Assembly: GCA_963742735.1 (NCBI GenBank)
Contig: CAVUMN010000004.1
Span: 832,001-896,000 of the forward strand
DNA from: an uncultured Actinomycetes bacterium
Lineage (GTDB): Bacteria; Actinomycetota; UBA4738; JBBDTT01
Direction: 5' to 3'
DNA: 64,000 nt
The notes beneath the pieces are model-generated. The model was given only the letters and a program-made list of their open reading frames with translations. It did no database searches and had not been told where the DNA came from. Numbering within the stretch: position 1 is the first letter of the stretch; the number at the start of each line of letters is the position of its first letter. Shown piece after piece: positions 1 through 64,000 of this stretch. The position numbers and the translations under genes are program-made.

Positions 1-555
1 GAGGGTCTCCGCGGCGCGCTCGACCTGCCGGGCCACCATCAGCGCCTTCGGGAGGGTCGTCCCCACGGTGACCAGGCCGTGGGACGCCAGGAACACGGCG
101 TTCGAGTCCTCGCCCAGCGCCCCCTGGACGCCCTCCGCGATCTCCTCCGAGCCCGACATCGCGTACGGCGCGACGCGGACCTCCCTGCCGACGTACACCC
201 CGAACTCGTCGAGGAACGCGGGGAGCGGCTTGCGCGCGGCCGCGAACGCGGTCGCGACCCTCGGGTGGGAGTGGATGACCCCGTTCACCTCGGGCCGAAG
301 CGTGTAGCAGGCCAGGTGGACCTTGTGCTCGACCGAGGCGAGGCGGCTGCCCTCGACGACCTCGCCCGCGAGGTCCATGACGATCAGGTCCTCCGGTCCG
401 ATCTCGCCGTACGGGACGGTCGACGGGGTGATGAGCATGCCCGCCTCGACACGGTGGCTGACGTTGCCCGACGTGCCGATGGTCAGATCGAGGGCCTCGA
501 ACTCCCGCGCCACGCGCACGACCTCGGCCCGCTCGGCCTCGTACGTGGTCGTCAT
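1..555 (-). CDS. fucA: Class II aldolase/adducin family protein (L-fuculose-phosphate aldolase-like), 3' end truncated by window edge
   Basis: Not in the ORF track; translated by hand: MTTTYEAERAEVVRVAREF..GTSGNVS..ITPS..SVEHKVHLACY..VIHSHP..LASHGLVTVG, which carries the class II aldolase Zn motifs. GAGGAG lies just upstream; an alternative ATG is at 567. Confidence 0.85.
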   Translation of the reverse strand, partial: MTTTYEAERAEVVRVAREFEALDLTIGTSGNVSHRVEAGMLITPSTVPYGEIGPEDLIVMDLAGEVVEGSRLASVEHKVHLACYTLRPEVNGVIHSHPRVATAFAAARKPLPAFLDEFGVYVGREVRVAPYAMSGSEEIAEGVQGALGEDSNAVFLASHGLVTVGTTLPKALMVARQVERAAETL

Positions 556-574
556 CTCCTCGCCCATCTCGGCG

Positions 575-2059
575 TCATCCTGTCATGCCGCTCACCCGCA
601 GCGACGTGGCGTCGAGGCGGTCCACGGCCTCGCGCCACGACCCGTAGGCGCTCGCCGTGTCGCCCCACGACGGCTCGGGTTCCACGGTCTGGCCCGGGTC
701 CGCCATGGCCTCCACCGCCTCGGCGACGCCGGCGTGGGCGCCGGCGCCCACCGCCGCCAGGATCGCGGCTCCCCGGCCCGACGCGTCCGGCGAGGTGGCG
801 GCGCGAACGGGGCGTCCCAGCGCCGCCGCCAGGACCCTCACGAACGTCTCCGAGCGAGCGATCCCGCCGGCCACGGCGACCGAGCTCGGCTCGCCCCCGA
901 CCTCCGCGGTCCACTCGAGTCCCGCCCTCGCCGCGAAGGCCACCCCCTCGATCACCGCCCGGGCCACGTCCTCCCGGGGCCGGGCCAGGGCCAGCAGCGG
1001 CGCGGCGAACGTGAGCGCGCCCGTGCGCAGGAGCGGGAAGTCGCCCACGCGACTGGCGACGGGATCGACGAATGCGACCCCGCCCGAACCGGGCTGGCCC
1101 GCGGCCGCCAGCGCGTCGAGCTCCCCGTGGGTCGCGCCCATGACGTCGGCGAACCACGACAGCGCCGCGCCCGAGCCGCCGCAGTGGGCCTCCAGGACGA
1201 ACCCCCCCGCGGGATGCGGCGAAGTCCACAGCCGCATCTCGGGATCGATCGCCGGCTCCGCCGAGACCTGCTCGGCCAGCATGGTGGTGCCGGCCACCAC
1301 GATGGCCTCGCCGGGGGACGTGACCCCCAGCGCGAGGGCGGCGACCTGGGTGTCGGCCCCGGCCGGGACGACGGGGAGCCCGGCCGGCAGGCCGAACCGC
1401 CCTGCGGCGTCGGCGGTGACCTCGCCGGCCGCCGCGCCGGACGCCAGGATCGGCGGCAGGATCGCCGGGGGCACGCCGAGGGCCTCGCCGAGCTCCGCGC
1501 TCCACGTCCCGGCGGCCAGGTCGTACACGAGCATCTCCGCGGCCTGGGTCGGCTCGGTGGCCGCCACGCCGGTCAGGACGTGAACGAGCCAGTCGCTGAA
1601 CGCGAGGGCGGTTCGGACGCGCTCGTGGACCTCGGGGCGGTACGCGCGGAACCACGCCAGCCGCGCGGGGAGATACAGCAACACGGGGAGCCGGCCCGCG
1701 GTCCGGTAGACGAGGTCGCGATGGTCCTTCTCCATCCCCAGGCCCTCGGCGACCTGGCGGCCGTCGGCGTTCGGTCCCGAGTAGAGGACCTCGCCGGCCT
1801 CGTCCAGGAACACCACGCCGGTCCGCTGCGAGGTCACCCCGACCGCGCGAAGCTCGGCCACGTCCACCTGGGCGACGGCCTCCTTCGCCGCCTCGGCGAG
1901 CGCCGTGAGGGCGATCGCCGGCTCCAGCTCGCACATCCCGAGGTTCTCGGTGGTGTAGGTCCACGGCCGGCCGGCCGACGCGACGGTGGTCCCTCGCTCG
2001 TCGACGATCAGGCAGCGGCCGCCACTGGTCCCGAGGTCGAGCCCGGCGAACAGGCTCAC
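575..2059 (-). CDS. FGGY-family carbohydrate kinase (LsrK/xylulokinase-like)
   Basis: C-terminal part of ORF 575..4183: LDLGTSGGR, TSQRTG, AGADTQ, VAGT, AVIEGVAF, VAGG. GTG start overlaps the upstream TGA (GTGA). Confidence 0.88.
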   Translation of the reverse strand: MSLFAGLDLGTSGGRCLIVDERGTTVASAGRPWTYTTENLGMCELEPAIALTALAEAAKEAVAQVDVAELRAVGVTSQRTGVVFLDEAGEVLYSGPNADGRQVAEGLGMEKDHRDLVYRTAGRLPVLLYLPARLAWFRAYRPEVHERVRTALAFSDWLVHVLTGVAATEPTQAAEMLVYDLAAGTWSAELGEALGVPPAILPPILASGAAAGEVTADAAGRFGLPAGLPVVPAGADTQVAALALGVTSPGEAIVVAGTTMLAEQVSAEPAIDPEMRLWTSPHPAGGFVLEAHCGGSGAALSWFADVMGATHGELDALAAAGQPGSGGVAFVDPVASRVGDFPLLRTGALTFAAPLLALARPREDVARAVIEGVAFAARAGLEWTAEVGGEPSSVAVAGGIARSETFVRVLAAALGRPVRAATSPDASGRGAAILAAVGAGAHAGVAEAVEAMADPGQTVEPEPSWGDTASAYGSWREAVDRLDATSLRVSGMTG

Positions 2060-3063
2060 CGCGCCGCGAGGAACCCCGTGAGGGCGTCGGGGTTCGCCAC
2101 GTTGCGCGGGCTGCCGCCGTCCAGGAGCGTCCGCAGCCCGTCGGCCATCGCGTTCGTGTGGTTGATGACGGTCTCGTCGGTCGAGCCGCCGATGTGGGGG
2201 GTGAGGACGACGTTGGACATCGAGACGAGCGGGTGGTCGGGGGGAAGGAACTCGCCCTCGAAGTGGTCGAACGCCGCGCCGGCCAGGCGGCCGCTGCGCA
2301 GTGCGTCCAGCATCGGGGCCTCCTGGACGATCGCGTACCGAGCCGAGTTCACCAGGTACGCGCCGGGCTTCATCTTCGCGATCTCGGCCTCGCCGATCAT
2401 GCCCTTGGTCTCGTCGGTGACCAGGGCGTGGATCGACACGACGTCGGACGCGGCGAGCATCTCGTCCATCTCCAACAGCTCGATGTCCTCCTCCCGGAGG
2501 ACCTCGGCGTTCGCGTACGGGTCGAACGCGACCACTCGCGAGCCGAGGGCGACCAGACGGCGGCCCACGGCCCGCCCGACCTGTCCCGCGCCGACCAGGC
2601 CGATCGTCAGGCTGGAGAGCTCCCGGGCCCAGTAGCGGCGCTGGGCGATGCCCTCCTCGGTCACCCACCGCGAGCCGCGGACGTCGTCGTCGGAGGCCAC
2701 GATGCCCCGGGTCACCGCGATGATCAGGCCGAGGGTGAGCTCGGCCACCGCGTTCGCGTTGCGTCCCGGCGCGACGAGGACGGGGATGCCCGCTCGGGTC
2801 GCCGCGTCGAGGTCGATGTTCACCGGATCCCCGCGCGTCGCGCCGATCACGCGCAGCACGCCGGCGCCCTCGATGACCTCGCCCCCGACCCGGTCGGCCT
2901 CGACGATGAGGACCTCGACGCCGTCCAGGCGCGCCACGAGCTCGTCGGGCGGGTGGAGCCTGATGGACGGTGTGGCGTTCCAGGGGTCGAGCTCCAGCTC
3001 GCCCATGGACCGAAGCGCGTCCAGCCCGGGGCCCTGGAGCGACGCCAGCGACAGCATCTTCAT
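2056..3063 (-). CDS. serA2: D-isomer-specific 2-hydroxyacid dehydrogenase (mycobacterial SerA2-like)
   Basis: Motifs RNANAVAE, GAGQVG Rossmann, NSAR, DHFEGEFLP, LTPHIGG; no ACT domain. Confidence 0.88.
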   Translation of the reverse strand: MKMLSLASLQGPGLDALRSMGELELDPWNATPSIRLHPPDELVARLDGVEVLIVEADRVGGEVIEGAGVLRVIGATRGDPVNIDLDAATRAGIPVLVAPGRNANAVAELTLGLIIAVTRGIVASDDDVRGSRWVTEEGIAQRRYWARELSSLTIGLVGAGQVGRAVGRRLVALGSRVVAFDPYANAEVLREEDIELLEMDEMLAASDVVSIHALVTDETKGMIGEAEIAKMKPGAYLVNSARYAIVQEAPMLDALRSGRLAGAAFDHFEGEFLPPDHPLVSMSNVVLTPHIGGSTDETVINHTNAMADGLRTLLDGGSPRNVANPDALTGFLAAR

Positions 3064-3100
3064 CGCGCCGGAGCGTATCGGAACCCCTATCCTGCGGCCC

Positions 3101-4075
3101 GTGCGGATCGTCCGTCAGATCGCGCGAGTCCTCCTCAGCCTCCTGCTGATCTTCGCGCTCCTGGTGGGGTACCTGTTCTGGACCACGCCCGGTCCCCGCG
3201 AGACCCAGGGATGGGACCGGCTCGACGATCTGGACGCGGGCCGGGGCGAGGCAGCCTCGGCGGTGGCCGAGGGCAGGCGTCTCTACGTGATCGGCGGGCT
3301 CCAGGGGGCGTTCGCGTCGGCATCCGACCGGGTCGACGTCTACGACGCCACGACGGGCACCTGGTCGCGGGCGCCCTCGCTCCCCGAGGCGCGTCACCAC
3401 CCGGCCGCCGCGGCCCTGGGGGGAACGATCTACGTGACCGGCGGCTCGAAGAAGGCGACCGACTGGAGCCCCGAGACCAACGCCTGGCGCCTCTTGCCCG
3501 GGGCCGACGCCTGGGAGCCGATCCAGCCGTTGCCCGAGGGCCGGATGGGTCACCAGATGGTGGGGTTCGACGGCCGCCTGTTCGCCGTGGGCGGCCGCGG
3601 CGGCGCCGACGTCCTCGTCTACGACCCCGACGGCGGCTGGACACGGGGCGCCCCGATCCCGCAGCCGCGGGACCATCTCGCGGTCGTCGAGAGTGGCGGG
3701 CGCCTGTTCGCGATCGGCGGCCGCGACGACGAGATCCGCGCGCGCGTCGACGCCTACGACGTCCTTGCCGACCGGTGGACCGAGGAGCCGCCGGACCTGC
3801 CGATCCCCATGAGCGCGATGGCCGCGGGCGTGCTCGCCGACGGCATCCACGTGGTGGGGGGCGAGGACCCACAGACGGTCGGCGGCGGCGTGATCGAGGC
3901 GCACTGGGTGCTGGGGGACGACGACTGGGTCGAGGCCCCGCTCCCGATCGTGGCCACCCACGGATCGGCGTTCGGCGTCATCGACGGGTCGCTCGTGATC
4001 GCCGGCGGGGCTCGTCGTCAGGGCGCGTGGTCCGTCCTGGGCTGGACCGGGATCACCCAGTGGTTCGCCGGCTAG
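3101..4075 (+). CDS. Membrane-anchored Kelch-repeat (beta-propeller) protein
   Basis: N-terminal hydrophobic helix, then about 6 repeats (LYVIGG, IYVTGG, LFAVGG, LFAIGG, IHVVGG, LVIAGG) with YD..W motifs. TATCCT lies 7 nt before the GTG. Confidence 0.85.
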   Translation: MRIVRQIARVLLSLLLIFALLVGYLFWTTPGPRETQGWDRLDDLDAGRGEAASAVAEGRRLYVIGGLQGAFASASDRVDVYDATTGTWSRAPSLPEARHHPAAAALGGTIYVTGGSKKATDWSPETNAWRLLPGADAWEPIQPLPEGRMGHQMVGFDGRLFAVGGRGGADVLVYDPDGGWTRGAPIPQPRDHLAVVESGGRLFAIGGRDDEIRARVDAYDVLADRWTEEPPDLPIPMSAMAAGVLADGIHVVGGEDPQTVGGGVIEAHWVLGDDDWVEAPLPIVATHGSAFGVIDGSLVIAGGARRQGAWSVLGWTGITQWFAG

Positions 4076-5811
4076 CTCCGGAACCAGCCCGCCGGGTCCA
4101 TCAGCCGCAGCGTGTGCAGCTCCTCGCGGGTGGGCGGCTCGACGCGGCGAACCTCCCGGGCGACGCGGAGGTCCCAGCCGCACGCCTCGCGGGCCTCGCG
4201 CACGCCGGCGTCGACGTCGTCACCCGCCACGGCGACCAGGACGAGCTCGTCGCCGTCCTTCTCGTACGTGCCGAGCTGGGACACGACCGAGCGCACCCGT
4301 CCGCCCGGTGCCGTGACGTAGGCCACCCGCTCCACGAACCGTTCGCGCGACTGGGCGGCGACCACGACCGTCTCCCTGGCGCACGTCACGACGTCGTTCG
4401 CGCCGCCGGAGCCCATGAGCATCCGGTCGGGCAGGCGGGTCGAGTTCAGGTTCCCGAGCCGGTCCACCTGCGCCGCGCCCAGGGCGCCCACCGCGCGCGC
4501 GGTGGACCCTCCGACCAGGACCGACAGGGTCCAGTCGATGTCGGCGAGCATGGTGCAGCCGGGGAAGTTGCGGGGGTTGAACAGGAGCGGGTCGCCGGGA
4601 ACCGGCCAGTAGCCGATCAGCCCCATCTCGGCGGCGAGGTCCACCGGGATCCCCTCGTCGCGAAGGGCGAACGCCGCGAGCCACGCCGCCAGGTTCGCCA
4701 TCCCCGCCCCGGCGAGGATGACCCGGTGGCCCTCGGCGCGGATCCGTTCCGCCAGCACGCGGCTCCCCGTGACGATCGCCGCCTCGAGGGCCGAATGCCC
4801 CGCGTCCAGGTCCACCTGCGGCAGCGCCGCCTCGAGGTCCTCCCGCCAGGTCTCCGGCCGGACCCGCCGCCGCAGCCCGGCGACACGCTCGGCCCCGAGC
4901 AGCTTCACGTACGCCTCGTGCGTCGGCCGGTCCAGGACCCAGTCGCGGATCCAGGCCTCCATCAAGCGCGGGTCGCGCGACGCCTCCCGGATGGCCAGCC
5001 AGAATTCGAAGTCGTCGGCGTAGCCCTCGACGGCGTCGTCGAGCCCCGCCGGAACCAGCCCGCCCGGATGGCCTCCCAGCGGCGCCTCGACGACGGCCGC
5101 GACCGCGCTCGCCGGGATGCGGGTGAGGTGCGCATGGCTGCGCAGGTACTCCGGCTCGACCAGCCGCTCGACGGTGACGATCGCGCCCCGTCGGGCGGCG
5201 AGCGCCCCGTAGACGTTCTCCATGAGCGGGGGCGAGAGCAGGACGTTGCCGAACGGATCGGCCGCCGGCGCGTGCAGGATCGAGACGTCGGGGACCAGGG
5301 CGGAGACGAGCCCGAGACCCGGCTCGAGCTCGCGGTACGCGTGCGGGGCGTTCTCCTCGCCCATCGTCGAGCCGGCGAGGGACGTCGTCGTCGTCCACGC
5401 GTGGCCTCGGGCCGCGGCGGCGAGGCGCTGTACGAAGGTCAGCAGCGACCAGTGCTCGATCTCCAGGCCGGTGTCGAACGCGCGCTGGTAGACCGGGTTC
5501 GCCCCGGGGGACATGTACGAGTCGCCGATCCAGCTGGTGACCAGCCGGCGGGCCAGGTCGGCATGCACGAGAGCCGCGCCGGGCGTCGTGAACTGCACGG
5601 CGAGCAGGTCGAACGCGGGATCGGTTCCGCGGAATTGCCGGAGCAGCTCCCAGAAGGCCGCGCTCCAGCGCGTGTGCGTCACGCCGAGATGCACGGCGTC
5701 GCCGGGCCGCACGTGGCGCTCGATCGCCTCGTCCAGCGAGACGACCACGTCGCCGCGGGGCTCGGGCGCACGGAACCGCCGCTCGAGCAGCGCCTCGACT
5801 TCGGGGTCCAT
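4072..5811 (-). CDS. Family I CoA-transferase, fused alpha+beta subunits (glutaconate CoA-transferase-like)
   Basis: Alpha-like half: SLDEAIERHVRPGD, PDVSILHA..ADPFGN, EAPLGGHP. Beta-like half: AEMG, LGAAQVDRLGNLNS, GSGGAND. Confidence 0.85.
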   Translation of the reverse strand: MDPEVEALLERRFRAPEPRGDVVVSLDEAIERHVRPGDAVHLGVTHTRWSAAFWELLRQFRGTDPAFDLLAVQFTTPGAALVHADLARRLVTSWIGDSYMSPGANPVYQRAFDTGLEIEHWSLLTFVQRLAAAARGHAWTTTTSLAGSTMGEENAPHAYRELEPGLGLVSALVPDVSILHAPAADPFGNVLLSPPLMENVYGALAARRGAIVTVERLVEPEYLRSHAHLTRIPASAVAAVVEAPLGGHPGGLVPAGLDDAVEGYADDFEFWLAIREASRDPRLMEAWIRDWVLDRPTHEAYVKLLGAERVAGLRRRVRPETWREDLEAALPQVDLDAGHSALEAAIVTGSRVLAERIRAEGHRVILAGAGMANLAAWLAAFALRDEGIPVDLAAEMGLIGYWPVPGDPLLFNPRNFPGCTMLADIDWTLSVLVGGSTARAVGALGAAQVDRLGNLNSTRLPDRMLMGSGGANDVVTCARETVVVAAQSRERFVERVAYVTAPGGRVRSVVSQLGTYEKDGDELVLVAVAGDDVDAGVREAREACGWDLRVAREVRRVEPPTREELHTLRLMDPAGWFRS

Positions 5812-5836
5812 GTGGGTGGGTAAGATGCCACGTCCC

Positions 5837-6502
5837 ATGACCCCCGCGAGGAAGCGCACCGCCGCCGCGACCGCCGAGCCCGTCCGACGCGCGATGGGAC
5901 CCCAGGGTGAGCGCACCCGCCGCAAGCTGCTGGAGGCCGCCCGGACGGCGTTCAAGGAGCGCGGCTACGCCTCGACGCGGGTGGACGACATCGCCCGGGA
6001 AGCCGGGACCAGCCACGGCGCGTTCTACCTGTACTTCTCGAACAAGGCCGACGTCCTGGAGGCCCTGGCGGTCGAGACCTCGGAGCGGATGATCAACCTG
6101 GCCGACGAGCTCGAGGGGATCGAGGTCGGAGCCGACGGCTACGCCCACATCCGCACCTGGGTCGACACGTTCGTCCGGTCCTACGCGCACGACGCGCCGG
6201 TGCTGAACGCGTGGGTGCAGGGCGCCACCGAGGATGCCCGCTTCGACAAGCTCGGCCGCAACCTCCTCGGCCGCTACTCCGAGAAGATCGGCAAGGCCAT
6301 CGAGCGCAGCGTGAAGCGGGACGGCCGGCCGCTGGACTCGCGCATCGCGGGGACGGCGCTCGTCGCGATGCTCGAGCGGGTCTGCTATTTCATGATGGTT
6401 CGCGGCGCCGGCCTGGACCACGAGGCGGCCGTCGACACGCTCACCACGCTCTGCTACCAGGCCATCTTCGGGGCCCACCCCGAGCCCAGCGCCGCGCGCT
6501 GA
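5837..6502 (+). CDS. TetR/AcrR family transcriptional regulator
   Basis: HTH: LLEAARTAFKERGYASTRVDDIAREAGTSHGAFYLYFSNK. Start uncertain (5825, 5837 or 5894). Confidence 0.92.
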   Translation: MTPARKRTAAATAEPVRRAMGPQGERTRRKLLEAARTAFKERGYASTRVDDIAREAGTSHGAFYLYFSNKADVLEALAVETSERMINLADELEGIEVGADGYAHIRTWVDTFVRSYAHDAPVLNAWVQGATEDARFDKLGRNLLGRYSEKIGKAIERSVKRDGRPLDSRIAGTALVAMLERVCYFMMVRGAGLDHEAAVDTLTTLCYQAIFGAHPEPSAAR

Positions 6503-6505
6503 CGG

Positions 6506-7711
6506 CTACCTCGCGGGCGAGAACACCACCGGCAGCGACGGCGGCGAACGGAAGGCGTACCCGTGCACGTGCGGATCCTCGGCCTGCGGGTCGAGCTCCA
6601 GGTCCGGCAGCCGGTCGAACAGCGCGTTCAACGCGACGGTCGTCTCGAGCCGTCCGAGGTGCGCGCCCAGGCAGTAGTGGTGCCCGCCGCCGAACGCGAG
6701 GTGAGGCGGGCCCTTCCGGCGCAGGTCGAAGCGAGCCGGATCCTCGAACCTCGTCTCGTCGCGGTTGGCCGAGCCGATGAAGCCCGTGAGCCCGGAGCCG
6801 GCGGGAAGGTCGACGCCGCTCAGGGTGACCGGGGCGGTCGTTCGTCGGGAGACGAACTGCACGGGCGACTCCCACCGAAGGGCCTCCTCGATGGCCGGCT
6901 CGAGCAGCGCCCGGTCATCCCGCACCGCGTCCAGCGCTTCGTCGTCCGTCAGCAGCGCGAACAGCAGGTTCCCCAGCAGCCGGAACGTCGTCTCCGCCCC
7001 GGCCGGCAGGAGCAGCCGGAGGAACCCGAGGATCTCCTCGTCCGGCAGCGCCTCGCCGTCGAGCTCGACCGCGGTCAGCTCGGAGATGAGGTCCTCCCGT
7101 GGATCGGCCCGGCGCTCCGAGATGATCCCGGTGAAGTAGGTCCCCAGCTCCTGCGACGCGGCGATGCCGCGCATCGGGTCGACGGCCATGCTGATCATGT
7201 CGATGGAGAGCCGCGCGAAGCGGCCGTAGTCGTCGGAGGCGATCCCCAGGATCCGGGCGATGATCCGGATGGGCAGCTGGAACGCCAGCTCGCGCACCAG
7301 GTCGGCCCGCCCCGCCCCCGCGAACCGTTCGACCAGCTCGCGGGCGGTGGGTTCGATCTGGGAGACCTCCCACGCGGCGAGGACCTTTCGCCGGAACGCG
7401 TGCGCCACCAGCGCCCGGTGCTCCTGATGCTCCCGGCCGTCCATCTGCAGGATGGTGGGACCGAACACCATGCCGACGTCGTCGGCGTAGGACGACGACG
7501 AGAACGTCGTGTTGTCGCCGAGGATCCGCTCGACGTCGTCGTACCGGTACACGCCGATGATCTCCCGCCCGAAATGCACGGTCGTCGAGACCGGCGCCTC
7601 CCGGCGAGCCCGCGCGTAGTCGGGGTACGGGTCGCGGACGTCGCCTACCGCGGTGTCGGCGAACAGGTCGAGGCCCGCGAAGGCCTCGTCCATGGTGCCG
7701 GCGCCGCTCAC
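6506..7711 (-). CDS. Cytochrome P450
   Basis: I-helix AGAETT, K-helix EALR, heme motif FGGGHHYCLG. GTG start overlaps the upstream stop; alternative ATG at 7693. Confidence 0.95.
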   Translation of the reverse strand: MSGAGTMDEAFAGLDLFADTAVGDVRDPYPDYARARREAPVSTTVHFGREIIGVYRYDDVERILGDNTTFSSSSYADDVGMVFGPTILQMDGREHQEHRALVAHAFRRKVLAAWEVSQIEPTARELVERFAGAGRADLVRELAFQLPIRIIARILGIASDDYGRFARLSIDMISMAVDPMRGIAASQELGTYFTGIISERRADPREDLISELTAVELDGEALPDEEILGFLRLLLPAGAETTFRLLGNLLFALLTDDEALDAVRDDRALLEPAIEEALRWESPVQFVSRRTTAPVTLSGVDLPAGSGLTGFIGSANRDETRFEDPARFDLRRKGPPHLAFGGGHHYCLGAHLGRLETTVALNALFDRLPDLELDPQAEDPHVHGYAFRSPPSLPVVFSPAR

Positions 7712-8895
7712 GCGGCGGTGAAGGCGACCGGGACGGACGTGGGCGACCGGAAGGCGAACCCGACCACGTGCGGGTCGTCCTCGCCGGGCTCCAGCCGCAG
7801 ATCCGTGAGGCGGTCGAGGAGCGCGCCCACGGCGACCTGGGCCTCGAGCCGGGCCAGGTGGGCGCCCAGACAGAAGTGCGGCCCGTCGCCGAACGCCACG
7901 TGGGACTGGGGCGCGCGGTCCAGGTCGAAGCGCTCCGGCTCGTCCCACCGGAGGTCGTCGTGGTTCGCGGCCCCCAGGGCCACGGTCACGGGGACCTTCG
8001 CCGGGATGGTGACGCCGGCGATCTCCGTCTCGGCCGTGGTCTCCCGCGCGGCGAACTGGACGGGCGACTCCCACCGCAGCGCCTCCTCGACCGCCGGCGC
8101 GACGAGGGATCGGTCGGCCCGCACGCGCTCGAGCGTCTCCGGCTGCGACACCAGGGCGAACATCGCGCTGCCGATCAGCCGGTAGGTCGTCCCGGCGCCG
8201 GCGGGGACCAACAGCCGCAGGAAGCTGTGGATCAGGTCGTCGTCCAGGCGCTCGCCGTCGAGCTCGGCCCGGACCAGGTCGCTGATGAGGTCCTCGCGTG
8301 GCTCGCGGCGCCGGTCCTCGATCATCGGGTCGAAGTACGCCTTCAGGCCCTCCTTCGCCTCGAGCGCGCCGGCCGGGTCCATCACGGAGCGCTCGAGCTG
8401 GACGGCCCGCTGCAGCCACATCGCGGTGTCCTCGCGAGGCACCCCGACCATCCGGGCGATGATCAGCGCGGGGAACTGCCACGAGAACTCGCGGACCAGC
8501 TCCGCGTGTCCACGTCCGGCGAATCGATCGATCAGCTCGTGCGCCGTCGGCGCGATCAGCTCGGACTCCCACCGGCGAACCGCCTTCGGCCTGAACGCGT
8601 GCCCGATCAACCCGCGGTGCGTGACGTGGTCGCGCCCGTCCATCTCCATGACCGTCCGGCCCAGGAAGGTCCGCATCCAGCGGCCGTTGATCCGGCTCGA
8701 GAACGTGTCGGGGTCCCCGAGGACCCGTTCGGCCTCCTCGAAGCGGTAGACCATGAAGACGGAGGCGCCGAAGTGGTCGACGTTGACGACCGGTCCGCGG
8801 GCGCGGGTCTCCGCGTAACCGGAGTAGGGATCGCGAACGTTGCCGATGTTCGCCTCGGCGACGTCCAGCGCGGGCGGCTCGGCCTGCACCTGCAC
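7708..8895 (-). CDS. Cytochrome P450 (paralog of the neighbouring gene)
   Basis: AGAGTT, EALR, FGDGPHFCLG. Start is 8895 or 8922. Confidence 0.95.
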   Translation of the reverse strand: MQVQAEPPALDVAEANIGNVRDPYSGYAETRARGPVVNVDHFGASVFMVYRFEEAERVLGDPDTFSSRINGRWMRTFLGRTVMEMDGRDHVTHRGLIGHAFRPKAVRRWESELIAPTAHELIDRFAGRGHAELVREFSWQFPALIIARMVGVPREDTAMWLQRAVQLERSVMDPAGALEAKEGLKAYFDPMIEDRRREPREDLISDLVRAELDGERLDDDLIHSFLRLLVPAGAGTTYRLIGSAMFALVSQPETLERVRADRSLVAPAVEEALRWESPVQFAARETTAETEIAGVTIPAKVPVTVALGAANHDDLRWDEPERFDLDRAPQSHVAFGDGPHFCLGAHLARLEAQVAVGALLDRLTDLRLEPGEDDPHVVGFAFRSPTSVPVAFTAA

Positions 8896-8949
8896 GGAAG
8901 GATCATCGCCCACGGCGCGCACGCGGGGTCAACCGGTACGCTCGCACGT

Positions 8950-10542
8950 GTGACCAGGGCGGAGCGCCAGGCCGAGTACCGCAAGCGCGGGTACTGGCGC
9001 CCGGAGACGCTCGCCGGCCGCCGAGCGACCATCACCGCCCGAGGCCCCGGGGGCGTGGCCATCCTCGAGGGCGGACGCTCGCTCACGTTCGGGGAGGTTC
9101 ACGAGCTCGTCGAGCGCCTGGCCGGACACCTCGCGGCGTGGGACGTCGGCCCCGGCGACGTCGTGTCCTGGCAGCTGCCGAACTGGTGGGAGGCGGTGAT
9201 CGTCCATCACGCCGCGCTTCGGCTCGGGGCCGTCCCCAACCCGCTGAACGCGATCTTCAAGGCCCGCGAGCTCCAGTTCGTCCTGCCCCAGGCGCGGCCG
9301 AAGGTGCTGATCGCCGCGAGCCGGATGCGCCGGTTCGACTCGGGGCCCCTCGCGGTGAAGCTCGCATCCACGGTCGGCACGATCGAGAACGTGGTCACCG
9401 TTCGCGGCGCCGTGCAGGGTGCCGCCGAGCTCGAGGACCTGCTGAGCGAGCCGTCCCCGCCGCCGCCCCCGCCGCCGAAGGACCCCGCCGCCGACGCGCT
9501 GCTCCTCTACACCAGCGGGTCGACGGGCGATCCCAAGGGCGTCCGCCATTCGCACGAGACGCTCCTGTACGAGATGGAGTCGCTCGTCCCCGTCCACGCC
9601 CTGAGCCCGGAGGACCGCTACCTGGGCGGCGCCCCGGTCTCGCACATCGCGGGGCTCGTCTACGGCGTGCTGATGCCCTTCGCGCTCGGGACGAGCACCA
9701 CGTTCATCGAGCGGTGGGAGCCGGCGCGGGCGCTGGAAGCCATCGAACGCGACCGGGCAACGTTCCAGACGGGCACGCCGACGTTCCTGCAGACGCTGGC
9801 CGAGGACTCGGCCGCCTCGAGGCGAGGGCTGTCGTCCTTCCGGCTGTTCTCCACCGGCGGGGCCACGATCCCCGTCGAGGCGATCATCGAGGCCGGCCGC
9901 CGGCTCGGTTGTGTGGTGAAGCGCGCCTACGGCTCGACGGAGGTGCCGACCCTGACCGGCTCCGCGCTCGACGAGCCCGAGGACGTTCGGCTGCGCACCG
10001 ACGGCCGCGCCATCCGGCCCGCCGAGATCCGCATCGCGCGCCGCGACGGGACCGAGGCCGACCGCGAGGAGGAGGGCCAGATCCTGGCCCGCTCGCCGGA
10101 GGTGTTCCGCGGCTACGTCGATCCCCAGCTGGACGGGAGCGTCTTCAACGCGGAGGGGTGGTACCGGACGGGAGATCTGGGACTGCTCGACGAGCGGAAG
10201 TGCCTTCGTGTCACCGGTCGGCTCCAGGACGTGATCATCCGAGGGGGCGAGAACATCAGCGCCCGCGAGATCGAGGAGCTCCTGCTGGCCCACTCCGCGG
10301 TCTCGGAGGTCGCCGTCGTGGGTGTGCCCGACGACCGGCTGGGCGAGACGGCGTGCGCCGTCGTGGTGCTGCGGAAGGGCTTCGTGCTCACCTTCGAGGA
10401 GATGAGCGCGTACCTGCGCGCCCGGCAGATCGCCACCCAGAAGATCCCCGAGCGGCTCGAGGTCCGGACGCGGCGGCTGCCCCGCACCGCCAGCGGCAAG
10501 GTCCAGAAGGCGGCGCTGCGCGAGGCGCTCACGGCGGGCTAG
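8950..10542 (+). CDS. AMP-dependent acyl-CoA synthetase (cyclohexanecarboxylate-CoA ligase/FadK-like)
   Basis: YTSGSTGDPKG, YGSTE, GWYRTGDLG, RGGENIS, SGKVQK. TACGCT lies 7 nt upstream of the GTG. Confidence 0.92.
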   Translation: MTRAERQAEYRKRGYWRPETLAGRRATITARGPGGVAILEGGRSLTFGEVHELVERLAGHLAAWDVGPGDVVSWQLPNWWEAVIVHHAALRLGAVPNPLNAIFKARELQFVLPQARPKVLIAASRMRRFDSGPLAVKLASTVGTIENVVTVRGAVQGAAELEDLLSEPSPPPPPPPKDPAADALLLYTSGSTGDPKGVRHSHETLLYEMESLVPVHALSPEDRYLGGAPVSHIAGLVYGVLMPFALGTSTTFIERWEPARALEAIERDRATFQTGTPTFLQTLAEDSAASRRGLSSFRLFSTGGATIPVEAIIEAGRRLGCVVKRAYGSTEVPTLTGSALDEPEDVRLRTDGRAIRPAEIRIARRDGTEADREEEGQILARSPEVFRGYVDPQLDGSVFNAEGWYRTGDLGLLDERKCLRVTGRLQDVIIRGGENISAREIEELLLAHSAVSEVAVVGVPDDRLGETACAVVVLRKGFVLTFEEMSAYLRARQIATQKIPERLEVRTRRLPRTASGKVQKAALREALTAG

Positions 10543-11729
10543 ACGACGCCGTCGGCCCGGAGGGCGTCCAGATCCTCCGGTGTCACCCCCAGCAGCTCCG
10601 TGAGGATCTCCTCGGTGTGCGCGCCGAGCTCCGGGGCTCCGGTCGGGACGCGCAGCGGCGTCCGGTCCAGCCGCGGCGTGGGGGCCTGCTGGCGGACCGT
10701 ACCGAGCACGGGGTCCTCGATGGAGACGATCGCGTTCCGGGCCAGGACGTGGAGGTCCGCCGCGATCTCGTCGGCGGCGTAGACGCGACTGACCGGGACC
10801 TGGTGCTCGACGAGCGTCCGCTCGATCTCGTCGATCGTCCGGGTGCGGCACCACGCCGCGACCTCCTCGTTGATGGCGTCGGCGTTACGGGCTCGCGCCT
10901 CGAGCGAGGAGAAACGTTCATCGTTGAACAGTTCCGGGCGTCCCATCGCGCCGCACAGGCGGGGGAACAGGACGTCCCCGGCCGCGGCGATGCACACGTA
11001 GCGGCCGTCGGAGGTCTCGTAGTTGTCGAGCGGGGCCGAGTTGGGCAGACGGTTGCCGGCCCGCTCGCGGACCAGGCCCAGGCGGTCGTGCGCGGCGATC
11101 GTCCACTCCATGACCCGCAGGACGCTCTCGTAGAGGGCGGCCTCGACGCACTGACCCTCGCCGCTGCGCTCACGCTCCACGAGCGCCGCCAGGATCCCCA
11201 CGGTGTTGAACAGCCCGGTCAGGTAGTCGGCGATGACGACGCCCGGACGGACCGGTGGCCGATCGGGGTGGCCGGTGATGTGCAGGAGCCCGCCCAGGGC
11301 GATCCCGTTGCGGTCCAGCCCGGGGCGGTCGGCGTACGGCCCGTCCTGGCCGTAGACGGTGACCCTCGAGACGATCAGGCGGGGGTTGATCGCGCGCAGG
11401 TCCTCAGGCGCCAGGTTCCACCGCTCGAGCGTCCCCGGCTGGAAGTTCTCGACCAGGACGTCGGCGTGGGGGACCAGCCGGCGGAGCAGGTCCTGGCCGG
11501 CCGGCTTCGAGAGGTCGATCGTCACCGAGCGCCGGCCGCGGCCCTCCACGGCCCAGAACAGCGACACGTCGCCGTCGAAGGGCGGGATCGTTCGAAGGAA
11601 GTCGCCCGTGCCCGGCCGCTCGACCTTGATCACATCCGCCCCGAGCTCTCCCAGGAGCGTGGCCGCGAACGGGGCGCCGATGCGCGTCCCCAGGTCCAGG
11701 ACCCGGATCCCGTCGAGGGCGCCGGTCAC
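10539..11729 (-). CDS. Family III CoA-transferase (CaiB/BaiF)
   Basis: ALDGIRVLDL, LGADVIKVERP, ADVLVENFQPG, IADYLTG, APELGAHT. GTGA overlap start. Confidence 0.93.
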   Translation of the reverse strand: MTGALDGIRVLDLGTRIGAPFAATLLGELGADVIKVERPGTGDFLRTIPPFDGDVSLFWAVEGRGRRSVTIDLSKPAGQDLLRRLVPHADVLVENFQPGTLERWNLAPEDLRAINPRLIVSRVTVYGQDGPYADRPGLDRNGIALGGLLHITGHPDRPPVRPGVVIADYLTGLFNTVGILAALVERERSGEGQCVEAALYESVLRVMEWTIAAHDRLGLVRERAGNRLPNSAPLDNYETSDGRYVCIAAAGDVLFPRLCGAMGRPELFNDERFSSLEARARNADAINEEVAAWCRTRTIDEIERTLVEHQVPVSRVYAADEIAADLHVLARNAIVSIEDPVLGTVRQQAPTPRLDRTPLRVPTGAPELGAHTEEILTELLGVTPEDLDALRADGVV

Positions 11730-12571
11730 TTCGGCTTCGGTTGGAACGAGGCGTCGCGGTCCTCGAAGACCTCCTTCATGGAGCCCTTCTGCTTGCGCGC
11801 CTCCAGGGCGTCGAGCGAGGCCTTCGTGTTGTGCTGGAACTGGTGGACCATGAAGTGGTACTCGAGCGCATGGCGCCAGCCGGTCAGGTCCTGGGCCTGG
11901 TTGATCGAGCGCTTCACGTTCTGGACGGTGACCGGAGGCATCTGGGCGATGCGCTCGGCCAGGGCGAGCGTCTCCTTCTGGAGGGCCTCCGCCGGGACCA
12001 CTCGGTTCACCAGCCCGAGCCGCCAGGCCTCGCGCGCGTCGATGGCGTCGCCGGTCCACAGGAACTCCTTGGCCTTGCGGTAGCCGAGCTCTCCGGGCTC
12101 GATCAGGACCTCGACCGCGGCGCCGGTCATGCGCAGGACGGGGTTCTGGAAGGTGGCGTCCTCGGCGGCGACGATCAGATCGCACATGGCGGCGAGCATC
12201 AGCCCGGCCGCGACGCAGTGGCCCTGGACCATGGCGATCGTCGGGGTGTCCAGGTCGCGGATGGCCAGGCACTTGTCGAAGTAGAGCTTTCGCTCGTGCT
12301 CGAACTTGCCCTCGGGGGTCTTGCGCTTCTCGTGCCACTCGTCGGCCGCCGCCTCGCCGACGTAGGCCTTGAGGTCGTGCCCGGCCGAGAAGTCCTTCCC
12401 GGCGCCGGCCAGGACGATCACGTTGACCTCGGGGTCGCCGTCCGCCTCCCGCATCGTCGCGTCGAGCTCCAGGATCAGCTGCGTGTTCTGGGCGTTGCGA
12501 ACCTCGGGCCGGTCCATCGTGACGAGGGCGACGTTGCCGAGCTGCTCGACGTGCACCGCGCGATCGGCCAT
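11726..12571 (-). CDS. Crotonase/enoyl-CoA hydratase family protein (EchA13-like)
   Basis: RPEVRNAQ, FSAGHDL, CDLIVA, GLVNRVV. TAGGAT lies 7 nt before ATG 12571. Confidence 0.9.
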   Translation of the reverse strand: MADRAVHVEQLGNVALVTMDRPEVRNAQNTQLILELDATMREADGDPEVNVIVLAGAGKDFSAGHDLKAYVGEAAADEWHEKRKTPEGKFEHERKLYFDKCLAIRDLDTPTIAMVQGHCVAAGLMLAAMCDLIVAAEDATFQNPVLRMTGAAVEVLIEPGELGYRKAKEFLWTGDAIDAREAWRLGLVNRVVPAEALQKETLALAERIAQMPPVTVQNVKRSINQAQDLTGWRHALEYHFMVHQFQHNTKASLDALEARKQKGSMKEVFEDRDASFQPKPK

Positions 12572-12614
12572 CGCGGCCATCCTATCGGCGGGGGCGCGGG
12601 CCGAGCGTGGGGGA

Positions 12615-13028
12615 TCAGCTGTCTCGCACGTACCTCACCAGGCGTTCGTCCAGGTCGTAGCCGGCGGCCTCCCAGAACGCCCGGGCGCGATCGTCCTTGA
12701 CGTAGACGAGCGCCTGGATCCGGCGTGCGCCTCGGGTGCGCAGGGCGTCCTCCGCGGCGTTCACGAGCTCGAGTCCCAGCCCGGCCCGCCGGTGGTCCGG
12801 CAGGACGGCCAGCCGGTAGATCGATCCGCGCCAGCCGTCCCAGGCGGCGACGATTGCGCCGACGATGTCGCTGCCGTCCGTGGCGACCAGGAGCGACTCC
12901 TGGTCGCGGTCCAGGAGCGCGGTGACGGCCTCGGGGGAGTCGGGAACGCCCGGCTCGGCGGCGGCATCCCGCCACAGGCCGAGGACCGCCTCGACGTCGG
13001 CCCGCGACGCGGCCCGGATCTCCGTCAC
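12615..13028 (-). CDS. GNAT family N-acetyltransferase
   Basis: WDGWRGSIYRLAVLPDHRRAGLG, AFWEAAGY. GTGA overlap start. Confidence 0.88.
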   Translation of the reverse strand: MTEIRAASRADVEAVLGLWRDAAAEPGVPDSPEAVTALLDRDQESLLVATDGSDIVGAIVAAWDGWRGSIYRLAVLPDHRRAGLGLELVNAAEDALRTRGARRIQALVYVKDDRARAFWEAAGYDLDERLVRYVRDS

Positions 13029-13489
13029 GATCCCTCGCGCGCCTCGACCAGGCGCTTGAGGCCGGGCATCTCCTCGTCGTTCAGATGCTGTTCGAGCCAC
13101 GGCCCGAACGCGCGCTCGATGCGCTTGGAGCCCGGGCCCTTGAGCCGGAAGTCCTCGGTGTGGCTGACCCGGATGCCCCCCTCGACGGGCTCGAACTCGA
13201 AGGACCCCACGAAGGCCTCCTGCATCAGGTTCGCCGGGAAGTCGAAGCTCACCGCCTCGATGTCGATGCGCTCGGGGAGCTTCAGGGTGATCTTGAGGAC
13301 GTTGCTTCCCCGCAGGAGCGGCCACTTCATGTAGCCGGTGGTGCGGACCAGGATCGTGTCCCCGGTCCGCTCGAGCACCTCCTGCTTGAGGATCTTCGTG
13401 TCGGCCTGCGGGTAGCCGTTCGGGTCCAGGATGAACTCGACGATCGCGTCGAGGGACGCGTTCACGACGACGGTTCCGGTGGCCTTCAT
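13025..13489 (-). CDS. SRPBCC/START-like lipid-binding protein
   Basis: 154 aa, MKATGTVVVNASLDAIVEFILD..GSFEFEPVEGGIRVSHTE..LKRLVEA. ATGA overlap start. Confidence 0.7.
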   Translation of the reverse strand: MKATGTVVVNASLDAIVEFILDPNGYPQADTKILKQEVLERTGDTILVRTTGYMKWPLLRGSNVLKITLKLPERIDIEAVSFDFPANLMQEAFVGSFEFEPVEGGIRVSHTEDFRLKGPGSKRIERAFGPWLEQHLNDEEMPGLKRLVEAREGS

Positions 13490-14655
13490 TTCGGCTCCCT
13501 CGGCAGGCCCAGGATCCGCTCGCCGATGATGCCCTTCTGGATCTCGCTGGTCCCGCCGGCGATCGAGGCGGCACGTGACCACAGCATCCCCCGCTGCCAC
13601 CGGCCCCCGTCGACCGCGCGCGGGTCCTCGGAGGTCCGCAGCGCGTCGGCGCCGATCAGCGCCCCGGCGGTTTCGTTGAGGTGCTGGCTCATCTCGGTCC
13701 AGAACAGCTTCACCAGGCTCGACTCGGGCCCGATCGGCTCGCCGCGGGCCAGCCGGGTCAGCGTTCGCGCGTTGTGGAGGCGGAAGATCTCCACGTCCAT
13801 CCACGTCTGCGCGAGCCGCTGGCGGGCGAGGGGGTCGGCGTCCAGGCCGTCGGCGAGCGCGCGCCGCCACAGCAGGTCCCGCGCCACCTCGTGCAGGACC
13901 TGTTCCTTCCACACGAAGCTCGTTCCCCGCTCGTTGGCGAGGGTCGTGCCGGCGACCTGCCACCCCGCGTTCTCCTCGCCGATGAGGTTCTCCACGGGCA
14001 CCTCGACGTCGTCGAAGAACACCTCGTTGAACTCCGACTCGCCGGTCAGCTGGCGGAGCGGGCGGATGTCGACGCCCTTCGACTGGATGGGGATGGCCAG
14101 CATCGAGATCCCTCGGTGCTTCGGCACCGACGGGTCGGTGCGCACCAGCGCGATGCCGTAGTCGGAGAACTTCGCGTAGCTCGTCCACACCTTCTGGCCG
14201 GAGACGACGTACGCGTCGCCGCGGCGCTCGGCCTTCGTGGACAACCCCGCCAGGTCGCTGCCGGCGCCGGGCTCGCTGAACAGCTGGCACCAGATGTCCT
14301 CGGCCGACAGGATCCGCGAGAGCCAGCGGTCGCGCTGGTCGTCGGTGCCGTGGGCGATCAGGGTCGGGCCGACCAGGTTCACCCCGGCGCGGCCCAGGAT
14401 CTGGGGGGCGCGGGCCCGGGCCAGCTCCTCGTTGTAGATGGCCACCTGGAGCAGCGACGCGCCCCGACCCCCGTACCGCTCGGGCCAGTGGATCCCCACC
14501 CACCTCCCCGAGGCGAGGGTCCGCTGCCAGTCGCGGAGGGTCTCGACCTCCTCGAACGTGGCGGCGACGTCGACCTCGGGCGGGCGGTGCTCGGCGAGCC
14601 AGGCGCGGAACTCCTCGCGGAACGCCTCCTCGGCGGGGGAGAGATCGAAGTCCAC
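13486..14655 (-). CDS. Acyl-CoA dehydrogenase (FadE, alpha-type)
   Basis: WCQLFSEPGAGSDLA, GQKVWTS, FNEVFFDDV, LANERG, IAGGTSEIQ. TACCAT lies 6 nt before the GTG. Confidence 0.95.
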   Translation of the reverse strand: MDFDLSPAEEAFREEFRAWLAEHRPPEVDVAATFEEVETLRDWQRTLASGRWVGIHWPERYGGRGASLLQVAIYNEELARARAPQILGRAGVNLVGPTLIAHGTDDQRDRWLSRILSAEDIWCQLFSEPGAGSDLAGLSTKAERRGDAYVVSGQKVWTSYAKFSDYGIALVRTDPSVPKHRGISMLAIPIQSKGVDIRPLRQLTGESEFNEVFFDDVEVPVENLIGEENAGWQVAGTTLANERGTSFVWKEQVLHEVARDLLWRRALADGLDADPLARQRLAQTWMDVEIFRLHNARTLTRLARGEPIGPESSLVKLFWTEMSQHLNETAGALIGADALRTSEDPRAVDGGRWQRGMLWSRAASIAGGTSEIQKGIIGERILGLPREPK

Positions 14656-14758
14656 GCGGGCATGGTACGCCCCGAGGACGGCCCGACCTGACGGGCTTGT
14701 CACCTCGAGCGGGTGGCGGCGTAGGATACGGACGAGGGACCCCGAGAGGAGGGCGACG

Positions 14759-15901
14759 ATGGCCCGCGAGTACCAGGTCATCTCCACCGACGACCACATC
14801 ATCGAACCGCCGGGCCTGTTCGACGGCCGGCTGCCCAAGGCGTTCGCGGACCGCACCCCCGAGCTCGTCCAGACCGACGAGTCCGCCGCGTGGCACATCC
14901 CCGGCGCGGAGAAGCCCATCGAGATGAGCGGGCTCGGCACCGCCGCCGGCCAGAAGATGGAGGAGTTCAGCCCCAAGTCCAAGACGTTCGACCAGATGCG
15001 CCCGGGCTGCTACGACCCGAAGGAACGCATCGCCGACATGGACATCGACGGGGTCGACCTCCAGACGTGCTTCCCGACGCTTCCGGGCCTGGCCGGCCTC
15101 ACGTTCATCGAGCTCGACGACAAGGAGTACTCGAAGGCCCTGTTCACCGCGTACAACGACTGGCTGGTCGACGTGTGGCAGGGGGCGGACCCCGAGCGGC
15201 TGCTCGGCGCCGCGATCCTTCCGCTGTTCGACCCCGAGGCGTCCGCGGCCGAGCTCCGCCGGGTGGCCGAGCGCGGCATCAAGGTCATCTCGCTCCCCAG
15301 CGCGCCGGGCACGATCCCCGGCGTCGAGCCGTTCGGCGACCCGTCGTGGGAGCCGATCTGGGACGCGATGGAGGAGACGGAGATCCCCGCGGAGATCCAC
15401 ATCGTCTCGGGCAAGAACGACCTGTCGGGGCTGGTGAAGGGCGCCGGCGCCACCGGCGAGGTGTTCGTGGCCCTCGCGCCCTCCTCGAACATGACGGCGA
15501 TCGCGACACTGCTGTTCTCGGGGATCCTGCGCAAGCACCCGAAGCTGAAGTTCATCTCGGCGGAGTCGGGGATCGGGTGGCTGCCGTACTTCATCGAGCG
15601 CGCCGACTACACCCACCGCAAGCACCAGTTCTGGACCGGCACGAAGATCGACGTGAAGCCGTCCGACCTGTTCGCCCAGTCGATCTACGCGAACTTCATC
15701 AGCGACCGGGCGGGCATCGAGCTGCGGCACATGATCGGGGTCGACAACATCATGATCGGCACCGACTACCCGCACACCGACTCGTCGTGGCCGAACACGC
15801 AGCAGACCATCAAGGAGCAGCTGGGCGACATCCCCGACGAGGACCGGCGAAAGATCCTCTCGGAGAACGCCGTGAAGCTCTTCAAGCTCAACGGCGCGTA
15901 G
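14759..15901 (+). CDS. Amidohydrolase_2 family protein
   Basis: ISTDDHIIEPP, AYNDW, ESGIGWLPY, GTDYPH. SD GAGGAGG. Confidence 0.9.
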   Translation: MAREYQVISTDDHIIEPPGLFDGRLPKAFADRTPELVQTDESAAWHIPGAEKPIEMSGLGTAAGQKMEEFSPKSKTFDQMRPGCYDPKERIADMDIDGVDLQTCFPTLPGLAGLTFIELDDKEYSKALFTAYNDWLVDVWQGADPERLLGAAILPLFDPEASAAELRRVAERGIKVISLPSAPGTIPGVEPFGDPSWEPIWDAMEETEIPAEIHIVSGKNDLSGLVKGAGATGEVFVALAPSSNMTAIATLLFSGILRKHPKLKFISAESGIGWLPYFIERADYTHRKHQFWTGTKIDVKPSDLFAQSIYANFISDRAGIELRHMIGVDNIMIGTDYPHTDSSWPNTQQTIKEQLGDIPDEDRRKILSENAVKLFKLNGA

Positions 15902-15908
15902 CCGGCTC

Positions 15909-17294
15909 GTGAACCTCGGCGACCGGCTCCGCCGGGCCGCCCGCGAGCACCCCGAGGCGCCCGCGTTCGTCCACGGCGACGAGCGGCTCACCTACGCCGA
16001 CTGGGACGAGCGCTCCGACGACTTCGCGCGGACCTTCGAACGGTTCGGGTTGACGCCCGGCGACGTTGTGGCCCTCCTGTTGCCCTCCGCCCCGGAGTAC
16101 CCGTTGGCCTATCTGGGCGCGGCGAAGGCCGGGTTGGTCACCTCGGGCATCAACCCTCGGCTCGGGCCGCGAGAGCGGGAGCACATCCTGGCCACGTCGG
16201 GGGCTCGGGCGATCGTCACCGACGACGGCGTCGAACCGCTCGCGGCCGCGGAACCGGTACGCGACGAGCCCTCGGACGATCCGGCCGTCGCCATCGTATG
16301 GACGAGCGGGACGACGGGGCTCCCGAAGGGCGCCGTCTACCGCGAGTCCTCGCTGGAGGCCATCGCCCGTATCGAGGCCGCGATCGACCCGCGGCCCTCG
16401 GGACGGAACCTGGCCGGCGTCCCCCTCGCGCACATGGCGTTCATGACCAAGATCGCCGCCACGATCCACCGGCTGACGTGCACGGTCTTCATGCCCGGCG
16501 CGTGGACGGCGCGGGACGCCCTCGACCTGATCCAGGGCGAGGGGATCACCCACATGGGCGGCATCCCCACCCAGATGCGGCTGATGCTCATGGACTCGGG
16601 CCACAACCCACGGGACCTGTCCTCCGTGCGGGAGTGCATCGTGGGCGGCGCCCCGGTCTCGCCGGAGCTGGTTCGCGAGATCCGGAAGCGACTGAAGGTC
16701 CCGGTGGTCGTTCGCTACTCGTGCACCGAGGTGGGCCTGTGCTGCTCGACGCGCGAGGGCGACCCGGACGAGGTCGTCGCGCGGACGGTCGGCCGTCCGC
16801 TTCCGGAGGTCGAGATCCGCATCGCCGAGGACGGCGAGATCCTGGTTCGGTCGCCCGCCATGTTCGCCGGCTACTGGAACGAGGAGGAGCCGGGGGTCGA
16901 CGCGGAGGGCTTCTTCCACACCGGCGACGTCGGCGAGCTCGGCGGGGACGGCAACCTTCGGCTCCTCGGCCGATCGAAGGACGTTTACATCCGGGGCGGC
17001 TACAACGTGTATCCCGCGGAGGTCGAGGCGATCCTGCTCGAGCACCCGAAGGTCGCCCTGGCCGCGGTCCTCGGCGTGCCCGATGAGGTCCTGGGGGAGC
17101 GCGGCCTGGCCCTCGTCGTCTCGAAGGACCGCGCCCATCCGCCGGGCGAGGAGGAGCTGAAGGCGTTCGTCGGCGAACGGATCGCCGACTACAAGGTCCC
17201 CGACGCGATCGAGGTCCGCGCCGAGCTCCCCCTCACCCCGATGTTCAAGGTCGACAAGGCGGCGCTACGCGACGACCTCAGTCGAGGGCGTTGA
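15909..17294 (+). CDS. AMP-dependent acyl-CoA synthetase
   Basis: WTSGTTGLPKG, YSCTE, FHTGDVG, RGGYNVYP, KVDK. Confidence 0.92.
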   Translation: MNLGDRLRRAAREHPEAPAFVHGDERLTYADWDERSDDFARTFERFGLTPGDVVALLLPSAPEYPLAYLGAAKAGLVTSGINPRLGPREREHILATSGARAIVTDDGVEPLAAAEPVRDEPSDDPAVAIVWTSGTTGLPKGAVYRESSLEAIARIEAAIDPRPSGRNLAGVPLAHMAFMTKIAATIHRLTCTVFMPGAWTARDALDLIQGEGITHMGGIPTQMRLMLMDSGHNPRDLSSVRECIVGGAPVSPELVREIRKRLKVPVVVRYSCTEVGLCCSTREGDPDEVVARTVGRPLPEVEIRIAEDGEILVRSPAMFAGYWNEEEPGVDAEGFFHTGDVGELGGDGNLRLLGRSKDVYIRGGYNVYPAEVEAILLEHPKVALAAVLGVPDEVLGERGLALVVSKDRAHPPGEEELKAFVGERIADYKVPDAIEVRAELPLTPMFKVDKAALRDDLSRGR

Positions 17295-17415
17295 ACAGGT
17301 CCTCGACGGGCTCGTCCTTGTCCTCGTCCTGATCCTCGTCCTCAGGACCGGACAGCAGACGCAGGTCGGTCTCATCCGGCTCGTCTTCCGGGCCCCACGG
17401 TCGAACGGTCTCCAT
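17278..17415 (-). CDS. Small highly acidic hypothetical protein (45 aa)
   Basis: Below the ORF-track size cutoff. METVRPWGPEDEPDETDLRLLSGPEDEDQDEDKDEPVEDLFNALD*, preceded by a strong SD GAGGAGGAGGT. Confidence 0.6.
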   Translation of the reverse strand: METVRPWGPEDEPDETDLRLLSGPEDEDQDEDKDEPVEDLFNALD

Positions 17416-17523
17416 GGCTGGACCTCCTCCTCGTGTCGGGTCACGGGAGATGGTCCCCGTCGAAGGTGAGCGGAAGGGGGTGACTTCGAGGGCCTGCAGG
17501 TGAACGTGCGGGGAAGGTCCGGT

Positions 17524-18681
17524 TCAGGCGGTGCGGGCGATGATCATGCGCTGGATCTCGGAGCTTCCTCCGGCGATCCGCATGACCCGGGCCAGGCGAT
17601 ACAGGCGCTCGACGGTCGTGCCGCGCATGTAGCCGATGCCCCCGAAGATCTGCACCGCCCGGTCCACGACCTGGCCGACCATCTCGGTGCAGAACAGCTT
17701 CGCCATCGAGATCTCGCGGAACACGTCCTCGCCGGCGTCGACCCGCTTCGCGGCGTCGTAGCACATGGCCCGCGCGGCGTAGAGCTCGGTCTCGGAGTCG
17801 GCGATCATCCACTGGATCGCCTGGTTCTCGATGAGGGGCTTCCCGAACGTCACCCGGTCCTTCGCGTACTGCTTGGCCTCCCGCAGCGCGAGGTCGGCCA
17901 TCCCGATCGCGAAGCTGGCCATGGTCAGGCGCTCGTTGCCCAGGAACTCGACCGCGTAGCGGAACGCCTGTCCGGCCTCGCCGATGAGGTTGTCCTTCGG
18001 GACGAACGAGTCCTGGAAGATCACCTCCGCCTGGATGTCGTCGCCGCCCATCGTCTTCTGGATCTCACCGACCTGGTAGGCGTCGGCGTCGACCAGGAAC
18101 ATCGAGTAGCCGCCGCCCTCGGCCCCGTCGACCCGCGCCAGGACCTGCAGGAAGTCGGCGAACGGCGCGTTGGAGATGAAGTGCTTAGTCCCGTTCAGGA
18201 CCCAGCCGTCCTCGGTGCTCTTGGCCGTGGTCTTGATCGCCGCGAGGTCCGAGCCCGCCTCCGGCTCGGACAGGGCGATGCCGGTGGTGACCTCGCCGCG
18301 CATGAGGGGGAGCAGGTACTTCTCGCGCTGATGCTCGGTGGCCAGGGAGTACAGCATCATGTTCGGGCCGAAGGGCAGGTCGCCGAGCATGAGCATCCCC
18401 AGGTGGTTGCCGGCGCTGCGGGAGACCTCTTCGCGGACCAGGCACATCTCGTACTCGCCCAGGCCGGCGCCGCCGACGTCCTCGGGCATGGACATCGCGT
18501 AGTAGCCGGCCTCGACGCTCTTGCGCTGGACCTGCTTGCAGAGCTCGTAGAACTCCGGGCCGACCTCCTCCGCGTGGGTGACCTCGGGGTGGGCCTGTTC
18601 GAGGGCCACCACCTCGCGGTCGATGAACGAGCGGATCCCGGCGATCAGCTCCTTGATCTCGGGTCGGATGTCGTGATGCAT
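17524..18681 (-). CDS. Acyl-CoA dehydrogenase
   Basis: ALSEPEAGSD, NGTKHFISN, GNERL, RVTFGKPL, QIFGGIGY, IAGGSSEIQ. Confidence 0.95.
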   Translation of the reverse strand: MHHDIRPEIKELIAGIRSFIDREVVALEQAHPEVTHAEEVGPEFYELCKQVQRKSVEAGYYAMSMPEDVGGAGLGEYEMCLVREEVSRSAGNHLGMLMLGDLPFGPNMMLYSLATEHQREKYLLPLMRGEVTTGIALSEPEAGSDLAAIKTTAKSTEDGWVLNGTKHFISNAPFADFLQVLARVDGAEGGGYSMFLVDADAYQVGEIQKTMGGDDIQAEVIFQDSFVPKDNLIGEAGQAFRYAVEFLGNERLTMASFAIGMADLALREAKQYAKDRVTFGKPLIENQAIQWMIADSETELYAARAMCYDAAKRVDAGEDVFREISMAKLFCTEMVGQVVDRAVQIFGGIGYMRGTTVERLYRLARVMRIAGGSSEIQRMIIARTA

Positions 18682-18682
18682 G

Positions 18683-19825
18683 TCAGAGGTTCTTCGCGAT
18701 GATCAGGCGCTGGATCTGGTTCGTCCCGCCGCCGATCGGCCCGAGCAGCGAGTCCCGGACGAACCGCTGCATGTCGTACTCCCGCAGGTAGCCGTAGCCG
18801 CCCATCACCTGCATGCCGTCGATGCACACCTTTCGCGCGGTCTCGGTGGCGTAGACCTTCGCCTGGCTCGCCTGGACGTTGCAGTCCTGTCCCGTCTTCT
18901 TCAGCCAGGCGGCGTAGTAGGTGAGCAGGCGCGACGTCTGCACGCCGATCGTCATGTCGGCCAGGATCTGCATGATCATCTGGTACTCGATGATCGGCTT
19001 GCCGAACTGCTGACGCTCCTTCGCCCACGCGATCGCGTCGTCGGTCGCCCGGGCCATCATCGCCGTGTACTGGGCGGCGATCATGATGCGCTCCAGGTCG
19101 AGCTGCTTCATCAGCTGGAGCCAGCCCTGGTTGACCATCTCGGGCCCGCCCATGACCTGCTCCTTCGAGATGCGGACGTCGTCGAAGAACACCTCGAACA
19201 GCCCGATGATCTCGCTGCCGATCTTGCCGAGCTTCCGGTACCGGATCCCGGGCGTGTCCATGGGGAGCATGAAGATCGTCATGCCCGAGTAGTCGCCGCC
19301 GGGGGAGGTGTTGGTCGCCAGCATCATGTGCGTGGCGCAGTCGACGCCCGAGATCATCGTCTTCTGGCCGTTGATGACGAAGTCGTCGCCGTCCGCGACC
19401 GCGCGGGTCTCGATGTGCACCGCGTCGGACCCGGCGTTCGGCTCGGTCAGGCCGAAGCAGCCTCGGAGCTCGCCGGCCGCGATCTGCGGAAGCCACGTGC
19501 GCTTCTGCTCCTCGGAGCCGTTGAAGTTGATCATCTCGCCGGCGAAGAACACCGGCAGGATGAACAGGCTCGCCACCGCGGCGCTCCCGTAGCAGACCTC
19601 CTCCATGGCGATGACGAAGTCGAAGACATCGCCGCCGGTGCCGCCGTACTCGGCGGCGAACGGGAGGCCGAACAGGCCGGTCTCGCGGACCTTCGGGATC
19701 AGCTCGTACGGGTAGCGGCCCTCGTCGTCGAGCTGGCGGTCGAGCTCGGGCGGGCACTCCCGCTTGATGAAGTCGCGAAGCATCTCGCGGAAGGCTTCCT
19801 GCTCGGTGGTGAGTGCGAAGTCCAT
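18683..19825 (-). CDS. Acyl-CoA dehydrogenase
   Basis: MDFALTTEQ, LTEPNAGSD, NGQK, DLERI, RQQFGKPI, QVMGGYGY, IGGGTNQIQ. Confidence 0.95.
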   Translation of the reverse strand: MDFALTTEQEAFREMLRDFIKRECPPELDRQLDDEGRYPYELIPKVRETGLFGLPFAAEYGGTGGDVFDFVIAMEEVCYGSAAVASLFILPVFFAGEMINFNGSEEQKRTWLPQIAAGELRGCFGLTEPNAGSDAVHIETRAVADGDDFVINGQKTMISGVDCATHMMLATNTSPGGDYSGMTIFMLPMDTPGIRYRKLGKIGSEIIGLFEVFFDDVRISKEQVMGGPEMVNQGWLQLMKQLDLERIMIAAQYTAMMARATDDAIAWAKERQQFGKPIIEYQMIMQILADMTIGVQTSRLLTYYAAWLKKTGQDCNVQASQAKVYATETARKVCIDGMQVMGGYGYLREYDMQRFVRDSLLGPIGGGTNQIQRLIIAKNL

Positions 19826-19832
19826 GACCCGA

Positions 19833-20327
19833 TCATCCTCCCCCGGAGGGCCGGAACTTCGGAAGTCGGAAGGCGCTGCCGAACGCGTCCCGGTCGGGCT
19901 CGTCGAACCAGACCTCGACCGGCATGCCAATCGTGACCTCGTCCGGCGGGACGTCGGTGACGTTCGTGGTGAGGATGGGGCCCTCGTCGAGCTCCACGTC
20001 GGCCAGGACGTAGGGGACCTGCGCGGCGAACGCCGGGTGCAGCGCCTTGTGGACCACGGTGTAGCTGAAGACCGTGCCCTTCCCGCTCGCGGGGATCCAC
20101 TCGAGGTCCTGCGAGAGGCACACGCGGCAGCACGGGCCGCCGGGGAGCTGGACGTGGCCGTTCCCGCATTGCTGGACGCGGAGCTCCTCGTTCGCCGTGC
20201 CCTCCCAGAATCCGCGGGTCTCGGGGATGACCACGGGCTTGGCCGCGGTGACCAGCTCGGCGACGGGGCCGGCCATGGCCGCGATGTCGGGCGCCGCGGC
20301 GCGTCCGCTCCTCGGCTGATCGGTCAC
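19833..20327 (-). CDS. Zn-ribbon/OB-fold DUF35 protein
   Basis: FWEG..QQCGNGH..CRVC..SGKGTVFSYTVVH..PYVLADVELDEG. GTGA overlap start. Confidence 0.9.
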   Translation of the reverse strand: MTDQPRSGRAAAPDIAAMAGPVAELVTAAKPVVIPETRGFWEGTANEELRVQQCGNGHVQLPGGPCCRVCLSQDLEWIPASGKGTVFSYTVVHKALHPAFAAQVPYVLADVELDEGPILTTNVTDVPPDEVTIGMPVEVWFDEPDRDAFGSAFRLPKFRPSGGG

Positions 20328-21478
20328 CGCGGCTCCTTCGCCAGGATCAGGGTGGCATGCGCCGCCTGGAACCCGCCGTGACCGGAGATCGCGCAGATCT
20401 CGGCGCCGGGCACCTGCCGCGCATCGGCCTCCCCGCGGATCTGGCGCACGCCCTCGGCGATGTGGTTCCAGCCGGTGATGTCGGCCTCGGAGAGCATGCC
20501 GCCCGCGGTGTTGGTCGGGAGCGAGCCGTCGAGCGCCAGGTTGCCCTCCAGGGCGAACGGGCCGGCCTCGCCCTTCTTGGCGAACCCGTAGTCCTCGAGG
20601 GTGATCAGCACAGTCGACGTGAAGCAGTCGTACAGCTGGGCGACGTCCACGTCCTCCGGGCCGATGCCGGCCATGTCGTACGCGCGCTGCGACGACCGTG
20701 CGCCGGCGAAGTGGGTGTAGTGGGTGGGGTCCTTGAACGCGTCGAGGTTGTGCCCCTGGCCCATGCCGGCGATGTACGCGGGCGGCTTGGCCAGGTCCTT
20801 CGCGCGGTCGGCGCTGGTGACCACGATCGCCACCGCGCCGTCCGAGGTGATCGCGCAGTCGTAGCGGCGGAACGGCTCGGAGACGAACGGCGCGGCCAGG
20901 TACTCCTCCATGGTCAGCGGCTCGCGGTACTGGGCGTTGAGGTTCCTGAGGGCGTGCTCGCGGAAGGCGATCGCCACCGCGCCGAGCATCTCGTGGGTGG
21001 CCCCGAACTCGTGCAGGTAGCGCATGGCGCTGCGGGCCTCCATGACGGCGCCGCCGGCCATGCCGAAGGCGATGTCGTCTGCCTGGCCTCGGCCCATCTG
21101 GGGAAGCCCGAACAGCATCGGCAGGCCGGTCTTCGCGTTGTCGCCGAAGACGCAGACCGCGACCTCGCACAGGCCGACCTCGATGGCCATGGCGGCCTCC
21201 TGGACGAGGGCCGCCGCCGTGGCGCCACCGATCGACTTGGTCGAGAGGTAGTTGGTCTGCAGGCCGAGCATGCGGCCGAGGATGTGGCCGTGGAGCAGCA
21301 GCGGCTCCGCGAACTGGGGCTCGGTGAGCAGGCCGTCGACGTCGTCGATGCTCAGGCCGGCGTCCTCGAGGGCGAGGCGGACGGCTTCGGTCTGAAGGGT
21401 CCACGCGGTGGAGCCCGGAACCTTGCCGAAGGCGGTGTTGCCCACGCCGGCGATGGCGGTGCGAAATGCGATCCCCAT
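20324..21478 (-). CDS. Thiolase-like protein (SCP-x/Ltp2 type) lacking the nucleophilic Cys
   Basis: AIAGVG, SIGGA at the Cys position, DCAITSDGA, YDCF, NTAGGMLSE, QIRGEA. Confidence 0.9.
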   Translation of the reverse strand: MGIAFRTAIAGVGNTAFGKVPGSTAWTLQTEAVRLALEDAGLSIDDVDGLLTEPQFAEPLLLHGHILGRMLGLQTNYLSTKSIGGATAAALVQEAAMAIEVGLCEVAVCVFGDNAKTGLPMLFGLPQMGRGQADDIAFGMAGGAVMEARSAMRYLHEFGATHEMLGAVAIAFREHALRNLNAQYREPLTMEEYLAAPFVSEPFRRYDCAITSDGAVAIVVTSADRAKDLAKPPAYIAGMGQGHNLDAFKDPTHYTHFAGARSSQRAYDMAGIGPEDVDVAQLYDCFTSTVLITLEDYGFAKKGEAGPFALEGNLALDGSLPTNTAGGMLSEADITGWNHIAEGVRQIRGEADARQVPGAEICAISGHGGFQAAHATLILAKEPR

Positions 21479-21519
21479 TGCGCGCGGAGTCTCTCACTCC
21501 GCGCCGGGGATTCGAGCGG

Positions 21520-22101
21520 CTACTTCACGACGCGGTAGCGGAGGTGGGTGGCCAATGGGGTGTCGATCACCTCGAGGGGCTCCAGCTGCAGCTGGCCGTC
21601 ACCGAGGTTCTCGAACATGCGGGTGCCACCGCCGAACAGGACCGGCACCAGATGGATCTGGATCTCGTCGAGGAGCCCGGCGGCGATGAACTGCTGACCG
21701 AGGGTGGCGCCGCCCATGACGCTGACGGACTTGTCTCCGGCGACGGCCTGGGCCTGCTCGAGAGCGGACTCGATCCCGTCGGTCACGAACGTGTAGACGC
21801 CGCCCTCCGGGCTCGTGGCGGGCGCCTCGTGGGTGACGACGAACAGCGGCGTCCTGACGGGACCGGTGGGTCCGTCGGCGCCCCACCACGGCAGCGAGTG
21901 GTCGTACGTGGTCCGTCCGCAGATAACCGCCCCTCCGCCGGCGACGAGCCCCTGGATGTAGGCGCGGCTTGCCTCGTCCTCGTTGAACGCCCACTCGTGC
22001 AGCCGCTCCCCACCCTCGCCCAGCGGCTCCTCCGCGGTCTGGTTCGCCGCCGTCATGAACCCGTCCAGCGACATGCTCGTATCGAAGACGACCCTGCCCA
22101 T
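21520..22101 (-). CDS. Dihydrofolate reductase/RibD C-terminal domain family protein
   Basis: SMSLDGF, GRTTYD, VMGGATL, LDEIQIHLVPVLFGGG. SD GGAGG precedes ATG 22101. Confidence 0.9.
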   Translation of the reverse strand: MGRVVFDTSMSLDGFMTAANQTAEEPLGEGGERLHEWAFNEDEASRAYIQGLVAGGGAVICGRTTYDHSLPWWGADGPTGPVRTPLFVVTHEAPATSPEGGVYTFVTDGIESALEQAQAVAGDKSVSVMGGATLGQQFIAAGLLDEIQIHLVPVLFGGGTRMFENLGDGQLQLEPLEVIDTPLATHLRYRVVK

Positions 22102-22151
22102 CGCCACCTCCCGTATCTACTGAGGCGATCATCGTGCGCCAGACTCCACGC

Positions 22152-22910
22152 ATGCGTCTGGGGCTCGTCGTCCGCACGTCCGGTCCCGATGCGGCGCGCT
22201 CGGTGAGCACCGTCCCCGGCATGGCCGAAGACCTCGGGTTCGACTCGGTGTGGGTCTCCGACCATCTGGTGGTGCCGCCGGAGTTCGCCGAGCGGTACGG
22301 CGGCGATTGGCTGGAGGCGGTGACCGTCGTCACCGCGATCGCTGCGTCGAACGAGCGGATCGACGTCGGGTTCAGCGCCCTGGTGCTTCCCTACCGGGCT
22401 GCCGCGCTGGTCGCACGGCAACTGGCCACGCTGTGGGAGCTCTCGGGAGGACGGTTGACCGCCGCGGTGGCGACGGGGTTCCTGCCGGAGGAGTTCGAGG
22501 CACTCGGAGTCGCCTTCGACGAACGGATTGCGCGAACCGACGTGGCCATCGAGGCCATCCGCGAGGCGTGTCCCGACGCACCTCTGCTGGCGGCCGGGAA
22601 CGGGCCGGCCATCCTTCGTCGCGCCGTGAATGTCTGCGACGGGTGGCACCCGATCGCCCGCTCCCCGGCCGAGATCGCGGCAGCCATCAAGGACGCTCCA
22701 CCGAAACGGGTGGTCCTGCGCGCCCGGTTCTCCCTGGAGGATGCGGAGGCTGAGCGGCCGCTGTACGGCACGGCCGACAAGGTCCGCGACGACCTGCGCG
22801 CCTACGAGGAGGCGGGGGTGGACGAGGTCGTGCTCGACTACGCGACGCGAGACGCGGACGAGGTCGACGCGCAGATCAAGCGGTTCGCCGAGGAGGTGCT
22901 GGACACATGA
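22152..22910 (+). CDS. LLM-class (probably F420-dependent) oxidoreductase, compact form
   Basis: AEDLGFDSVWVSDHLVVP, LVLPYR, LSGGRL, EEFEALGV, DGWHP. Confidence 0.88.
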   Translation: MRLGLVVRTSGPDAARSVSTVPGMAEDLGFDSVWVSDHLVVPPEFAERYGGDWLEAVTVVTAIAASNERIDVGFSALVLPYRAAALVARQLATLWELSGGRLTAAVATGFLPEEFEALGVAFDERIARTDVAIEAIREACPDAPLLAAGNGPAILRRAVNVCDGWHPIARSPAEIAAAIKDAPPKRVVLRARFSLEDAEAERPLYGTADKVRDDLRAYEEAGVDEVVLDYATRDADEVDAQIKRFAEEVLDT

Positions 22911-23554
22911 ACCAGCGGGAGATCGAGACGCCGACGGCCGACCTGATCGAGGAGGCCATCGACGCGGGCGACGCGGCCCGGGCGAAAGCGTTGCTCCGGT
23001 CGATGGTGGGGGACTGGGAGCGGAACAAGGACTACTCGATCAACTGGATCACCAGCCTGCTGTCGTTCATCGGCCGGCGGATGGGCGAGCCGGCCGTCGA
23101 GGAGGCCCTCCGCGACTTCGGCGATCGCTACCTGAAGGAGCGGCGCGAGGGTCTGGACGACCTCCCCAAGCGGAAGGTCATGGAGGGCCTGGTCCGGGCG
23201 ATGAAGGCGAACGGCGCCGACGTCGAGCTCAGCGAGCATGACGACCAGTGGGAGGTCAGCTTCCGGTGCGGCAGCGGAGGCAAGCTCATCGACGAGGGCG
23301 CCTACGGCCCGCCCAGGGACTATCTGACACTCCGTCAGACCGGCCCCGCGACCTTCGGCCGGGGCGAGCTCCCCGTGTACTGCGCCCACTGCTCGGTGAA
23401 CAACGAGATGCAGCCCATCGAGTGGTCCGGCGCGCCACTGACGGTCCAGGAGCCGCCCACGCAGCCCGGCGAACGCTGCGTCCACCACGTCTTCAAGGAC
23501 GGCGTCCCGACCCCCGGGGAGTGGTACCGAAGGGTCGGAAAGGAGCCGAGTTAG
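22907..23554 (+). CDS. Conserved-looking hypothetical protein with a 4-Cys motif (CGSGG, YCAHC, C)
   Basis: Typical GC-rich codon usage, ATGA overlap with the LLM gene. No family recognised with certainty; a V4R-like fold is suspected. Confidence 0.75.
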   Translation: MNQREIETPTADLIEEAIDAGDAARAKALLRSMVGDWERNKDYSINWITSLLSFIGRRMGEPAVEEALRDFGDRYLKERREGLDDLPKRKVMEGLVRAMKANGADVELSEHDDQWEVSFRCGSGGKLIDEGAYGPPRDYLTLRQTGPATFGRGELPVYCAHCSVNNEMQPIEWSGAPLTVQEPPTQPGERCVHHVFKDGVPTPGEWYRRVGKEPS

Positions 23555-23928
23555 TTTCCAGGTTGTCGTTTGTCGATCACGAACCAGTAGAGCCGTCGGA
23601 GGTCTCGTATCCCGCCCAGGTTTGTTGGGGTGTACGACTTCGAATTGATACGGGCTCCCTGCAGGATGCCTCCTCCAAAGAACGCGACTCCGCGCGCGAT
23701 CTGAACCTCATTGATGTCGAGCTTCGCGAGCATTTCTGTGATCAGGTCGCGCTCCCGGAAGCCCCTCTTCATCACATAAACGTGGCTGTCAGTGGCGACG
23801 ATGACTCTCCGGCTATTGAATGGGTTTGCGAATACCTCGCTCGACAGGACGGCCTCACGAACCCGTTCTCCTGGTTCCATCCAGGCGTTCATCAACTCCC
23901 GAACCCGTTGCCGATCGACGCGGAGCAC
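23551..23928 (-). CDS. Hypothetical protein (atypical, lower-GC)
   Basis: The 125-aa ORF fills the gap between two genes; the DNA is visibly more AT-rich than its flanks. Confidence 0.5.
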   Translation of the reverse strand: MLRVDRQRVRELMNAWMEPGERVREAVLSSEVFANPFNSRRVIVATDSHVYVMKRGFRERDLITEMLAKLDINEVQIARGVAFFGGGILQGARINSKSYTPTNLGGIRDLRRLYWFVIDKRQPGN

Positions 23929-23941
23929 GCGCTTCCTCGCG

Positions 23942-25117
23942 TCAGTCCAGGCGTTCGATGATCGTGGCGTTGCCCTCGCCGCCGCCTTCGCACATCGTCT
24001 GGAAGCCGTAGCGGCCGCCGGTTCGCTCGAGCTCGTGGAGGAGGGTCGTCATGATCCGCGCGCCCGTCGCGCCGACGGGGTGCCCGAGCGAGATGCCGCT
24101 GCCGTTCACGTTGACCCTCTCCATGTCGGGCTCGAACTCGCGAGCCCACATCGGCACGATCGAGCCCATCGCCTCGTTGCACTCCAGGACGTCGAAGTCG
24201 TCCATCGTCATGCCGCTTCGCTTCAGGATCTTCTTGGTCGCGGGGATCGGACCCTTCAGCATCACCACCGGATCGGTCCCCACCACCGCGAAGGCGTGGA
24301 ACCGCGCCCGCGGCTTGAGCCCCAGCCGGTCGCACGCCTCCGGCGAGGCAATCAGCAGCGCGGCCGCGCCGTCGCTGTAGGGCGAGGAGTTGCCGGCGGT
24401 GATGTCCGGGCAGTCCGGGCGCACCGGCGGGAGCGACGCGAGGACCTCCATCGAGGTCCCGGGACGGATGCACTCGTCGGTCGTCATCTCCTCGACCGAG
24501 CCGTCCTCGCGCGCGACCTTGATCGGGACGATCTCGCGGTCGAACCGGCCCTCCTTGGTCGCCTCGGCCGCGCGCCTGTGAGACTCGACCGCGAGCTGAT
24601 CCATCTCCTCGCGGCTGATGCCCCACTGCGTGGCGATGTCCTGGGCGGCCTGGAACTGCGTGTAGAGGTTCTGCGGGCCACCCACCGCGTCCATCCAGTT
24701 CTGGCTGAACGGGAAGCCCGGGCCCGTGCCGTTCGCGCCGAGGGGCACCCGCGACATGGCCTCGACCCCGCAGGCGATCGCGACGTCGTAGTGGCCGGCC
24801 TGCACGCCCGCCGCCGCGAAGTGCGCGGCCTGCTGCGCCGAGCCGCACTGCCGGTCCACGGTCGTCGCGGGGACGTCGAACGGGAGCCCGGCGGCGATCC
24901 ACGCGTTACGGGTGACGTTGACTCCCTGCTCGCCGGTCTGGGTCACGCAGCCGCCGATGACGTCGTCGACCTCGAGCGGGTCGATGCCGGCGCGGTCGAT
25001 CAACCCGCGCAGGACCAGGCCGAGCAGGTCGATCGGGTGGAAGCCGGACAGCGTCCCGTTCTTCTTGCCGATCGGTGACCGTGCCGCTCCGACGATGTAC
25101 GCCTCGCCCGCCGTCAT
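23942..25117 (-). CDS. 3-ketoacyl-CoA thiolase (FadA5/FadA6-like)
   Basis: TTVDRQCGSAQQA, NEAM, GHPVGATG, MCEGGG. Confidence 0.95.
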   Translation of the reverse strand: MTAGEAYIVGAARSPIGKKNGTLSGFHPIDLLGLVLRGLIDRAGIDPLEVDDVIGGCVTQTGEQGVNVTRNAWIAAGLPFDVPATTVDRQCGSAQQAAHFAAAGVQAGHYDVAIACGVEAMSRVPLGANGTGPGFPFSQNWMDAVGGPQNLYTQFQAAQDIATQWGISREEMDQLAVESHRRAAEATKEGRFDREIVPIKVAREDGSVEEMTTDECIRPGTSMEVLASLPPVRPDCPDITAGNSSPYSDGAAALLIASPEACDRLGLKPRARFHAFAVVGTDPVVMLKGPIPATKKILKRSGMTMDDFDVLECNEAMGSIVPMWAREFEPDMERVNVNGSGISLGHPVGATGARIMTTLLHELERTGGRYGFQTMCEGGGEGNATIIERLD

Positions 25118-27006
25118 GACGCCGCCTCCTCGGACCCGTTCGGCGAGGCCTCGGGCGCCTCACGGGCCTTGCGCATCTTGCGACGCAGGGCCGACGTCCT
25201 CCGCGTGTCGACCTCGAGCGAGTAGTCGTCGAGCTCGCCGGTGAGGATCACGCCGTACTCGCGCTCCGCGGCCTCGCGGCTCACGTACTCGTCGAGGACG
25301 TCGTCGCGGACGGCCTTCGGGTCACGCTCCAGCGCGTCGCCCCATCCGCCGCCGCCGGCGAAGTGGTACTCGATGCGGCCCGGCGGATCGAGCGGCTCGT
25401 ACAGCGCGGTGTGCTCGATGATCCGCTCCTGCGGCGTGCCCGCGCCCAGGGTCAGCTTGTTGGGCGATCCGTCCTGTCCGCCGGCCACCCCGCGCGCCGA
25501 GTACTTCATGCCCAGGACGAACGTGTAGACGGTCTGGGGGAAGGTCGCCTCCTTCACGTAGAACGACCCGCACTGGCCGCGCCACTTGCCCGGCCCGCCG
25601 GTGTCGGTCTCCAGGTCGTGCGAACGCTGGCGGTTGGGGAAGATCGCCTCGTTGATCTCCGCGGTGGCCATGATCAGGTTGCCGAAGCCGGCGTTCGTGC
25701 ACCCCCACCCGTCGGTCCCGTACCCCGCGTTCGAGGTCGTGGACGTCACATCGACCGAGTGGTCGATGAAGATCACGTCCATCAGTGCGGTGCCGGGAGG
25801 CGCGGTGGCCATCTTCTTGGGGTCCACGCCGAACAGGACCGTCGGCATCGCCGCCTTGTACACCTGCGGGACGGCCTTCTCGGGGATGGCCTGGGACAGG
25901 GCCATCGAGACGGCCTCGGAGATCTCGCAGCCCGGGTGGTGAGTCCCCATCGACACGGGCTTGCCGTGGGCCGGGTTCACGATCGTGTTCTCCGGATAGA
26001 CGATCTCGACCGGGCGGAACAGGCCCTCGTTCTTCGGGACGTCGCTGGGGATCATCGAGCAGAGCTGGGCCATGGTCATCGACCGAGTGTTGCCGCGCGT
26101 GGACCACGCCTGCAGGAACTCCCGGTCGTCCGAGCCGGTGTAGTCGATGACGAGCGAGTCGTCCTTCACCGTGACCTTCACGTGGATCTTCACGTCCTTG
26201 TTGCCCTTGACGTCGTGGTCGAAGAACGAGTCGGCCTCGTACTCGCCGTCGGGCCACGAGCGGATCTCGTCGCGGAACCGGCGCTCGGTCAGGTTGATGG
26301 TGTGCTCCACCGCCGAGCGCACCGTGTCGGCTCCGTACTTCTTCACCAGCTCCTTGATGCGCCGCGCCCCGAGCTGGGCCGCGCCGACCTGCGCCCGCAG
26401 GTCGCCCTCGTACGTCGGCGTCCGGTTGTTCGTCTTCAGCAGGTAGAAGACGTCCTCGCGGGGGACGCCGGCGTCGACGAGCTTCAGGGCGGGACAGCGG
26501 AACCCCTCGGCCCAGATGTCCATCGCGTCGGCCGGGTAGCCGCCGGGGGTCTGGCCGCCGACGTCGGCATGGTGGCACTGGATCGACGCGAACAGGACCA
26601 GGTCGCCCTTCACGAACACCGGCGCGAAGATCGACCAGTCCGGGAGGTGCCCGCCGCCGTGGTACGGGTCGTTGCACGCCACGACGTCGCCGTCCTTGAA
26701 CCCCTCGCGCCCGAAGAAGTCGAGGGCGAACCGCACCGGGCCCATCGAGCTGAGCATGAACTGGGGGATGCCGACGTCGAGCGCGGCCAGCCGGCCGTAC
26801 TCGTCGAGGATCGTCGCGTTGCGTTCGTTCGACTGGTTGAGGATCGGCGTGGTCGCGGTGAGCGAGACGTGGGTCGCCATCTCGAACGCGATGGTCTCCA
26901 GCGCTCCGCGGATGACCTCGGCGGTCACCGGGTCGATCGGCTTGACCTTGGGCCGGACCTTCGCCGGCAGGACGTCCCAGTCGCCTTCCACGATCCCGGT
27001 GCTCAC
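25114..27006 (-). CDS. Hydantoinase B/oxoprolinase family subunit (as sequenced, in frame with the A subunit)
   Basis: IDPVTAEVIR, NDPYHGGGHLPD, CHHADVGG, GGPGKWRG, GGGGWGD..ERDP..V..DV. Has its own SD GGAGG 6 nt before GTG 27006. Confidence 0.85.
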   Translation of the reverse strand: MSTGIVEGDWDVLPAKVRPKVKPIDPVTAEVIRGALETIAFEMATHVSLTATTPILNQSNERNATILDEYGRLAALDVGIPQFMLSSMGPVRFALDFFGREGFKDGDVVACNDPYHGGGHLPDWSIFAPVFVKGDLVLFASIQCHHADVGGQTPGGYPADAMDIWAEGFRCPALKLVDAGVPREDVFYLLKTNNRTPTYEGDLRAQVGAAQLGARRIKELVKKYGADTVRSAVEHTINLTERRFRDEIRSWPDGEYEADSFFDHDVKGNKDVKIHVKVTVKDDSLVIDYTGSDDREFLQAWSTRGNTRSMTMAQLCSMIPSDVPKNEGLFRPVEIVYPENTIVNPAHGKPVSMGTHHPGCEISEAVSMALSQAIPEKAVPQVYKAAMPTVLFGVDPKKMATAPPGTALMDVIFIDHSVDVTSTTSNAGYGTDGWGCTNAGFGNLIMATAEINEAIFPNRQRSHDLETDTGGPGKWRGQCGSFYVKEATFPQTVYTFVLGMKYSARGVAGGQDGSPNKLTLGAGTPQERIIEHTALYEPLDPPGRIEYHFAGGGGWGDALERDPKAVRDDVLDEYVSREAAEREYGVILTGELDDYSLEVDTRRTSALRRKMRKAREAPEASPNGSEEAAS

Positions 27007-29065
27007 TTGGAACCTCCCCGTGTCGGCCACGTAGTTGCCCTGCCGGTCCAGCTTCGCGGTCCATCCCGGCGGGATGACCACGGTGGTGAACGGCTCCTCA
27101 ATGATCGCCGGGCCCTTCACGCTCTGGCCCGCGCGCAGGGCCGGGCCGTCGTAGACCTTTGTCCTGCGGAACCTCCCGCCGAACCACGCCTCGCGCGTCT
27201 CGCCGGCGACGGGTGGATTGCTGCTGCCCGGCGTCCTCGGCAGCGGCGGCGCCTTCAGACGGGCCGACGAGCGGACCCGCAGGGCGGCGATCATCGGCGT
27301 CTCGCCGCGCCGCGCGTAGGTGTGGAGGTCCTCGTGCATCGAGTGGAACCGCTCGGCCAGCCGCTCGAGGCCCTTCGCGTCCATCGTCCCCTTCAGCGGC
27401 ACGTCGATGTCCCAGGTCTGGCCCGGGTAGCGGACCTGCGCGAAGCGCTCGTGCGCGTACTTCTTCGAGGGGAGGTCCGCGCGCGAGAGCTCCTCCGTCG
27501 CCATGGCCTCGAGCTCGCCGAAGATCGCCTCGAGCTTCTCGGGCTGGGCCTCGTTGGTGTTCACCAGCGTCGCCCGCACCCGGTCGACCAGGTAGTCCGA
27601 GACCAGCAGCCCCAGCGCGGAGAACGCCGGGGCCGTGCGGGGGATGACCACCCGGCGGATCCCGAGCTCATCGGCCTGGTGCAGCGCGTGGACCGCGCCG
27701 TTGCCGCCGAACACCAGCAGCGCGAACTCGCGAGGGTCCAGGCCGCGCTCGGCCGAGACCCGCACGATCGCGTTGTTCATGTTCGCGTTCACCAGCCGGT
27801 GGATGCCCCACGCGGCCTCGACGCCGTTCAGGCCGAGTGGCGCGCCGATCTGCTTCTCGATGACCTCGGCCAGCCCGTCCGACTTCAGCGGGAACTCGCC
27901 GCCGGCGAAGTTCTCCGGGTTCAGGTAGCCGAGGACGAGGTTGGCGTCGGTGACGGTGGGCTGGGTCCCGCCGCGGCCGTAGCAGATCGGGCCGGGGTCC
28001 GAGCCCGCGGACTGGGGGCCGACCTGGAGCGCGCCGGCCGTGACCGAGGCCAGCGAGCCGCCGCCGGAGCCGATCGACACGACGTCGACCATGGGCAGCG
28101 CCACCAGGTACCGGTTGATCCAGTTCCACGAGGACTTCACGTTCGGCTCCGCCGCCCGAACCAGGCAGACGTCGTAGGACGTGCCGCCCATGTCGACCGA
28201 GATGAAGTCCGGAACCCCCGCCTCCTTGCCGACGACCGCCGCGCCGCGGACGCCGCCGGCGGGACCGGACGCGAGGGTGGCGATGGGCCGCCCGAGGGTG
28301 GACGAGGCCGTGGCGATCCCGCCGCTCGACTGCATCACCAGGAGCTCGTGGGCGAAGCCCTTCTTCTTGAGCTGCTCGGTCAGGCGCTTCAGGTAGCGCT
28401 GCACCGGCGGGCCGACGTAGGCGTTCACGACGGTGGTCGACGTGCGCTCGAACTCGGGGGCCGCGGGGTGGACCTCGTGCGAGAGCGAGACCATCCCGAC
28501 CTTCGGGTACTCCTTGCGGATGATCTCGCCGATCCGCACCTCGTGGGCCGGGTTCACGAAGGAGAACAGGGTCACCACCGCGATCGACTCGATGCCGGCG
28601 CCCTTCAGCCGGCGGACCGCCCGGCGGACCTCGTCCTCGTCGAGCTCCACCAGGACGTTGCCCTGGTAGTCGAGCCGTTCGTTGAGGGGCAAGCGGAACC
28701 GGCGCGGGGCGATCTGGGGCGGCTTCGGGTACGAGGGGTCCCAGATGTTCTCCTTGTAGCCGCGCCGCAGCTCGATCTCGTCGCGGGCGCCCTTCGAGAC
28801 GAGCAGGCCCGTCTTCGCGCCGTTCAGCTCGATCATCGTGTTGTCGGCGGTGGTGGTGCCGTGGACGATCAGGTCGGTCTGCTCGAGGAACTTCCGCAGG
28901 GTCAGGCCGTTGCCGTCGGCGATGCGCTCCAGGCCCTCCATCACCCCGGCGGACTGGTCGTCCTGGGTCGTGAAGTTCTTGGTCAGGCCGAACGTCGCCG
29001 TCCGGCGCGACCGTGAGGAAGTCGGTGAACGTCCCGCCGACGTCGATCCCAACCCGGTAGCCCAT
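27003..29065 (-). CDS. Hydantoinase A/oxoprolinase family ATP-binding subunit, with an apparent +1 frameshift near 28987
   Basis: MGYRVGIDVGGTFTD is in one frame; LTKNFTT..HGTT..SGPAGG..DMGGTSYD..GSGGGS..AGSDPGPICYGRGG..FGGNG continues in another. Confidence 0.85.
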
Positions 29066-29073
29066 CGACCCTC

Positions 29074-30516
29074 CTACTTGAGCTGCACGTAGACGTTCTT
29101 GGTCTCGAGGTAGCTGTCCAGGGCCTCCCGGCCGCCCTCCCGGCCGAGGCCCGAGTCCTTGTAGCCGCCGAACGGCGTCCCCGGGTTCACGAGCAGCCAT
29201 GAGTTCACCCAGACGGTCCCCGCCCGGATGGCCTTGGCCACGCTGTGCGCGCGGTTGAGGTCGTTGGTCCACACCCCGCCGGCCAGGCCGTAGGGGGTGT
29301 CGTTGGCGATCGCGATGGCCTCGGCCTGGTCCGCGAACGGGATGACCGAGAGCACCGGTCCGAAGATCTCCTCCCGGGCGATCCGCTGGTCGTTCGTCAC
29401 GCCGGTGAGGATCGTCGGCGGGACGAAGTAGCCGTCGGCAAGGTCGCCGGCGAGACGCTCGCCGCCCAGGACCACCTCCGCGGAGCCGCGGGCCTCGTCC
29501 ACGATCCCCAGGACTCGCTGCAGGTGCGGCTCGGAGATGAGCGGGCCCATCAGCGTCCCCGGCTGGAGCGGGTCGCCCACGGTCATGCCCCCCGCGGCCG
29601 CCTTCACCCGCTCGACGAACGCGTCGGCGATCGAGGCCTCCACCAGCAGCCGGCTGCCGGCGAGGCACGTCTGTCCGGTGTTGAGGAAGATGCCGGACGC
29701 CGCGGAGAGGGCGGCCGCGTCCAGGTCGGCGTCGGCGAACACGAGGTTCGCGGACTTGCCGCCGAGCTCCAGGGAGACCTTCTTCAGGTTCCGCCCGGCG
29801 ATCTCGGCCACACGGCGGCCGGTCTCGCTTCCGCCGGTGAACGCGATGCGGTCCACGCCCGGATGCTCGATCAGGGCGGTCCCGGTCGAGCCGTCGCCGG
29901 TGACCACGTTCACGACCCCCCGCGGGAAGCCGGCCTTGGCGACCAGCTCGGTCAGGCGCAGCGGCGCGAGCGGGGCGAGCTCCGACGGCTTGAGGACGAC
30001 GGCGTTGCCGGCCGCCAGGGCGGGTGCCAGCTTGAACACCGACAGGGAGATCGGCGCGTTCCACGGGATGATCGCGGCGACCACGCCGATCGGCTCCCGG
30101 AGCGTGTAGTCGAACACCCCCGGCGCCGTGACCGGCACGACCGCGCCCTCGATCTTGTCGGCCCATCCGGCGAAGTACTCCAGGTACTCGGCGGAGAAGA
30201 GGGCCTCACCCATCGTGAAGCCGTGGGGCATCCCCATCTCCTCGCTGGCCACCCGGCCGATCTCCATCGCGTCCTCGGCCAGGAGCTGCGCCAGACGAAG
30301 GAGCAGCTTTCGGCGCTCCTGGGGCGGGGAATCCGCCCACCCGCGGTCGAGCGCCTTGCGGGCCGCGGTCACGGCCGCGTCCACCTCCTCGACGGTGCCG
30401 GTCGGCACCGACGCCAGGGCCTTTCCGGTGGTGGGGTTGAGGTTCTGGATCGACTCGCCGGCGCCCTCCCGCCACTCACCCCCGATGAACAGCTTGGTCA
30501 CGGTCTCGGTCGTCAT
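29074..30516 (-). CDS. Aldehyde dehydrogenase
   Basis: IPWNAP, FTGGSETG, LELGGKS, GQTCLAG, EEIFGPV. ATGA overlap start. Confidence 0.95.
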   Translation of the reverse strand: MTTETVTKLFIGGEWREGAGESIQNLNPTTGKALASVPTGTVEEVDAAVTAARKALDRGWADSPPQERRKLLLRLAQLLAEDAMEIGRVASEEMGMPHGFTMGEALFSAEYLEYFAGWADKIEGAVVPVTAPGVFDYTLREPIGVVAAIIPWNAPISLSVFKLAPALAAGNAVVLKPSELAPLAPLRLTELVAKAGFPRGVVNVVTGDGSTGTALIEHPGVDRIAFTGGSETGRRVAEIAGRNLKKVSLELGGKSANLVFADADLDAAALSAASGIFLNTGQTCLAGSRLLVEASIADAFVERVKAAAGGMTVGDPLQPGTLMGPLISEPHLQRVLGIVDEARGSAEVVLGGERLAGDLADGYFVPPTILTGVTNDQRIAREEIFGPVLSVIPFADQAEAIAIANDTPYGLAGGVWTNDLNRAHSVAKAIRAGTVWVNSWLLVNPGTPFGGYKDSGLGREGGREALDSYLETKNVYVQLK

Positions 30517-31685
30517 GCCCCCACCCGCTCGATGACCATGGCCGAGCCGAGCCCGCCCCCGGCGCACATGGTCGCCACGCCGTATCGGCCCTCACGCCGC
30601 TCGAGCTCGTGCAGGAGCGTCGTCACCAGGCGCGCGCCGGTGCACCCGACCGGATGGCCGAGGGCCACGGCGCCGCCGTTCACGTTGACCTTCTCAGGAT
30701 CGAGACCGAGCTCGCGGACGCAGGCCACCGTCATCGCCGCGAACGCCTCGTTCAGCTCGATGAGCTCCATGTCCTCCAGGCTCAGGCCGGCGCGCTTCAA
30801 CGCCTTGGGGACGGCCTCGATCGGGCCGGTCCCGGTGTAGTTGGGGTCGACCCCCACGCTGGCCCAGCCGCGGATCACGGCGCGAGGCGTCAGGCCGAGG
30901 GCCTGCGCCTTCGACGCGGAGGTGACCACCAGCGAGGCCGCCCCGTCGTTGATGCCGCTGGCGTTGCCGGCGGTGACCGTGCCGCCCTCCTTGTAGACCG
31001 GAGGGAGCTTCGCGAGGGCCTCGAGCGTCGTGTCGCGCCGGGGGCGCTCGTCGGTGTCGACGGTCGTGGACCCCCGCTTCCCGGGGACCTCGACCGGGAG
31101 GATCTCCTTCGCGAACCGTCCCTCGTCGATGGCGGCCACCGCGCGCTGGTGCGAACGCAGCGCCCATTCGTCCTGGTCCTCGCGGGTCACGCCGTACTTC
31201 TCGGCGACGTTCTCGCCGGTGTTCAGGCCCACGGAGAACGGTCCCATCTCCAGCGGATGGGTCAGCGGGATGAAGTACTCGGCGGGTTTGCGGGCGTACG
31301 CCTGGGCCGGCCGGCGCTGCAGGAACGGCTGCTGGGACATGCTCTCGGTCCCGCCGGTCAGGAACGCCTCGCCGGTGCCCGCCCACACCGCCGTGGCCGC
31401 CTGGATCACGGCCTCGAGCCCGGTGGCGCACGCCCGGATCACCGTGTAGCCGGGGACCTCGCGGGGGACCCCGACGGCCAGCCCGATGAAGCGGCCGGCG
31501 TTGCCGCCGCCCCCCACCGTCTCGCCGATGATCACGTCGTCGAACACGCCCGGGTCGATCCCCGCGCGGGAGATGGCCTCCCGGCACGTGGCGATCGACA
31601 GATCCCAGGCCGAGACCGGTGCGAGCGCGCCGCCCGCGTTGCCGATCGGCGTGCGCACCGCGGCGACGATGACCGCGTCTTCCAC
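30513..31685 (-). CDS. Acetyl-CoA C-acyltransferase (thiolase)
   Basis: RACATGL, NEAFA, GHPVGCTG, MCAGGG. Confidence 0.95.
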   Translation of the reverse strand: MEDAVIVAAVRTPIGNAGGALAPVSAWDLSIATCREAISRAGIDPGVFDDVIIGETVGGGGNAGRFIGLAVGVPREVPGYTVIRACATGLEAVIQAATAVWAGTGEAFLTGGTESMSQQPFLQRRPAQAYARKPAEYFIPLTHPLEMGPFSVGLNTGENVAEKYGVTREDQDEWALRSHQRAVAAIDEGRFAKEILPVEVPGKRGSTTVDTDERPRRDTTLEALAKLPPVYKEGGTVTAGNASGINDGAASLVVTSASKAQALGLTPRAVIRGWASVGVDPNYTGTGPIEAVPKALKRAGLSLEDMELIELNEAFAAMTVACVRELGLDPEKVNVNGGAVALGHPVGCTGARLVTTLLHELERREGRYGVATMCAGGGLGSAMVIERVGA

Positions 31686-31692
31686 GACTCGC

Positions 31693-32733
31693 TTATAGCC
31701 CCTCGGGCCCGGTGCGTGCGACCCCTCGCGCCTGGCTCACGAGCCGGAGCACCAGCGGACCCATGGCCTCGTGCATCGGGTTGTCGCTCTTGCCGGTGGC
31801 GAACCGGTGGTAGCTGCCCTCCAGGATGCAGGCCAGCTTGAACAGCGCGAGGACCACGTAATAGTCGAGCCGGTCCAGCGAGCGGCCGCTGACCGAGGCG
31901 TATCGCTCGGCCAGCTCGGCCCGCGCCGGCAGGCCCGTCCGGTCGGCGAAGTAGGCGCTGGTGAACCGGGCGTCCTCCTCGTCCGGGTCCTGCCAGCCGG
32001 CGAGCAGCCACCCGAGGTCGAGCAGCGGATCGCCGATCGTGGACTGCTCCCAGTCGACGATGGCGGCGAGCCGCGCCGGGCTCTGCGGCGCGAACATCAC
32101 GTTGATGAACTGGTAGTCGCCGTGCAGGATCGCCGGCTCGGTGCCCTCGGGGCGCGCCTCGTCGAGCCACCCCGCGACCTCGTCCAGCCCCGGGAGGTCG
32201 CGGCTCCGGTAGGTCTCCAGCTGTCCGAGCCATCGCCCGACCTGCCGCTCGAGGAAGCCCTCCGGCTTGCCGAACCCCTCCAGCCCGACGGCCCGCCAGT
32301 CGACGTTCGCCAGCTCCGCGATCCCCTCGACCAGACGCAGCCCCATGTCCCGGCGGACGCCGGCGTCCCGGTCGAACGGCGGCGGGAGTGGCTCGCGCGG
32401 CGCGAACCCCTCGACCTTCTCCATGACGAAGAACGGCGCGCCGATGACGGCGTCGTCCTCGCAGAGCAGCAGGGGCGTCGGATGCGGGACGGCCGTGCCG
32501 TCCAGCGCCTTCAGCACCCGGAACTCCCGTCCCATGTCGTGCGCGCTCCTCGAGACCTTGTGCCGGGGGGGACGGCGCAGGATCCAGGTGTCGCCGCCGC
32601 GGACGAGCTCGAACATCTCGTTGGAGGCCCCGCTCGAGACGCGGTCGGCGGTGAAGGGCTCGCCCGCGCCGGGGAGCCGGTCGCCCACCCAGGCGTCGAG
32701 CGCGGGAAGGTCGATCAGGCCGCGGTCAGTCAA
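31693..32733 (-). CDS. APH-family phosphotransferase (ACAD10/11 kinase-domain/LvaA-like)
   Basis: GASNE, LRRPP, SAHDMGREFRVL, HGDY..N, DWEQSTIGDPLLDLGW. Confidence 0.9.
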   Translation of the reverse strand: MTDRGLIDLPALDAWVGDRLPGAGEPFTADRVSSGASNEMFELVRGGDTWILRRPPRHKVSRSAHDMGREFRVLKALDGTAVPHPTPLLLCEDDAVIGAPFFVMEKVEGFAPREPLPPPFDRDAGVRRDMGLRLVEGIAELANVDWRAVGLEGFGKPEGFLERQVGRWLGQLETYRSRDLPGLDEVAGWLDEARPEGTEPAILHGDYQFINVMFAPQSPARLAAIVDWEQSTIGDPLLDLGWLLAGWQDPDEEDARFTSAYFADRTGLPARAELAERYASVSGRSLDRLDYYVVLALFKLACILEGSYHRFATGKSDNPMHEAMGPLVLRLVSQARGVARTGPEGL

Positions 32734-33994
32734 CGCTGAGCGCGTCCAGGACCGTGGCGAACCTCGCCCGCGCGGCCTCGCGGCGGGTGGGGACGTGCTC
32801 GCTGGGCCACGGGCCGTCGTGGGGCTCGACGTCCTTCAGGGCCCGGCGGGCGATCGTCACACGGTGGACCTCGTCGGGTCCGTCCATGATCGGCAGGGCC
32901 CGCGCGAGCCGGTACATCCCCTCCAGCGGCAGGTCTTCCGAGTACCCGAGGGCGCCGTGGATCTGCAGGGCGCGGTCGATCACGTCGTGCAGGGCTCCGG
33001 AGACGAAGACCTTCGCCGCCGCGATCTCGGTCCGGGCGCCGGACGAGCCCTGCTGATCGGTGACCCACGCCGCGTGCAGGACCAGCAGCCGCGCGGCGTG
33101 GATCTGGATCCACGAGTCGGCGATCCAGTTCTGGACGGTCTGCTTGTCGGCGAGGACGCTGCCGTGCGCGTAGCGCGACACCGCCCGCTCGCGGAGCATG
33201 TCGAAAGCCCGGCCCATCTGGCCCAGGTAGCGCATGCAGTGGTGCAGGCGGCCCGGGCCGAGCCGCTTCTGGGCGATCGTGAACCCCTCGCCCTCGCCGC
33301 CCAGCAGCGCGTCGGCCGGCAGGCGCACGCCCTCGTAGAGGATCTCGGCGTGGTGGGGCCCGCCGTACATTCCGGCCACCTCGCGAACGATGTTCACGCC
33401 CGGGGTTCCGCGGGGGACCAGGAACATCGACGCGCGGGAGTGGGGCTCGGCGCCGGGGTCGGTGACCGCCATGACGATCAGGAACTCGGCGATCGCGGCG
33501 TTCGAGCTGAACCACTTGTGCCCGTCCAGGACCCACTCGTCGCCGTCGCGGACGGCGTGCGTCTCCAGGAGCGTCGGATCCGAGCCGGCGTTCGGCTCGG
33601 TCATCGAGAAGCACGACCGGATGCGGCCGTCCAGGAGCGGCGCCAGGTACTTCGCGCGCTGCTCCTCGGTCCCGTACATCGCGAGGATCTCCGCGTTGCC
33701 GGTGTCGGGGGCCTGGCACCCGAACACCTCGGGCGCGTGGCGCGTCCGGCCGAGGATCTCGTTCATCAGGGCGAGCTTCACCTGGCCGAACCCCCGGCCC
33801 CCGAGGTCGGGACCCAGATGGCAGGCCCAGAGGCCGCGTTCCTTCACCGCGGCCTTCATCGGCTCGGTGACGGCGCGCAGCTGTTCGTCGGTGAGCTCGA
33901 GCGTCTCCAGCGGCGTGACCTCGTCGCGGACGAACGCGCGCATCCACTCGAGATGGGGCTCGAACTCCGGGTCGGTCGAGAAGTCCCAGCTCAT
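32726..33994 (-). CDS. Acyl-CoA dehydrogenase (ACAD10/11, FadE2/LvaC-like)
   Basis: CQAPDTGNAE, SMTEP, GHKWFSS, RLGPGRLHHCMR, IMDGPDEVH. Confidence 0.93.
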   Translation of the reverse strand: MSWDFSTDPEFEPHLEWMRAFVRDEVTPLETLELTDEQLRAVTEPMKAAVKERGLWACHLGPDLGGRGFGQVKLALMNEILGRTRHAPEVFGCQAPDTGNAEILAMYGTEEQRAKYLAPLLDGRIRSCFSMTEPNAGSDPTLLETHAVRDGDEWVLDGHKWFSSNAAIAEFLIVMAVTDPGAEPHSRASMFLVPRGTPGVNIVREVAGMYGGPHHAEILYEGVRLPADALLGGEGEGFTIAQKRLGPGRLHHCMRYLGQMGRAFDMLRERAVSRYAHGSVLADKQTVQNWIADSWIQIHAARLLVLHAAWVTDQQGSSGARTEIAAAKVFVSGALHDVIDRALQIHGALGYSEDLPLEGMYRLARALPIMDGPDEVHRVTIARRALKDVEPHDGPWPSEHVPTRREAARARFATVLDALSVD

Positions 33995-34446
33995 CCGGCG
34001 GCGAGCTCCCGCTTGCGGGCCTTCCAGCGTTCGATCATGTCGATGAACGCCTGGGGGTTGTACGCGTCCTCCTCGTAGGACCACCGCCCGTCGCCCGCGT
34101 ACTTCAGGAGGGTGAGGTTCGCCTCCTCGTGGACGCTCCCGTCGCCGGGGTCCTCCATGCGGTTCCAGATCTTGCAGGCGATCCAGCCGCGCTCGGTGTC
34201 GACGATGTACCACTCGATCGGGAACAACGGCATGGCGTTGCCCGGGAAGACGCTCATCACCTGGGTGATCCAGGTCCGGATGGCCTCGCGGCCGTGCATG
34301 GTCCCGAAGAGGTGCTCGACGTAGGTGGCGTCCTCGGTGAACAGGTCGGCCCACGCGTTCCAGTCCTTCGTGCGTCCGGCCTCCTCGCCGACGCGCTGGT
34401 AGTCGGCGAAGGCCTCCTCGAGCTCGTCGCGCGACCAGGTCTCCAT
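33991..34446 (-). CDS. NTF2/SnoaL-like protein
   Basis: DWNAWADLFTEDATYVEH..GREAIR..YEEDAYNP. TAGGCT lies 7 nt before the ATG. Confidence 0.88.
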   Translation of the reverse strand: METWSRDELEEAFADYQRVGEEAGRTKDWNAWADLFTEDATYVEHLFGTMHGREAIRTWITQVMSVFPGNAMPLFPIEWYIVDTERGWIACKIWNRMEDPGDGSVHEEANLTLLKYAGDGRWSYEEDAYNPQAFIDMIERWKARKRELAAG

Positions 34447-34456
34447 CGCCCGCAGC

Positions 34457-35374
34457 CTAGCCGCGGAGCGCGGGCAGCACGTCCCGCGCGAACAGCTCGG
34501 TCCCGGTCGTCACATCGGCGCGGCCGAAATGGCAGACGAAGTGGGTGACGCCGGCATCGGCGTACTCGCGCAGGCGGGGCAGGACCTGCTCGGGGGTCCC
34601 GGCCACGACCCGCTCGCCGTACAGGCGGGCGTTGCGATTGTCCGAGCCGCGAGCCCGCTCGGCGCGGGCCGCGACGCGGTCGCCGTCCTCGTCCACCCAC
34701 ACCGGTCCGTAGTACGTGACCTCGGGCATGGGCCGCCCCTCGCCCTCGGCGTAGGCGCGCAGGCGATCGGCGCGCGCGGCGACGTCCTCGGGCGCCAGCA
34801 GCGGGGCGTTCCACGCGTCGGCGAACCGCCCGGCGACGCGGAGCAGCCCGTCGCCCCGCCCGCCGATCCAGATCGGGGGACGCGGCGACTGGAGCGGGCG
34901 CGGGCAGTCGGCCACGCCGTCGCCCGAGTACCAGCGGCCGGTGAACGCGCGCCCCTCCCACATCCCCGTCAGCACCTCCAGGGCCTCGGCCAGGCGTTCC
35001 GCGCGCTCGGCCCCTTCGAGCCAGGGGTAGCCGAACGAGTCGTACTCCGCGCGGTAGCCGCCGGCGCCGATGCCCAGGTTGAGCCGGCCGCCGCTCAGGT
35101 GGTCGAGCGTGGCCGCGGCGCTCGCCAGCCATGCCGGGTTCCGGAACGCCTCCGCGAGCACCAGCGGGCCGCATCGGATCGTCGAGGTGCCCAGCAGGAC
35201 GGCGGTCAGCGTCGTCCACGCCTCCCACACCGGGCTGCCCGGGGCGACGGCGATCACGCGGAGGTGGTCCTCGACCCACACGGAGTCGAACCCGAGCGAC
35301 TCGGCGAGACGAGCGTGCTCGACGACCGTGCCCAGGTCGGCCCCCTCCTGGGGGACGAGGATCCCGACCTTCAC
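34457..35374 (-). CDS. LLM-class flavin/F420-dependent oxidoreductase
   Basis: AESLGFDSVWVEDH, EAWTTL, RNPA, LDHLSGGRLNLGIGAG, PPIWIGG, ADAWN. Confidence 0.92.
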   Translation of the reverse strand: MKVGILVPQEGADLGTVVEHARLAESLGFDSVWVEDHLRVIAVAPGSPVWEAWTTLTAVLLGTSTIRCGPLVLAEAFRNPAWLASAAATLDHLSGGRLNLGIGAGGYRAEYDSFGYPWLEGAERAERLAEALEVLTGMWEGRAFTGRWYSGDGVADCPRPLQSPRPPIWIGGRGDGLLRVAGRFADAWNAPLLAPEDVAARADRLRAYAEGEGRPMPEVTYYGPVWVDEDGDRVAARAERARGSDNRNARLYGERVVAGTPEQVLPRLREYADAGVTHFVCHFGRADVTTGTELFARDVLPALRG

Positions 35375-35405
35375 GAGGCGTTCACGAGGCGTTCACGAGG
35401 CGTTC
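35370..35405. repeat. 11-bp tandem repeat (TTCACGAGGCG)x3+TTC at a gene junction
   Basis: Read directly: ttcacgaggcg ttcacgaggcg ttcacgaggcg ttc. Confidence 0.95.
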
Positions 35406-36493
35406 TTCGCGGCGAGCTGGACCGCGTCGACGCAGTCGTCCGCCGTGATGCCCGCCGCCGCGTCGGGCTGATCGACGTCCTCGGCGTCGAGGACGGAGCG
35501 CACTCGTGTCAGCAGCTCCTCTCGGTCGGCCGCGTTCGCCCCCGCGAGCGCGCCGGCGACGCGCTCCATGGCGTCGGGCGGGGACAGGTGCATGTCCCCG
35601 GCCATCAGCGCACGCACGATCGTGCCGGCCTCGTCCACGGCCACGCCCGCACGGACGAGCTTCTTGCCCTTCACGTTGGCGAAGCCGACCCGCGAGCCCT
35701 CCGGCGCCGTCTCGGTGAACCGCGAGGTCGAGGTACGCCGGACCCAGTCGTCGGAGCTCACCAGGTCGGCGAAGCCGGGCGCGCCGGCCGCCTCCTCGAC
35801 GGTGAGCTCGCTGTCCTCCAGGTCCAGGCCGAGCACCTCACGGCTCGCGGAGGCGATCGCGTCGCGGAACTCCTCGTAGCCGAGGTCGGTGCCGCGGACG
35901 TCGGCCGGCGTGCAGATGTAGGCGACCGCGTCCTTGATGACCTTGTCCTTGAACTTCTCCTCGGGGACGCGGGCGACGCGCGCGTACAGCTCGAGGTCCG
36001 GGCGCTTGAGGTTGAAGAACGAGCCCACCACGTTCACGCCGAGGGCGGTCTGGCTGATCAGCGCGCCGAGCTTGCGCCCGTTCCAGCGCAGGTCGGAGCT
36101 CCCCTCGAAGGCCACCTCGGCCAGCCCGAGGTCGTCCAGGGCCCGGCGCATGGCCGGGCGGAAGTGCTCCAGCGCCTCGTCGAGGTCGGGCCACCGGGCG
36201 GGGGAGAGGAAGTACGAGAACATCGCCACCGCGTCGGTGTCGTAGAACGCGGCGCCACCGCCCATGATCGGCCGGCGGAAGACGTCCACGCCGGCGTCGC
36301 GAGCCGCCGCGAGGTCCAGCACCGCGTCGACGTCCTCGAACCACCCCACCTGGAAGTGCCCGCGGCTCCACCGGGCGGTCATCAGGATCTCGGGGCCGCC
36401 GTTGATCACGCTCCCGGCCATGGTCGGCATGCGCCCGAACATCACGGGGGCCTCGACGGGCCCGATGTCGACGAACCGCCAGCGGTCCGGCAT
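35393..36493 (-). CDS. Lipoate-protein ligase A-like protein (two-domain, divergent)
   Basis: VFRRPIMGGGAAFYD, D..WNGRKL, VPEEKFKDK, and a C-terminal LplB-like domain (AGDMHLSP..AL.G). Confidence 0.82.
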   Translation of the reverse strand: MPDRWRFVDIGPVEAPVMFGRMPTMAGSVINGGPEILMTARWSRGHFQVGWFEDVDAVLDLAAARDAGVDVFRRPIMGGGAAFYDTDAVAMFSYFLSPARWPDLDEALEHFRPAMRRALDDLGLAEVAFEGSSDLRWNGRKLGALISQTALGVNVVGSFFNLKRPDLELYARVARVPEEKFKDKVIKDAVAYICTPADVRGTDLGYEEFRDAIASASREVLGLDLEDSELTVEEAAGAPGFADLVSSDDWVRRTSTSRFTETAPEGSRVGFANVKGKKLVRAGVAVDEAGTIVRALMAGDMHLSPPDAMERVAGALAGANAADREELLTRVRSVLDAEDVDQPDAAAGITADDCVDAVQLAAKNAS

Positions 36494-36499
36494 CCGCGG

Positions 36500-37204
36500 C
36501 TAGGAGGAGACCGTTCGCTCGAAGCCCTGGGCCACCGCGGTGGTCGCCTCGAGGACCTCGCGGACCCCCCACTTCGACCGCTCGAGGAGCTCCTCGGAGG
36601 TGCAGTACTTGCGGATCATCTCGATGGCCCGGCCGGCATGCTCCTCGTCGGCCTCGAGGTGCATGAAGAAGAACTCCAGGTCGTGCTCCGATAGCCCGTA
36701 CTGGTCCCGGTAGATCTGTCCGAGGAAGGCCATCGTCCACGTCCGGGCCTCGATGCCGTAGGACAGCGCCGCCAGCCCCACCACGAAGTGCTCCTCAATG
36801 CAGAGCTTGAGGATCCGATCGACCCACTGGCGGCTCTCCGGGATCGGCTCCACGTCGAACGGGTCGGGGATGTCGGCGCCGAGGGCTCGCGCGAACCGGG
36901 TGACCAGCTGGATGTGGTCGCGCTCGTCGTCGCCCTCGCCGTGCTCCTCCCAGAGGTTCTCGAGCATGAGTTCGCGCACGTCGCGCGGAGCGGCGTTGGC
37001 ATACACGGCGGCGATGAACCGTTTGAACTGGTCCACCTGGAACGGGTACGAGGTCGCGAAGGGGACGAGCTTCTCCTTCGGGATCAGGCCCTGGGCGAAC
37101 TGCTGCATGAAGGGCCGCTCCTCGAACAGGACGCTGCGCGTGACCTCCTCGAGCTCCTTCACGACGCGGTCGGGATCGACGGCGGTGGCTGTGTTCGGTG
37201 GCAT
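36500..37204 (-). CDS. Heme-oxygenase-like diiron oxidase (CADD/PqqC/TenA superfamily)
   Basis: ENLWEEHG..DH, YGIE, HLEADEEH. Confidence 0.85.
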   Translation of the reverse strand: MPPNTATAVDPDRVVKELEEVTRSVLFEERPFMQQFAQGLIPKEKLVPFATSYPFQVDQFKRFIAAVYANAAPRDVRELMLENLWEEHGEGDDERDHIQLVTRFARALGADIPDPFDVEPIPESRQWVDRILKLCIEEHFVVGLAALSYGIEARTWTMAFLGQIYRDQYGLSEHDLEFFFMHLEADEEHAGRAIEMIRKYCTSEELLERSKWGVREVLEATTAVAQGFERTVSS

Positions 37205-37281
37205 CGTTCGATGATTGCACGCGAATCGGAGGCGCTGCTAGGTTCGCCGCTCTCACCCACTCGCAAAGAAGGAGTCAACGC

Positions 37282-38199
37282 ATGGGCTTGCTGGACGGAC
37301 GCGTCGCGGTGGTGACCGGCTCGGGCCGGGGGATCGGCCGGGGGATCGCCCTGGAGCTGGCGAGCGAGGGCGCGAAGGTCGTCATCAACGACGCGGGCGT
37401 CGACGTGGACGGCCGCGGCGGCTCGGAGGACCCGGCCGCGCAGGTCGTCAAGGAGATCGAGGCCGCGGGCGGCGAGGCCGTCGCGAACTACGGTGACGTG
37501 TCGAAGTGGGACGAGGCCCGGGGCATCGTCCAGGCGGCCGTCGACGCGTTCGGCAAGATCGACATCGTCGTGAACAACGCCGGCATCCTCCGCGACAAGT
37601 CGCTGCTCAAGATGGAGGAGGAGGAGTTCGACGCGGTGATCGGCGTGCACCTGAAGGGCACCTTCAACGTCACCCGCCACGCCGCCGGGCTCATGAAGGA
37701 GCAGGGCTATGGCCGGATCATCAACATCGTCTCCAGCGCGGGGCTGCGGGGGAACTTCGGGCAGACCAACTACTCCGCGGCCAAGGCCGGGATCGCGGGC
37801 ATGACCCTCACGTGGGCGATCGAGCTCGGGAAGTACGGGATCACGGTGAACGCCATGGCGCCCGCGGCGGTCACCCGGATGACGACGGGGCTGCTCACCG
37901 CCGACCCGGAGAAGATCCCGCCCGAGATGGACCCGAAGAACAACGCGCCGATGATCGCGTTCCTGGCCAGCGAGGCCGCCGGACACGTGAACGGGCAGGT
38001 TCTGGGGCGCCGCGGCTACACCTACACGATCTTCCAGCAGTACAAGATCATCGCCGGCATGTACCAGGCCGGCGGGTGGAAGCCGGCCGACGTCGCGAAG
38101 CAGTTCGACACGATCCTCGCCGGCTACATGACCGCGCCCGGCATGGACATCACTATCAAGAAGCCGGAGAAGGCGGACGGCGAGACGAAGGCGGGCTGA
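37282..38199 (+). CDS. SDR oxidoreductase (3-hydroxyacyl-CoA dehydrogenase/HSD4-like)
   Basis: TGSGRGIG, NNAGILRD, GNFGQTNYSAAK. SD AAGGAG. Confidence 0.95.
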   Translation: MGLLDGRVAVVTGSGRGIGRGIALELASEGAKVVINDAGVDVDGRGGSEDPAAQVVKEIEAAGGEAVANYGDVSKWDEARGIVQAAVDAFGKIDIVVNNAGILRDKSLLKMEEEEFDAVIGVHLKGTFNVTRHAAGLMKEQGYGRIINIVSSAGLRGNFGQTNYSAAKAGIAGMTLTWAIELGKYGITVNAMAPAAVTRMTTGLLTADPEKIPPEMDPKNNAPMIAFLASEAAGHVNGQVLGRRGYTYTIFQQYKIIAGMYQAGGWKPADVAKQFDTILAGYMTAPGMDITIKKPEKADGETKAG

Positions 38200-38639
38200 T
38201 GGAGGTCAGCTACTCGGAGGAGGGCCGCGTCCCCGGCCCGCCGGAGGCGGCCTACGACCTCCGCGTCGACTTCACCCGGCTGCCCGAGTACAACCCGAAT
38301 GTCTCGAACCTGGTCCGCACCGACGGCGGTCATACGAGCGGCGCCGGCGCGGTATACGGCTTCGACATGACGATGCCAGACATGGGCGCGGTGTCGGGCG
38401 TGATCTCGGTTTTGGAGGCGGACCGGCCCTCTCGCGTGTACACGCGGACGGACTCCGGGGTGTTCTCCGCACTCGAGGAGGTCCGCTTCGTGCCCGACAG
38501 CGAGGGAACGCGGGTGACGTTCGACGTGGTCGTGGAGGTGCCCGACGACATGGAGGCCGTCGCCCCCATGGTCGACGCGTCGGGGCGCGAGCAGGTTCGC
38601 CTGGAGCTCGACCACATGGCGAAGGTGCTCGGCTCGTGA
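38199..38639 (+). CDS. SRPBCC family protein
   Basis: PPEAAYDLRVDFTRLPEYNP..G.GAVY..GTRVTF. TGATG overlap start. Confidence 0.8.
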   Translation: MEVSYSEEGRVPGPPEAAYDLRVDFTRLPEYNPNVSNLVRTDGGHTSGAGAVYGFDMTMPDMGAVSGVISVLEADRPSRVYTRTDSGVFSALEEVRFVPDSEGTRVTFDVVVEVPDDMEAVAPMVDASGREQVRLELDHMAKVLGS

Positions 38640-39427
38640 CCGGCCGCCTGCAGGGCCGGGTGGCGATCGTGACCGGCGCCGGCCAGGGGCTCGGCCGGGC
38701 CTACGCGCTGCGCTTCGCGGAGGAGGGCGCGAAGGTCGCCGTCGCGGAGATCAACGACGCGAACGGCGAGGCGGTCGCCAAGGAGATCGCCGACGCGGGC
38801 GGTGAGTCGATGTTCGTCCACGTCGACGTCTCGGACGAGGAGTCGACCCTGGCCATGGCCAGGGCCGTAGCCGAGCGTTTCGAGCGCATCGACATCCTGC
38901 TCAACAACGCCGGGCTGTACTTCGACCTCGACCAGAAGGACGACTCGCTCGAGTACCTGAAGCACGTGATCGACGTGAACATGCTCGGGCCGTGGCTGTG
39001 CGTCCGCGCGGTGTTCCCGTTCATGAAGGCCCAGGGCGGCGGGAAGGTCATCAACCAGTCGAGCGGCGCCGCATGGATGTACGCGATGTCGGGCTACGCG
39101 ATGCGCTCCGACGCCGAACGCGTCCCGAGCTACCACTACTCGGTGTCGAAGGCGGGGGTGAACGCGTTCACCCACTTCCTGGCCGCGGCCCTCGGCCAGT
39201 TCGGGATCAACGTGAACGCCATCGCGCCGGGCGTGGTGATGACCGAGGCCACCAAGAAGCACGTCCCCGAGCAGATGGTGGGGATGATCAAGATGGCCTC
39301 GTCGCTGCGCCGCACCCTGGAGCCCGAGGAGATCACCGGCACGGCGGTGTTCCTGGCGAGCGACGACGCGAACGCCATCACCGGCCAGGTCATCCCGGTC
39401 GACGCCGGCGTCACGATGCTGGGATGA
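38636..39427 (+). CDS. SDR oxidoreductase
   Basis: TGAGQGLG, NNAG, YSVSK, VNAIAPG, ITGQVIPVDAG. Confidence 0.95.
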   Translation: MTGRLQGRVAIVTGAGQGLGRAYALRFAEEGAKVAVAEINDANGEAVAKEIADAGGESMFVHVDVSDEESTLAMARAVAERFERIDILLNNAGLYFDLDQKDDSLEYLKHVIDVNMLGPWLCVRAVFPFMKAQGGGKVINQSSGAAWMYAMSGYAMRSDAERVPSYHYSVSKAGVNAFTHFLAAALGQFGINVNAIAPGVVMTEATKKHVPEQMVGMIKMASSLRRTLEPEEITGTAVFLASDDANAITGQVIPVDAGVTMLG

Positions 39428-39855
39428 CCCCCGAGCCGGTCGACGTACCACACGACCTCGAGCCCTCCCTGCAGCGCCTGCTCGGGATCAAGATGTCGTT
39501 CGGCCCGAACGGCGAGGGCATCGCGTGGGTCGAGATCGACAAGGACAAGCACTACGGCCGCACGCGGGTGCACGGGGGCCTGTTCCCCCCGCTGGTCGAC
39601 GTGGCCGGCGCCATCGCGGTCGCCCGCGACTCCGACGACGCGCTGAACGCCGTCGACGCCACGATCGACATGCACGTGAGCTACCTGCGCAAGGCCCGCG
39701 AGGGCGACCTGACCGCGACCGCGCGGATCGTCCGCCGCGGCCGTCGGGTGGCGGTGTGCGAGGTGGACCTCACCAACCAGGGCGAGCTGTGCGGCAAGGC
39801 CATCGTCACGTACCTGCTGCGCCCGAACTCGAAGCCCGACCCCGAGGGCGGATGA
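39424..39855 (+). CDS. PaaI-family (hotdog) thioesterase
   Basis: VHGGLFPPLVD, TIDMHVSYLR, RRGRRVAV. ATGA overlap start. Confidence 0.88.
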   Translation: MTPEPVDVPHDLEPSLQRLLGIKMSFGPNGEGIAWVEIDKDKHYGRTRVHGGLFPPLVDVAGAIAVARDSDDALNAVDATIDMHVSYLRKAREGDLTATARIVRRGRRVAVCEVDLTNQGELCGKAIVTYLLRPNSKPDPEGG

Positions 39856-40496
39856 CCGAGCTCTTCGAGGCGATCCACACGCAGCGGGCCATCCGCCGGT
39901 TCACGGACGAGCCCGTGACCGACGAGGAGATCCATCAGGTCCTGGAGGCCGCGACCAAGGCGCCCAGCGCCTCGAACACCCAGCCCTGGTCGTTCGTCGT
40001 GATCCGCGAGCCCGATCGTCGCCGCCAGCTCGCCGAGCTGTACGCGAAGAGCTGGGAGATCGCGAGGAACTTCTACGGCGACCCCGAGGCGGCCGAACAC
40101 GACTGGGAGCGCCGGATGCTCGTCGCGGTGAACGGGATGGCCGCGTCGCTGGAGTCGGCCCCGGTCCTGATCCTCGCGTGCCTGGATCGCGCCCGGCTGG
40201 GCCCGCTGGTCACCACCGACCTGGCGACGCTGCTCGATCCGCCGTCGGCGTACGGAGCGATCTGGGCGGCGGTCCAAAACCTCCTGCTCGCCGCGCGTGG
40301 CCTCGGACTGGGGACGGTTCCGACGACCCTCCACCGCCTCCACGAGCCCCAGGTCCGCGCGCTCTTCGAGCTCCCCGACACGGTCGAGCCGATGGTCCTG
40401 GTGGTGATGGGTCGGCCGGACGCGCCGTTCGGCCCCACGTCACGGGACCCGGTGGAGCAGGTGACGTTCGCGGAACGCTGGGGAGATCCGCTCTAA
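39852..40496 (+). CDS. Nitroreductase family protein
   Basis: RAIRRF, APSASNTQPWSF, QNLLLAARGLGLG. Confidence 0.92.
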   Translation: MTELFEAIHTQRAIRRFTDEPVTDEEIHQVLEAATKAPSASNTQPWSFVVIREPDRRRQLAELYAKSWEIARNFYGDPEAAEHDWERRMLVAVNGMAASLESAPVLILACLDRARLGPLVTTDLATLLDPPSAYGAIWAAVQNLLLAARGLGLGTVPTTLHRLHEPQVRALFELPDTVEPMVLVVMGRPDAPFGPTSRDPVEQVTFAERWGDPL

Positions 40497-40711
40497 CTGC
40501 GAGAGACGCGGGGCTTCGCCCCAACGGCAAGGGCGATGGCCGTCAGGTCAGATCGCACGGAGTCGAATCGGTCGTCGAACCGCTCCATCCGATCCTCGAG
40601 GCGGTCCATCCGATCCTCGAGCGACTGGAAGCGCCCGTTCATGAAAAAGCCGAGAACGCCGGTCGCGATCGCGACGACGACAGCATTGACGATGTTGTTG
40701 GTCAGCTCCAT
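40493..40711 (-). CDS. Small membrane protein with coiled-coil heptad repeats (72 aa)
   Basis: TM segment IVNAVVVAIATGVLGFF, then LEDRMDR-LEDRMER-FDDRFDS. SD GGGGAG; TACGCT upstream. Confidence 0.7.
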   Translation of the reverse strand: MELTNNIVNAVVVAIATGVLGFFMNGRFQSLEDRMDRLEDRMERFDDRFDSVRSDLTAIALAVGAKPRVSRS

Positions 40712-40786
40712 GAGTGCTCCCCGCTTCCGGGGGAGATCCCGACCGCCCGAGCGTAGCACCGGCCACCGACAACACGAGAGGACCGG

Positions 40787-41098
40787 TCAGAACGATCGGA
40801 AGAGGCGCAGTCGCTTGGCTTCGGCGCTGTCCCACCTCTTCCACCAGCTCACCCGCCGCAGTGCTTTGACCCGCCGAACGGCTTCGACGGCGACCCGCCG
40901 CGCTTCGTCCTCCGGAAGTCCGCCGATCGACGAGATGAAGCTCGCCAGGTCGGCCTCGTCGCGCCACCGCGTACCCCATCGGAAGGGCAGGCCCATCCGC
41001 CAGCCCGGCGGGTAGATCCTGGCCCTGTGGCGTCGATCGTCGATCTCGAGGTAGAGCGGCCCGGTCGAGGTCTCGGCCACGAGCCCGGAACCGATCAT
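40787..41098 (-). CDS. Hypothetical protein (103 aa, Arg/Trp-rich)
   Basis: The ATG overlaps the ALDH stop (ATGA) and the ORF fills the gap. No family recognised. Confidence 0.45.
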   Translation of the reverse strand: MIGSGLVAETSTGPLYLEIDDRRHRARIYPPGWRMGLPFRWGTRWRDEADLASFISSIGGLPEDEARRVAVEAVRRVKALRRVSWWKRWDSAEAKRLRLFRSF

Positions 41099-42549
41099 TC
41101 GACCCAGGTGACGTGCTTGAGCTCGGTGTACTCCTCGAGGCCGGCGCGCCATTCGCGGCCGATGCCGGACTGGCGGTAGCCGCCCCACGACCCGTTGAAG
41201 TTCGGGACGGCGACGCCGAGGCCGACGTAGCCGGTGCGCAGCCGTCGCGCCACCGCCTGAGCCCGGTCGCGGTTCGAGGACACGATCGCGCCGGCCAGCC
41301 CGTACATCGAGTCGTTGGCGATGGCCACGCCCTGGTCCTCGGTGACGTAGGAGATCACGCACAGGACGGGGCCGAAGATCTCCTCCTGGGCGATGCGCAT
41401 GTCGTTGCGCACGCCGGTGAACACCGTGGGCTCGAAGAAGAACCCCCGCTCGAGGTGCTTCGGTCTGCCCCCACCCGCGGCGAGCGTGGCGCCCTCCTCG
41501 AGGCCCGAGGCGACGAAGCCCTCGACGCGCTGGCGATGCTGCTCCCGGATCAGCGGCCCGACCTGCGTGCCCGGGTCCCGAGGATCGCCGACGGTCACGC
41601 TTCGGCACGTCTCGACGACGCGCTCGACGACCGCGTCGTGCATGGACTCGGGGACCAGCAGGCGCGTGGTGCAGCCGCACCCCTGTCCCGCGTGGATGAA
41701 GCAGCCGGCCACGGCGTTCATCGCCACCTCGTCGGGCGAAGCGTCGTCCAGGACGAACAGCGGGGACTTGCCGCCCAGCTCCAACTGGATCTTCTTGATG
41801 GTCTGCGCGGCGGCCGCGCCCACGCTCCGGCCGGCGGGAACGCTGCCGGTGAACGAGACCATGTCCACCAGCGGGCTCGAGACCATCGCCTGGCCGACGT
41901 CGACGCCGCCGCCGCCGATGACGTTGACGACGCCGGGAGGCAGGTCCGCCTCCTCGACGGCCCGGGCGATCTCGAACGCGTCGAGGGGGGTCCACGGCGC
42001 CGGCTTCAGCACGACCGTGTTCCCCATCGCCGTCGACATCGCGACCTTCCAGCAGTTGACGAACAGCGGGAAGTTGAACGGGGTGATCGCGGCCACGACG
42101 CCGATCGCGTCGTGGATCAGCAGCGAGCGCACGTGGAGCGGCTCCGTGGCGGGCTCGGCCTCGCGTTCCCACGCGAACGCCTCGGCCCAGTCGGCGACCT
42201 TCGAGAACGCGTCGATCGGCCACCGGCCCTGGAACGTCTTCGCCAGGATGACCGTGGCGCCCACCTCGTCGGTCACCAGCTCGGCCAGGTCGCGCCGGCG
42301 CGCGTAGAGGGCCTCGCGGACCCGGCGGAGCGCCGCCGCCCGCTCGGCCACCGGCATCCGCGGCCACGGCCCCTCGTCGAACGCCGTTCGCGCCGCGGCG
42401 ATGGCCCGTTCGGCGTCCCGGGGGTTCGGGATCGCGGCGTGGGCGATGACCTCCTCGGTCGCGGGGTTCTGGATCGCGCTGACCTCGTCGCCGTCGGGCT
42501 CCACCCACTGCCCGCCGATGAAGAAGGACTCCACGTCGCGATCGCTCAC
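41095..42549 (-). CDS. Aldehyde dehydrogenase
   Basis: TPFNFP, FTGS, LELGGKSP, GQGCGCTTR, EEIFGPV. GTGA overlap start. Confidence 0.95.
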   Translation of the reverse strand: MSDRDVESFFIGGQWVEPDGDEVSAIQNPATEEVIAHAAIPNPRDAERAIAAARTAFDEGPWPRMPVAERAAALRRVREALYARRRDLAELVTDEVGATVILAKTFQGRWPIDAFSKVADWAEAFAWEREAEPATEPLHVRSLLIHDAIGVVAAITPFNFPLFVNCWKVAMSTAMGNTVVLKPAPWTPLDAFEIARAVEEADLPPGVVNVIGGGGVDVGQAMVSSPLVDMVSFTGSVPAGRSVGAAAAQTIKKIQLELGGKSPLFVLDDASPDEVAMNAVAGCFIHAGQGCGCTTRLLVPESMHDAVVERVVETCRSVTVGDPRDPGTQVGPLIREQHRQRVEGFVASGLEEGATLAAGGGRPKHLERGFFFEPTVFTGVRNDMRIAQEEIFGPVLCVISYVTEDQGVAIANDSMYGLAGAIVSSNRDRAQAVARRLRTGYVGLGVAVPNFNGSWGGYRQSGIGREWRAGLEEYTELKHVTWVE

Positions 42550-43622
42550 AGGCCGGCCATCCTGGCGATCAGCTCGCGGTGCAGGTGGGCGTCGCCTCCC
42601 AGCACCTGCAGGCTCTTGATCCGCCGGGCGTAGAGGTGCATGTCGTGCTCCCAGGTGTAGGCGATGCCGCCGTGGACCTGGATGCCCTCGCCGGCGATCC
42701 ACCCGCACGCGTCGGACGCGTAGGACTTCGCCGCGCTCATCGCCATGGCGGCGTCCTCGGCGCCGGCGTCGGCGGCCCAACAGGCGTAGAAGGTCGCGGC
42801 GCGCGAGGCGTCCAGGAGCGTCGCCATCTCCGCGCAGCGGTGCTTGATGGCCTGGAACGAGCCGATGGGACGGTCGAACTGCACCCGGTCCTTCGAGTAC
42901 TCGACGGTCAGGTCGAGGACCTTGCCCGCCACGCCGACCATCTCCGCGCACTCCGAGGCCACCTGGATCGGGTAGATCGACGCGGGATCGCCGTCGAGCG
43001 GATACGCGGTGGCCCGTTCGAACCGCACCTCGCCGACCGGGCGTGTCAGGTCGAACCCCTCCCGCGGCGTGACCTCGAATCCGTCCTCGACGACGAAGAG
43101 CCGGTCGCGATCCTCGGCGCGCGCGGAGACCACGAACAGGTTGGCGGCGGGCGCGTCCAGGACACCGAGCTTGGTCCCGGTGAGGTGCCAGCCCGTCTCG
43201 TCGCCGTCGGCCTCCAGACGCACCTCGGCGTACGCGAGCTCGTCGAAGTGGGCGAGGGCGGCGATCCGTTCCCCCGAGGCGATGCCCGGCAGCCACTGCG
43301 CTCGCTGCTCGTCCGTCCCCAGGCGATCGATGGCCATCCCGCACAGGGCGACCGAGGACAGATACGGGACGGGCGCGAGGGCCCGGCCGAGCTCGCCGAG
43401 GAGGAGCACGATGTCGAGGTAGCCCATCCCGAGCCCGCCGTGCTCCTCGGGGAAGGGCATCGCCATCCAGCCCAGGTCCGCCATCTGCTTCCAGAGATCG
43501 GCCGACCATGCGGCGGGGTCCTCGAGGTTCACGCGCAGACGGGCGGGCGGGCACTGCTCCTCGAGGAACCGGCGGGCTTCTCGTTGGATCTCGTACTGCG
43601 CCTCGCTGAAGTCGAAGTCCAT
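42546..43622 (-). CDS. Acyl-CoA dehydrogenase, short beta-type subunit
   Basis: RVQFDRPIGSFQAIKHRCA, QVHGGIAYTWEHD; lacks the SEP.AGSD motif. Confidence 0.92.
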   Translation of the reverse strand: MDFDFSEAQYEIQREARRFLEEQCPPARLRVNLEDPAAWSADLWKQMADLGWMAMPFPEEHGGLGMGYLDIVLLLGELGRALAPVPYLSSVALCGMAIDRLGTDEQRAQWLPGIASGERIAALAHFDELAYAEVRLEADGDETGWHLTGTKLGVLDAPAANLFVVSARAEDRDRLFVVEDGFEVTPREGFDLTRPVGEVRFERATAYPLDGDPASIYPIQVASECAEMVGVAGKVLDLTVEYSKDRVQFDRPIGSFQAIKHRCAEMATLLDASRAATFYACWAADAGAEDAAMAMSAAKSYASDACGWIAGEGIQVHGGIAYTWEHDMHLYARRIKSLQVLGGDAHLHRELIARMAGL

Positions 43623-44846
43623 CTAGGCGGGCTCCTTCGGCTTCGGGGCCCACACCTCGCCCCGGGGCATCCCCAGGATCCGCTCCGCGATGATGTTCTT
43701 CTGGATCTCGCTGGACCCCGCGGCGATCGTCTGCGCGAACGACGACATGAACCCGTTGTGCCAGCGGCCCTCGCGCGGCGAGTCGCCTCCGTACAGGAGG
43801 CCCTCGATGCCCTCCATCTCCAGGGCGAGCAGGTTCATCCGCCGGACCATCTCGCTCCAGTACAGCTTGGCCATCGACGCCTCCAGGCCGGGCCGTCCGG
43901 TCTTCAGGATCCCGGTCACCATCCGGAGGCCGATCGCCCGCATGACCTCGACCTCCGCGTAGCTCGCCGCGAGCCGCTCGCGGAACGCGGGGTGCTTCGA
44001 CAGCGGGACCCCGTCGCGCGTGCGCGACCGCGCCTGTTCGAGCAGGTCCAGCAGGTAGTTGCGGAACCGGATCTGGTGGGCCAGGAACGCGGGTCCGCGC
44101 TCGTGGGCCAGGGTGGTGTTCGCGTAGGTCCACCCCATGCCCAGCTCGCCGAGCAGGTTCTCCTTCGGGACGCGGACGTCGGTGAAGAACACCTCGTTGA
44201 ACTCGGCCTCGCCCGTGATCTGGCGGAGGGGGCGCACGTCGATCCCCGGCGACTGCATGTCGACGATCACGTAGCTCAGGCCCTTGTGCTTGGGCACCGC
44301 CGGATCGGTGCGGCACAGGACCAGGCACCAGTTCGCGATGTGGGCGTAGGACGTCCACACCTTCTGGCCGTTCAGGACGAACTCGTCGCCATCCGGGACG
44401 GCTTTCGTCTGCACGTTGGCCAGGTCGCTGCCGGCGTTCGGCTCGCTGAATCCCTGGCACCAGATCTCCTCCATGGTGAGGATCGGGGGCAGGTAGCGGG
44501 CCCGCTGCTCGTCGTTGCCGTAGATGCGGATGGTCGGTCCGGACAGGTTGATCCCCACGAAGTTGACCGAGATCTGCGGGGCCCGGGCGCGGGCCATCTC
44601 CTCGTGGAAGATCACCTGTTGCATCAGGGAGAGGCCGGCGCCGCCGAACTCCTTCGGCCACGAGATCCCCGAGTAGCCGCCCGCGGCCAGCCGCCGCTCC
44701 CAGTCCCGGGCCACCTCCAGGCGCTCCTCGAGCGTCTTCGGCTCGACGTGATTCGGCCCGCCCCAGCCGTCGGGAAGGTTGCCGGCGATCCACGTCCGGA
44801 TCTCGTCGCGGAAGGCCAGCTCGTCGGGATCGAGCGCCAGGTCCAT
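43623..44846 (-). CDS. Acyl-CoA dehydrogenase, alpha-type subunit
   Basis: WCQGFSEPNAGSDLA, GQKVWTS, LAHERG, IAAGSSEIQ. Confidence 0.95.
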   Translation of the reverse strand: MDLALDPDELAFRDEIRTWIAGNLPDGWGGPNHVEPKTLEERLEVARDWERRLAAGGYSGISWPKEFGGAGLSLMQQVIFHEEMARARAPQISVNFVGINLSGPTIRIYGNDEQRARYLPPILTMEEIWCQGFSEPNAGSDLANVQTKAVPDGDEFVLNGQKVWTSYAHIANWCLVLCRTDPAVPKHKGLSYVIVDMQSPGIDVRPLRQITGEAEFNEVFFTDVRVPKENLLGELGMGWTYANTTLAHERGPAFLAHQIRFRNYLLDLLEQARSRTRDGVPLSKHPAFRERLAASYAEVEVMRAIGLRMVTGILKTGRPGLEASMAKLYWSEMVRRMNLLALEMEGIEGLLYGGDSPREGRWHNGFMSSFAQTIAAGSSEIQKNIIAERILGMPRGEVWAPKPKEPA

Positions 44847-44882
44847 CGGCCGCGACGATAGCCCGCGCTACGATCCGGCGCG

Positions 44883-45686
44883 ATGGACTACGAATACATC
44901 CTGTTCGAGCGGCGCGGGAACGTGGCGTGGGTGACGCTGAACCGTCCCGACGTCCGCAACGCGATCAAGCCCGAGATGCGCGAGGAGCTCATCCGCGCGT
45001 TCGGCGAGATCGCCGGCCACGTCGAGCTCCGCGCGCTGGTCCTGACCGGGGCGGGCGACGGGTTCTGCACGGGCGCCGACATCGGCGGCGCGAGCAAGCG
45101 TCAGGGCGAGGGCGGCCGGCGGCTGGCCGGCGCGGCCCGCGACATGATCAAGGGCGGCGCCCAGCGGCTGTTCCGAACACTGTGGGAGCTCGAGGTCCCC
45201 ACGATCGCCGCGGTGAACGGGACGGCCGCCGGGTTCGGCTGCCACCTGGCCTTCGCGTGCGACCTGGTCATCGCCAGCGAGTCGGCCAAGTTCAACGAGG
45301 TGTTCCTGCGCCGGGGCCTGGTCCCCGACGGCGGCGGCGCCTACCTGCTTCCGCGGCTGATCGGCCTGGCCAAGGCGAAGGAGTTCGTGTTCTTCGCGGA
45401 CTCGTGGCCGGCGGCCGACGCCGAGCGCCTGGGCCTGGTGAACAAGGTGGTGCCGGCCGATGAGCTCGAGGCGACGGCCACGGAGTGGGCCGACCGGCTG
45501 GCCGCGGGACCGACCCGCGCGATCGGGCTCGCGAAGCGGCTGCTGAACCGCTCGCTCCAGTCGGACCTGGAGACCGCGCTGGAGGAGGAGGCCCTCGCCC
45601 AGGAGCTGATCATGGGGACGAACGACATCAAGGAGGGCATGGTCGCGTTCAAGGAGAAGCGCGACCCGAAGTTCACGGGCACCTAG
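44883..45686 (+). CDS. Crotonase family protein (PaaG-like)
   Basis: FCTGADI, AAVNG.AAG.G, F..RGLVPDGG. TACGAT lies 8 nt before the ATG. Confidence 0.92.
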   Translation: MDYEYILFERRGNVAWVTLNRPDVRNAIKPEMREELIRAFGEIAGHVELRALVLTGAGDGFCTGADIGGASKRQGEGGRRLAGAARDMIKGGAQRLFRTLWELEVPTIAAVNGTAAGFGCHLAFACDLVIASESAKFNEVFLRRGLVPDGGGAYLLPRLIGLAKAKEFVFFADSWPAADAERLGLVNKVVPADELEATATEWADRLAAGPTRAIGLAKRLLNRSLQSDLETALEEEALAQELIMGTNDIKEGMVAFKEKRDPKFTGT

Positions 45687-46466
45687 GTGCTGGTCGACTC
45701 GCACTGCCACCTGGAGCCCGAGCTTCCCCTCCCCGGGCTGCTGCAGGCCATGGACGCCGCCGGCGTGGACCGCGCGGTCCTCCTGGCCGCCGCCCAGGCC
45801 CCGATCGCGTCCGTCCCCAAGGTCGGCGCCGCGCTGTTCCGGGGCTGCGTTCGACTGCCGGGCGTCGGGATGGCCGTGTATCGCGGCGCTCTCAAGTCCA
45901 AGCGGGTCGTGCCCTTCCCGAGGCCGGACAACGACGTCGTGTTCGACGCGGCCCGCGCCCACCCGGAGCGGTTCGTGCCGTTCGCGTTCCTCAACCCGGC
46001 CCTCGGCGACGAGGTCCACGGCGAGCTCGACCGCCGCCTGGCCGAGGGCGCCGCCGGCGTGAAGCTCCATCCCTGGCTCCACGGCTACCGGCTGACCGAC
46101 GCCATGCCCGTCCTGGTCCGTGCCGCGGTCGCGGGGATCCCCGTGCTCGCGCACCTGGGGACCGGGCCGGCGGAGGACGTCGAACGGGTGATGCAGCGGC
46201 TGCCGGCCCTCAAGCTCGTCCTGGCCCACGCGGGCATCCCACACTTCGAACGGCTGTGGCGGCTCCCGGGGATCCGGTTCGACGTGGCGGCGCCGCTGGT
46301 ATCGCCCCGGACGATGCGCCGGCTGGTGAGGGCGGTCGGCGCCGAGCGCGTCCTCTACGGCTCGGACGCGCCGATCGGGATCCGCGGGGGCGGCGGCCAC
46401 GCCTACGCCCTGCCGCCGCTGCCCGACCGGGCCATGGGACAGAACCTGCTGGACCTGCTCGCCTGA
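45687..46466 (+). CDS. Amidohydrolase_2 family protein
   Basis: DSHCH, GVKLHP, LAHLG, LAHAG, YGSDAP. Confidence 0.88.
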   Translation: MLVDSHCHLEPELPLPGLLQAMDAAGVDRAVLLAAAQAPIASVPKVGAALFRGCVRLPGVGMAVYRGALKSKRVVPFPRPDNDVVFDAARAHPERFVPFAFLNPALGDEVHGELDRRLAEGAAGVKLHPWLHGYRLTDAMPVLVRAAVAGIPVLAHLGTGPAEDVERVMQRLPALKLVLAHAGIPHFERLWRLPGIRFDVAAPLVSPRTMRRLVRAVGAERVLYGSDAPIGIRGGGGHAYALPPLPDRAMGQNLLDLLA

Positions 46467-46470
46467 GCGA

Positions 46471-46902
46471 CTACGCCGGGTGGAACACCGGCAGGGACAC
46501 CACGTCGTCCTCGGCCCTCGCCTCCGCGCGGAAGGCCACGGCGACCGGCATGTCGCAGCGGACGTCCTCCGGGGCGATGCCCTCGATGTTCGAGGTCATC
46601 CGGACGCCCTCCTCGAGCTCGACGATGGCCACCACGTAGGGGGTCCGTTCGTTGAACGGCGGGAGGTCGTTCTGGTGGACCACGGTGAAGGTGTAGACGG
46701 TTCCGCGGCCGCTGGCCTCGATCCACTCGGTATCCGAGGACCAGCACTTCGGGCAGTAGGTGCGCGGATAGAAGAAAACCTCGCCGCACGCGTTGCACGA
46801 CTTGATGAGGAGCCGGCCATCGCGGGCGGCCTCCCAGTACGCCTCGGTCTCCACGTCGGGGACCGGCAGATGCCAGGTCTTCGTCCTCGGCATCTCGGGC
46901 AT
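46471..46902 (-). CDS. Zn-ribbon/OB-fold DUF35 protein
   Basis: YWEAA..CNAC..YPR.YCPKC..GRGTVYTFT..PYVVAIVELEEG. Confidence 0.93.
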   Translation of the reverse strand: MPEMPRTKTWHLPVPDVETEAYWEAARDGRLLIKSCNACGEVFFYPRTYCPKCWSSDTEWIEASGRGTVYTFTVVHQNDLPPFNERTPYVVAIVELEEGVRMTSNIEGIAPEDVRCDMPVAVAFRAEARAEDDVVSLPVFHPA

Positions 46903-48051
46903 CTACTCGACCCCCAGGATCAGCGTGCCGGTGGAGGAGAACCACCCGCCGGTGCCGTTCACCGCGGCGAGCTTCGCGCCCTCCACCTGGCGACCCTCGG
47001 CCTCACCGCGGAGCTGCCGGGCGGCCTCGATGACCAGGAACAGGCCACGCATCCCCGGATGGTTCGAGGACAGCCCGCCACCGTCGGTGTTCGTCGGCAG
47101 GTCGCCGTCGATCGTGAGCCTGCCGCCCTCGACGAATGCCCCCCCCTCGCCCTTTCCGCAGAACCCGAGGGCCTCGAGGGTGAGCAGGACCGTGATCGTG
47201 AACGAGTCGTAGACCTGGACGACGTCGATCTCGTCCGGCTTCACACCGGCCATCCCGAACGCCCGCCGGGCGCTGTGGACGGCGGGCGACTCCGTGAAGT
47301 CCTCCCACTCGGCCATGTTGTGGTGGCTCGACGCCTCCGCCGCGCCGAGGATCCACACCGGGGCTTTCGGCAGGTCCCTGGCGCGGTCCTCGCCGACCAG
47401 GACGACCGCCCCACCTCCGTCGGAGCGGATGCAGCAGTCGAGCTTGTGCAGCGGGGTGCAGATCTGCCTCGAGCCGACGACGTCCTCGACCGTGATGGGG
47501 TCGCGGTACATCGCGAGCGGGTTCCGGGCCGCGTTCGCCCGCGTCTGGACGGCCACCTCCGCGAGCTGCTCGGGCGTCGTGCCGAACTCGTGCATGTGCC
47601 GGGTCGCGGCCATGGCGTGGCGGCCGATCACCGTGTGGCCGTAGGCCGACTCGAACTGGGCCGGGCCCCGCGCGTCGATGGCCACGTTCGAGCTCCGGAT
47701 CTTGCGCTTCAGGTCGGAGCGCGAGGTGGTCGCATAGGGAAGCAAAGCCACGTCGCAGAGCCCCGCCTCGATGGCGCCGACGGCGTGATGCACGAAGAAC
47801 TCCCACGACGACCCGCCCACCTGGGTGCCGTCGACGTAGCCGGGGCGCAGCCCGAGGTACTCGCCGACGACGACGGGATGCATGTGGTGAGCGCCGCACG
47901 AGAACAGGCCGTCGACGTCGCCCTTGGTCAGGCCGGCGTCGGCGAGGGCCAGCGACGAGGCCTCAGCGTGGAGCTGGAGGGCCGTGGCGTCGGGGACCTC
48001 ACCGAACCGGGACTCGGCCACCCCGGCGACGGCGACCCTGCGGCGAGGCAT
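46903..48051 (-). CDS. Thiolase-like protein (SCP-x type) lacking the nucleophilic Cys
   Basis: QVGGSS, DCCIRSDGGGA, YDSF, NTDGGGLSSNHPG. Confidence 0.92.
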   Translation of the reverse strand: MPRRRVAVAGVAESRFGEVPDATALQLHAEASSLALADAGLTKGDVDGLFSCGAHHMHPVVVGEYLGLRPGYVDGTQVGGSSWEFFVHHAVGAIEAGLCDVALLPYATTSRSDLKRKIRSSNVAIDARGPAQFESAYGHTVIGRHAMAATRHMHEFGTTPEQLAEVAVQTRANAARNPLAMYRDPITVEDVVGSRQICTPLHKLDCCIRSDGGGAVVLVGEDRARDLPKAPVWILGAAEASSHHNMAEWEDFTESPAVHSARRAFGMAGVKPDEIDVVQVYDSFTITVLLTLEALGFCGKGEGGAFVEGGRLTIDGDLPTNTDGGGLSSNHPGMRGLFLVIEAARQLRGEAEGRQVEGAKLAAVNGTGGWFSSTGTLILGVE

Positions 48052-48063
48052 GCGAGCAGGCTA

Positions 48064-48080
48064 GCGAACAAACTGTTCGC
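48064..48080. promoter_or_regulatory. Palindromic putative operator GCGAACA-N3-TGTTCGC in a divergent promoter region
   Basis: Perfect 7-bp inverted repeat abutting a TAGCCT -10-like hexamer (48058-48063, minus strand). Confidence 0.5.
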
Positions 48081-48123
48081 CGTTGAACACTTCGAGCCAT
48101 ACCGAGAAGGAGGCGTCTGAACG

Positions 48124-49023
48124 ATGGGAGCTCTGGAGGGGAAGGTCGCCGTGGTCACCGGCGCCGGCCGCGGCATCGGCCGCGCGGAGGCCCTGCTGCT
48201 CGCGGCGGAGGGCGCCTCGGTCGTCGTGAACGACCTGGGCGGCGACTGGGACGGCACCGGGAAGGACGATCGCCCCGCGCAGGTGGTCGCGGACGAGATC
48301 GTGGCCGCCGGCGGGAAAGCCGTCGCGAACTACGACGACGTCTCGTCGTGGGCCGGCGCGCAGGCCCTGATCCGTCAGGCCATCGAGGAGTACGGAGACG
48401 TCCACGCGCTGATCAACAACGCCGGGATCCTGCGCGACGGGATGATCTTCAACATGACCGAGGACCAGTGGGACGCGGTCGTGAACGTCCACCTCAAGGG
48501 CCACGCCGCCACCACCGCGGCGGCCACGGCGCACTGGCGCGAGCGGGCCAAGGCCGGCCAGGAGGTCAGCGGCCGGATCGTGAACACCTCCAGCGAGGCC
48601 GGGCTGTACGGGCTGAAGGGCCAGTCGAACTACGCGGCGGCGAAGGCGGCGATCGCCGCGCTCACTCAGGTCACCGCGCGGGAGATGAAGAAGTACGGCG
48701 TGACCGCGAACTGCATCGCCCCTCGCGCCCGCACGCGGCTCATCACCCAGACATTCGGCGAAGGGGTCATGGCCGCACCGGAGGACGAGGGGGCCTTCGA
48801 CCTGTTTGCGCCGGAGAACGTCGCGCCGCTGGTGACCTTCCTGGCCAGCGACCTGGCCGCGCACATCAGCGGGCAGGTGTTCGTGGTCCACGGCGGGCTG
48901 GTGACGCTCATGCAGGGATGGACGGCGGCCGGCGAGATCGACCGCGGGGAGCGGTGGACGGTCGACGAGCTCTCCGAGCGGATCGGCGAGCTGTTCCCGA
49001 GCAGGTCCTCCTCGCTGGACTGA
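48124..49023 (+). CDS. SDR oxidoreductase
   Basis: TGAGRGIG, NNAGILRD, GQSNYAAAK. SD AGGAGG. Confidence 0.95.
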   Translation: MGALEGKVAVVTGAGRGIGRAEALLLAAEGASVVVNDLGGDWDGTGKDDRPAQVVADEIVAAGGKAVANYDDVSSWAGAQALIRQAIEEYGDVHALINNAGILRDGMIFNMTEDQWDAVVNVHLKGHAATTAAATAHWRERAKAGQEVSGRIVNTSSEAGLYGLKGQSNYAAAKAAIAALTQVTAREMKKYGVTANCIAPRARTRLITQTFGEGVMAAPEDEGAFDLFAPENVAPLVTFLASDLAAHISGQVFVVHGGLVTLMQGWTAAGEIDRGERWTVDELSERIGELFPSRSSSLD

Positions 49024-49024
49024 C

Positions 49025-50311
49025 GTGACCGAGGAGGCCGTCCGGACCGAGGGGGTCCTCGACCCGAATGAGGCCCTCGGCGACGACGAGCGGCGGGCGC
49101 ACCACGAGGGCGTCCTTCGGGAGACCCTCGGGGTGGTCTGGGCGTCCGACGCCGGCTACCGGGCGAAGCTCGAGGAGGCGGGGCTCGCGCCGCAGGACGC
49201 GCTCGGCCTCGGCGACCTCGGCCGCATCCCCATCACCCGCAAGGACGAGCCCGGCTCGGCCACGATCGGCCTCGGGTCGATCCCGCTGCACGAGGCCCGG
49301 CGGATCTACGTTTCGCCGGGGCCGAAGTTCTACGCGTCGCAGCGCCGGGACGACCCGCCGCCGGCGAAGGGCACGCGCACGCCGATGGCGCTGGCCTTCC
49401 ACGCGATGGGGTTCCGCGAGCACGACATCGTGCTGAACACGTTCAGCTACCACCTGGTTCCCGGCGGCCACGGGTTCGACCAGCAGCTCGCCACGGCGGG
49501 CTGCGCGGTGGTCCCCGCCGGGCCGCAGAACACCGACCTGCAGGCCCAGATCCTTGCCGGGCTGCCCGTGGCCGGCTACGTGGGGACCCCCACGTTCCTG
49601 AAGCTGCTGTGCGACAAGGCCGGCGAGCTGGGGATCTCGACCCGGGACGACTGGAGCCTTCGGGTCGCGTTCGTGACCGCCGAGCGCCTGCCCGAGTCCC
49701 TCCGCGAGGACCTGGAGGCGCGGACCGGCGCGCGGGTCCGACAGATCTACGGCTCGGCCGACGGCCTGATGCCCGCCTACGAGTGCTGGGCGAAGACCGG
49801 CATGCACCTGCACCCCGATCAGGTGCTCGAGGTCCTGGACCCGGAGTCGTGGGAGCCGGTCCCTGCGGGCACGCCGGGCGCCGTCGTGGCCACAACGGCC
49901 GTGAACCCCGCCCGCCCCCTCCTGCGGTTCGCCAACCTCGATCTGGTCGAGCTTCGCGACGACCCGTGCCCCTGTGGACGGACGGGCCCACGCATGGCCC
50001 GGTTCGTCGGCCGGATGGACGAGGCCACCAAGGTCCGGGGGATGTTCGTGTATCCGAACCAGGTCGGCGAGGTGGTGGGCCGCCACCCCGAGGTGACGCG
50101 GTGGCAGGCGGTGGTCTCCCGGTCCGAGAAGGGCACCGACGACTTCGCCGTCCGGCTGGAGCTGCGCGGGCCCGAGCCCCCGGGGCTGCGGGCCACGGTG
50201 GCCGAGGGCATCCGCGGGCTCGTCCGGCTGCGGGCGGACGTCGAGGTCGTCCCGCCGGGCACGTTCCCCGACGACGCAAAGCAGCTCGAGGACCTCCGCC
50301 CCACGGACTAG
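49025..50311 (+). CDS. Phenylacetate-CoA ligase-like protein with an atypical P-loop
   Basis: IPITRKD, FSYHL.PGG, GTPTFL, YGSAD, PLLRFANLD, GRMD..KVRGMFVYP. Confidence 0.85.
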   Translation: MTEEAVRTEGVLDPNEALGDDERRAHHEGVLRETLGVVWASDAGYRAKLEEAGLAPQDALGLGDLGRIPITRKDEPGSATIGLGSIPLHEARRIYVSPGPKFYASQRRDDPPPAKGTRTPMALAFHAMGFREHDIVLNTFSYHLVPGGHGFDQQLATAGCAVVPAGPQNTDLQAQILAGLPVAGYVGTPTFLKLLCDKAGELGISTRDDWSLRVAFVTAERLPESLREDLEARTGARVRQIYGSADGLMPAYECWAKTGMHLHPDQVLEVLDPESWEPVPAGTPGAVVATTAVNPARPLLRFANLDLVELRDDPCPCGRTGPRMARFVGRMDEATKVRGMFVYPNQVGEVVGRHPEVTRWQAVVSRSEKGTDDFAVRLELRGPEPPGLRATVAEGIRGLVRLRADVEVVPPGTFPDDAKQLEDLRPTD

Positions 50312-50333
50312 CCCGGAAATAGACTCGCGCGCG

Positions 50334-50750
50334 ATGGCCGACACGCCGCCGCCGCGGCTCCTTCCCTCCCTCACGCCCCAGACCGAGCCGTTCTGGACCG
50401 GCGGCGCGAACGGCGAGCTCCGCATCCTTCGCTGTGAGACGTGCGGGCACTGGATCCATCCGCCCGCCCCCGTCTGCCCGGTCGATCTGTCGCGAGACGT
50501 GCAGGCCCAGCCGGTGAGCGGACGGGGCACCGTCCATTCCTTCACGGTGAACCATCAGCCGTGGAACCCCGAGGTGCCCACGCCCTACGTGATCGTCCTG
50601 GTGGAGCTGGAGGAGCAGCCCGGCCTGCGGGTGCTCTCGAACCTGGTGGGCGTCGATCCGGACGACGCCGCGATCGGCATGCCGGTCCGGGTGCGGTTCG
50701 AGCCTGCCGGCGACCTCCACGTCCCCGTGTTCGAACGAGACGGGACATGA
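50334..50750 (+). CDS. Zn-ribbon/OB-fold DUF35 protein
   Basis: FWTGG..CETCG..HPP..CP..SGRGTVHSFT..VELEEQ. TAGACT lies 8 nt before the ATG. Confidence 0.92.
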   Translation: MADTPPPRLLPSLTPQTEPFWTGGANGELRILRCETCGHWIHPPAPVCPVDLSRDVQAQPVSGRGTVHSFTVNHQPWNPEVPTPYVIVLVELEEQPGLRVLSNLVGVDPDDAAIGMPVRVRFEPAGDLHVPVFERDGT

Positions 50751-51925
50751 GCGAGCGGTTCGAGTCGCGAGCGGTCATCTCGGGCATCGGACAGTCCGAC
50801 GTCGGACGCCGGCTGGGCCGCGACGGGCTGGCCCTCACCGTCGACGCCTGCCTGGAGGCCATCGAGGACGCCGGCCTCACGCGCGAGGACATCGACGGGC
50901 TGTCCTCGTACCCGGGGGCGATGTCCTCGGGCTCGGCCGGGTTCTCCGGGCCGGGGACGCCCGAGGTCCAGGATGCCCTGCGGCTGAACCTCGACTGGCA
51001 CGGGGCCGGGCCGGAGGGGCCCGCGCAGCTGGGGGCGGTGATCAGCGCCGCGATGGCCGTCGCCGCCGGCCTGGCCACCAACGTCCTGGTCTACCGCACC
51101 GTCACCGAGGGGAGCGGACAGGCCGGGGGCGGGCGAAGGGGGATCGGGCTCGGCGAGGGCCGCCCTCGAGAGGTGTCCGGCTACCTGCAGTGGCTGCTGC
51201 CGTTCCACGCGTACTCGGCGGCGAACTGGGTGGCGCTCTACGCGCAACGCCACATGCACGAGTTCGGGACGACCCGCGAGCAGCTCGCGCAGGTCGCGCT
51301 CAACGGCCGTCGCAACGCGACGCGGAACCCGAAAGCGGTCTACCGCGAGCCGCTCTCGCTCGAGGACTACCTGGCGGGCCGGCCGATCAGCACGCCCCTG
51401 GGCCTGTACGACTGCGACGTGCCGTGCGACGGCTCGACGGCGGTCGTGGTGTCCCGGGCGGAGCGCGCGAAGGACGCCCCCGCCGCGGTCCGCCTCGAGG
51501 CCGTGGGCTCGGCGATCCGCGGCCGGCCGTCGTGGGACCAGTGGGAGGACCTGACGACCATGGCGTTGCGGGACGCCGCGGCCCACCTGTGGTCGCGTAC
51601 GGACCTCGGGCCGGGCGACGTCGACGTGGCGCAGCTGTACGACGGGTTCAGCTTCGTCACGCTCGCGTGGCTCGAGGCCCTGGGGTTCTGCGGGAAGGGG
51701 GAAGGAGGGCCCTTCCTGGTCGAGCGGGTCGCGGCCGGGGAGCTCCCGCTCAACACCGCCGGCGGACAGCTCTCGGCGGGGAGGCTGCACGGGTTCGGCC
51801 TGCTCCACGAGGCGTGCCTTCAGCTGCGGGGAGGCGCCGGCGAGCGGCAGGTTCCCGGCGCCGCCACGGCCCTCGTCGCGGCCGGAGGGGGCCCGCTGGC
51901 CGGGGCGCTCCTGCTGACCCGATGA
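50747..51925 (+). CDS. Thiolase-like protein (SCP-x type) lacking the nucleophilic Cys
   Basis: ISGIGQS, DCDVPCDGS, YDGF, NTAGGQLSAGRLHG. ATGA overlap start. Confidence 0.92.
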   Translation: MSERFESRAVISGIGQSDVGRRLGRDGLALTVDACLEAIEDAGLTREDIDGLSSYPGAMSSGSAGFSGPGTPEVQDALRLNLDWHGAGPEGPAQLGAVISAAMAVAAGLATNVLVYRTVTEGSGQAGGGRRGIGLGEGRPREVSGYLQWLLPFHAYSAANWVALYAQRHMHEFGTTREQLAQVALNGRRNATRNPKAVYREPLSLEDYLAGRPISTPLGLYDCDVPCDGSTAVVVSRAERAKDAPAAVRLEAVGSAIRGRPSWDQWEDLTTMALRDAAAHLWSRTDLGPGDVDVAQLYDGFSFVTLAWLEALGFCGKGEGGPFLVERVAAGELPLNTAGGQLSAGRLHGFGLLHEACLQLRGGAGERQVPGAATALVAAGGGPLAGALLLTR

Positions 51926-51992
51926 GCCGGATGTGCAGGTGAACGCCCCCCGGCGGCGTACCACCACCGTTAGGATCGGCCCGGGAGCCAAC

Positions 51993-53525
51993 ATGGTTCA
52001 GAGATCACGCCCCGCACCCCTGCTTGCCCTGCTCGGGGTGCTCTGCCTCATCGCCGCCGCGTGCGGCTCCAGAGTCGTTCCCCTGGAAGGCACCCAGGTC
52101 GCCGGTCCCGGTGGGCAGGTCATCCAACCCACCGACCCGGGTGCCACCGTCGACCCGAACAACCCCAACCCCACGAACACCCCCGGGACGGGCGGGACCA
52201 CGCCGCCCGAGAACCTGCCCGACTGCAAGGGTGGAGCGACCGACGTGGGGGTCAGCGCGGACAAGGTGAAGATCGGCCTCGTCGCGGCGAAGACCGGGCC
52301 GCTGCCCCATCAGTTCGACGCGAACATCGAGGCCGTCGACGCCCACCTCAAGATGATCAACGCCGAGGGCGGGATCTGCGGGCGCCAGTTCGAGCTCCAC
52401 ATCCGCGACGATCAGGGCAACGGGACCCGGAACGAGGCGGTCGCCCGCGAGCTGGCCGAGGAGGAGAAGGTCTTCGCGTTCGTCGGCAGCACCTCGGCGC
52501 CTGACGACCGCGGGATCGCCAAGGTCTCCCGCGAGCACAAGATCCCGGACATCGGGTTCCCGCTCACCTATGAGCGGTCGGAGAGCCCGTACACGTTCGG
52601 CGTGCCGGGCCAGCTCCGGCGCGAAACGATCGGCGAGGGCGCCACCGGCGGCCCCTTCCTCATCAAGGAGCTCGGGATCAAGCAGATCGCGATCCTCTGG
52701 CTCGGGGAGAGCCTCGTGTCGAAGGCGAACGCCTGGGCGTTCGAGGCCACGTTCCTGAAGTCCGTCAACGGCGACCTGAGCATCTGCTACGAGCAGGAGA
52801 CGACGGTCCTCGACAACAACTTCCAGAACTACGCGATCGCGATGAAGGGCGACTGCCCGCCCTCGGACGGGCCGCTCGCCGTCTTCTCCACGATGGAGAA
52901 CAGCTCGAACATCAAGCTCGCGGACGCGATGCGACAGCAGGACGTGCAGTACGAGGCATTCATGCCGACGTTCACCTCGTACCTCCCGGCCTTCATCCGT
53001 CCCTCCACCGAGAACGCCTACCTGGCGATCCCCCAGCTCCCCTTCGAGCGGTGCGCTCAGGGATCCGACGGCCGGCCGCAGCCGCCGTGCTCGCACCCCG
53101 AGCTCAACAGCTACGTGACCGCGCTGCACCGCTACGTGCCGGGGTTCCGCGCGCCGGGCAGCTTCGGCGCACCGGGCTGGGGGCAGGCCGCGCTGTTCGT
53201 CGAGGCTGTACGCGACTGCGGCGCCAACCTCACCCGGGTCTGCATCCTGAACTTCCTGGAGACCACGGGGCGGTTTTCGGCCAACGGCTTCCTGGCGCCG
53301 GCCAAGCCCGGCGACCATCGCATCTACACGGCCGACCTCGTGATGCAGGTCCGCAACGGCCGCTTCACCGAGCTCCGTCCCAACGACCACTCGGGGCATC
53401 CCGAGGCGCCGGACATCTGGGACGACAGCCGCCTGTACAACTGGTGGGACTACTACTGCGCGCACCGGGACCAGTTCACCGACGAGAGCCGGCCCGCGAT
53501 CGACGAGTTCGTGACGAGCTGTTGA
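51993..53525 (+). CDS. ABC transporter substrate-binding lipoprotein (LivJ/Peripla_BP_6 type), Cys-rich
   Basis: Lipobox IAAAC, Pro/Thr/Gly linker, TDVGVS..KIG, INAEGGICGRQ, DD, VFAFVGS. Confidence 0.88.
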   Translation: MVQRSRPAPLLALLGVLCLIAAACGSRVVPLEGTQVAGPGGQVIQPTDPGATVDPNNPNPTNTPGTGGTTPPENLPDCKGGATDVGVSADKVKIGLVAAKTGPLPHQFDANIEAVDAHLKMINAEGGICGRQFELHIRDDQGNGTRNEAVARELAEEEKVFAFVGSTSAPDDRGIAKVSREHKIPDIGFPLTYERSESPYTFGVPGQLRRETIGEGATGGPFLIKELGIKQIAILWLGESLVSKANAWAFEATFLKSVNGDLSICYEQETTVLDNNFQNYAIAMKGDCPPSDGPLAVFSTMENSSNIKLADAMRQQDVQYEAFMPTFTSYLPAFIRPSTENAYLAIPQLPFERCAQGSDGRPQPPCSHPELNSYVTALHRYVPGFRAPGSFGAPGWGQAALFVEAVRDCGANLTRVCILNFLETTGRFSANGFLAPAKPGDHRIYTADLVMQVRNGRFTELRPNDHSGHPEAPDIWDDSRLYNWWDYYCAHRDQFTDESRPAIDEFVTSC

Positions 53526-53535
53526 GGGACGCGCG

Positions 53536-54954
53536 ATGAGCCAACGGCGCCGCAGGGTATCGGTCCTCACCGCGGCGGTGGGTGTCCTGTGCTTGGTCCT
53601 GTTGATCCCCGGCTCGGGGACGGCGCAGACGGTCGTGTTCGACTCCTACCGGGTCCAGGGCACCGCCCGCGGCATCGAGTTCTCCTTCACGTTCTCCGGG
53701 AGCCTCTTCGAGCCGCTGCTGCACGTCGGCGTGCCGTACGCGCGGACCGACCTTCGCTCGGAGGCCGGAGCCACCGCCGACGCGGTGGCCGGCCAGGTCT
53801 ACCCGGGTGACCTCATCTCCAGCCAGGCTGGGGAGCAGTTCCCCGGCGTGGCCGCGGCGGGGTTCCCGCCGGGCCGCGAGAACGTCAAGGACCTGATCCC
53901 CTTCCCGGGTGCCGGGCCGGTGTCCGCCGGCGTGGGCCACGTCGAGGCGATCGCCGCGGCCGACCGGGCCTTCGGAACCGTCACCACCGCCAACGGCGGC
54001 TTCGCAAACGGCGAGGTGCCGCTGATCTCCGCCGCCAGCATCCGGGTCACCAGCGACGGCACACGCACCGGCGAGGGGGTCGGGCAGGTGGTTCGCTCCG
54101 TGGTCAAGGGCCTCGAGGTGAACCTCGCCGATGGCTTTGCCATCCGCATCGACTCGGTCCGGAGCACGGCGCAGGCGACGTCGGACGGCGTGGACGGCCT
54201 GGCCGAAGCCCACCTGACGATCGGCGACGTGGTCGTCGAGCTGGGCGGGCAAACGTTCCCGGCCACGATCGACGACCGCGGGATCCGTCTTCCCGAGCCC
54301 CTCCAGGACGTGGCCGGGATCCCCCTCGACCTCGAGCAGACGATCCGCGCCGGCCTCCGCCAGGCCGGGATCTCGATCACCACCGCAGGGCCCGTCGAGA
54401 TCGTGGACGGGGCGAGCGCCGATGCCTCGGTGGGAGGGCTCGTGTTCGGGTTCACCGGCGAGATCCCCGCCGTGGGCGTCCCCCAGACGTTCGCGCAGCT
54501 GATCGCGCAGGCGCAGGGTTCGATCCCCTCGGAGATCACCGACCCGATCTGCTTCCAGGAGACCATCTCGCCGGACTTCCCGCTCCCGCTGTGCGTGAGC
54601 CCTGCGCTCCTCCCCGGCCCCGGCACCGGGATGACCCAGACCCTGTCGCTCGGCAACGTCAACGCGTTCGCCGTGGCCAGCCTGGCGCCGCCGCCCATCG
54701 ACGACGGCGACGGCGGCCCCATCGACAACCCGCCGGCGGGCAACGTGGACATCCCGCCCATCGACAACCCGCCCATCGGCAACGGGGACGGCAACGGGGA
54801 CGGCAACGGGGGTAGCGGCGGCGGGCAGCTCACGGGATTGCTCGCCAGGATGCCCCCCGGCGCGCTGCTCGCCGCAGGTATCGTGCTCCTGCTGGTGGCC
54901 GCCGGGGCCGCCGTCTTCCCGCTCCGCAGGCCGTGGAGGGAGATGCAGCCATGA
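53536..54954 (+). CDS. Exported beta-rich protein with Pro/Gly linker and C-terminal membrane anchor
   Basis: Signal peptide (..GTA|Q), PIDNPP and GNGD repeats, C-terminal TM segment and basic tail. Confidence 0.75.
   Translation: MSQRRRRVSVLTAAVGVLCLVLLIPGSGTAQTVVFDSYRVQGTARGIEFSFTFSGSLFEPLLHVGVPYARTDLRSEAGATADAVAGQVYPGDLISSQAGEQFPGVAAAGFPPGRENVKDLIPFPGAGPVSAGVGHVEAIAAADRAFGTVTTANGGFANGEVPLISAASIRVTSDGTRTGEGVGQVVRSVVKGLEVNLADGFAIRIDSVRSTAQATSDGVDGLAEAHLTIGDVVVELGGQTFPATIDDRGIRLPEPLQDVAGIPLDLEQTIRAGLRQAGISITTAGPVEIVDGASADASVGGLVFGFTGEIPAVGVPQTFAQLIAQAQGSIPSEITDPICFQETISPDFPLPLCVSPALLPGPGTGMTQTLSLGNVNAFAVASLAPPPIDDGDGGPIDNPPAGNVDIPPIDNPPIGNGDGNGDGNGGSGGGQLTGLLARMPPGALLAAGIVLLLVAAGAAVFPLRRPWREMQP
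54778..54810. repeat. 12-bp coding tandem repeat (GGCAACGGGGAC) encoding GNGD-GNGD-GNG
   Basis: Read directly from the sequence. Confidence 0.85.
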
Positions 54955-55529
54955 CGAACGGACGCGTGCGCGCTCCCGGCCGCCGCGCCGGCGGGGGACA
55001 GGCGATGAAGGAGGCCGCGTCCGGCGTATCCGGCAACGGGGCCGACGCGAAGCCCGAGCCCGCGAAGTCCCCGGCGCCCCGCGCCGGGCGCCTGAAGGAG
55101 TTCGTCGTCGCAAACGCCCGCGCCCTGATCGCCGTGGGGCTGATCGGGATGGGGATCGTGATCGTGCTGCTCGGCTGGTACGGAACGGCCTACACGAACA
55201 TCCTCACCGAGCAGATCCCGTACTTGGTGTCGGGGGGGCTGCTCGGGCTCGGCCTGATCATCGTCGGCGGGCTGCTGGCGGTCTCGGCCATCCAGTCCCG
55301 CGAGCTCCACGAGATGCGCAGCGACCTGGTCCGCATGGCCCTCTCGCGCGGCGAGGCGGGCGGCGCCAAGGCCGGCCCGGCCGACGGCCAGGTCTACGTG
55401 GTTCCGGGCGGACGCAGCTTCCACGTGGCGGGGTGCCCGCTGCTGGAGGGGAAGGACGGCGAGGCGTACGCGCCGTCGCGGGCCCGAGACGCCGGGTACG
55501 CCGCCTGCAAGCTCTGCGGGCCCGAGTAG
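54951..55529 (+). CDS. Two-TM membrane protein with C-terminal H-x3-C...C-x2-C putative Zn site
   Basis: LLGWYG..EQIPYLVSGGLLGLGL, FHVAGCP..GYAACKLC. ATGA overlap start. Confidence 0.78.
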   Translation: MTNGRVRAPGRRAGGGQAMKEAASGVSGNGADAKPEPAKSPAPRAGRLKEFVVANARALIAVGLIGMGIVIVLLGWYGTAYTNILTEQIPYLVSGGLLGLGLIIVGGLLAVSAIQSRELHEMRSDLVRMALSRGEAGGAKAGPADGQVYVVPGGRSFHVAGCPLLEGKDGEAYAPSRARDAGYAACKLCGPE

Positions 55530-55536
55530 ACCCCAC

Positions 55537-57453
55537 GTGGAGATCTTCTTCCGGACCCTGTTCATCGGGGTCGTCGCCGGAAGCGTCTACGCCCTCGCGT
55601 CCACCGGCCTGGTCCTGACCTACCGGACCTCCGGCGTCCTGAACCTCGGGTACGGGGCGCTGGCCTTGCTCATGTCGTTCGTCCACTGGCAGCTCGGCGT
55701 GGTGTGGGGCTGGCCGCTGTGGCTGTCGGCGCTCGTGGTCATCCTGGTGGTTGCACCCATCGTCGGGGTGTTGCTGGACCTCGCCATGTTCCGGCGGCTG
55801 GCCGGCCAGCCGCCGGTGATCCTGATCATCTGCACGGTCGGCCTGTGGGTGCTGCTGCAGGGCATCGTGGTGTTCGTGTGGGGCTCGGAGACCGAAACGG
55901 TGCCCTCCCTGTTCCCCACGGAGACCGTCGGCGTGTTCGGCGCGCGCATCGGCGTGGACCAGATCGCGATCCTGGTCATCGCCCTGGGGGCGGCGGCGAC
56001 GCTGGCCGCGTTCCTCCGGTTCACCAAATGGGGGATCGCCCTGCGGGCGGTGGTCGACAACCGCGAGGTGGCGGGCCTGATGGGCATCAACTCGGGCCTG
56101 GTCTCCGCCGGCTCGTGGGCCCTGGGGACCTCCTTCGCGGCGATGACCGGGGTGCTGCTCACTCCGCAGCTGCTGCTCGATCCGAACTTCCTGCCGCCGT
56201 TCATCATCTCCTTCGTCCTGGGGGCGGCGATCGTGGGCTACCTGCGCAGCCTCGCCCTGGCCTTCGCGGGCGGCATCCTGCTCGGGCTCATCCAGGCGTT
56301 CCTGATCCAGTACGGGACGTTCAGCGGAATCCTCGGCAGCGTCACGCGCATCGCCCCCTTCCTGGTCCTCGCCGTGCTGATCCTGTTCGCCCCGCGGAGC
56401 GTTCGCCGGGCGGGCACGGGGACGTCGTTCGTGGTGCGGATCCGGGAGGTCGCCGACAAGGCACCGGCGGGCGCGGCGATGGCCGTGGGCGCGGCCGTCT
56501 TCGTCGCGTTGGCCTTGCTGCCGCTCCTGGTCGGCGGCTCGGTGTCGTGGCTGCTCGCGGTGACCGCCGGGCTGGTCAACGCGATCGTGTTCCTGTCGCT
56601 GGTGATCCTCACCGGCTACTCGGGACAGATCTCGCTCGGGCACACCGCGTTCATGGGGATCGCCGCGTTTACCACGGCCCACCTGGTGTCGGGCGCGGGG
56701 CTGCCGGTGTGGGTGGCGTTCGCGCTGGGCGCGCTGGCCGCGGTCCCGGCCGGAGCCCTGGTCGGGCTCATCGCGGTCCGGCTGCACGGGCTGTTCCTGG
56801 CACTGATGACGCTGGCCTTCGCCTTCGTGATCCAGGAGCTGTTCTTCAACAAGCCGTCGGTCTCGGGGATCGAGGGGAGCGTCGTGGTGCCGCGGCCTCC
56901 CGGCGCCGAGAGCAACGTGGCGTTCTACTACCTCGTGGTGGCGGTGCTGGCGGCGTGCGCGCTGCTGGCGGTGAGCCTGCGGACCGGGCGGACCGGCCGG
57001 GTCCTGGCGGCGATGCGGGACAGCGAGACCGCCACGCGGGCCCTGGGGATCAACGTCGTGAAGTACAAGGCGATCATCTTCGGGCTCTCGGCCTTCATGG
57101 GAGCCATCGGCGGCATCCTGTTCGCGATGATCCGCCAGGCCGCCGACCGCCTGGACTTCCTGCCGTTCTACTCGCTGATCTACGTGACGCTGGCGGTGAT
57201 CGGCGGGCTCTTCCACGTGGGCGGGGCCATCGTGGCCGGCCTGCTGTTCGGCCTATACCCGAAGCTGTTCGGGCAGAACGAGCTGATGCTCGACATCCAG
57301 CTGATCCTGTTCGGCGTCGGCGCGACGCTGGCGCTCGCCCGCGAGCCGGAGGGGATGTACGGCGAGCTCCGCCGCGGGGGAGCCAAGCTCCTCGCCATCG
57401 TGCGACGCGACCGGACACCCGCGGCCGCCGAGACGGCGAAGGAGGCCGGATGA
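55537..57453 (+). CDS. ABC transporter permease, fused LivH+LivM type
   Basis: GSVYALASTGLVLTYRTSGVLNL; second domain GYSGQISLGHTAFMG, GLFLALMTLAF, AMRDSE. Confidence 0.93.
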   Translation: MEIFFRTLFIGVVAGSVYALASTGLVLTYRTSGVLNLGYGALALLMSFVHWQLGVVWGWPLWLSALVVILVVAPIVGVLLDLAMFRRLAGQPPVILIICTVGLWVLLQGIVVFVWGSETETVPSLFPTETVGVFGARIGVDQIAILVIALGAAATLAAFLRFTKWGIALRAVVDNREVAGLMGINSGLVSAGSWALGTSFAAMTGVLLTPQLLLDPNFLPPFIISFVLGAAIVGYLRSLALAFAGGILLGLIQAFLIQYGTFSGILGSVTRIAPFLVLAVLILFAPRSVRRAGTGTSFVVRIREVADKAPAGAAMAVGAAVFVALALLPLLVGGSVSWLLAVTAGLVNAIVFLSLVILTGYSGQISLGHTAFMGIAAFTTAHLVSGAGLPVWVAFALGALAAVPAGALVGLIAVRLHGLFLALMTLAFAFVIQELFFNKPSVSGIEGSVVVPRPPGAESNVAFYYLVVAVLAACALLAVSLRTGRTGRVLAAMRDSETATRALGINVVKYKAIIFGLSAFMGAIGGILFAMIRQAADRLDFLPFYSLIYVTLAVIGGLFHVGGAIVAGLLFGLYPKLFGQNELMLDIQLILFGVGATLALAREPEGMYGELRRGGAKLLAIVRRDRTPAAAETAKEAG

Positions 57454-58250
57454 GGGAGCTACGCGCCGAGGACGTGACGGTTCGATTCGGGGGCCTGCTC
57501 GCCGTGACCGAGGTGTCGCTCGCCGTCCCGGTGGGCGGCTTCGTCGGCCTGATCGGGCCGAACGGCGCCGGCAAGACCACGCTGTTCAACGCGATCAACG
57601 GGTTCCTCGCGCCCACCTCGGGCCGGATCCACTTCGGCGACCTGGACATGACCGACCTCCCCACGTGGCGGCGGGCCCGGCTGGGGATCGGCCGGACGTT
57701 CCAGAAGCTCGAGCTGTTCGGGCGCATGACGGTCTTCGACAACCTGCTCTCCGCGGCGGAGGCGGGGACCAGCCGGCTCGACGTCGCCTCCGACCTGCTC
57801 CACCTGCCCCGCCGCCGGAGGGAGGAGCGCAAGTGCGCGTCGATCGCCGAGGAGTTCATGGACCTGCTGGACCTTGGGTGGGCTCGCGACCGCCTCGCCG
57901 GCGAGCTCCCCGTCGGAACGGCCCGGCTGGTCGAGCTGGGGCGGGCCCTGTGCGGAGGATCGCAGGTGCTCCTGCTGGACGAGCCGTCCTCGGGACTGGA
58001 TTCCTCGGAGACCAAGGCCTTCGGGAGGCTGCTGACCGTGCTCAACCAGGAGCGGGGGATCGGGATCCTGCTGGTCGAGCACGACATGGACCTGGTGCTC
58101 GACGTCTGCAAGGAGGTCTACGTGCTGGACTTCGGGCGGCTCATCGCCCAGGGGCCTCCCGCCGGGCTGATCTCGGACCCGGCGGTGCGCGCCGCCTATC
58201 TCGGGGAGGAGGACCGTGGCGCGAGCGCTGCTCAAGCTTCGGGGCGTTGA
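57450..58250 (+). CDS. ABC transporter ATP-binding protein (LivG type)
   Basis: GPNGAGKTT, RTFQ, LLLDEPSSG, LVEHDM, AYLG. Confidence 0.95.
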   Translation: MRELRAEDVTVRFGGLLAVTEVSLAVPVGGFVGLIGPNGAGKTTLFNAINGFLAPTSGRIHFGDLDMTDLPTWRRARLGIGRTFQKLELFGRMTVFDNLLSAAEAGTSRLDVASDLLHLPRRRREERKCASIAEEFMDLLDLGWARDRLAGELPVGTARLVELGRALCGGSQVLLLDEPSSGLDSSETKAFGRLLTVLNQERGIGILLVEHDMDLVLDVCKEVYVLDFGRLIAQGPPAGLISDPAVRAAYLGEEDRGASAAQASGR

Positions 58251-59019
58251 GGCCCGCTACGGCCGCTTCGTCGCGCTCCAGGACGTCTCGCTGGTGGTCC
58301 CCGAGGGGGCCGCGGTGGCGCTGCTCGGCCCGAACGGGGCCGGGAAGACCACGCTGCTACGAACGGTGTCGGGGATGCTCGCGCCCTCCCGCGGCGAGAT
58401 CCGGTTCGACGGGGTGCGCATCGACGGGATGCGCGACCACCGAATCGCGCGGATGGGCCTCGCGCACATCCCCGAGGGACGGGGGATCTTCCCGGGGCTG
58501 ACGGTCCGCGAGAACCTGGCCATGGCCGCGAACGCCGGCGACAGCCGGGGCGGCGTCGACCGCGCCCTCGAGCTGTTCCCGGTCCTGGCCGAGCGGCGGG
58601 ACCAGGTGGCGGGGACGCTCTCGGGGGGTGAGCAGCAGATGCTGTCGCTGTCCCGCGCGATCATCGTCCGCCCCCGGCTGCTGCTCCTGGACGAGCTCTC
58701 CCTCGGGCTCGCCCCCCGCCTCGTCACCCACCTGTTCGATACCGTGGCGCGCATCCGCGACGAGGGCGTCTCGATCCTGCTGGTCGAGCAGTACGTGACC
58801 CACGCCCTGCGCCTCGCCGACATCGTCCTGATCATGGCCAAGGGCAAGGTGGCGTTCATCGGCGAGCCCGGCGAGCTGGAGAAGGACGAGCGGCTGGTCG
58901 AGTCCTACCTGGGCCACGCGGGGACGGCGAGCTACGCGATCGCCGAGGCCCCGGCCAAGCCGAAGCGGAAGCGCGCCGCGACCCGCAAGCGCGGCCCCGC
59001 GAAGCGCGCCGCGCGCTAG
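58216..59019 (+). CDS. ABC transporter ATP-binding protein (LivF type)
   Basis: GPNGAGKTT, PEGRGIF, LSGGEQQML, LLLDELSLGLAP; Lys/Arg-rich tail. Confidence 0.95.
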   Translation: MARALLKLRGVEARYGRFVALQDVSLVVPEGAAVALLGPNGAGKTTLLRTVSGMLAPSRGEIRFDGVRIDGMRDHRIARMGLAHIPEGRGIFPGLTVRENLAMAANAGDSRGGVDRALELFPVLAERRDQVAGTLSGGEQQMLSLSRAIIVRPRLLLLDELSLGLAPRLVTHLFDTVARIRDEGVSILLVEQYVTHALRLADIVLIMAKGKVAFIGEPGELEKDERLVESYLGHAGTASYAIAEAPAKPKRKRAATRKRGPAKRAAR

Positions 59020-59828
59020 CGGATCCGCGGCTCGGGGCGCTCGCCCGAACGGAACGACTCCTGGCCCTGCCGCAGCGACTCGGCGTCGTTGCCCATCTTC
59101 ACGAAGGCGAACGCCTGGGCCAGGGCCTGCTGGCGCGGCAGGTCCTGCGCCGCCCAGATGGCTCGCAGCGTTCCCTGGATCGCGAGCGGCGGCTGCTTCG
59201 CGATGGTCTCGGCGACCCACCCCGCCGCCGCGGCCAGCCTCTCGCCGGGGACGACCTCGCTGACCATCCCGACCTCGTAGGCCCGCCGCGCCGACATCCG
59301 CTCGTGGTTGCCGAGCAGCTGCAGCCGGAGGACCTCGCCGAGGGGGAGCCGCTGCAGGATGTGCATCGACTCGAACGACGACGCCATGCCGTAGGTGACG
59401 TGCGGGTCGAAGAACGTCGCGTGCTCGGCGGCGATGATGATGTCGACCTCGCCCAGGAAGTAGAAGGCGCCGCCGCACGCCATGCCGTTGACGGCGCACA
59501 CCACCGGCTTCCACAAGTCGTTGCTCTTCGGCCCGATCAGCGAGCCGGGGTCGTCGAACATGAACGGCCCCGAGCCGGCCGAGCCGACCGCGGAGTCCGC
59601 CGGGGCGGCGTCGAGGATCTCGGAGCGGTCGATGCCGGTGGTGAACGCCTTCCCGCCGGCGCCGGTCAGGACCACCGCGTGCACGTCGTCGTTCCCGCGG
59701 AGGTCCCGCCACAGCCCCTGCAGCTCCCGCTGCATGGCGACGTTGAACGCGTTGTGGACCTCCGGGCGGTTCAGCGTCACCCACGCGACGTGGTTGCGTT
59801 CCTCGTAGAGCAGCGTCTCGAAGCTCAT
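59016..59828 (-). CDS. Crotonase family protein
   Basis: LNRPEVHNAFN, FTTGID, WKPVVCAVNG.ACGG, FFDPHVTYG. ATGA overlap start. Confidence 0.92.
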   Translation of the reverse strand: MSFETLLYEERNHVAWVTLNRPEVHNAFNVAMQRELQGLWRDLRGNDDVHAVVLTGAGGKAFTTGIDRSEILDAAPADSAVGSAGSGPFMFDDPGSLIGPKSNDLWKPVVCAVNGMACGGAFYFLGEVDIIIAAEHATFFDPHVTYGMASSFESMHILQRLPLGEVLRLQLLGNHERMSARRAYEVGMVSEVVPGERLAAAAGWVAETIAKQPPLAIQGTLRAIWAAQDLPRQQALAQAFAFVKMGNDAESLRQGQESFRSGERPEPRIR

Positions 59829-61117
59829 TCGTCCACCACCCTGGCAGGCTTGTACGCCGGACGGGGGAGGGCGCCGGTCTCCACCAGGTCGACCTCGGCC
59901 GGGACGCCCAGACGCTCCTCCAGCAGCCCGGTCACCCGCGCCCGCAGCGTCGCGTTCGGATCCCGCGTCTCGACGCGCACCCGCAGCGCCGACGTGTCGG
60001 GCGAGCGGACCATCTGGAACTCCAGGGCCGGCCGGGTCACCTCCTCGACGTCGTCCAGGGCCTCGGAGACGTCGATCGGCAGCAGGTCGCGGTCGGCGGC
60101 GCGAACCAGGTCCGCGGCGCGGCCGTCCCAGAACCCGCGGGCGTGGGTCTCGCCGCACGGGCACGGCGAGCGGTCCAGGCGGACGACGTCCTGCAGGTCG
60201 TAGCGGAGCATGAAGTTGTCCTTGGTCAGCGTGGTGACGACCTCGGTGCCGCGCTCGCCCTCGCCGACCGGCTCGCCAGTGGCGGGGTCGACGACCTCGA
60301 CGATGGCCTCGTCCTCGCACAGGTGGGAGCCCTGGGAGTGGCCGCAGGAGGACCCCAGGAACGCGAAGCACTCGATGCCGGCCGAGAACGTCCGCCACGG
60401 GATGACCTCCTCGGGCTCGGGCATGCCGAGGTCCTCCCGTGGGTCGAGGCCCATCTCGATGGCGGTGTCCCAGAACAGGTGCCGGGGCGGTCCGAACATC
60501 TCGTAGCCGGTCGGGCGGAGCTCCTTCCACAGGGCGATCGCCCGCTCGGCGTCGGCCTTCGACACGGGCGGGCCGACCGCGACGTTCAGCGCGCCGAACG
60601 CCTCGAGGGCCCCGCCCAGCAGGGCCTGTCCGCCGTACAGGCCGCCCGGGTGGGCATGGGTGATGACGTCACCCGGGCGGTACCCCTGCCGCCAGAACAT
60701 GCGGGCGGCCGCGTCGTGCTCGACGTCGAGGTCGTGCCGGGTGAACAGCATGATCGTGGGCCGGCCCGTGGTTCCGGTGGACGTACCCAGGCGGATGCAC
60801 TGCTCCAGGGGCGCGCCGCGGTAGTCGCCAAGCGGCGGGTTGGCGGCCTCGGACTCGCGCAGCTCGGCCTTGGTGGTGGTCGGCACGCGGCGGAGGTCGT
60901 CGAGGGTCTTCACGTCGTCGGGCCCGACGCCGGCCGCCTCGAGCTTGCGCTTGAAGAACGGGACCGGCTGGTCGAACACGCGGGCCACCAGGTCGCGCAG
61001 CCGGAACTCCTGGGTCGCCACGATCTCCTCGCGGGAGAGCGTCTGGATCTCCGGCCGGTAGAAGTCGCCGGGCGCCGAGATGCCGGCGCCCCAGCCGCGG
61101 TCGGCCGGTCCGCTCAC
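59825..61117 (-). CDS. Phenylacetate-CoA ligase (PaaK) family protein
   Basis: PTTTKAELR, TSTGTTGRP, VTTLTK..MLRYDLQD, CPCG. Confidence 0.9.
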   Translation of the reverse strand: MSGPADRGWGAGISAPGDFYRPEIQTLSREEIVATQEFRLRDLVARVFDQPVPFFKRKLEAAGVGPDDVKTLDDLRRVPTTTKAELRESEAANPPLGDYRGAPLEQCIRLGTSTGTTGRPTIMLFTRHDLDVEHDAAARMFWRQGYRPGDVITHAHPGGLYGGQALLGGALEAFGALNVAVGPPVSKADAERAIALWKELRPTGYEMFGPPRHLFWDTAIEMGLDPREDLGMPEPEEVIPWRTFSAGIECFAFLGSSCGHSQGSHLCEDEAIVEVVDPATGEPVGEGERGTEVVTTLTKDNFMLRYDLQDVVRLDRSPCPCGETHARGFWDGRAADLVRAADRDLLPIDVSEALDDVEEVTRPALEFQMVRSPDTSALRVRVETRDPNATLRARVTGLLEERLGVPAEVDLVETGALPRPAYKPARVVDE

Positions 61118-61124
61118 CCCCCGC

Positions 61125-61562
61125 TCATCCCCGGCTGGGGAGCGCGGCGGTCGCCGTCCCGGTCAGGATGACCTCGTCCTTCTGGTTGGTGACGGCGAGC
61201 TCACAGTCGACGCGGGCCTCGTCGTCGTCCTTGTACTTCTTGGTGACCTTCGCGCCGAACGTGAGGGTGTCGCCCGGGTAGACCTGGCCCTTGAACCGAA
61301 CGCCGTACGCGCGCAGGTTCCCGACGCCGAGCCAGTCGGTCAGGTAGTGGGAGAGCACTCCGGCCGTGAACATGCCGTGGCCGAACACGCTCGGGTAGCC
61401 GACCTTCGTGGCCACGGTGTCGTCGTGGTGCATCGGGTTGAAGTCCCCCGACGCGCCCGCGTACTTCACGAACATCGTTCGGGTGACGCCGTCGACCTTG
61501 AACTCCGGCCCCGCGTCGCCCTCCTCCACGTCCTCGAAATGGGTCTCGCTGCGCTCGTGCAT
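61125..61562 (-). CDS. MaoC/hotdog (R)-hydratase, catalytic subunit
   Basis: YAGASGDFNPMHHD hydratase-2 motif, GHGM. Confidence 0.93.
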   Translation of the reverse strand: MHERSETHFEDVEEGDAGPEFKVDGVTRTMFVKYAGASGDFNPMHHDDTVATKVGYPSVFGHGMFTAGVLSHYLTDWLGVGNLRAYGVRFKGQVYPGDTLTFGAKVTKKYKDDDEARVDCELAVTNQKDEVILTGTATAALPSRG

Positions 61563-61571
61563 CGTGGGCTC

Positions 61572-62009
61572 CTAACTGGCGGCCTTGGCCGTCTCGACGA
61601 GGACGTTGCGGGATACCAGGGCCACGTCGCCGTCCTGGTTGACCCACTCCGTCTCCAGCACCAGGAAGGTCATGGTCCCGCCGCGCTTGCCCTCCTTCTC
61701 GTACACGTCGGCGACCTTCGTCGTGCCGGTGATCGTGTCGCCCGCCTTGATCGGAAGCCGGTACTCGAAGTGCTGCTCGCCGTGGAGGACCCGCAGGTAG
61801 TTGAGGCCCAGGTCCGGCGGCGGCCCGTCGGACTTCCGCGGCCAGAACGCCTGGGTCATCGCGAAGGTCGGCGGCGCGAGCGGCGCGGCGTCCTCCAGGT
61901 ACGCGGGATTGTCGTCCAGGATCGCCGTGGCGAACTCGCGGATCTTCCCCCGCTCGATGGGAACGGTCGTGCTGCCGGTGACGGTCCCCACCATCGACTT
62001 GTCGGCCAT
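61572..62009 (-). CDS. MaoC_dehydrat_N (HadA-like) hotdog subunit
   Basis: IERGKIREFA.A..D.NP.Y, APPTF, LHGEQ.FEY. SD GGAGG. Confidence 0.9.
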   Translation of the reverse strand: MADKSMVGTVTGSTTVPIERGKIREFATAILDDNPAYLEDAAPLAPPTFAMTQAFWPRKSDGPPPDLGLNYLRVLHGEQHFEYRLPIKAGDTITGTTKVADVYEKEGKRGGTMTFLVLETEWVNQDGDVALVSRNVLVETAKAAS

Positions 62010-62073
62010 GCTGCCTCCCTCGAAGATGACTGCCGCCGGAGTCTAACGAGCAACTACTGGAGGCCGAACCCCC

Positions 62074-62868
62074 ATGCCGATCGAGGTCGAGAAGGACGGC
62101 GGCATCACGACGATCACCATCAACCGCCCCGAGCGGCGGAACGCGCTCGACCTTCCGCACTTCGGGGCCCTCGCCAACGCGTGGGTGGAGTTCCGCGACG
62201 ATCCCAGCGCGCGCGTGGCGATCGTCACCGGCGTCGGCGATTCATTCTGCGTGGGCGCAGACCTGAAGAGCTTCGTCCCCATGGTGACGGACAACGTGGA
62301 GGCGCTGGCGTCGGGGACGTCGGATATTCCGGCCGACGCGGGGCTTGTCGCGGTGCTTCGCGAATTCGACCTCTTCAAGCCGGTGATCGCCGCGGTGAAC
62401 GGCGTCTGCGCGGCGGGCGGCATGGAGATGCTGATGGGGACCGACATCCGCGTCGCGTCGGAGAACGCCACGTTCGGGGTGGTCGAGCCCCGGCGCGGGC
62501 TGTTCCCCGGTGGAGGGACGACCGTCAGGCTCCCACGGCAGATCCCGTACCCGTGGGCCATGGAGATCCTGCTCACCGCGGAGCGCGTCGACGCGGAGAC
62601 GGCCTTCCGGATGGGCATCGTGAACAAAGTCGTCGGGACCGGCGAGCTGCTGGCGGAGGCCCGCCGCTACGCCGAGGTCATCCTCGAGAACGCACCGTTG
62701 GCCATCGAGGCCGTGAAGCGCTCGGTGATGACCGCCCTCGGGTTGCCCCTCAAGGAGGCGTTCGCGCAGGAGCTCGAGCTGGCAGCTCAAGTGTTCATGA
62801 CCGAGGACGCCCGGGAGGGACCGCTGGCCTTCGCGGAGAAGCGAAAGCCGCAATGGCAGGGCAAGTAA
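62074..62868 (+). CDS. Enoyl-CoA hydratase (EchA19-like)
   Basis: FCVGADL, AAGGME, VEPRRGLFP, AFAEKRKP. Confidence 0.93.
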   Translation: MPIEVEKDGGITTITINRPERRNALDLPHFGALANAWVEFRDDPSARVAIVTGVGDSFCVGADLKSFVPMVTDNVEALASGTSDIPADAGLVAVLREFDLFKPVIAAVNGVCAAGGMEMLMGTDIRVASENATFGVVEPRRGLFPGGGTTVRLPRQIPYPWAMEILLTAERVDAETAFRMGIVNKVVGTGELLAEARRYAEVILENAPLAIEAVKRSVMTALGLPLKEAFAQELELAAQVFMTEDAREGPLAFAEKRKPQWQGK

Positions 62869-64000
62869 TCCCCGGCGGACCCCTTCGGCTCAACTACTTC
62901 ACGCCCTCCTGGGCGGAGCGGCGGCGCACCTTCATCACCGAGCGGAGCCGCCTCAACTACGCGACGTTCGTCGATCGCTTCGTCGAGCTGTGGGGGGAGC
63001 GGACCGCGTTCGCCCTGGACCACGTCATGGACTACCCGGGCTTCACCGGCGACGTCCTGTCCTACCGGGACCTCGGGCGCCTGGTGAACCGGATGGCGCA
63101 CGCCCTGCGCGAGCTCGGGGTGAAGCGCGGCGACCGGGTCGGCCTGATCACCATGAACCGCATCGAGATGGCGTTCGTGAACTTCGCGGCCGGCAAGCTC
63201 GGCGCGATCCCCGTCCCGATGAACTTCATGCTCAAGCCGAACGAGATCGAGCACATCGTGCAGACGGCCGGGGTCGAGGTGCTGGTCTGCGACCCACTGG
63301 TGTTTGCGATGACCATTCAGCAGACCGCGAACGTCCCGAGCGTGAAGACGTGGGCGATGGTGGGCGAGGAGCCGGCGCCCGAGGGCGTCGTCGCCATCCG
63401 CGACCTGATGGAAGGAGCCCCCGACTTCGTCGAACCCGTCGAGCCCGAGTCGGAGGAGGACGTCGCGTTGCTGTTCTTCACCAGCGGGACGACCGGGTTC
63501 CCGAAGGGCGCGATGATCACGCACGCCGGTTCGATGGTGTTCCCGCGCCAGCACGGCCGGGCGTACGCGCTGAGCCCCAGGGTCTCGAAGCAGCTCTCGC
63601 TGCTGGTGATGCCCGTCGCCCACGCCGGCGGCTACGCCGCGATGATGGCGCAGCTGACCACGGGCACCCCGGCGTTCTTCGTGTCGAAGTTCGACCCGGC
63701 GGGGATCCTGGAGGCGGTCCAGACCTACCGCGCCACATTGATGTCGGGCACGCCCGCCATGTACCGCATGCTCATCGACGCCGGCATCGAGAACTACGAC
63801 CTGAGCTCGATCCGGATCTGGGCCGGCGGCGCCGACGCGTTCACCGACGATCTGATCCGCACCATGCGCTCGCTGGCGGCGCGCACGCTGCCGAACGGCC
63901 GGGTCCGCCGGCCGCTGTTCGTCCGCGGCTACGGGATGGCCGAGAGCAACTCGTACCTGGCGCAGGCGTTGCTCGAGGCGGGCGACAACTGCCTGGGCTG
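62853..64000 (+). CDS. Long-chain acyl-CoA synthetase, 3' end truncated by window edge
   Basis: Not in the ORF track; translated by hand: MAGQVIPGG..GVKRGDRV..GAIPVPMN..FTSGTTGFPKG..GYGMAE. Confidence 0.9.
   Translation, partial: MAGQVIPGGPLRLNYFTPSWAERRRTFITERSRLNYATFVDRFVELWGERTAFALDHVMDYPGFTGDVLSYRDLGRLVNRMAHALRELGVKRGDRVGLITMNRIEMAFVNFAAGKLGAIPVPMNFMLKPNEIEHIVQTAGVEVLVCDPLVFAMTIQQTANVPSVKTWAMVGEEPAPEGVVAIRDLMEGAPDFVEPVEPESEEDVALLFFTSGTTGFPKGAMITHAGSMVFPRQHGRAYALSPRVSKQLSLLVMPVAHAGGYAAMMAQLTTGTPAFFVSKFDPAGILEAVQTYRATLMSGTPAMYRMLIDAGIENYDLSSIRIWAGGADAFTDDLIRTMRSLAARTLPNGRVRRPLFVRGYGMAESNSYLAQALLEAGDNCLG

Follow-up and report, generated by a model that had tools for sequence, protein, structure and literature searches.

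A lipoate-ligase-like protein beside a CADD-related di-metal oxidase in an acyl-CoA catabolic cluster of an uncultured soil actinobacterium

Introduction

Heme-oxygenase-like di-metal oxidases (HDOs) are so far known mostly from biosynthesis. The nearest solved relative of the oxidase considered here is CADD (CT610; PDB 1rcw and 8va9), a self-sacrificing 4-aminobenzoate synthase in which Tyr27 is the sacrificial residue and is cleaved to give p-aminobenzoate (pABA) (PMC9522330).

The ligase-like protein encoded next to this oxidase has its best sequence match among solved structures in the LplA and LplB proteins of Thermoplasma acidophilum (PDB 2ars, 2art and 3r07). In Mycoplasma hyopneumoniae, the divergent LplA Mhp-Lpl (PDB 6jom) has Gly in place of a pocket His that other members conserve, but is reported to be an active lipoate ligase on its own H protein (PMC7186572). 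The extended SirTM operon of Staphylococcus and Streptococcus comprises LplA2, GcvH-L, SirTM, a macrodomain protein, a luciferase-like monooxygenase (LLM) and OYE (PMC4518038), and the sLpl(AB)-LbpA system of Hdr-like sulfur oxidation uses specialised lipoate-protein ligases for a pathway-specific carrier (PMC6067878). The original prediction for the present DNA knew of no described pathway pairing an HDO with an LplA-like protein; we likewise found neither such a pair nor an LplA-like gene in beta-oxidation clusters in the literature searched (subscription journals outside its scope).

Results

Gene cluster

The window analysed is a stretch of 64,000 nucleotides (832001-896000 of its contig) from an uncultured soil actinobacterium. 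Three of its ORFs, encoding an HDO (P0001), an LplA-like protein (P0002) and an LLM (P0003), fit the coding signature of this 71% GC genome, with a GC3 of 0.93-0.97. Their coordinates and profile matches (Table 1) agree with the prediction as to the three genes, their domains and their 6-bp spacing, the HDO stop lying at 36500 and the ligase ATG at 36493; a gap of 18 bp separates the ligase and LLM genes. The prediction had also grouped them as an HDO-ligase-LLM operon. The genes are indeed adjacent, but they are the head of a ten-gene catabolic operon that runs on the minus strand from 37204 to 23942, in the order HDO, LplA-like, LLM, SnoaL, acyl-CoA dehydrogenase (ACAD), APH kinase, thiolase, aldehyde dehydrogenase (ALDH), caprolactamase-like fused hydantoinase and thiolase, with gaps or overlaps of -8 to +21 bp. 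A five-gene operon (SDR, SRPBCC, SDR, thioesterase, nitroreductase) diverges from it, with an AAGGAG sequence 8 nt 5' of the SDR1 ATG at 37283. A promoter and terminator scan of 23500-38500, on the whole uninformative, returned no promoter-like site, including no sigma-70-like site in 37205..37282. It returned two plus-strand terminator-like sites, where shuffled sequence gave 3.8 on average, and no minus-strand one inside the operon.

Several products score below the cut-offs of specific enzyme models. P0003 reached 190 bits against 231.4 for the F420-type LLM model TIGR03560; the top NCBIfam acyl-CoA dehydrogenase model for the ACAD, acryloyl-CoA reductase AcrC, gave 198.8 bits against 640, and none reached its cut-off; and the fused hydantoinase scored 595 bits for CapA and 304 bits for CapB, both under the cut-off of 1000. 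Together, the ten-gene and divergent operons form a conserved acyl-CoA catabolic cluster within a larger lipid-catabolism island. That island also encodes AMP-binding CoA ligases outside the cluster (Table 1), and AMP-binding ligases lie directly upstream of the P0002-family gene in several loci of the distant P0002 clade. The pathway thus has no need of an unusual enzyme for activation, and the idea that the LplA-like protein replaces a missing CoA ligase was rejected.

Table 1. Features of the cluster and island, in window coordinates.
Feature	Coordinates	Strand	Evidence
Second thiolase, last operon gene	23942..25117	-	Thiolase_N + Thiolase_C; PRK07801 479 bits vs 591
Fused hydantoinase A/B, caprolactamase-like ATP-dependent enzyme	25114..29052	-	Hydantoinase_A, _B
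Aldehyde dehydrogenase (ALDH)	29074..30567	-	PF00171 584 bits
Thiolase	30513..31685	-	Thiolase_N + Thiolase_C; TIGR01930 451 bits
APH-family phosphotransferase	31693..32733	-	PF01636 136.5 bits; start overlaps ACAD stop by 8 bp
Acyl-CoA dehydrogenase (ACAD)	32726..33994	-	Frame plot + translation
SnoaL/NTF2-like protein	33991..34446	-	PF13577, PF12680; stop overlaps ACAD start
P0003, luciferase-like (LLM), probably F420-dependent oxidoreductase	34457..35374	-	305 aa; PF00296 173.5 bits
P0002, two-domain LplA-fold ligase-like protein (catalytic + LplB-like C-terminal domain)	35393..36493	-	366 aa
P0001, heme-oxygenase-like di-metal oxidase (HDO), CADD relative	36500..37204	-	234 aa; PF14518, CADD profile, fold
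Divergent intergenic region, HDO start to SDR1 start	37205..37282		78 bp; sequence read
SDR1, first gene of divergent operon	37283..38199	+	adh_short 173 bits; PRK07791 309.8 vs 373
SRPBCC / polyketide_cyc2-like protein	38202..38639 (by frame; start not fixed)	+	PF10604 46.4 bits
SDR2	38636..39427	+	adh_short_C2 188.9 bits
4HBT-type acyl-CoA thioesterase	39430..39855 (by frame)	+	PF03061 51.7 bits
Nitroreductase-family protein	39861..40496 (by frame)	+	PF00881 103.7 bits
AMP-binding ligase of the island	15909-17294		
AMP-binding ligase of the island	49025-50311		
AMP-binding ligase of the island	59825-61117		

The oxidase P0001

P0001 matched PF14518 (Haem_oxygenas_2) with 90.5 bits, and its profile matched CADD 1rcw with an E value of 5.5e-31. 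Foldseek searches with its AF2 model (pLDDT 93.4) gave TM scores of 0.81-0.89 to CADD as well as matches to PqqC, FlcD, UndA and BesC. The predicted helical fold and the ligand pattern read from the sequence (E, ExxH-type, E and HxxxDxxH) are those of a probable HDO, and the metal ligands E86/E87/H88, H97, E152, H182, D186 and H189 are invariant in all 26 aligned sequences. The seven-helix HDO fold and the six-residue metal site are common to CADD and P0001, which differs in a four-residue insertion between the first Glu and His ligands. The position of CADD Tyr27 is occupied by Met33, which is Leu, Ile, Val or Met across the P0001 family and Tyr in none of 25 orthologues; that of CADD Lys152 is occupied by Gln163, which is variable in the family. 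The prediction of a CADD-like protein with a full ligand set but no sacrificial Tyr therefore held in both respects.

CADD is the closest protein to P0001 in both solved structure and sequence, and a CADD orthologue would be a self-sacrificing p-aminobenzoate synthase for folate synthesis. We consider this very improbable and rejected it: P0001 lacks the Tyr27 and Lys152 that mark CADD, it scores 84.3 bits on the CADD model TIGR04305 against a cut-off of 200, and a separate CADD-family paralogue, encoded on the same contig of the source genome near 1.407 Mb, reaches 240.5 bits on that model and retains both residues. P0001 itself sits in a catabolic operon. We infer that it is a di-metal oxidase derived from CADD, in which the self-sacrificial Tyr and Lys have been lost. 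An enzyme without these residues would be expected to turn over a free small molecule with O2, the substrate probably being an intermediate of the cluster's catabolic pathway.

The ligase-like protein P0002

P0002 matched PF21948 (LplA-B_cat) over residues 34-215 with 49.5 bits, above the gathering cut-off of 27 bits. On the LplA equivalog TIGR00545 it reached 30.9 bits against 280, a shortfall that is weak evidence because just 3 of 14 control genomes have a protein above this cut-off (the model gives a signal in 8 of the 14). It scored 49.9 bits against 550 on NF053751, the circularly permuted actinobacterial LplAB, its catalytic part falling on model positions 132-346 and its LplB part being C-terminal, not N-terminal as in that model; LplB models matched residues 274-361 at 22-28 bits, below their cut-offs (for example, 26.2 against 65). 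The AF2 model (pLDDT 91.7) gave full-length matches to LplA structures at the top of the Foldseek results, with TM scores of 0.64-0.78 at 16-21% identity, which suggests a two-domain LplA architecture.

The prediction that the ligase keeps its catalytic Lys within altered motifs was borne out. The motif RRPIMGGGAAFYD occupies residues 73-85, followed by SSD at 132-134 and then K141-LGA; all 69 family sequences have K141, R73, R74 and G78-G80, so that the catalytic Lys and the RRxxGGG lipoate-binding loop of LplA are kept, as are Asp134 and a Lys-rich adenylate loop. K141 aligns to the Lys of 'GEKKIMG' in T. acidophilum LplA and to K133 of E. coli LplA, the latter in a weak hhalign match (probability 10%, E 0.0031) that is sensible motif by motif.

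With T. acidophilum P0002 gave E values of 1.8e-15 (catalytic part, LplA) and 0.0023 (LplB), and it has in common with that LplA the RR-x-GGG loop, the T/S-D motif, the catalytic Lys and the 'VP(D/E)EKF(K/R)DK' adenylate loop. However, identity is ~20%, both parts are fused in one chain in P0002 with the catalytic domain first, the pocket His has become Gly157 and 'YHD' has become 'FYD'. E. coli LplA has the same domain order and fold (Foldseek 1x2g, E 3e-17), and in the same weak hhalign match (probability 10%) D122 corresponds to D134 and the RRSSGGG loop to RRPIMGGG, but N121 is Ser in P0002 and the H149 region is shortened. Among the pocket positions of the E. coli enzyme, V77 is Ala, H79 is the invariant Tyr84 and H149 the invariant Gly157. 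Mhp-Lpl matches P0002 with an E value of 1.4e-14, and the pocket His replaced in that enzyme aligns with Gly157; it differs in its lineage, in having ~16% identity to P0002 and in lacking a catabolic-cluster context.

In the tree, the P0002 family is nested in a radiation of ~365-aa LplA-like proteins, as a compact clade of uncharacterised two-domain LplA-fold proteins from uncultured Actinomycetota and Acidimicrobiia on a stem branch of 0.47. The more remote the relative, the better it scores with LplA and LplB models, TIGR00545 reaching 154 bits. The C-terminal domain of the family is unusually invariant at K275, K278, GDM(H) and Q342, a feature for which we have no explanation.

Distribution of the oxidase-ligase pair

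Locus counts were taken from tblastn, a simple gene caller based on GC3 having wrongly called some antisense ORFs. The HDO is linked to the ligase gene in all 13 loci of the P0002 subclade nearest to the source, nine times directly adjacent; an extra gene lies between them in the other 4 of the 13, on the opposite strand in at least two. SDR1 orthologues (74-89% identical) diverge from the HDO in all 13 linked loci, SDR2 orthologues are 71-92% identical, and SRPBCC and 4HBT thioesterase matches were each obtained in 10 of 13, namely those extending far enough. The LLM gene is present in some HDO-linked loci and absent from L016 and L020, and the nitroreductase gene was found only in L017 and L021. 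Of the 294 genomes of the order, three encode the P0001 orthologue, and these three alone also encode the P0002 ligase. In its own order the ligase gene is thus found only together with the HDO cluster, and there it resembles an accessory gene bound to that cluster.

The other 67 of the 80 P0002-family loci, those of the distant clade, all lack the HDO (0/67). In both subclades the P0002-family gene lies amid acyl-CoA metabolism genes, and 32 of 59 loci of the distant clade have an SDR gene immediately downstream of it. The genome-neighbourhood comparison thus upholds the pairing in one subclade and not in the rest of the family. Because the ligase family occurs without the HDO in most loci, ligase function does not depend on the oxidase, and a new protein-modification system is a less likely explanation of the pair than mere neighbourhood within one catabolic cluster. 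The original prediction of a new acyl-modification pair accordingly keeps its linkage in the nearest subclade and in the three genomes of the order, but not its generality, and lipoyl acceptors are encoded elsewhere. Structure prediction for P0002 together with P0001 scored 0.00 against a mark of 0.32, a result that counts neither way.

Lipoylation genes

The prediction that the window holds no GcvH or E2 lipoyl domain and no LipA proved correct: all GcvH, Biotin_lipoyl and LipA profile hits of the genome lie outside it, PF01597 and PF00364 have none inside, and tblastn for lipoylation genes gave one weak and irrelevant match (E 5e-4) inside an AMP-binding gene. Nor did tblastn detect LipA, GcvH or a biotinyl-domain gene in the 80 P0002-family loci, the genome's true lipoyl E2 not being among the queries. 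These searches thus revealed no GcvH-like or lipoate-binding carrier of the kind that accompanies SirTM LplA2 and sLpl(AB); the sLpl(AB)-LbpA system is defined by its adjacent lipoate-binding protein, whereas neither the window nor the 80 loci yielded a GcvH-like or biotinyl-domain gene. The linkage of an LplA paralogue to a luciferase-like monooxygenase recalls the extended SirTM operon, but GcvH-L, sirtuin and macrodomain genes are absent among the 15 annotated cluster genes here, the LLM is missing from some HDO-linked loci and the other cluster genes encode catabolic enzymes.

Outside the window, the source genome encodes GcvH, a lipoyl E2, LipA and a frame-broken lipB. Its only PF21948 proteins are P0002 and lipB, which leaves P0002 as the sole two-domain LplA-type protein, and the near-clade genomes G012, G300, G301 and G302 each have only LipB and a P0002-family protein. 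TIGR00545 scored above its cut-off in none of five Acidimicrobiia genomes, the best hit in each being the P0002-family protein; a canonical LplA beside it was considered for Acidimicrobiia and rejected, the strong PF21948 hits being LipB. LipA was found in 24 of 26 P0002-family-bearing genomes tested (the source genome, G041 and 24 others) and an intact-looking LipB in 8 of 9, so that a salvage ligase is not required. In G041, whose assembly is possibly incomplete, we found two GcvH and an E2 but neither LipB nor LipA.

Discussion

We propose, with moderate confidence, that P0002 is a lipoate/octanoate-protein ligase for standard acceptors, encoded next to an HDO of small-molecule catabolism. 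It would form an acyl-adenylate from lipoate or octanoate with ATP and then hand the acyl group to a lysine, the acceptors being the ordinary lipoyl domains (GcvH, E2) encoded elsewhere, which would make it the lineage's salvage ligase beside LipB and LipA. P0001 and P0002 would then be neighbours in one cluster and not consecutive steps on one substrate. The LplA fold, the invariant catalytic Lys and loops, the nesting of the family among LplA-like proteins, the lipoyl acceptors elsewhere, the Gly157 precedent in Mhp-Lpl, the independence of the ligase family from the HDO in 67 of 80 loci and the insertions in 4 of 13 are consistent with this proposal. The distance of P0002 from every curated LplA model, its changed pocket positions, the invariant C-terminal motifs, the acyl-CoA gene surroundings and the lack of a detected lipoylation gene in the 80 loci argue against a lipoate ligase. 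The LipA and LipB of most family-bearing genomes, and the restriction of the gene within its order to genomes with the HDO cluster, also weigh against the proposal.

The same observations could be read differently. P0002 may adenylate a non-lipoate carboxylic acid of the cluster pathway and transfer it to an amine or thiol acceptor outside lipoyl domains; a fitting acid would be medium-chain or oxygenated, either a product of the 4HBT thioesterase or one that the HDO forms or uses up, and in the HDO-linked subclade the oxidase would act one step before or after P0002. The consistent acyl-CoA context in both subclades, the downstream SDR of the distant clade, the invariant Tyr84 and Gly157, the strongly conserved C-terminal domain, the tight clade on its stem of 0.47, the joint occurrence of ligase and HDO cluster within the order (3 of 294 genomes) and the 80 loci without a detected lipoylation gene all favour such a role. 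To our knowledge, however, lipoyl or octanoyl groups and lipoyl domains are what all characterised enzymes of the LplA family work on, the island has AMP-binding ligases of its own, the HDO is absent from most loci and a His-to-Gly pocket is compatible with lipoate ligation (PMC7186572). On balance we regard this as unlikely, and the full form of the idea, in which the clade has left lipoate metabolism and loads a pathway-specific acid, made or consumed by the HDO, onto a non-lipoyl acceptor, as rather doubtful.

A true protein ligase whose position in the cluster is functional could also be imagined: beta-oxidation and the thioesterase would free octanoate, P0002 would load it onto apo-lipoyl domains for sulfuration by LipA, and the HDO would be unrelated. 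The thioesterase, ACADs, thiolases and SDRs around the gene in both subclades, the LipA of 24 of 26 genomes and the retained catalytic residues of P0002 suit this link. Its support comes purely from gene context, however, and LipB, also present in 8 of 9 genomes, removes the need for a second octanoyl route; acyl-CoA genes are moreover so abundant in these genomes that some co-location is expected by chance. We consider it fairly improbable.

If P0002 is an ordinary ligase, as we favour, it represents a new, sequence-distant lipoate ligase subfamily of uncultured soil Actinomycetota and Acidimicrobiia, and P0001 a new HDO subfamily that shows a self-sacrificing enzyme (CADD) yielding a paralogue without the sacrificial residues. 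Were the bolder reading true, a further class of substrate or acceptor would be added to the LplA fold, the first non-lipoyl chemistry there, and HDOs would acquire a catabolic role with a first catabolic partner. Under either reading the ligase clade is small, tightly conserved and readily tested.

Organization of the HDO–ligase gene cluster

The actinobacterial genome G000 (3.08 Mb, five contigs, 89% complete) encodes, in a window (C4:832001–896000) of around 71% GC, a heme-oxygenase-like di-metal oxidase (HDO, P0001), an LplA-like ligase (P0002) and an LLM oxidoreductase (P0003). The open reading frames, the motifs quoted in the original prediction and the 6-bp gap between the HDO and ligase genes are all present in the sequence, and GC3 of the three frames is 0.93–0.97. 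P0001 matched PF14518 (90.5 bits) and, below the cut-off of 200, the CADD model TIGR04305 (84.3 bits). P0002 matched PF21948 (49.5 bits) and scored 30.9, 49.9 and 26.2 bits on the curated LplA, LplAB and LplB models, with cut-offs of 280, 550 and 65, respectively. P0003 matched PF00296 (173.5 bits) and reached 190 bits on the F420-LLM model TIGR03560, against a cut-off of 231.

Frame analysis together with Pfam and NCBIfam scans placed these genes in a minus-strand operon of 10 genes spanning window positions 37204 to 23942, in the order HDO, LplA-like ligase, LLM, SnoaL-like protein, acyl-CoA dehydrogenase (ACAD), APH-family kinase, thiolase, aldehyde dehydrogenase (ALDH), fused hydantoinase A/B and a second thiolase; neighbouring genes overlap by up to 8 bp or are separated by at most 21 bp. 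With its fused hydantoinase, the pathway of the cluster may include ATP-dependent lactam opening or ketone carboxylation. A divergent operon encodes SDR1, an SRPBCC protein, SDR2, a 4HBT thioesterase and a nitroreductase. We placed the start of SDR1 at ATG 37283, preceded 8 nt upstream by AAGGAG, which leaves a 78-bp divergent intergenic region as the putative promoter; the GTG at 37198, which gives the longest frame and overlaps the HDO start, was rejected because ATG 37283 better fits the alignments of homologues.

The wider window contains two ACAD gene pairs, enoyl-CoA hydratases, a P450, another LLM, three AMP-binding ligases, an ABC transporter and two SCP-x-type thiolases, one of them accompanied by a ChsH2-type DUF35 protein. 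The region forms an island of genes for lipid and acyl-CoA catabolism, and its DUF35/SCP-x thiolase and paired ACADs form a set that we take to be typical of actinobacterial steroid or branched-lipid side-chain degradation. Kinase-plus-ACAD enzymes of the ACAD10/ACAD11 type are described as bringing 4-hydroxyacyl-CoAs into beta-oxidation (PMC11342911, PMC12440821); the ACAD–APH pair of the operon resembles a split ACAD10/ACAD11 in make-up.

Coordinates of the features discussed, within the window and elsewhere
Feature	Location	Strand	Remarks
HDO, P0001	window 36500–37204	minus	234 aa
LplA-like ligase, P0002	window 35393–36493	minus	366 aa
LLM oxidoreductase, P0003	window 34457–35374	minus	305 aa
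ACAD and APH-family kinase genes	window 31693–33994	minus	overlap by 8 bp
Fused hydantoinase A/B	window 25114–29052	minus	1312 aa; nearest caprolactamase CapA (595 bits) and CapB (304 bits), both below cut-off
Paired ACAD genes	window 17524–21478		domain scans
ChsH2-type DUF35 and SCP-x-type thiolase	window 46471–48051		domain scans
Second HDO	G000:C4 ~1407150–1407790 (locus L003:1429–2064)	minus	TIGR04305 240.5 bits, cut-off 200
lipB and E2	G000:C2:203101–205200 (loci L005, L092)		outside the window
SDR after ligase (distant clade)	e.g. L074:11113–11900	same as ligase	23–30% identical to window SDR1/SDR2
Single-domain PF21948 protein	L101:513–1457 (G041:C1 ~2.48 Mb)		just upstream of mraZ-like gene

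P0001 is a diverged relative of CADD

The solved structure nearest to the model of P0001 (pLDDT 93.4) was that of CADD, a self-sacrificing pABA synthase (TM 0.81–0.89, 21–22% identity), followed by PqqC, FlcD, UndA and BesC, and the six metal ligands of P0001 are invariant. In CADD, Tyr27 is reported to be cleaved to give pABA, and the Y27F substitution to abolish activity (PMC9522330). This tyrosine aligns with Met33 of P0001, which bears out the earlier suggestion that the sacrificial residue is missing, and CADD Lys152 is replaced by Gln163. A second HDO encoded by G000 passes the CADD model, keeps 'FY' and a lysine aligned with Tyr27 and Lys152, and is likely the true pABA-synthase-type CADD of this organism. 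Since P0001 has lost both residues while a separate paralogue keeps them, it is a paralogue that has diverged and would be expected to turn over a free substrate. A 2026 HDO mini-review (PMC13108848) mentions neither lipoate nor a ligase.

Conservation of the HDO–ligase pair

Among 80 retrieved loci related to P0002, 13 (L011–L022 and L033) carry a ligase 59.6–83.4% identical to it, and in all 13 the ligase gene is preceded, on its own strand, by an HDO orthologue (70–86% identity). The two genes directly adjoin in nine of these HDO-linked loci; another gene intervenes in L012 (a 231-aa frame), L014 (a methyltransferase on the opposite strand), L015 and L033 (an enoyl-CoA hydratase, also on the opposite strand). 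The divergent SDR1 is likewise kept in all 13, SDR2, SRPBCC and thioesterase genes were matched in all 10 loci that reach far enough, and thiolase, ALDH and hydantoinase genes are kept in several. The LLM gene is missing from L016 and L020 and is separated from the ligase by around 1.3 kb in L013, L017, L019 and L021. A frame between ligase and LLM, scanned in L019 only, encodes an M20-family peptidase/amidohydrolase of about 440 aa; an amide hydrolase beside an amide-forming ligase may perhaps be worth attention.

Within the order (294 genomes), the HDO orthologue was found only in G000, G001 and G012, a fourth match being a 33% paralogue, and the ligase is present in the same three genomes. 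Neither gene was found in G006, G014, G027, G030, G031 and G039, which are flagged as unpublished and counted both among the 294 and among the 41 relatives considered below. Among the 120 HDO relatives listed, 28 have a longest contig of exactly the length given for a listed ligase relative, which suggests shared contigs in metagenomes.

The linkage was thus conserved in all the near loci but did not extend to the remaining 67, mostly from Acidimicrobiia, in which the ligase is 42–54% identical to P0002 and tblastn found no HDO even at E≤1e-3; 64 of them include 1 kb or more upstream. In 32 of the 59 distant loci with enough downstream sequence, the gene directly after the ligase, in the same orientation, encodes an SDR, which is the most constant neighbour of the ligase family outside the HDO-linked subclade. 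Other neighbours in the distant clade include Zn-dependent dehydrogenases, AMP-binding ligases, ACADs, SnoaL and alkyl-sulfatase-like MBL proteins.

Lipoylation genes elsewhere in the genome

Profile searches and tblastn found no lipoylation partners in the window, as had been noted. Elsewhere, G000 encodes GcvH (C3:846170–846526), a lipoyl E2 (C2, near 205 kb) and LipA (C2:193032), and lipB adjoins the E2 gene. The lipB gene switches frame repeatedly and has an internal TGA, scoring 41 bits on TIGR00214 versus 147–160 in relatives, and the E2 frame beside it also looks broken in places by eye; this could stem from decay of the genes or from a local error in the assembly of this long-read MAG. 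P0002 and lipB are the only PF21948 matches in G000, and G012, G300, G301 and G302 each have only LipB and a P0002-family protein. All 41 relatives of the order examined have PF21948 matches, of LipB strength (132–171 bits) in 39; G007 has only a 53-bit match and G000 the frame-broken lipB. Twelve of the 41 have a second match. LipA was detected in 23 of 24 further genomes bearing the ligase family.

Function of the ligase and of the pair

The AlphaFold2 model of P0002, based on a 69-sequence alignment, has two domains (pLDDT 91.7), and LplA structures rank highest in its Foldseek comparison (16–21% identity). By sequence profile, the nearest solved protein is Thermoplasma acidophilum LplA (E 1.8e-15), and the C-terminal part matches T. 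acidophilum LplB (E 0.0023). Alignments with T. acidophilum and E. coli LplA identify R73, R74 and G78–G80 as the lipoate-binding loop, D134 as the Asp and K141 as the catalytic Lys, all invariant in 69 of 69 family sequences. In the alignment with E. coli LplA, a weak one (probability 10%, E 0.0031), V77, H79 and the H149 region are replaced by Ala82, an invariant Tyr84 and an invariant Gly157, respectively. In phmmer searches against 1.84 billion representatives, 25 proteins matched at E≤1e-30, a number that rose to 115 at E≤1e-10 and to 428 at E≤1e-3. A quick ML tree was built from 103 rows, for which 80 representatives of 335–420 aa were kept from 149 new ones. It groups the ligase family in a single 26-row clade (22 rows from the family and four representatives; SH-aLRT 99; stem 0.47; short internal branches), nested in a radiation of LplA-like proteins of around 365 aa whose more distant members score better on the LplA and LplB models.

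To our knowledge, no LplA-family enzyme characterised so far handles groups other than lipoyl or octanoyl. Because of this base rate, and because the catalytic apparatus of P0002 is intact, G000 encodes standard acceptors and no other two-domain LplA, and the ligase family is independent of HDO, an ordinary lipoate/octanoate-protein ligase is the single most likely function, to which we give about an even chance. That P0002 instead activates an acid other than lipoate seems unlikely. It diverges very far from the curated models, changes in its pocket and C-terminal part are invariant, and its distribution is patchy and cluster-bound inside acyl-CoA metabolism loci. These points speak for such a role, but the pocket changes alone are no argument against lipoate, since Mycoplasma hyopneumoniae Mhp-Lpl, with Gly at the pocket His position, is reported as an active lipoate ligase (PMC7186572). 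A functional octanoate link from P0002 to beta-oxidation is more doubtful still. The SirTM operon, described as a known LplA–LLM linkage (PMC4518038), is not an applicable precedent because its GcvH-L, sirtuin and macrodomain are all absent here.

The pairing of HDO and ligase genes is real and conserved within a lineage; the two lie in a catabolic cluster and represent two uncharacterised subfamilies of known folds. Such a pair is not yet evidence for the new acyl-modification system without a lipoyl carrier that had been proposed for HDO, ligase and LLM, and nothing in this analysis shows that HDO and ligase act on the same molecule.

A third lipoate-ligase-like protein

In five Acidimicrobiia genomes, no match to the LplA (TIGR00545) or LplAB (NF053751) models exceeded the cut-off; LipB was present in four of the five. 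One of these genomes, G041, whose completeness is not stated, has two GcvH and one E2, and LipB and LipA were not found in it. Three or four of the five also encode a small single-domain PF21948 protein, which makes a third lipoate-ligase-like type, as yet uncharacterised. The G041 protein carries the motifs RRRSGGGAVW and GRKVVG, and similar partial matches occur in G042 and G043.
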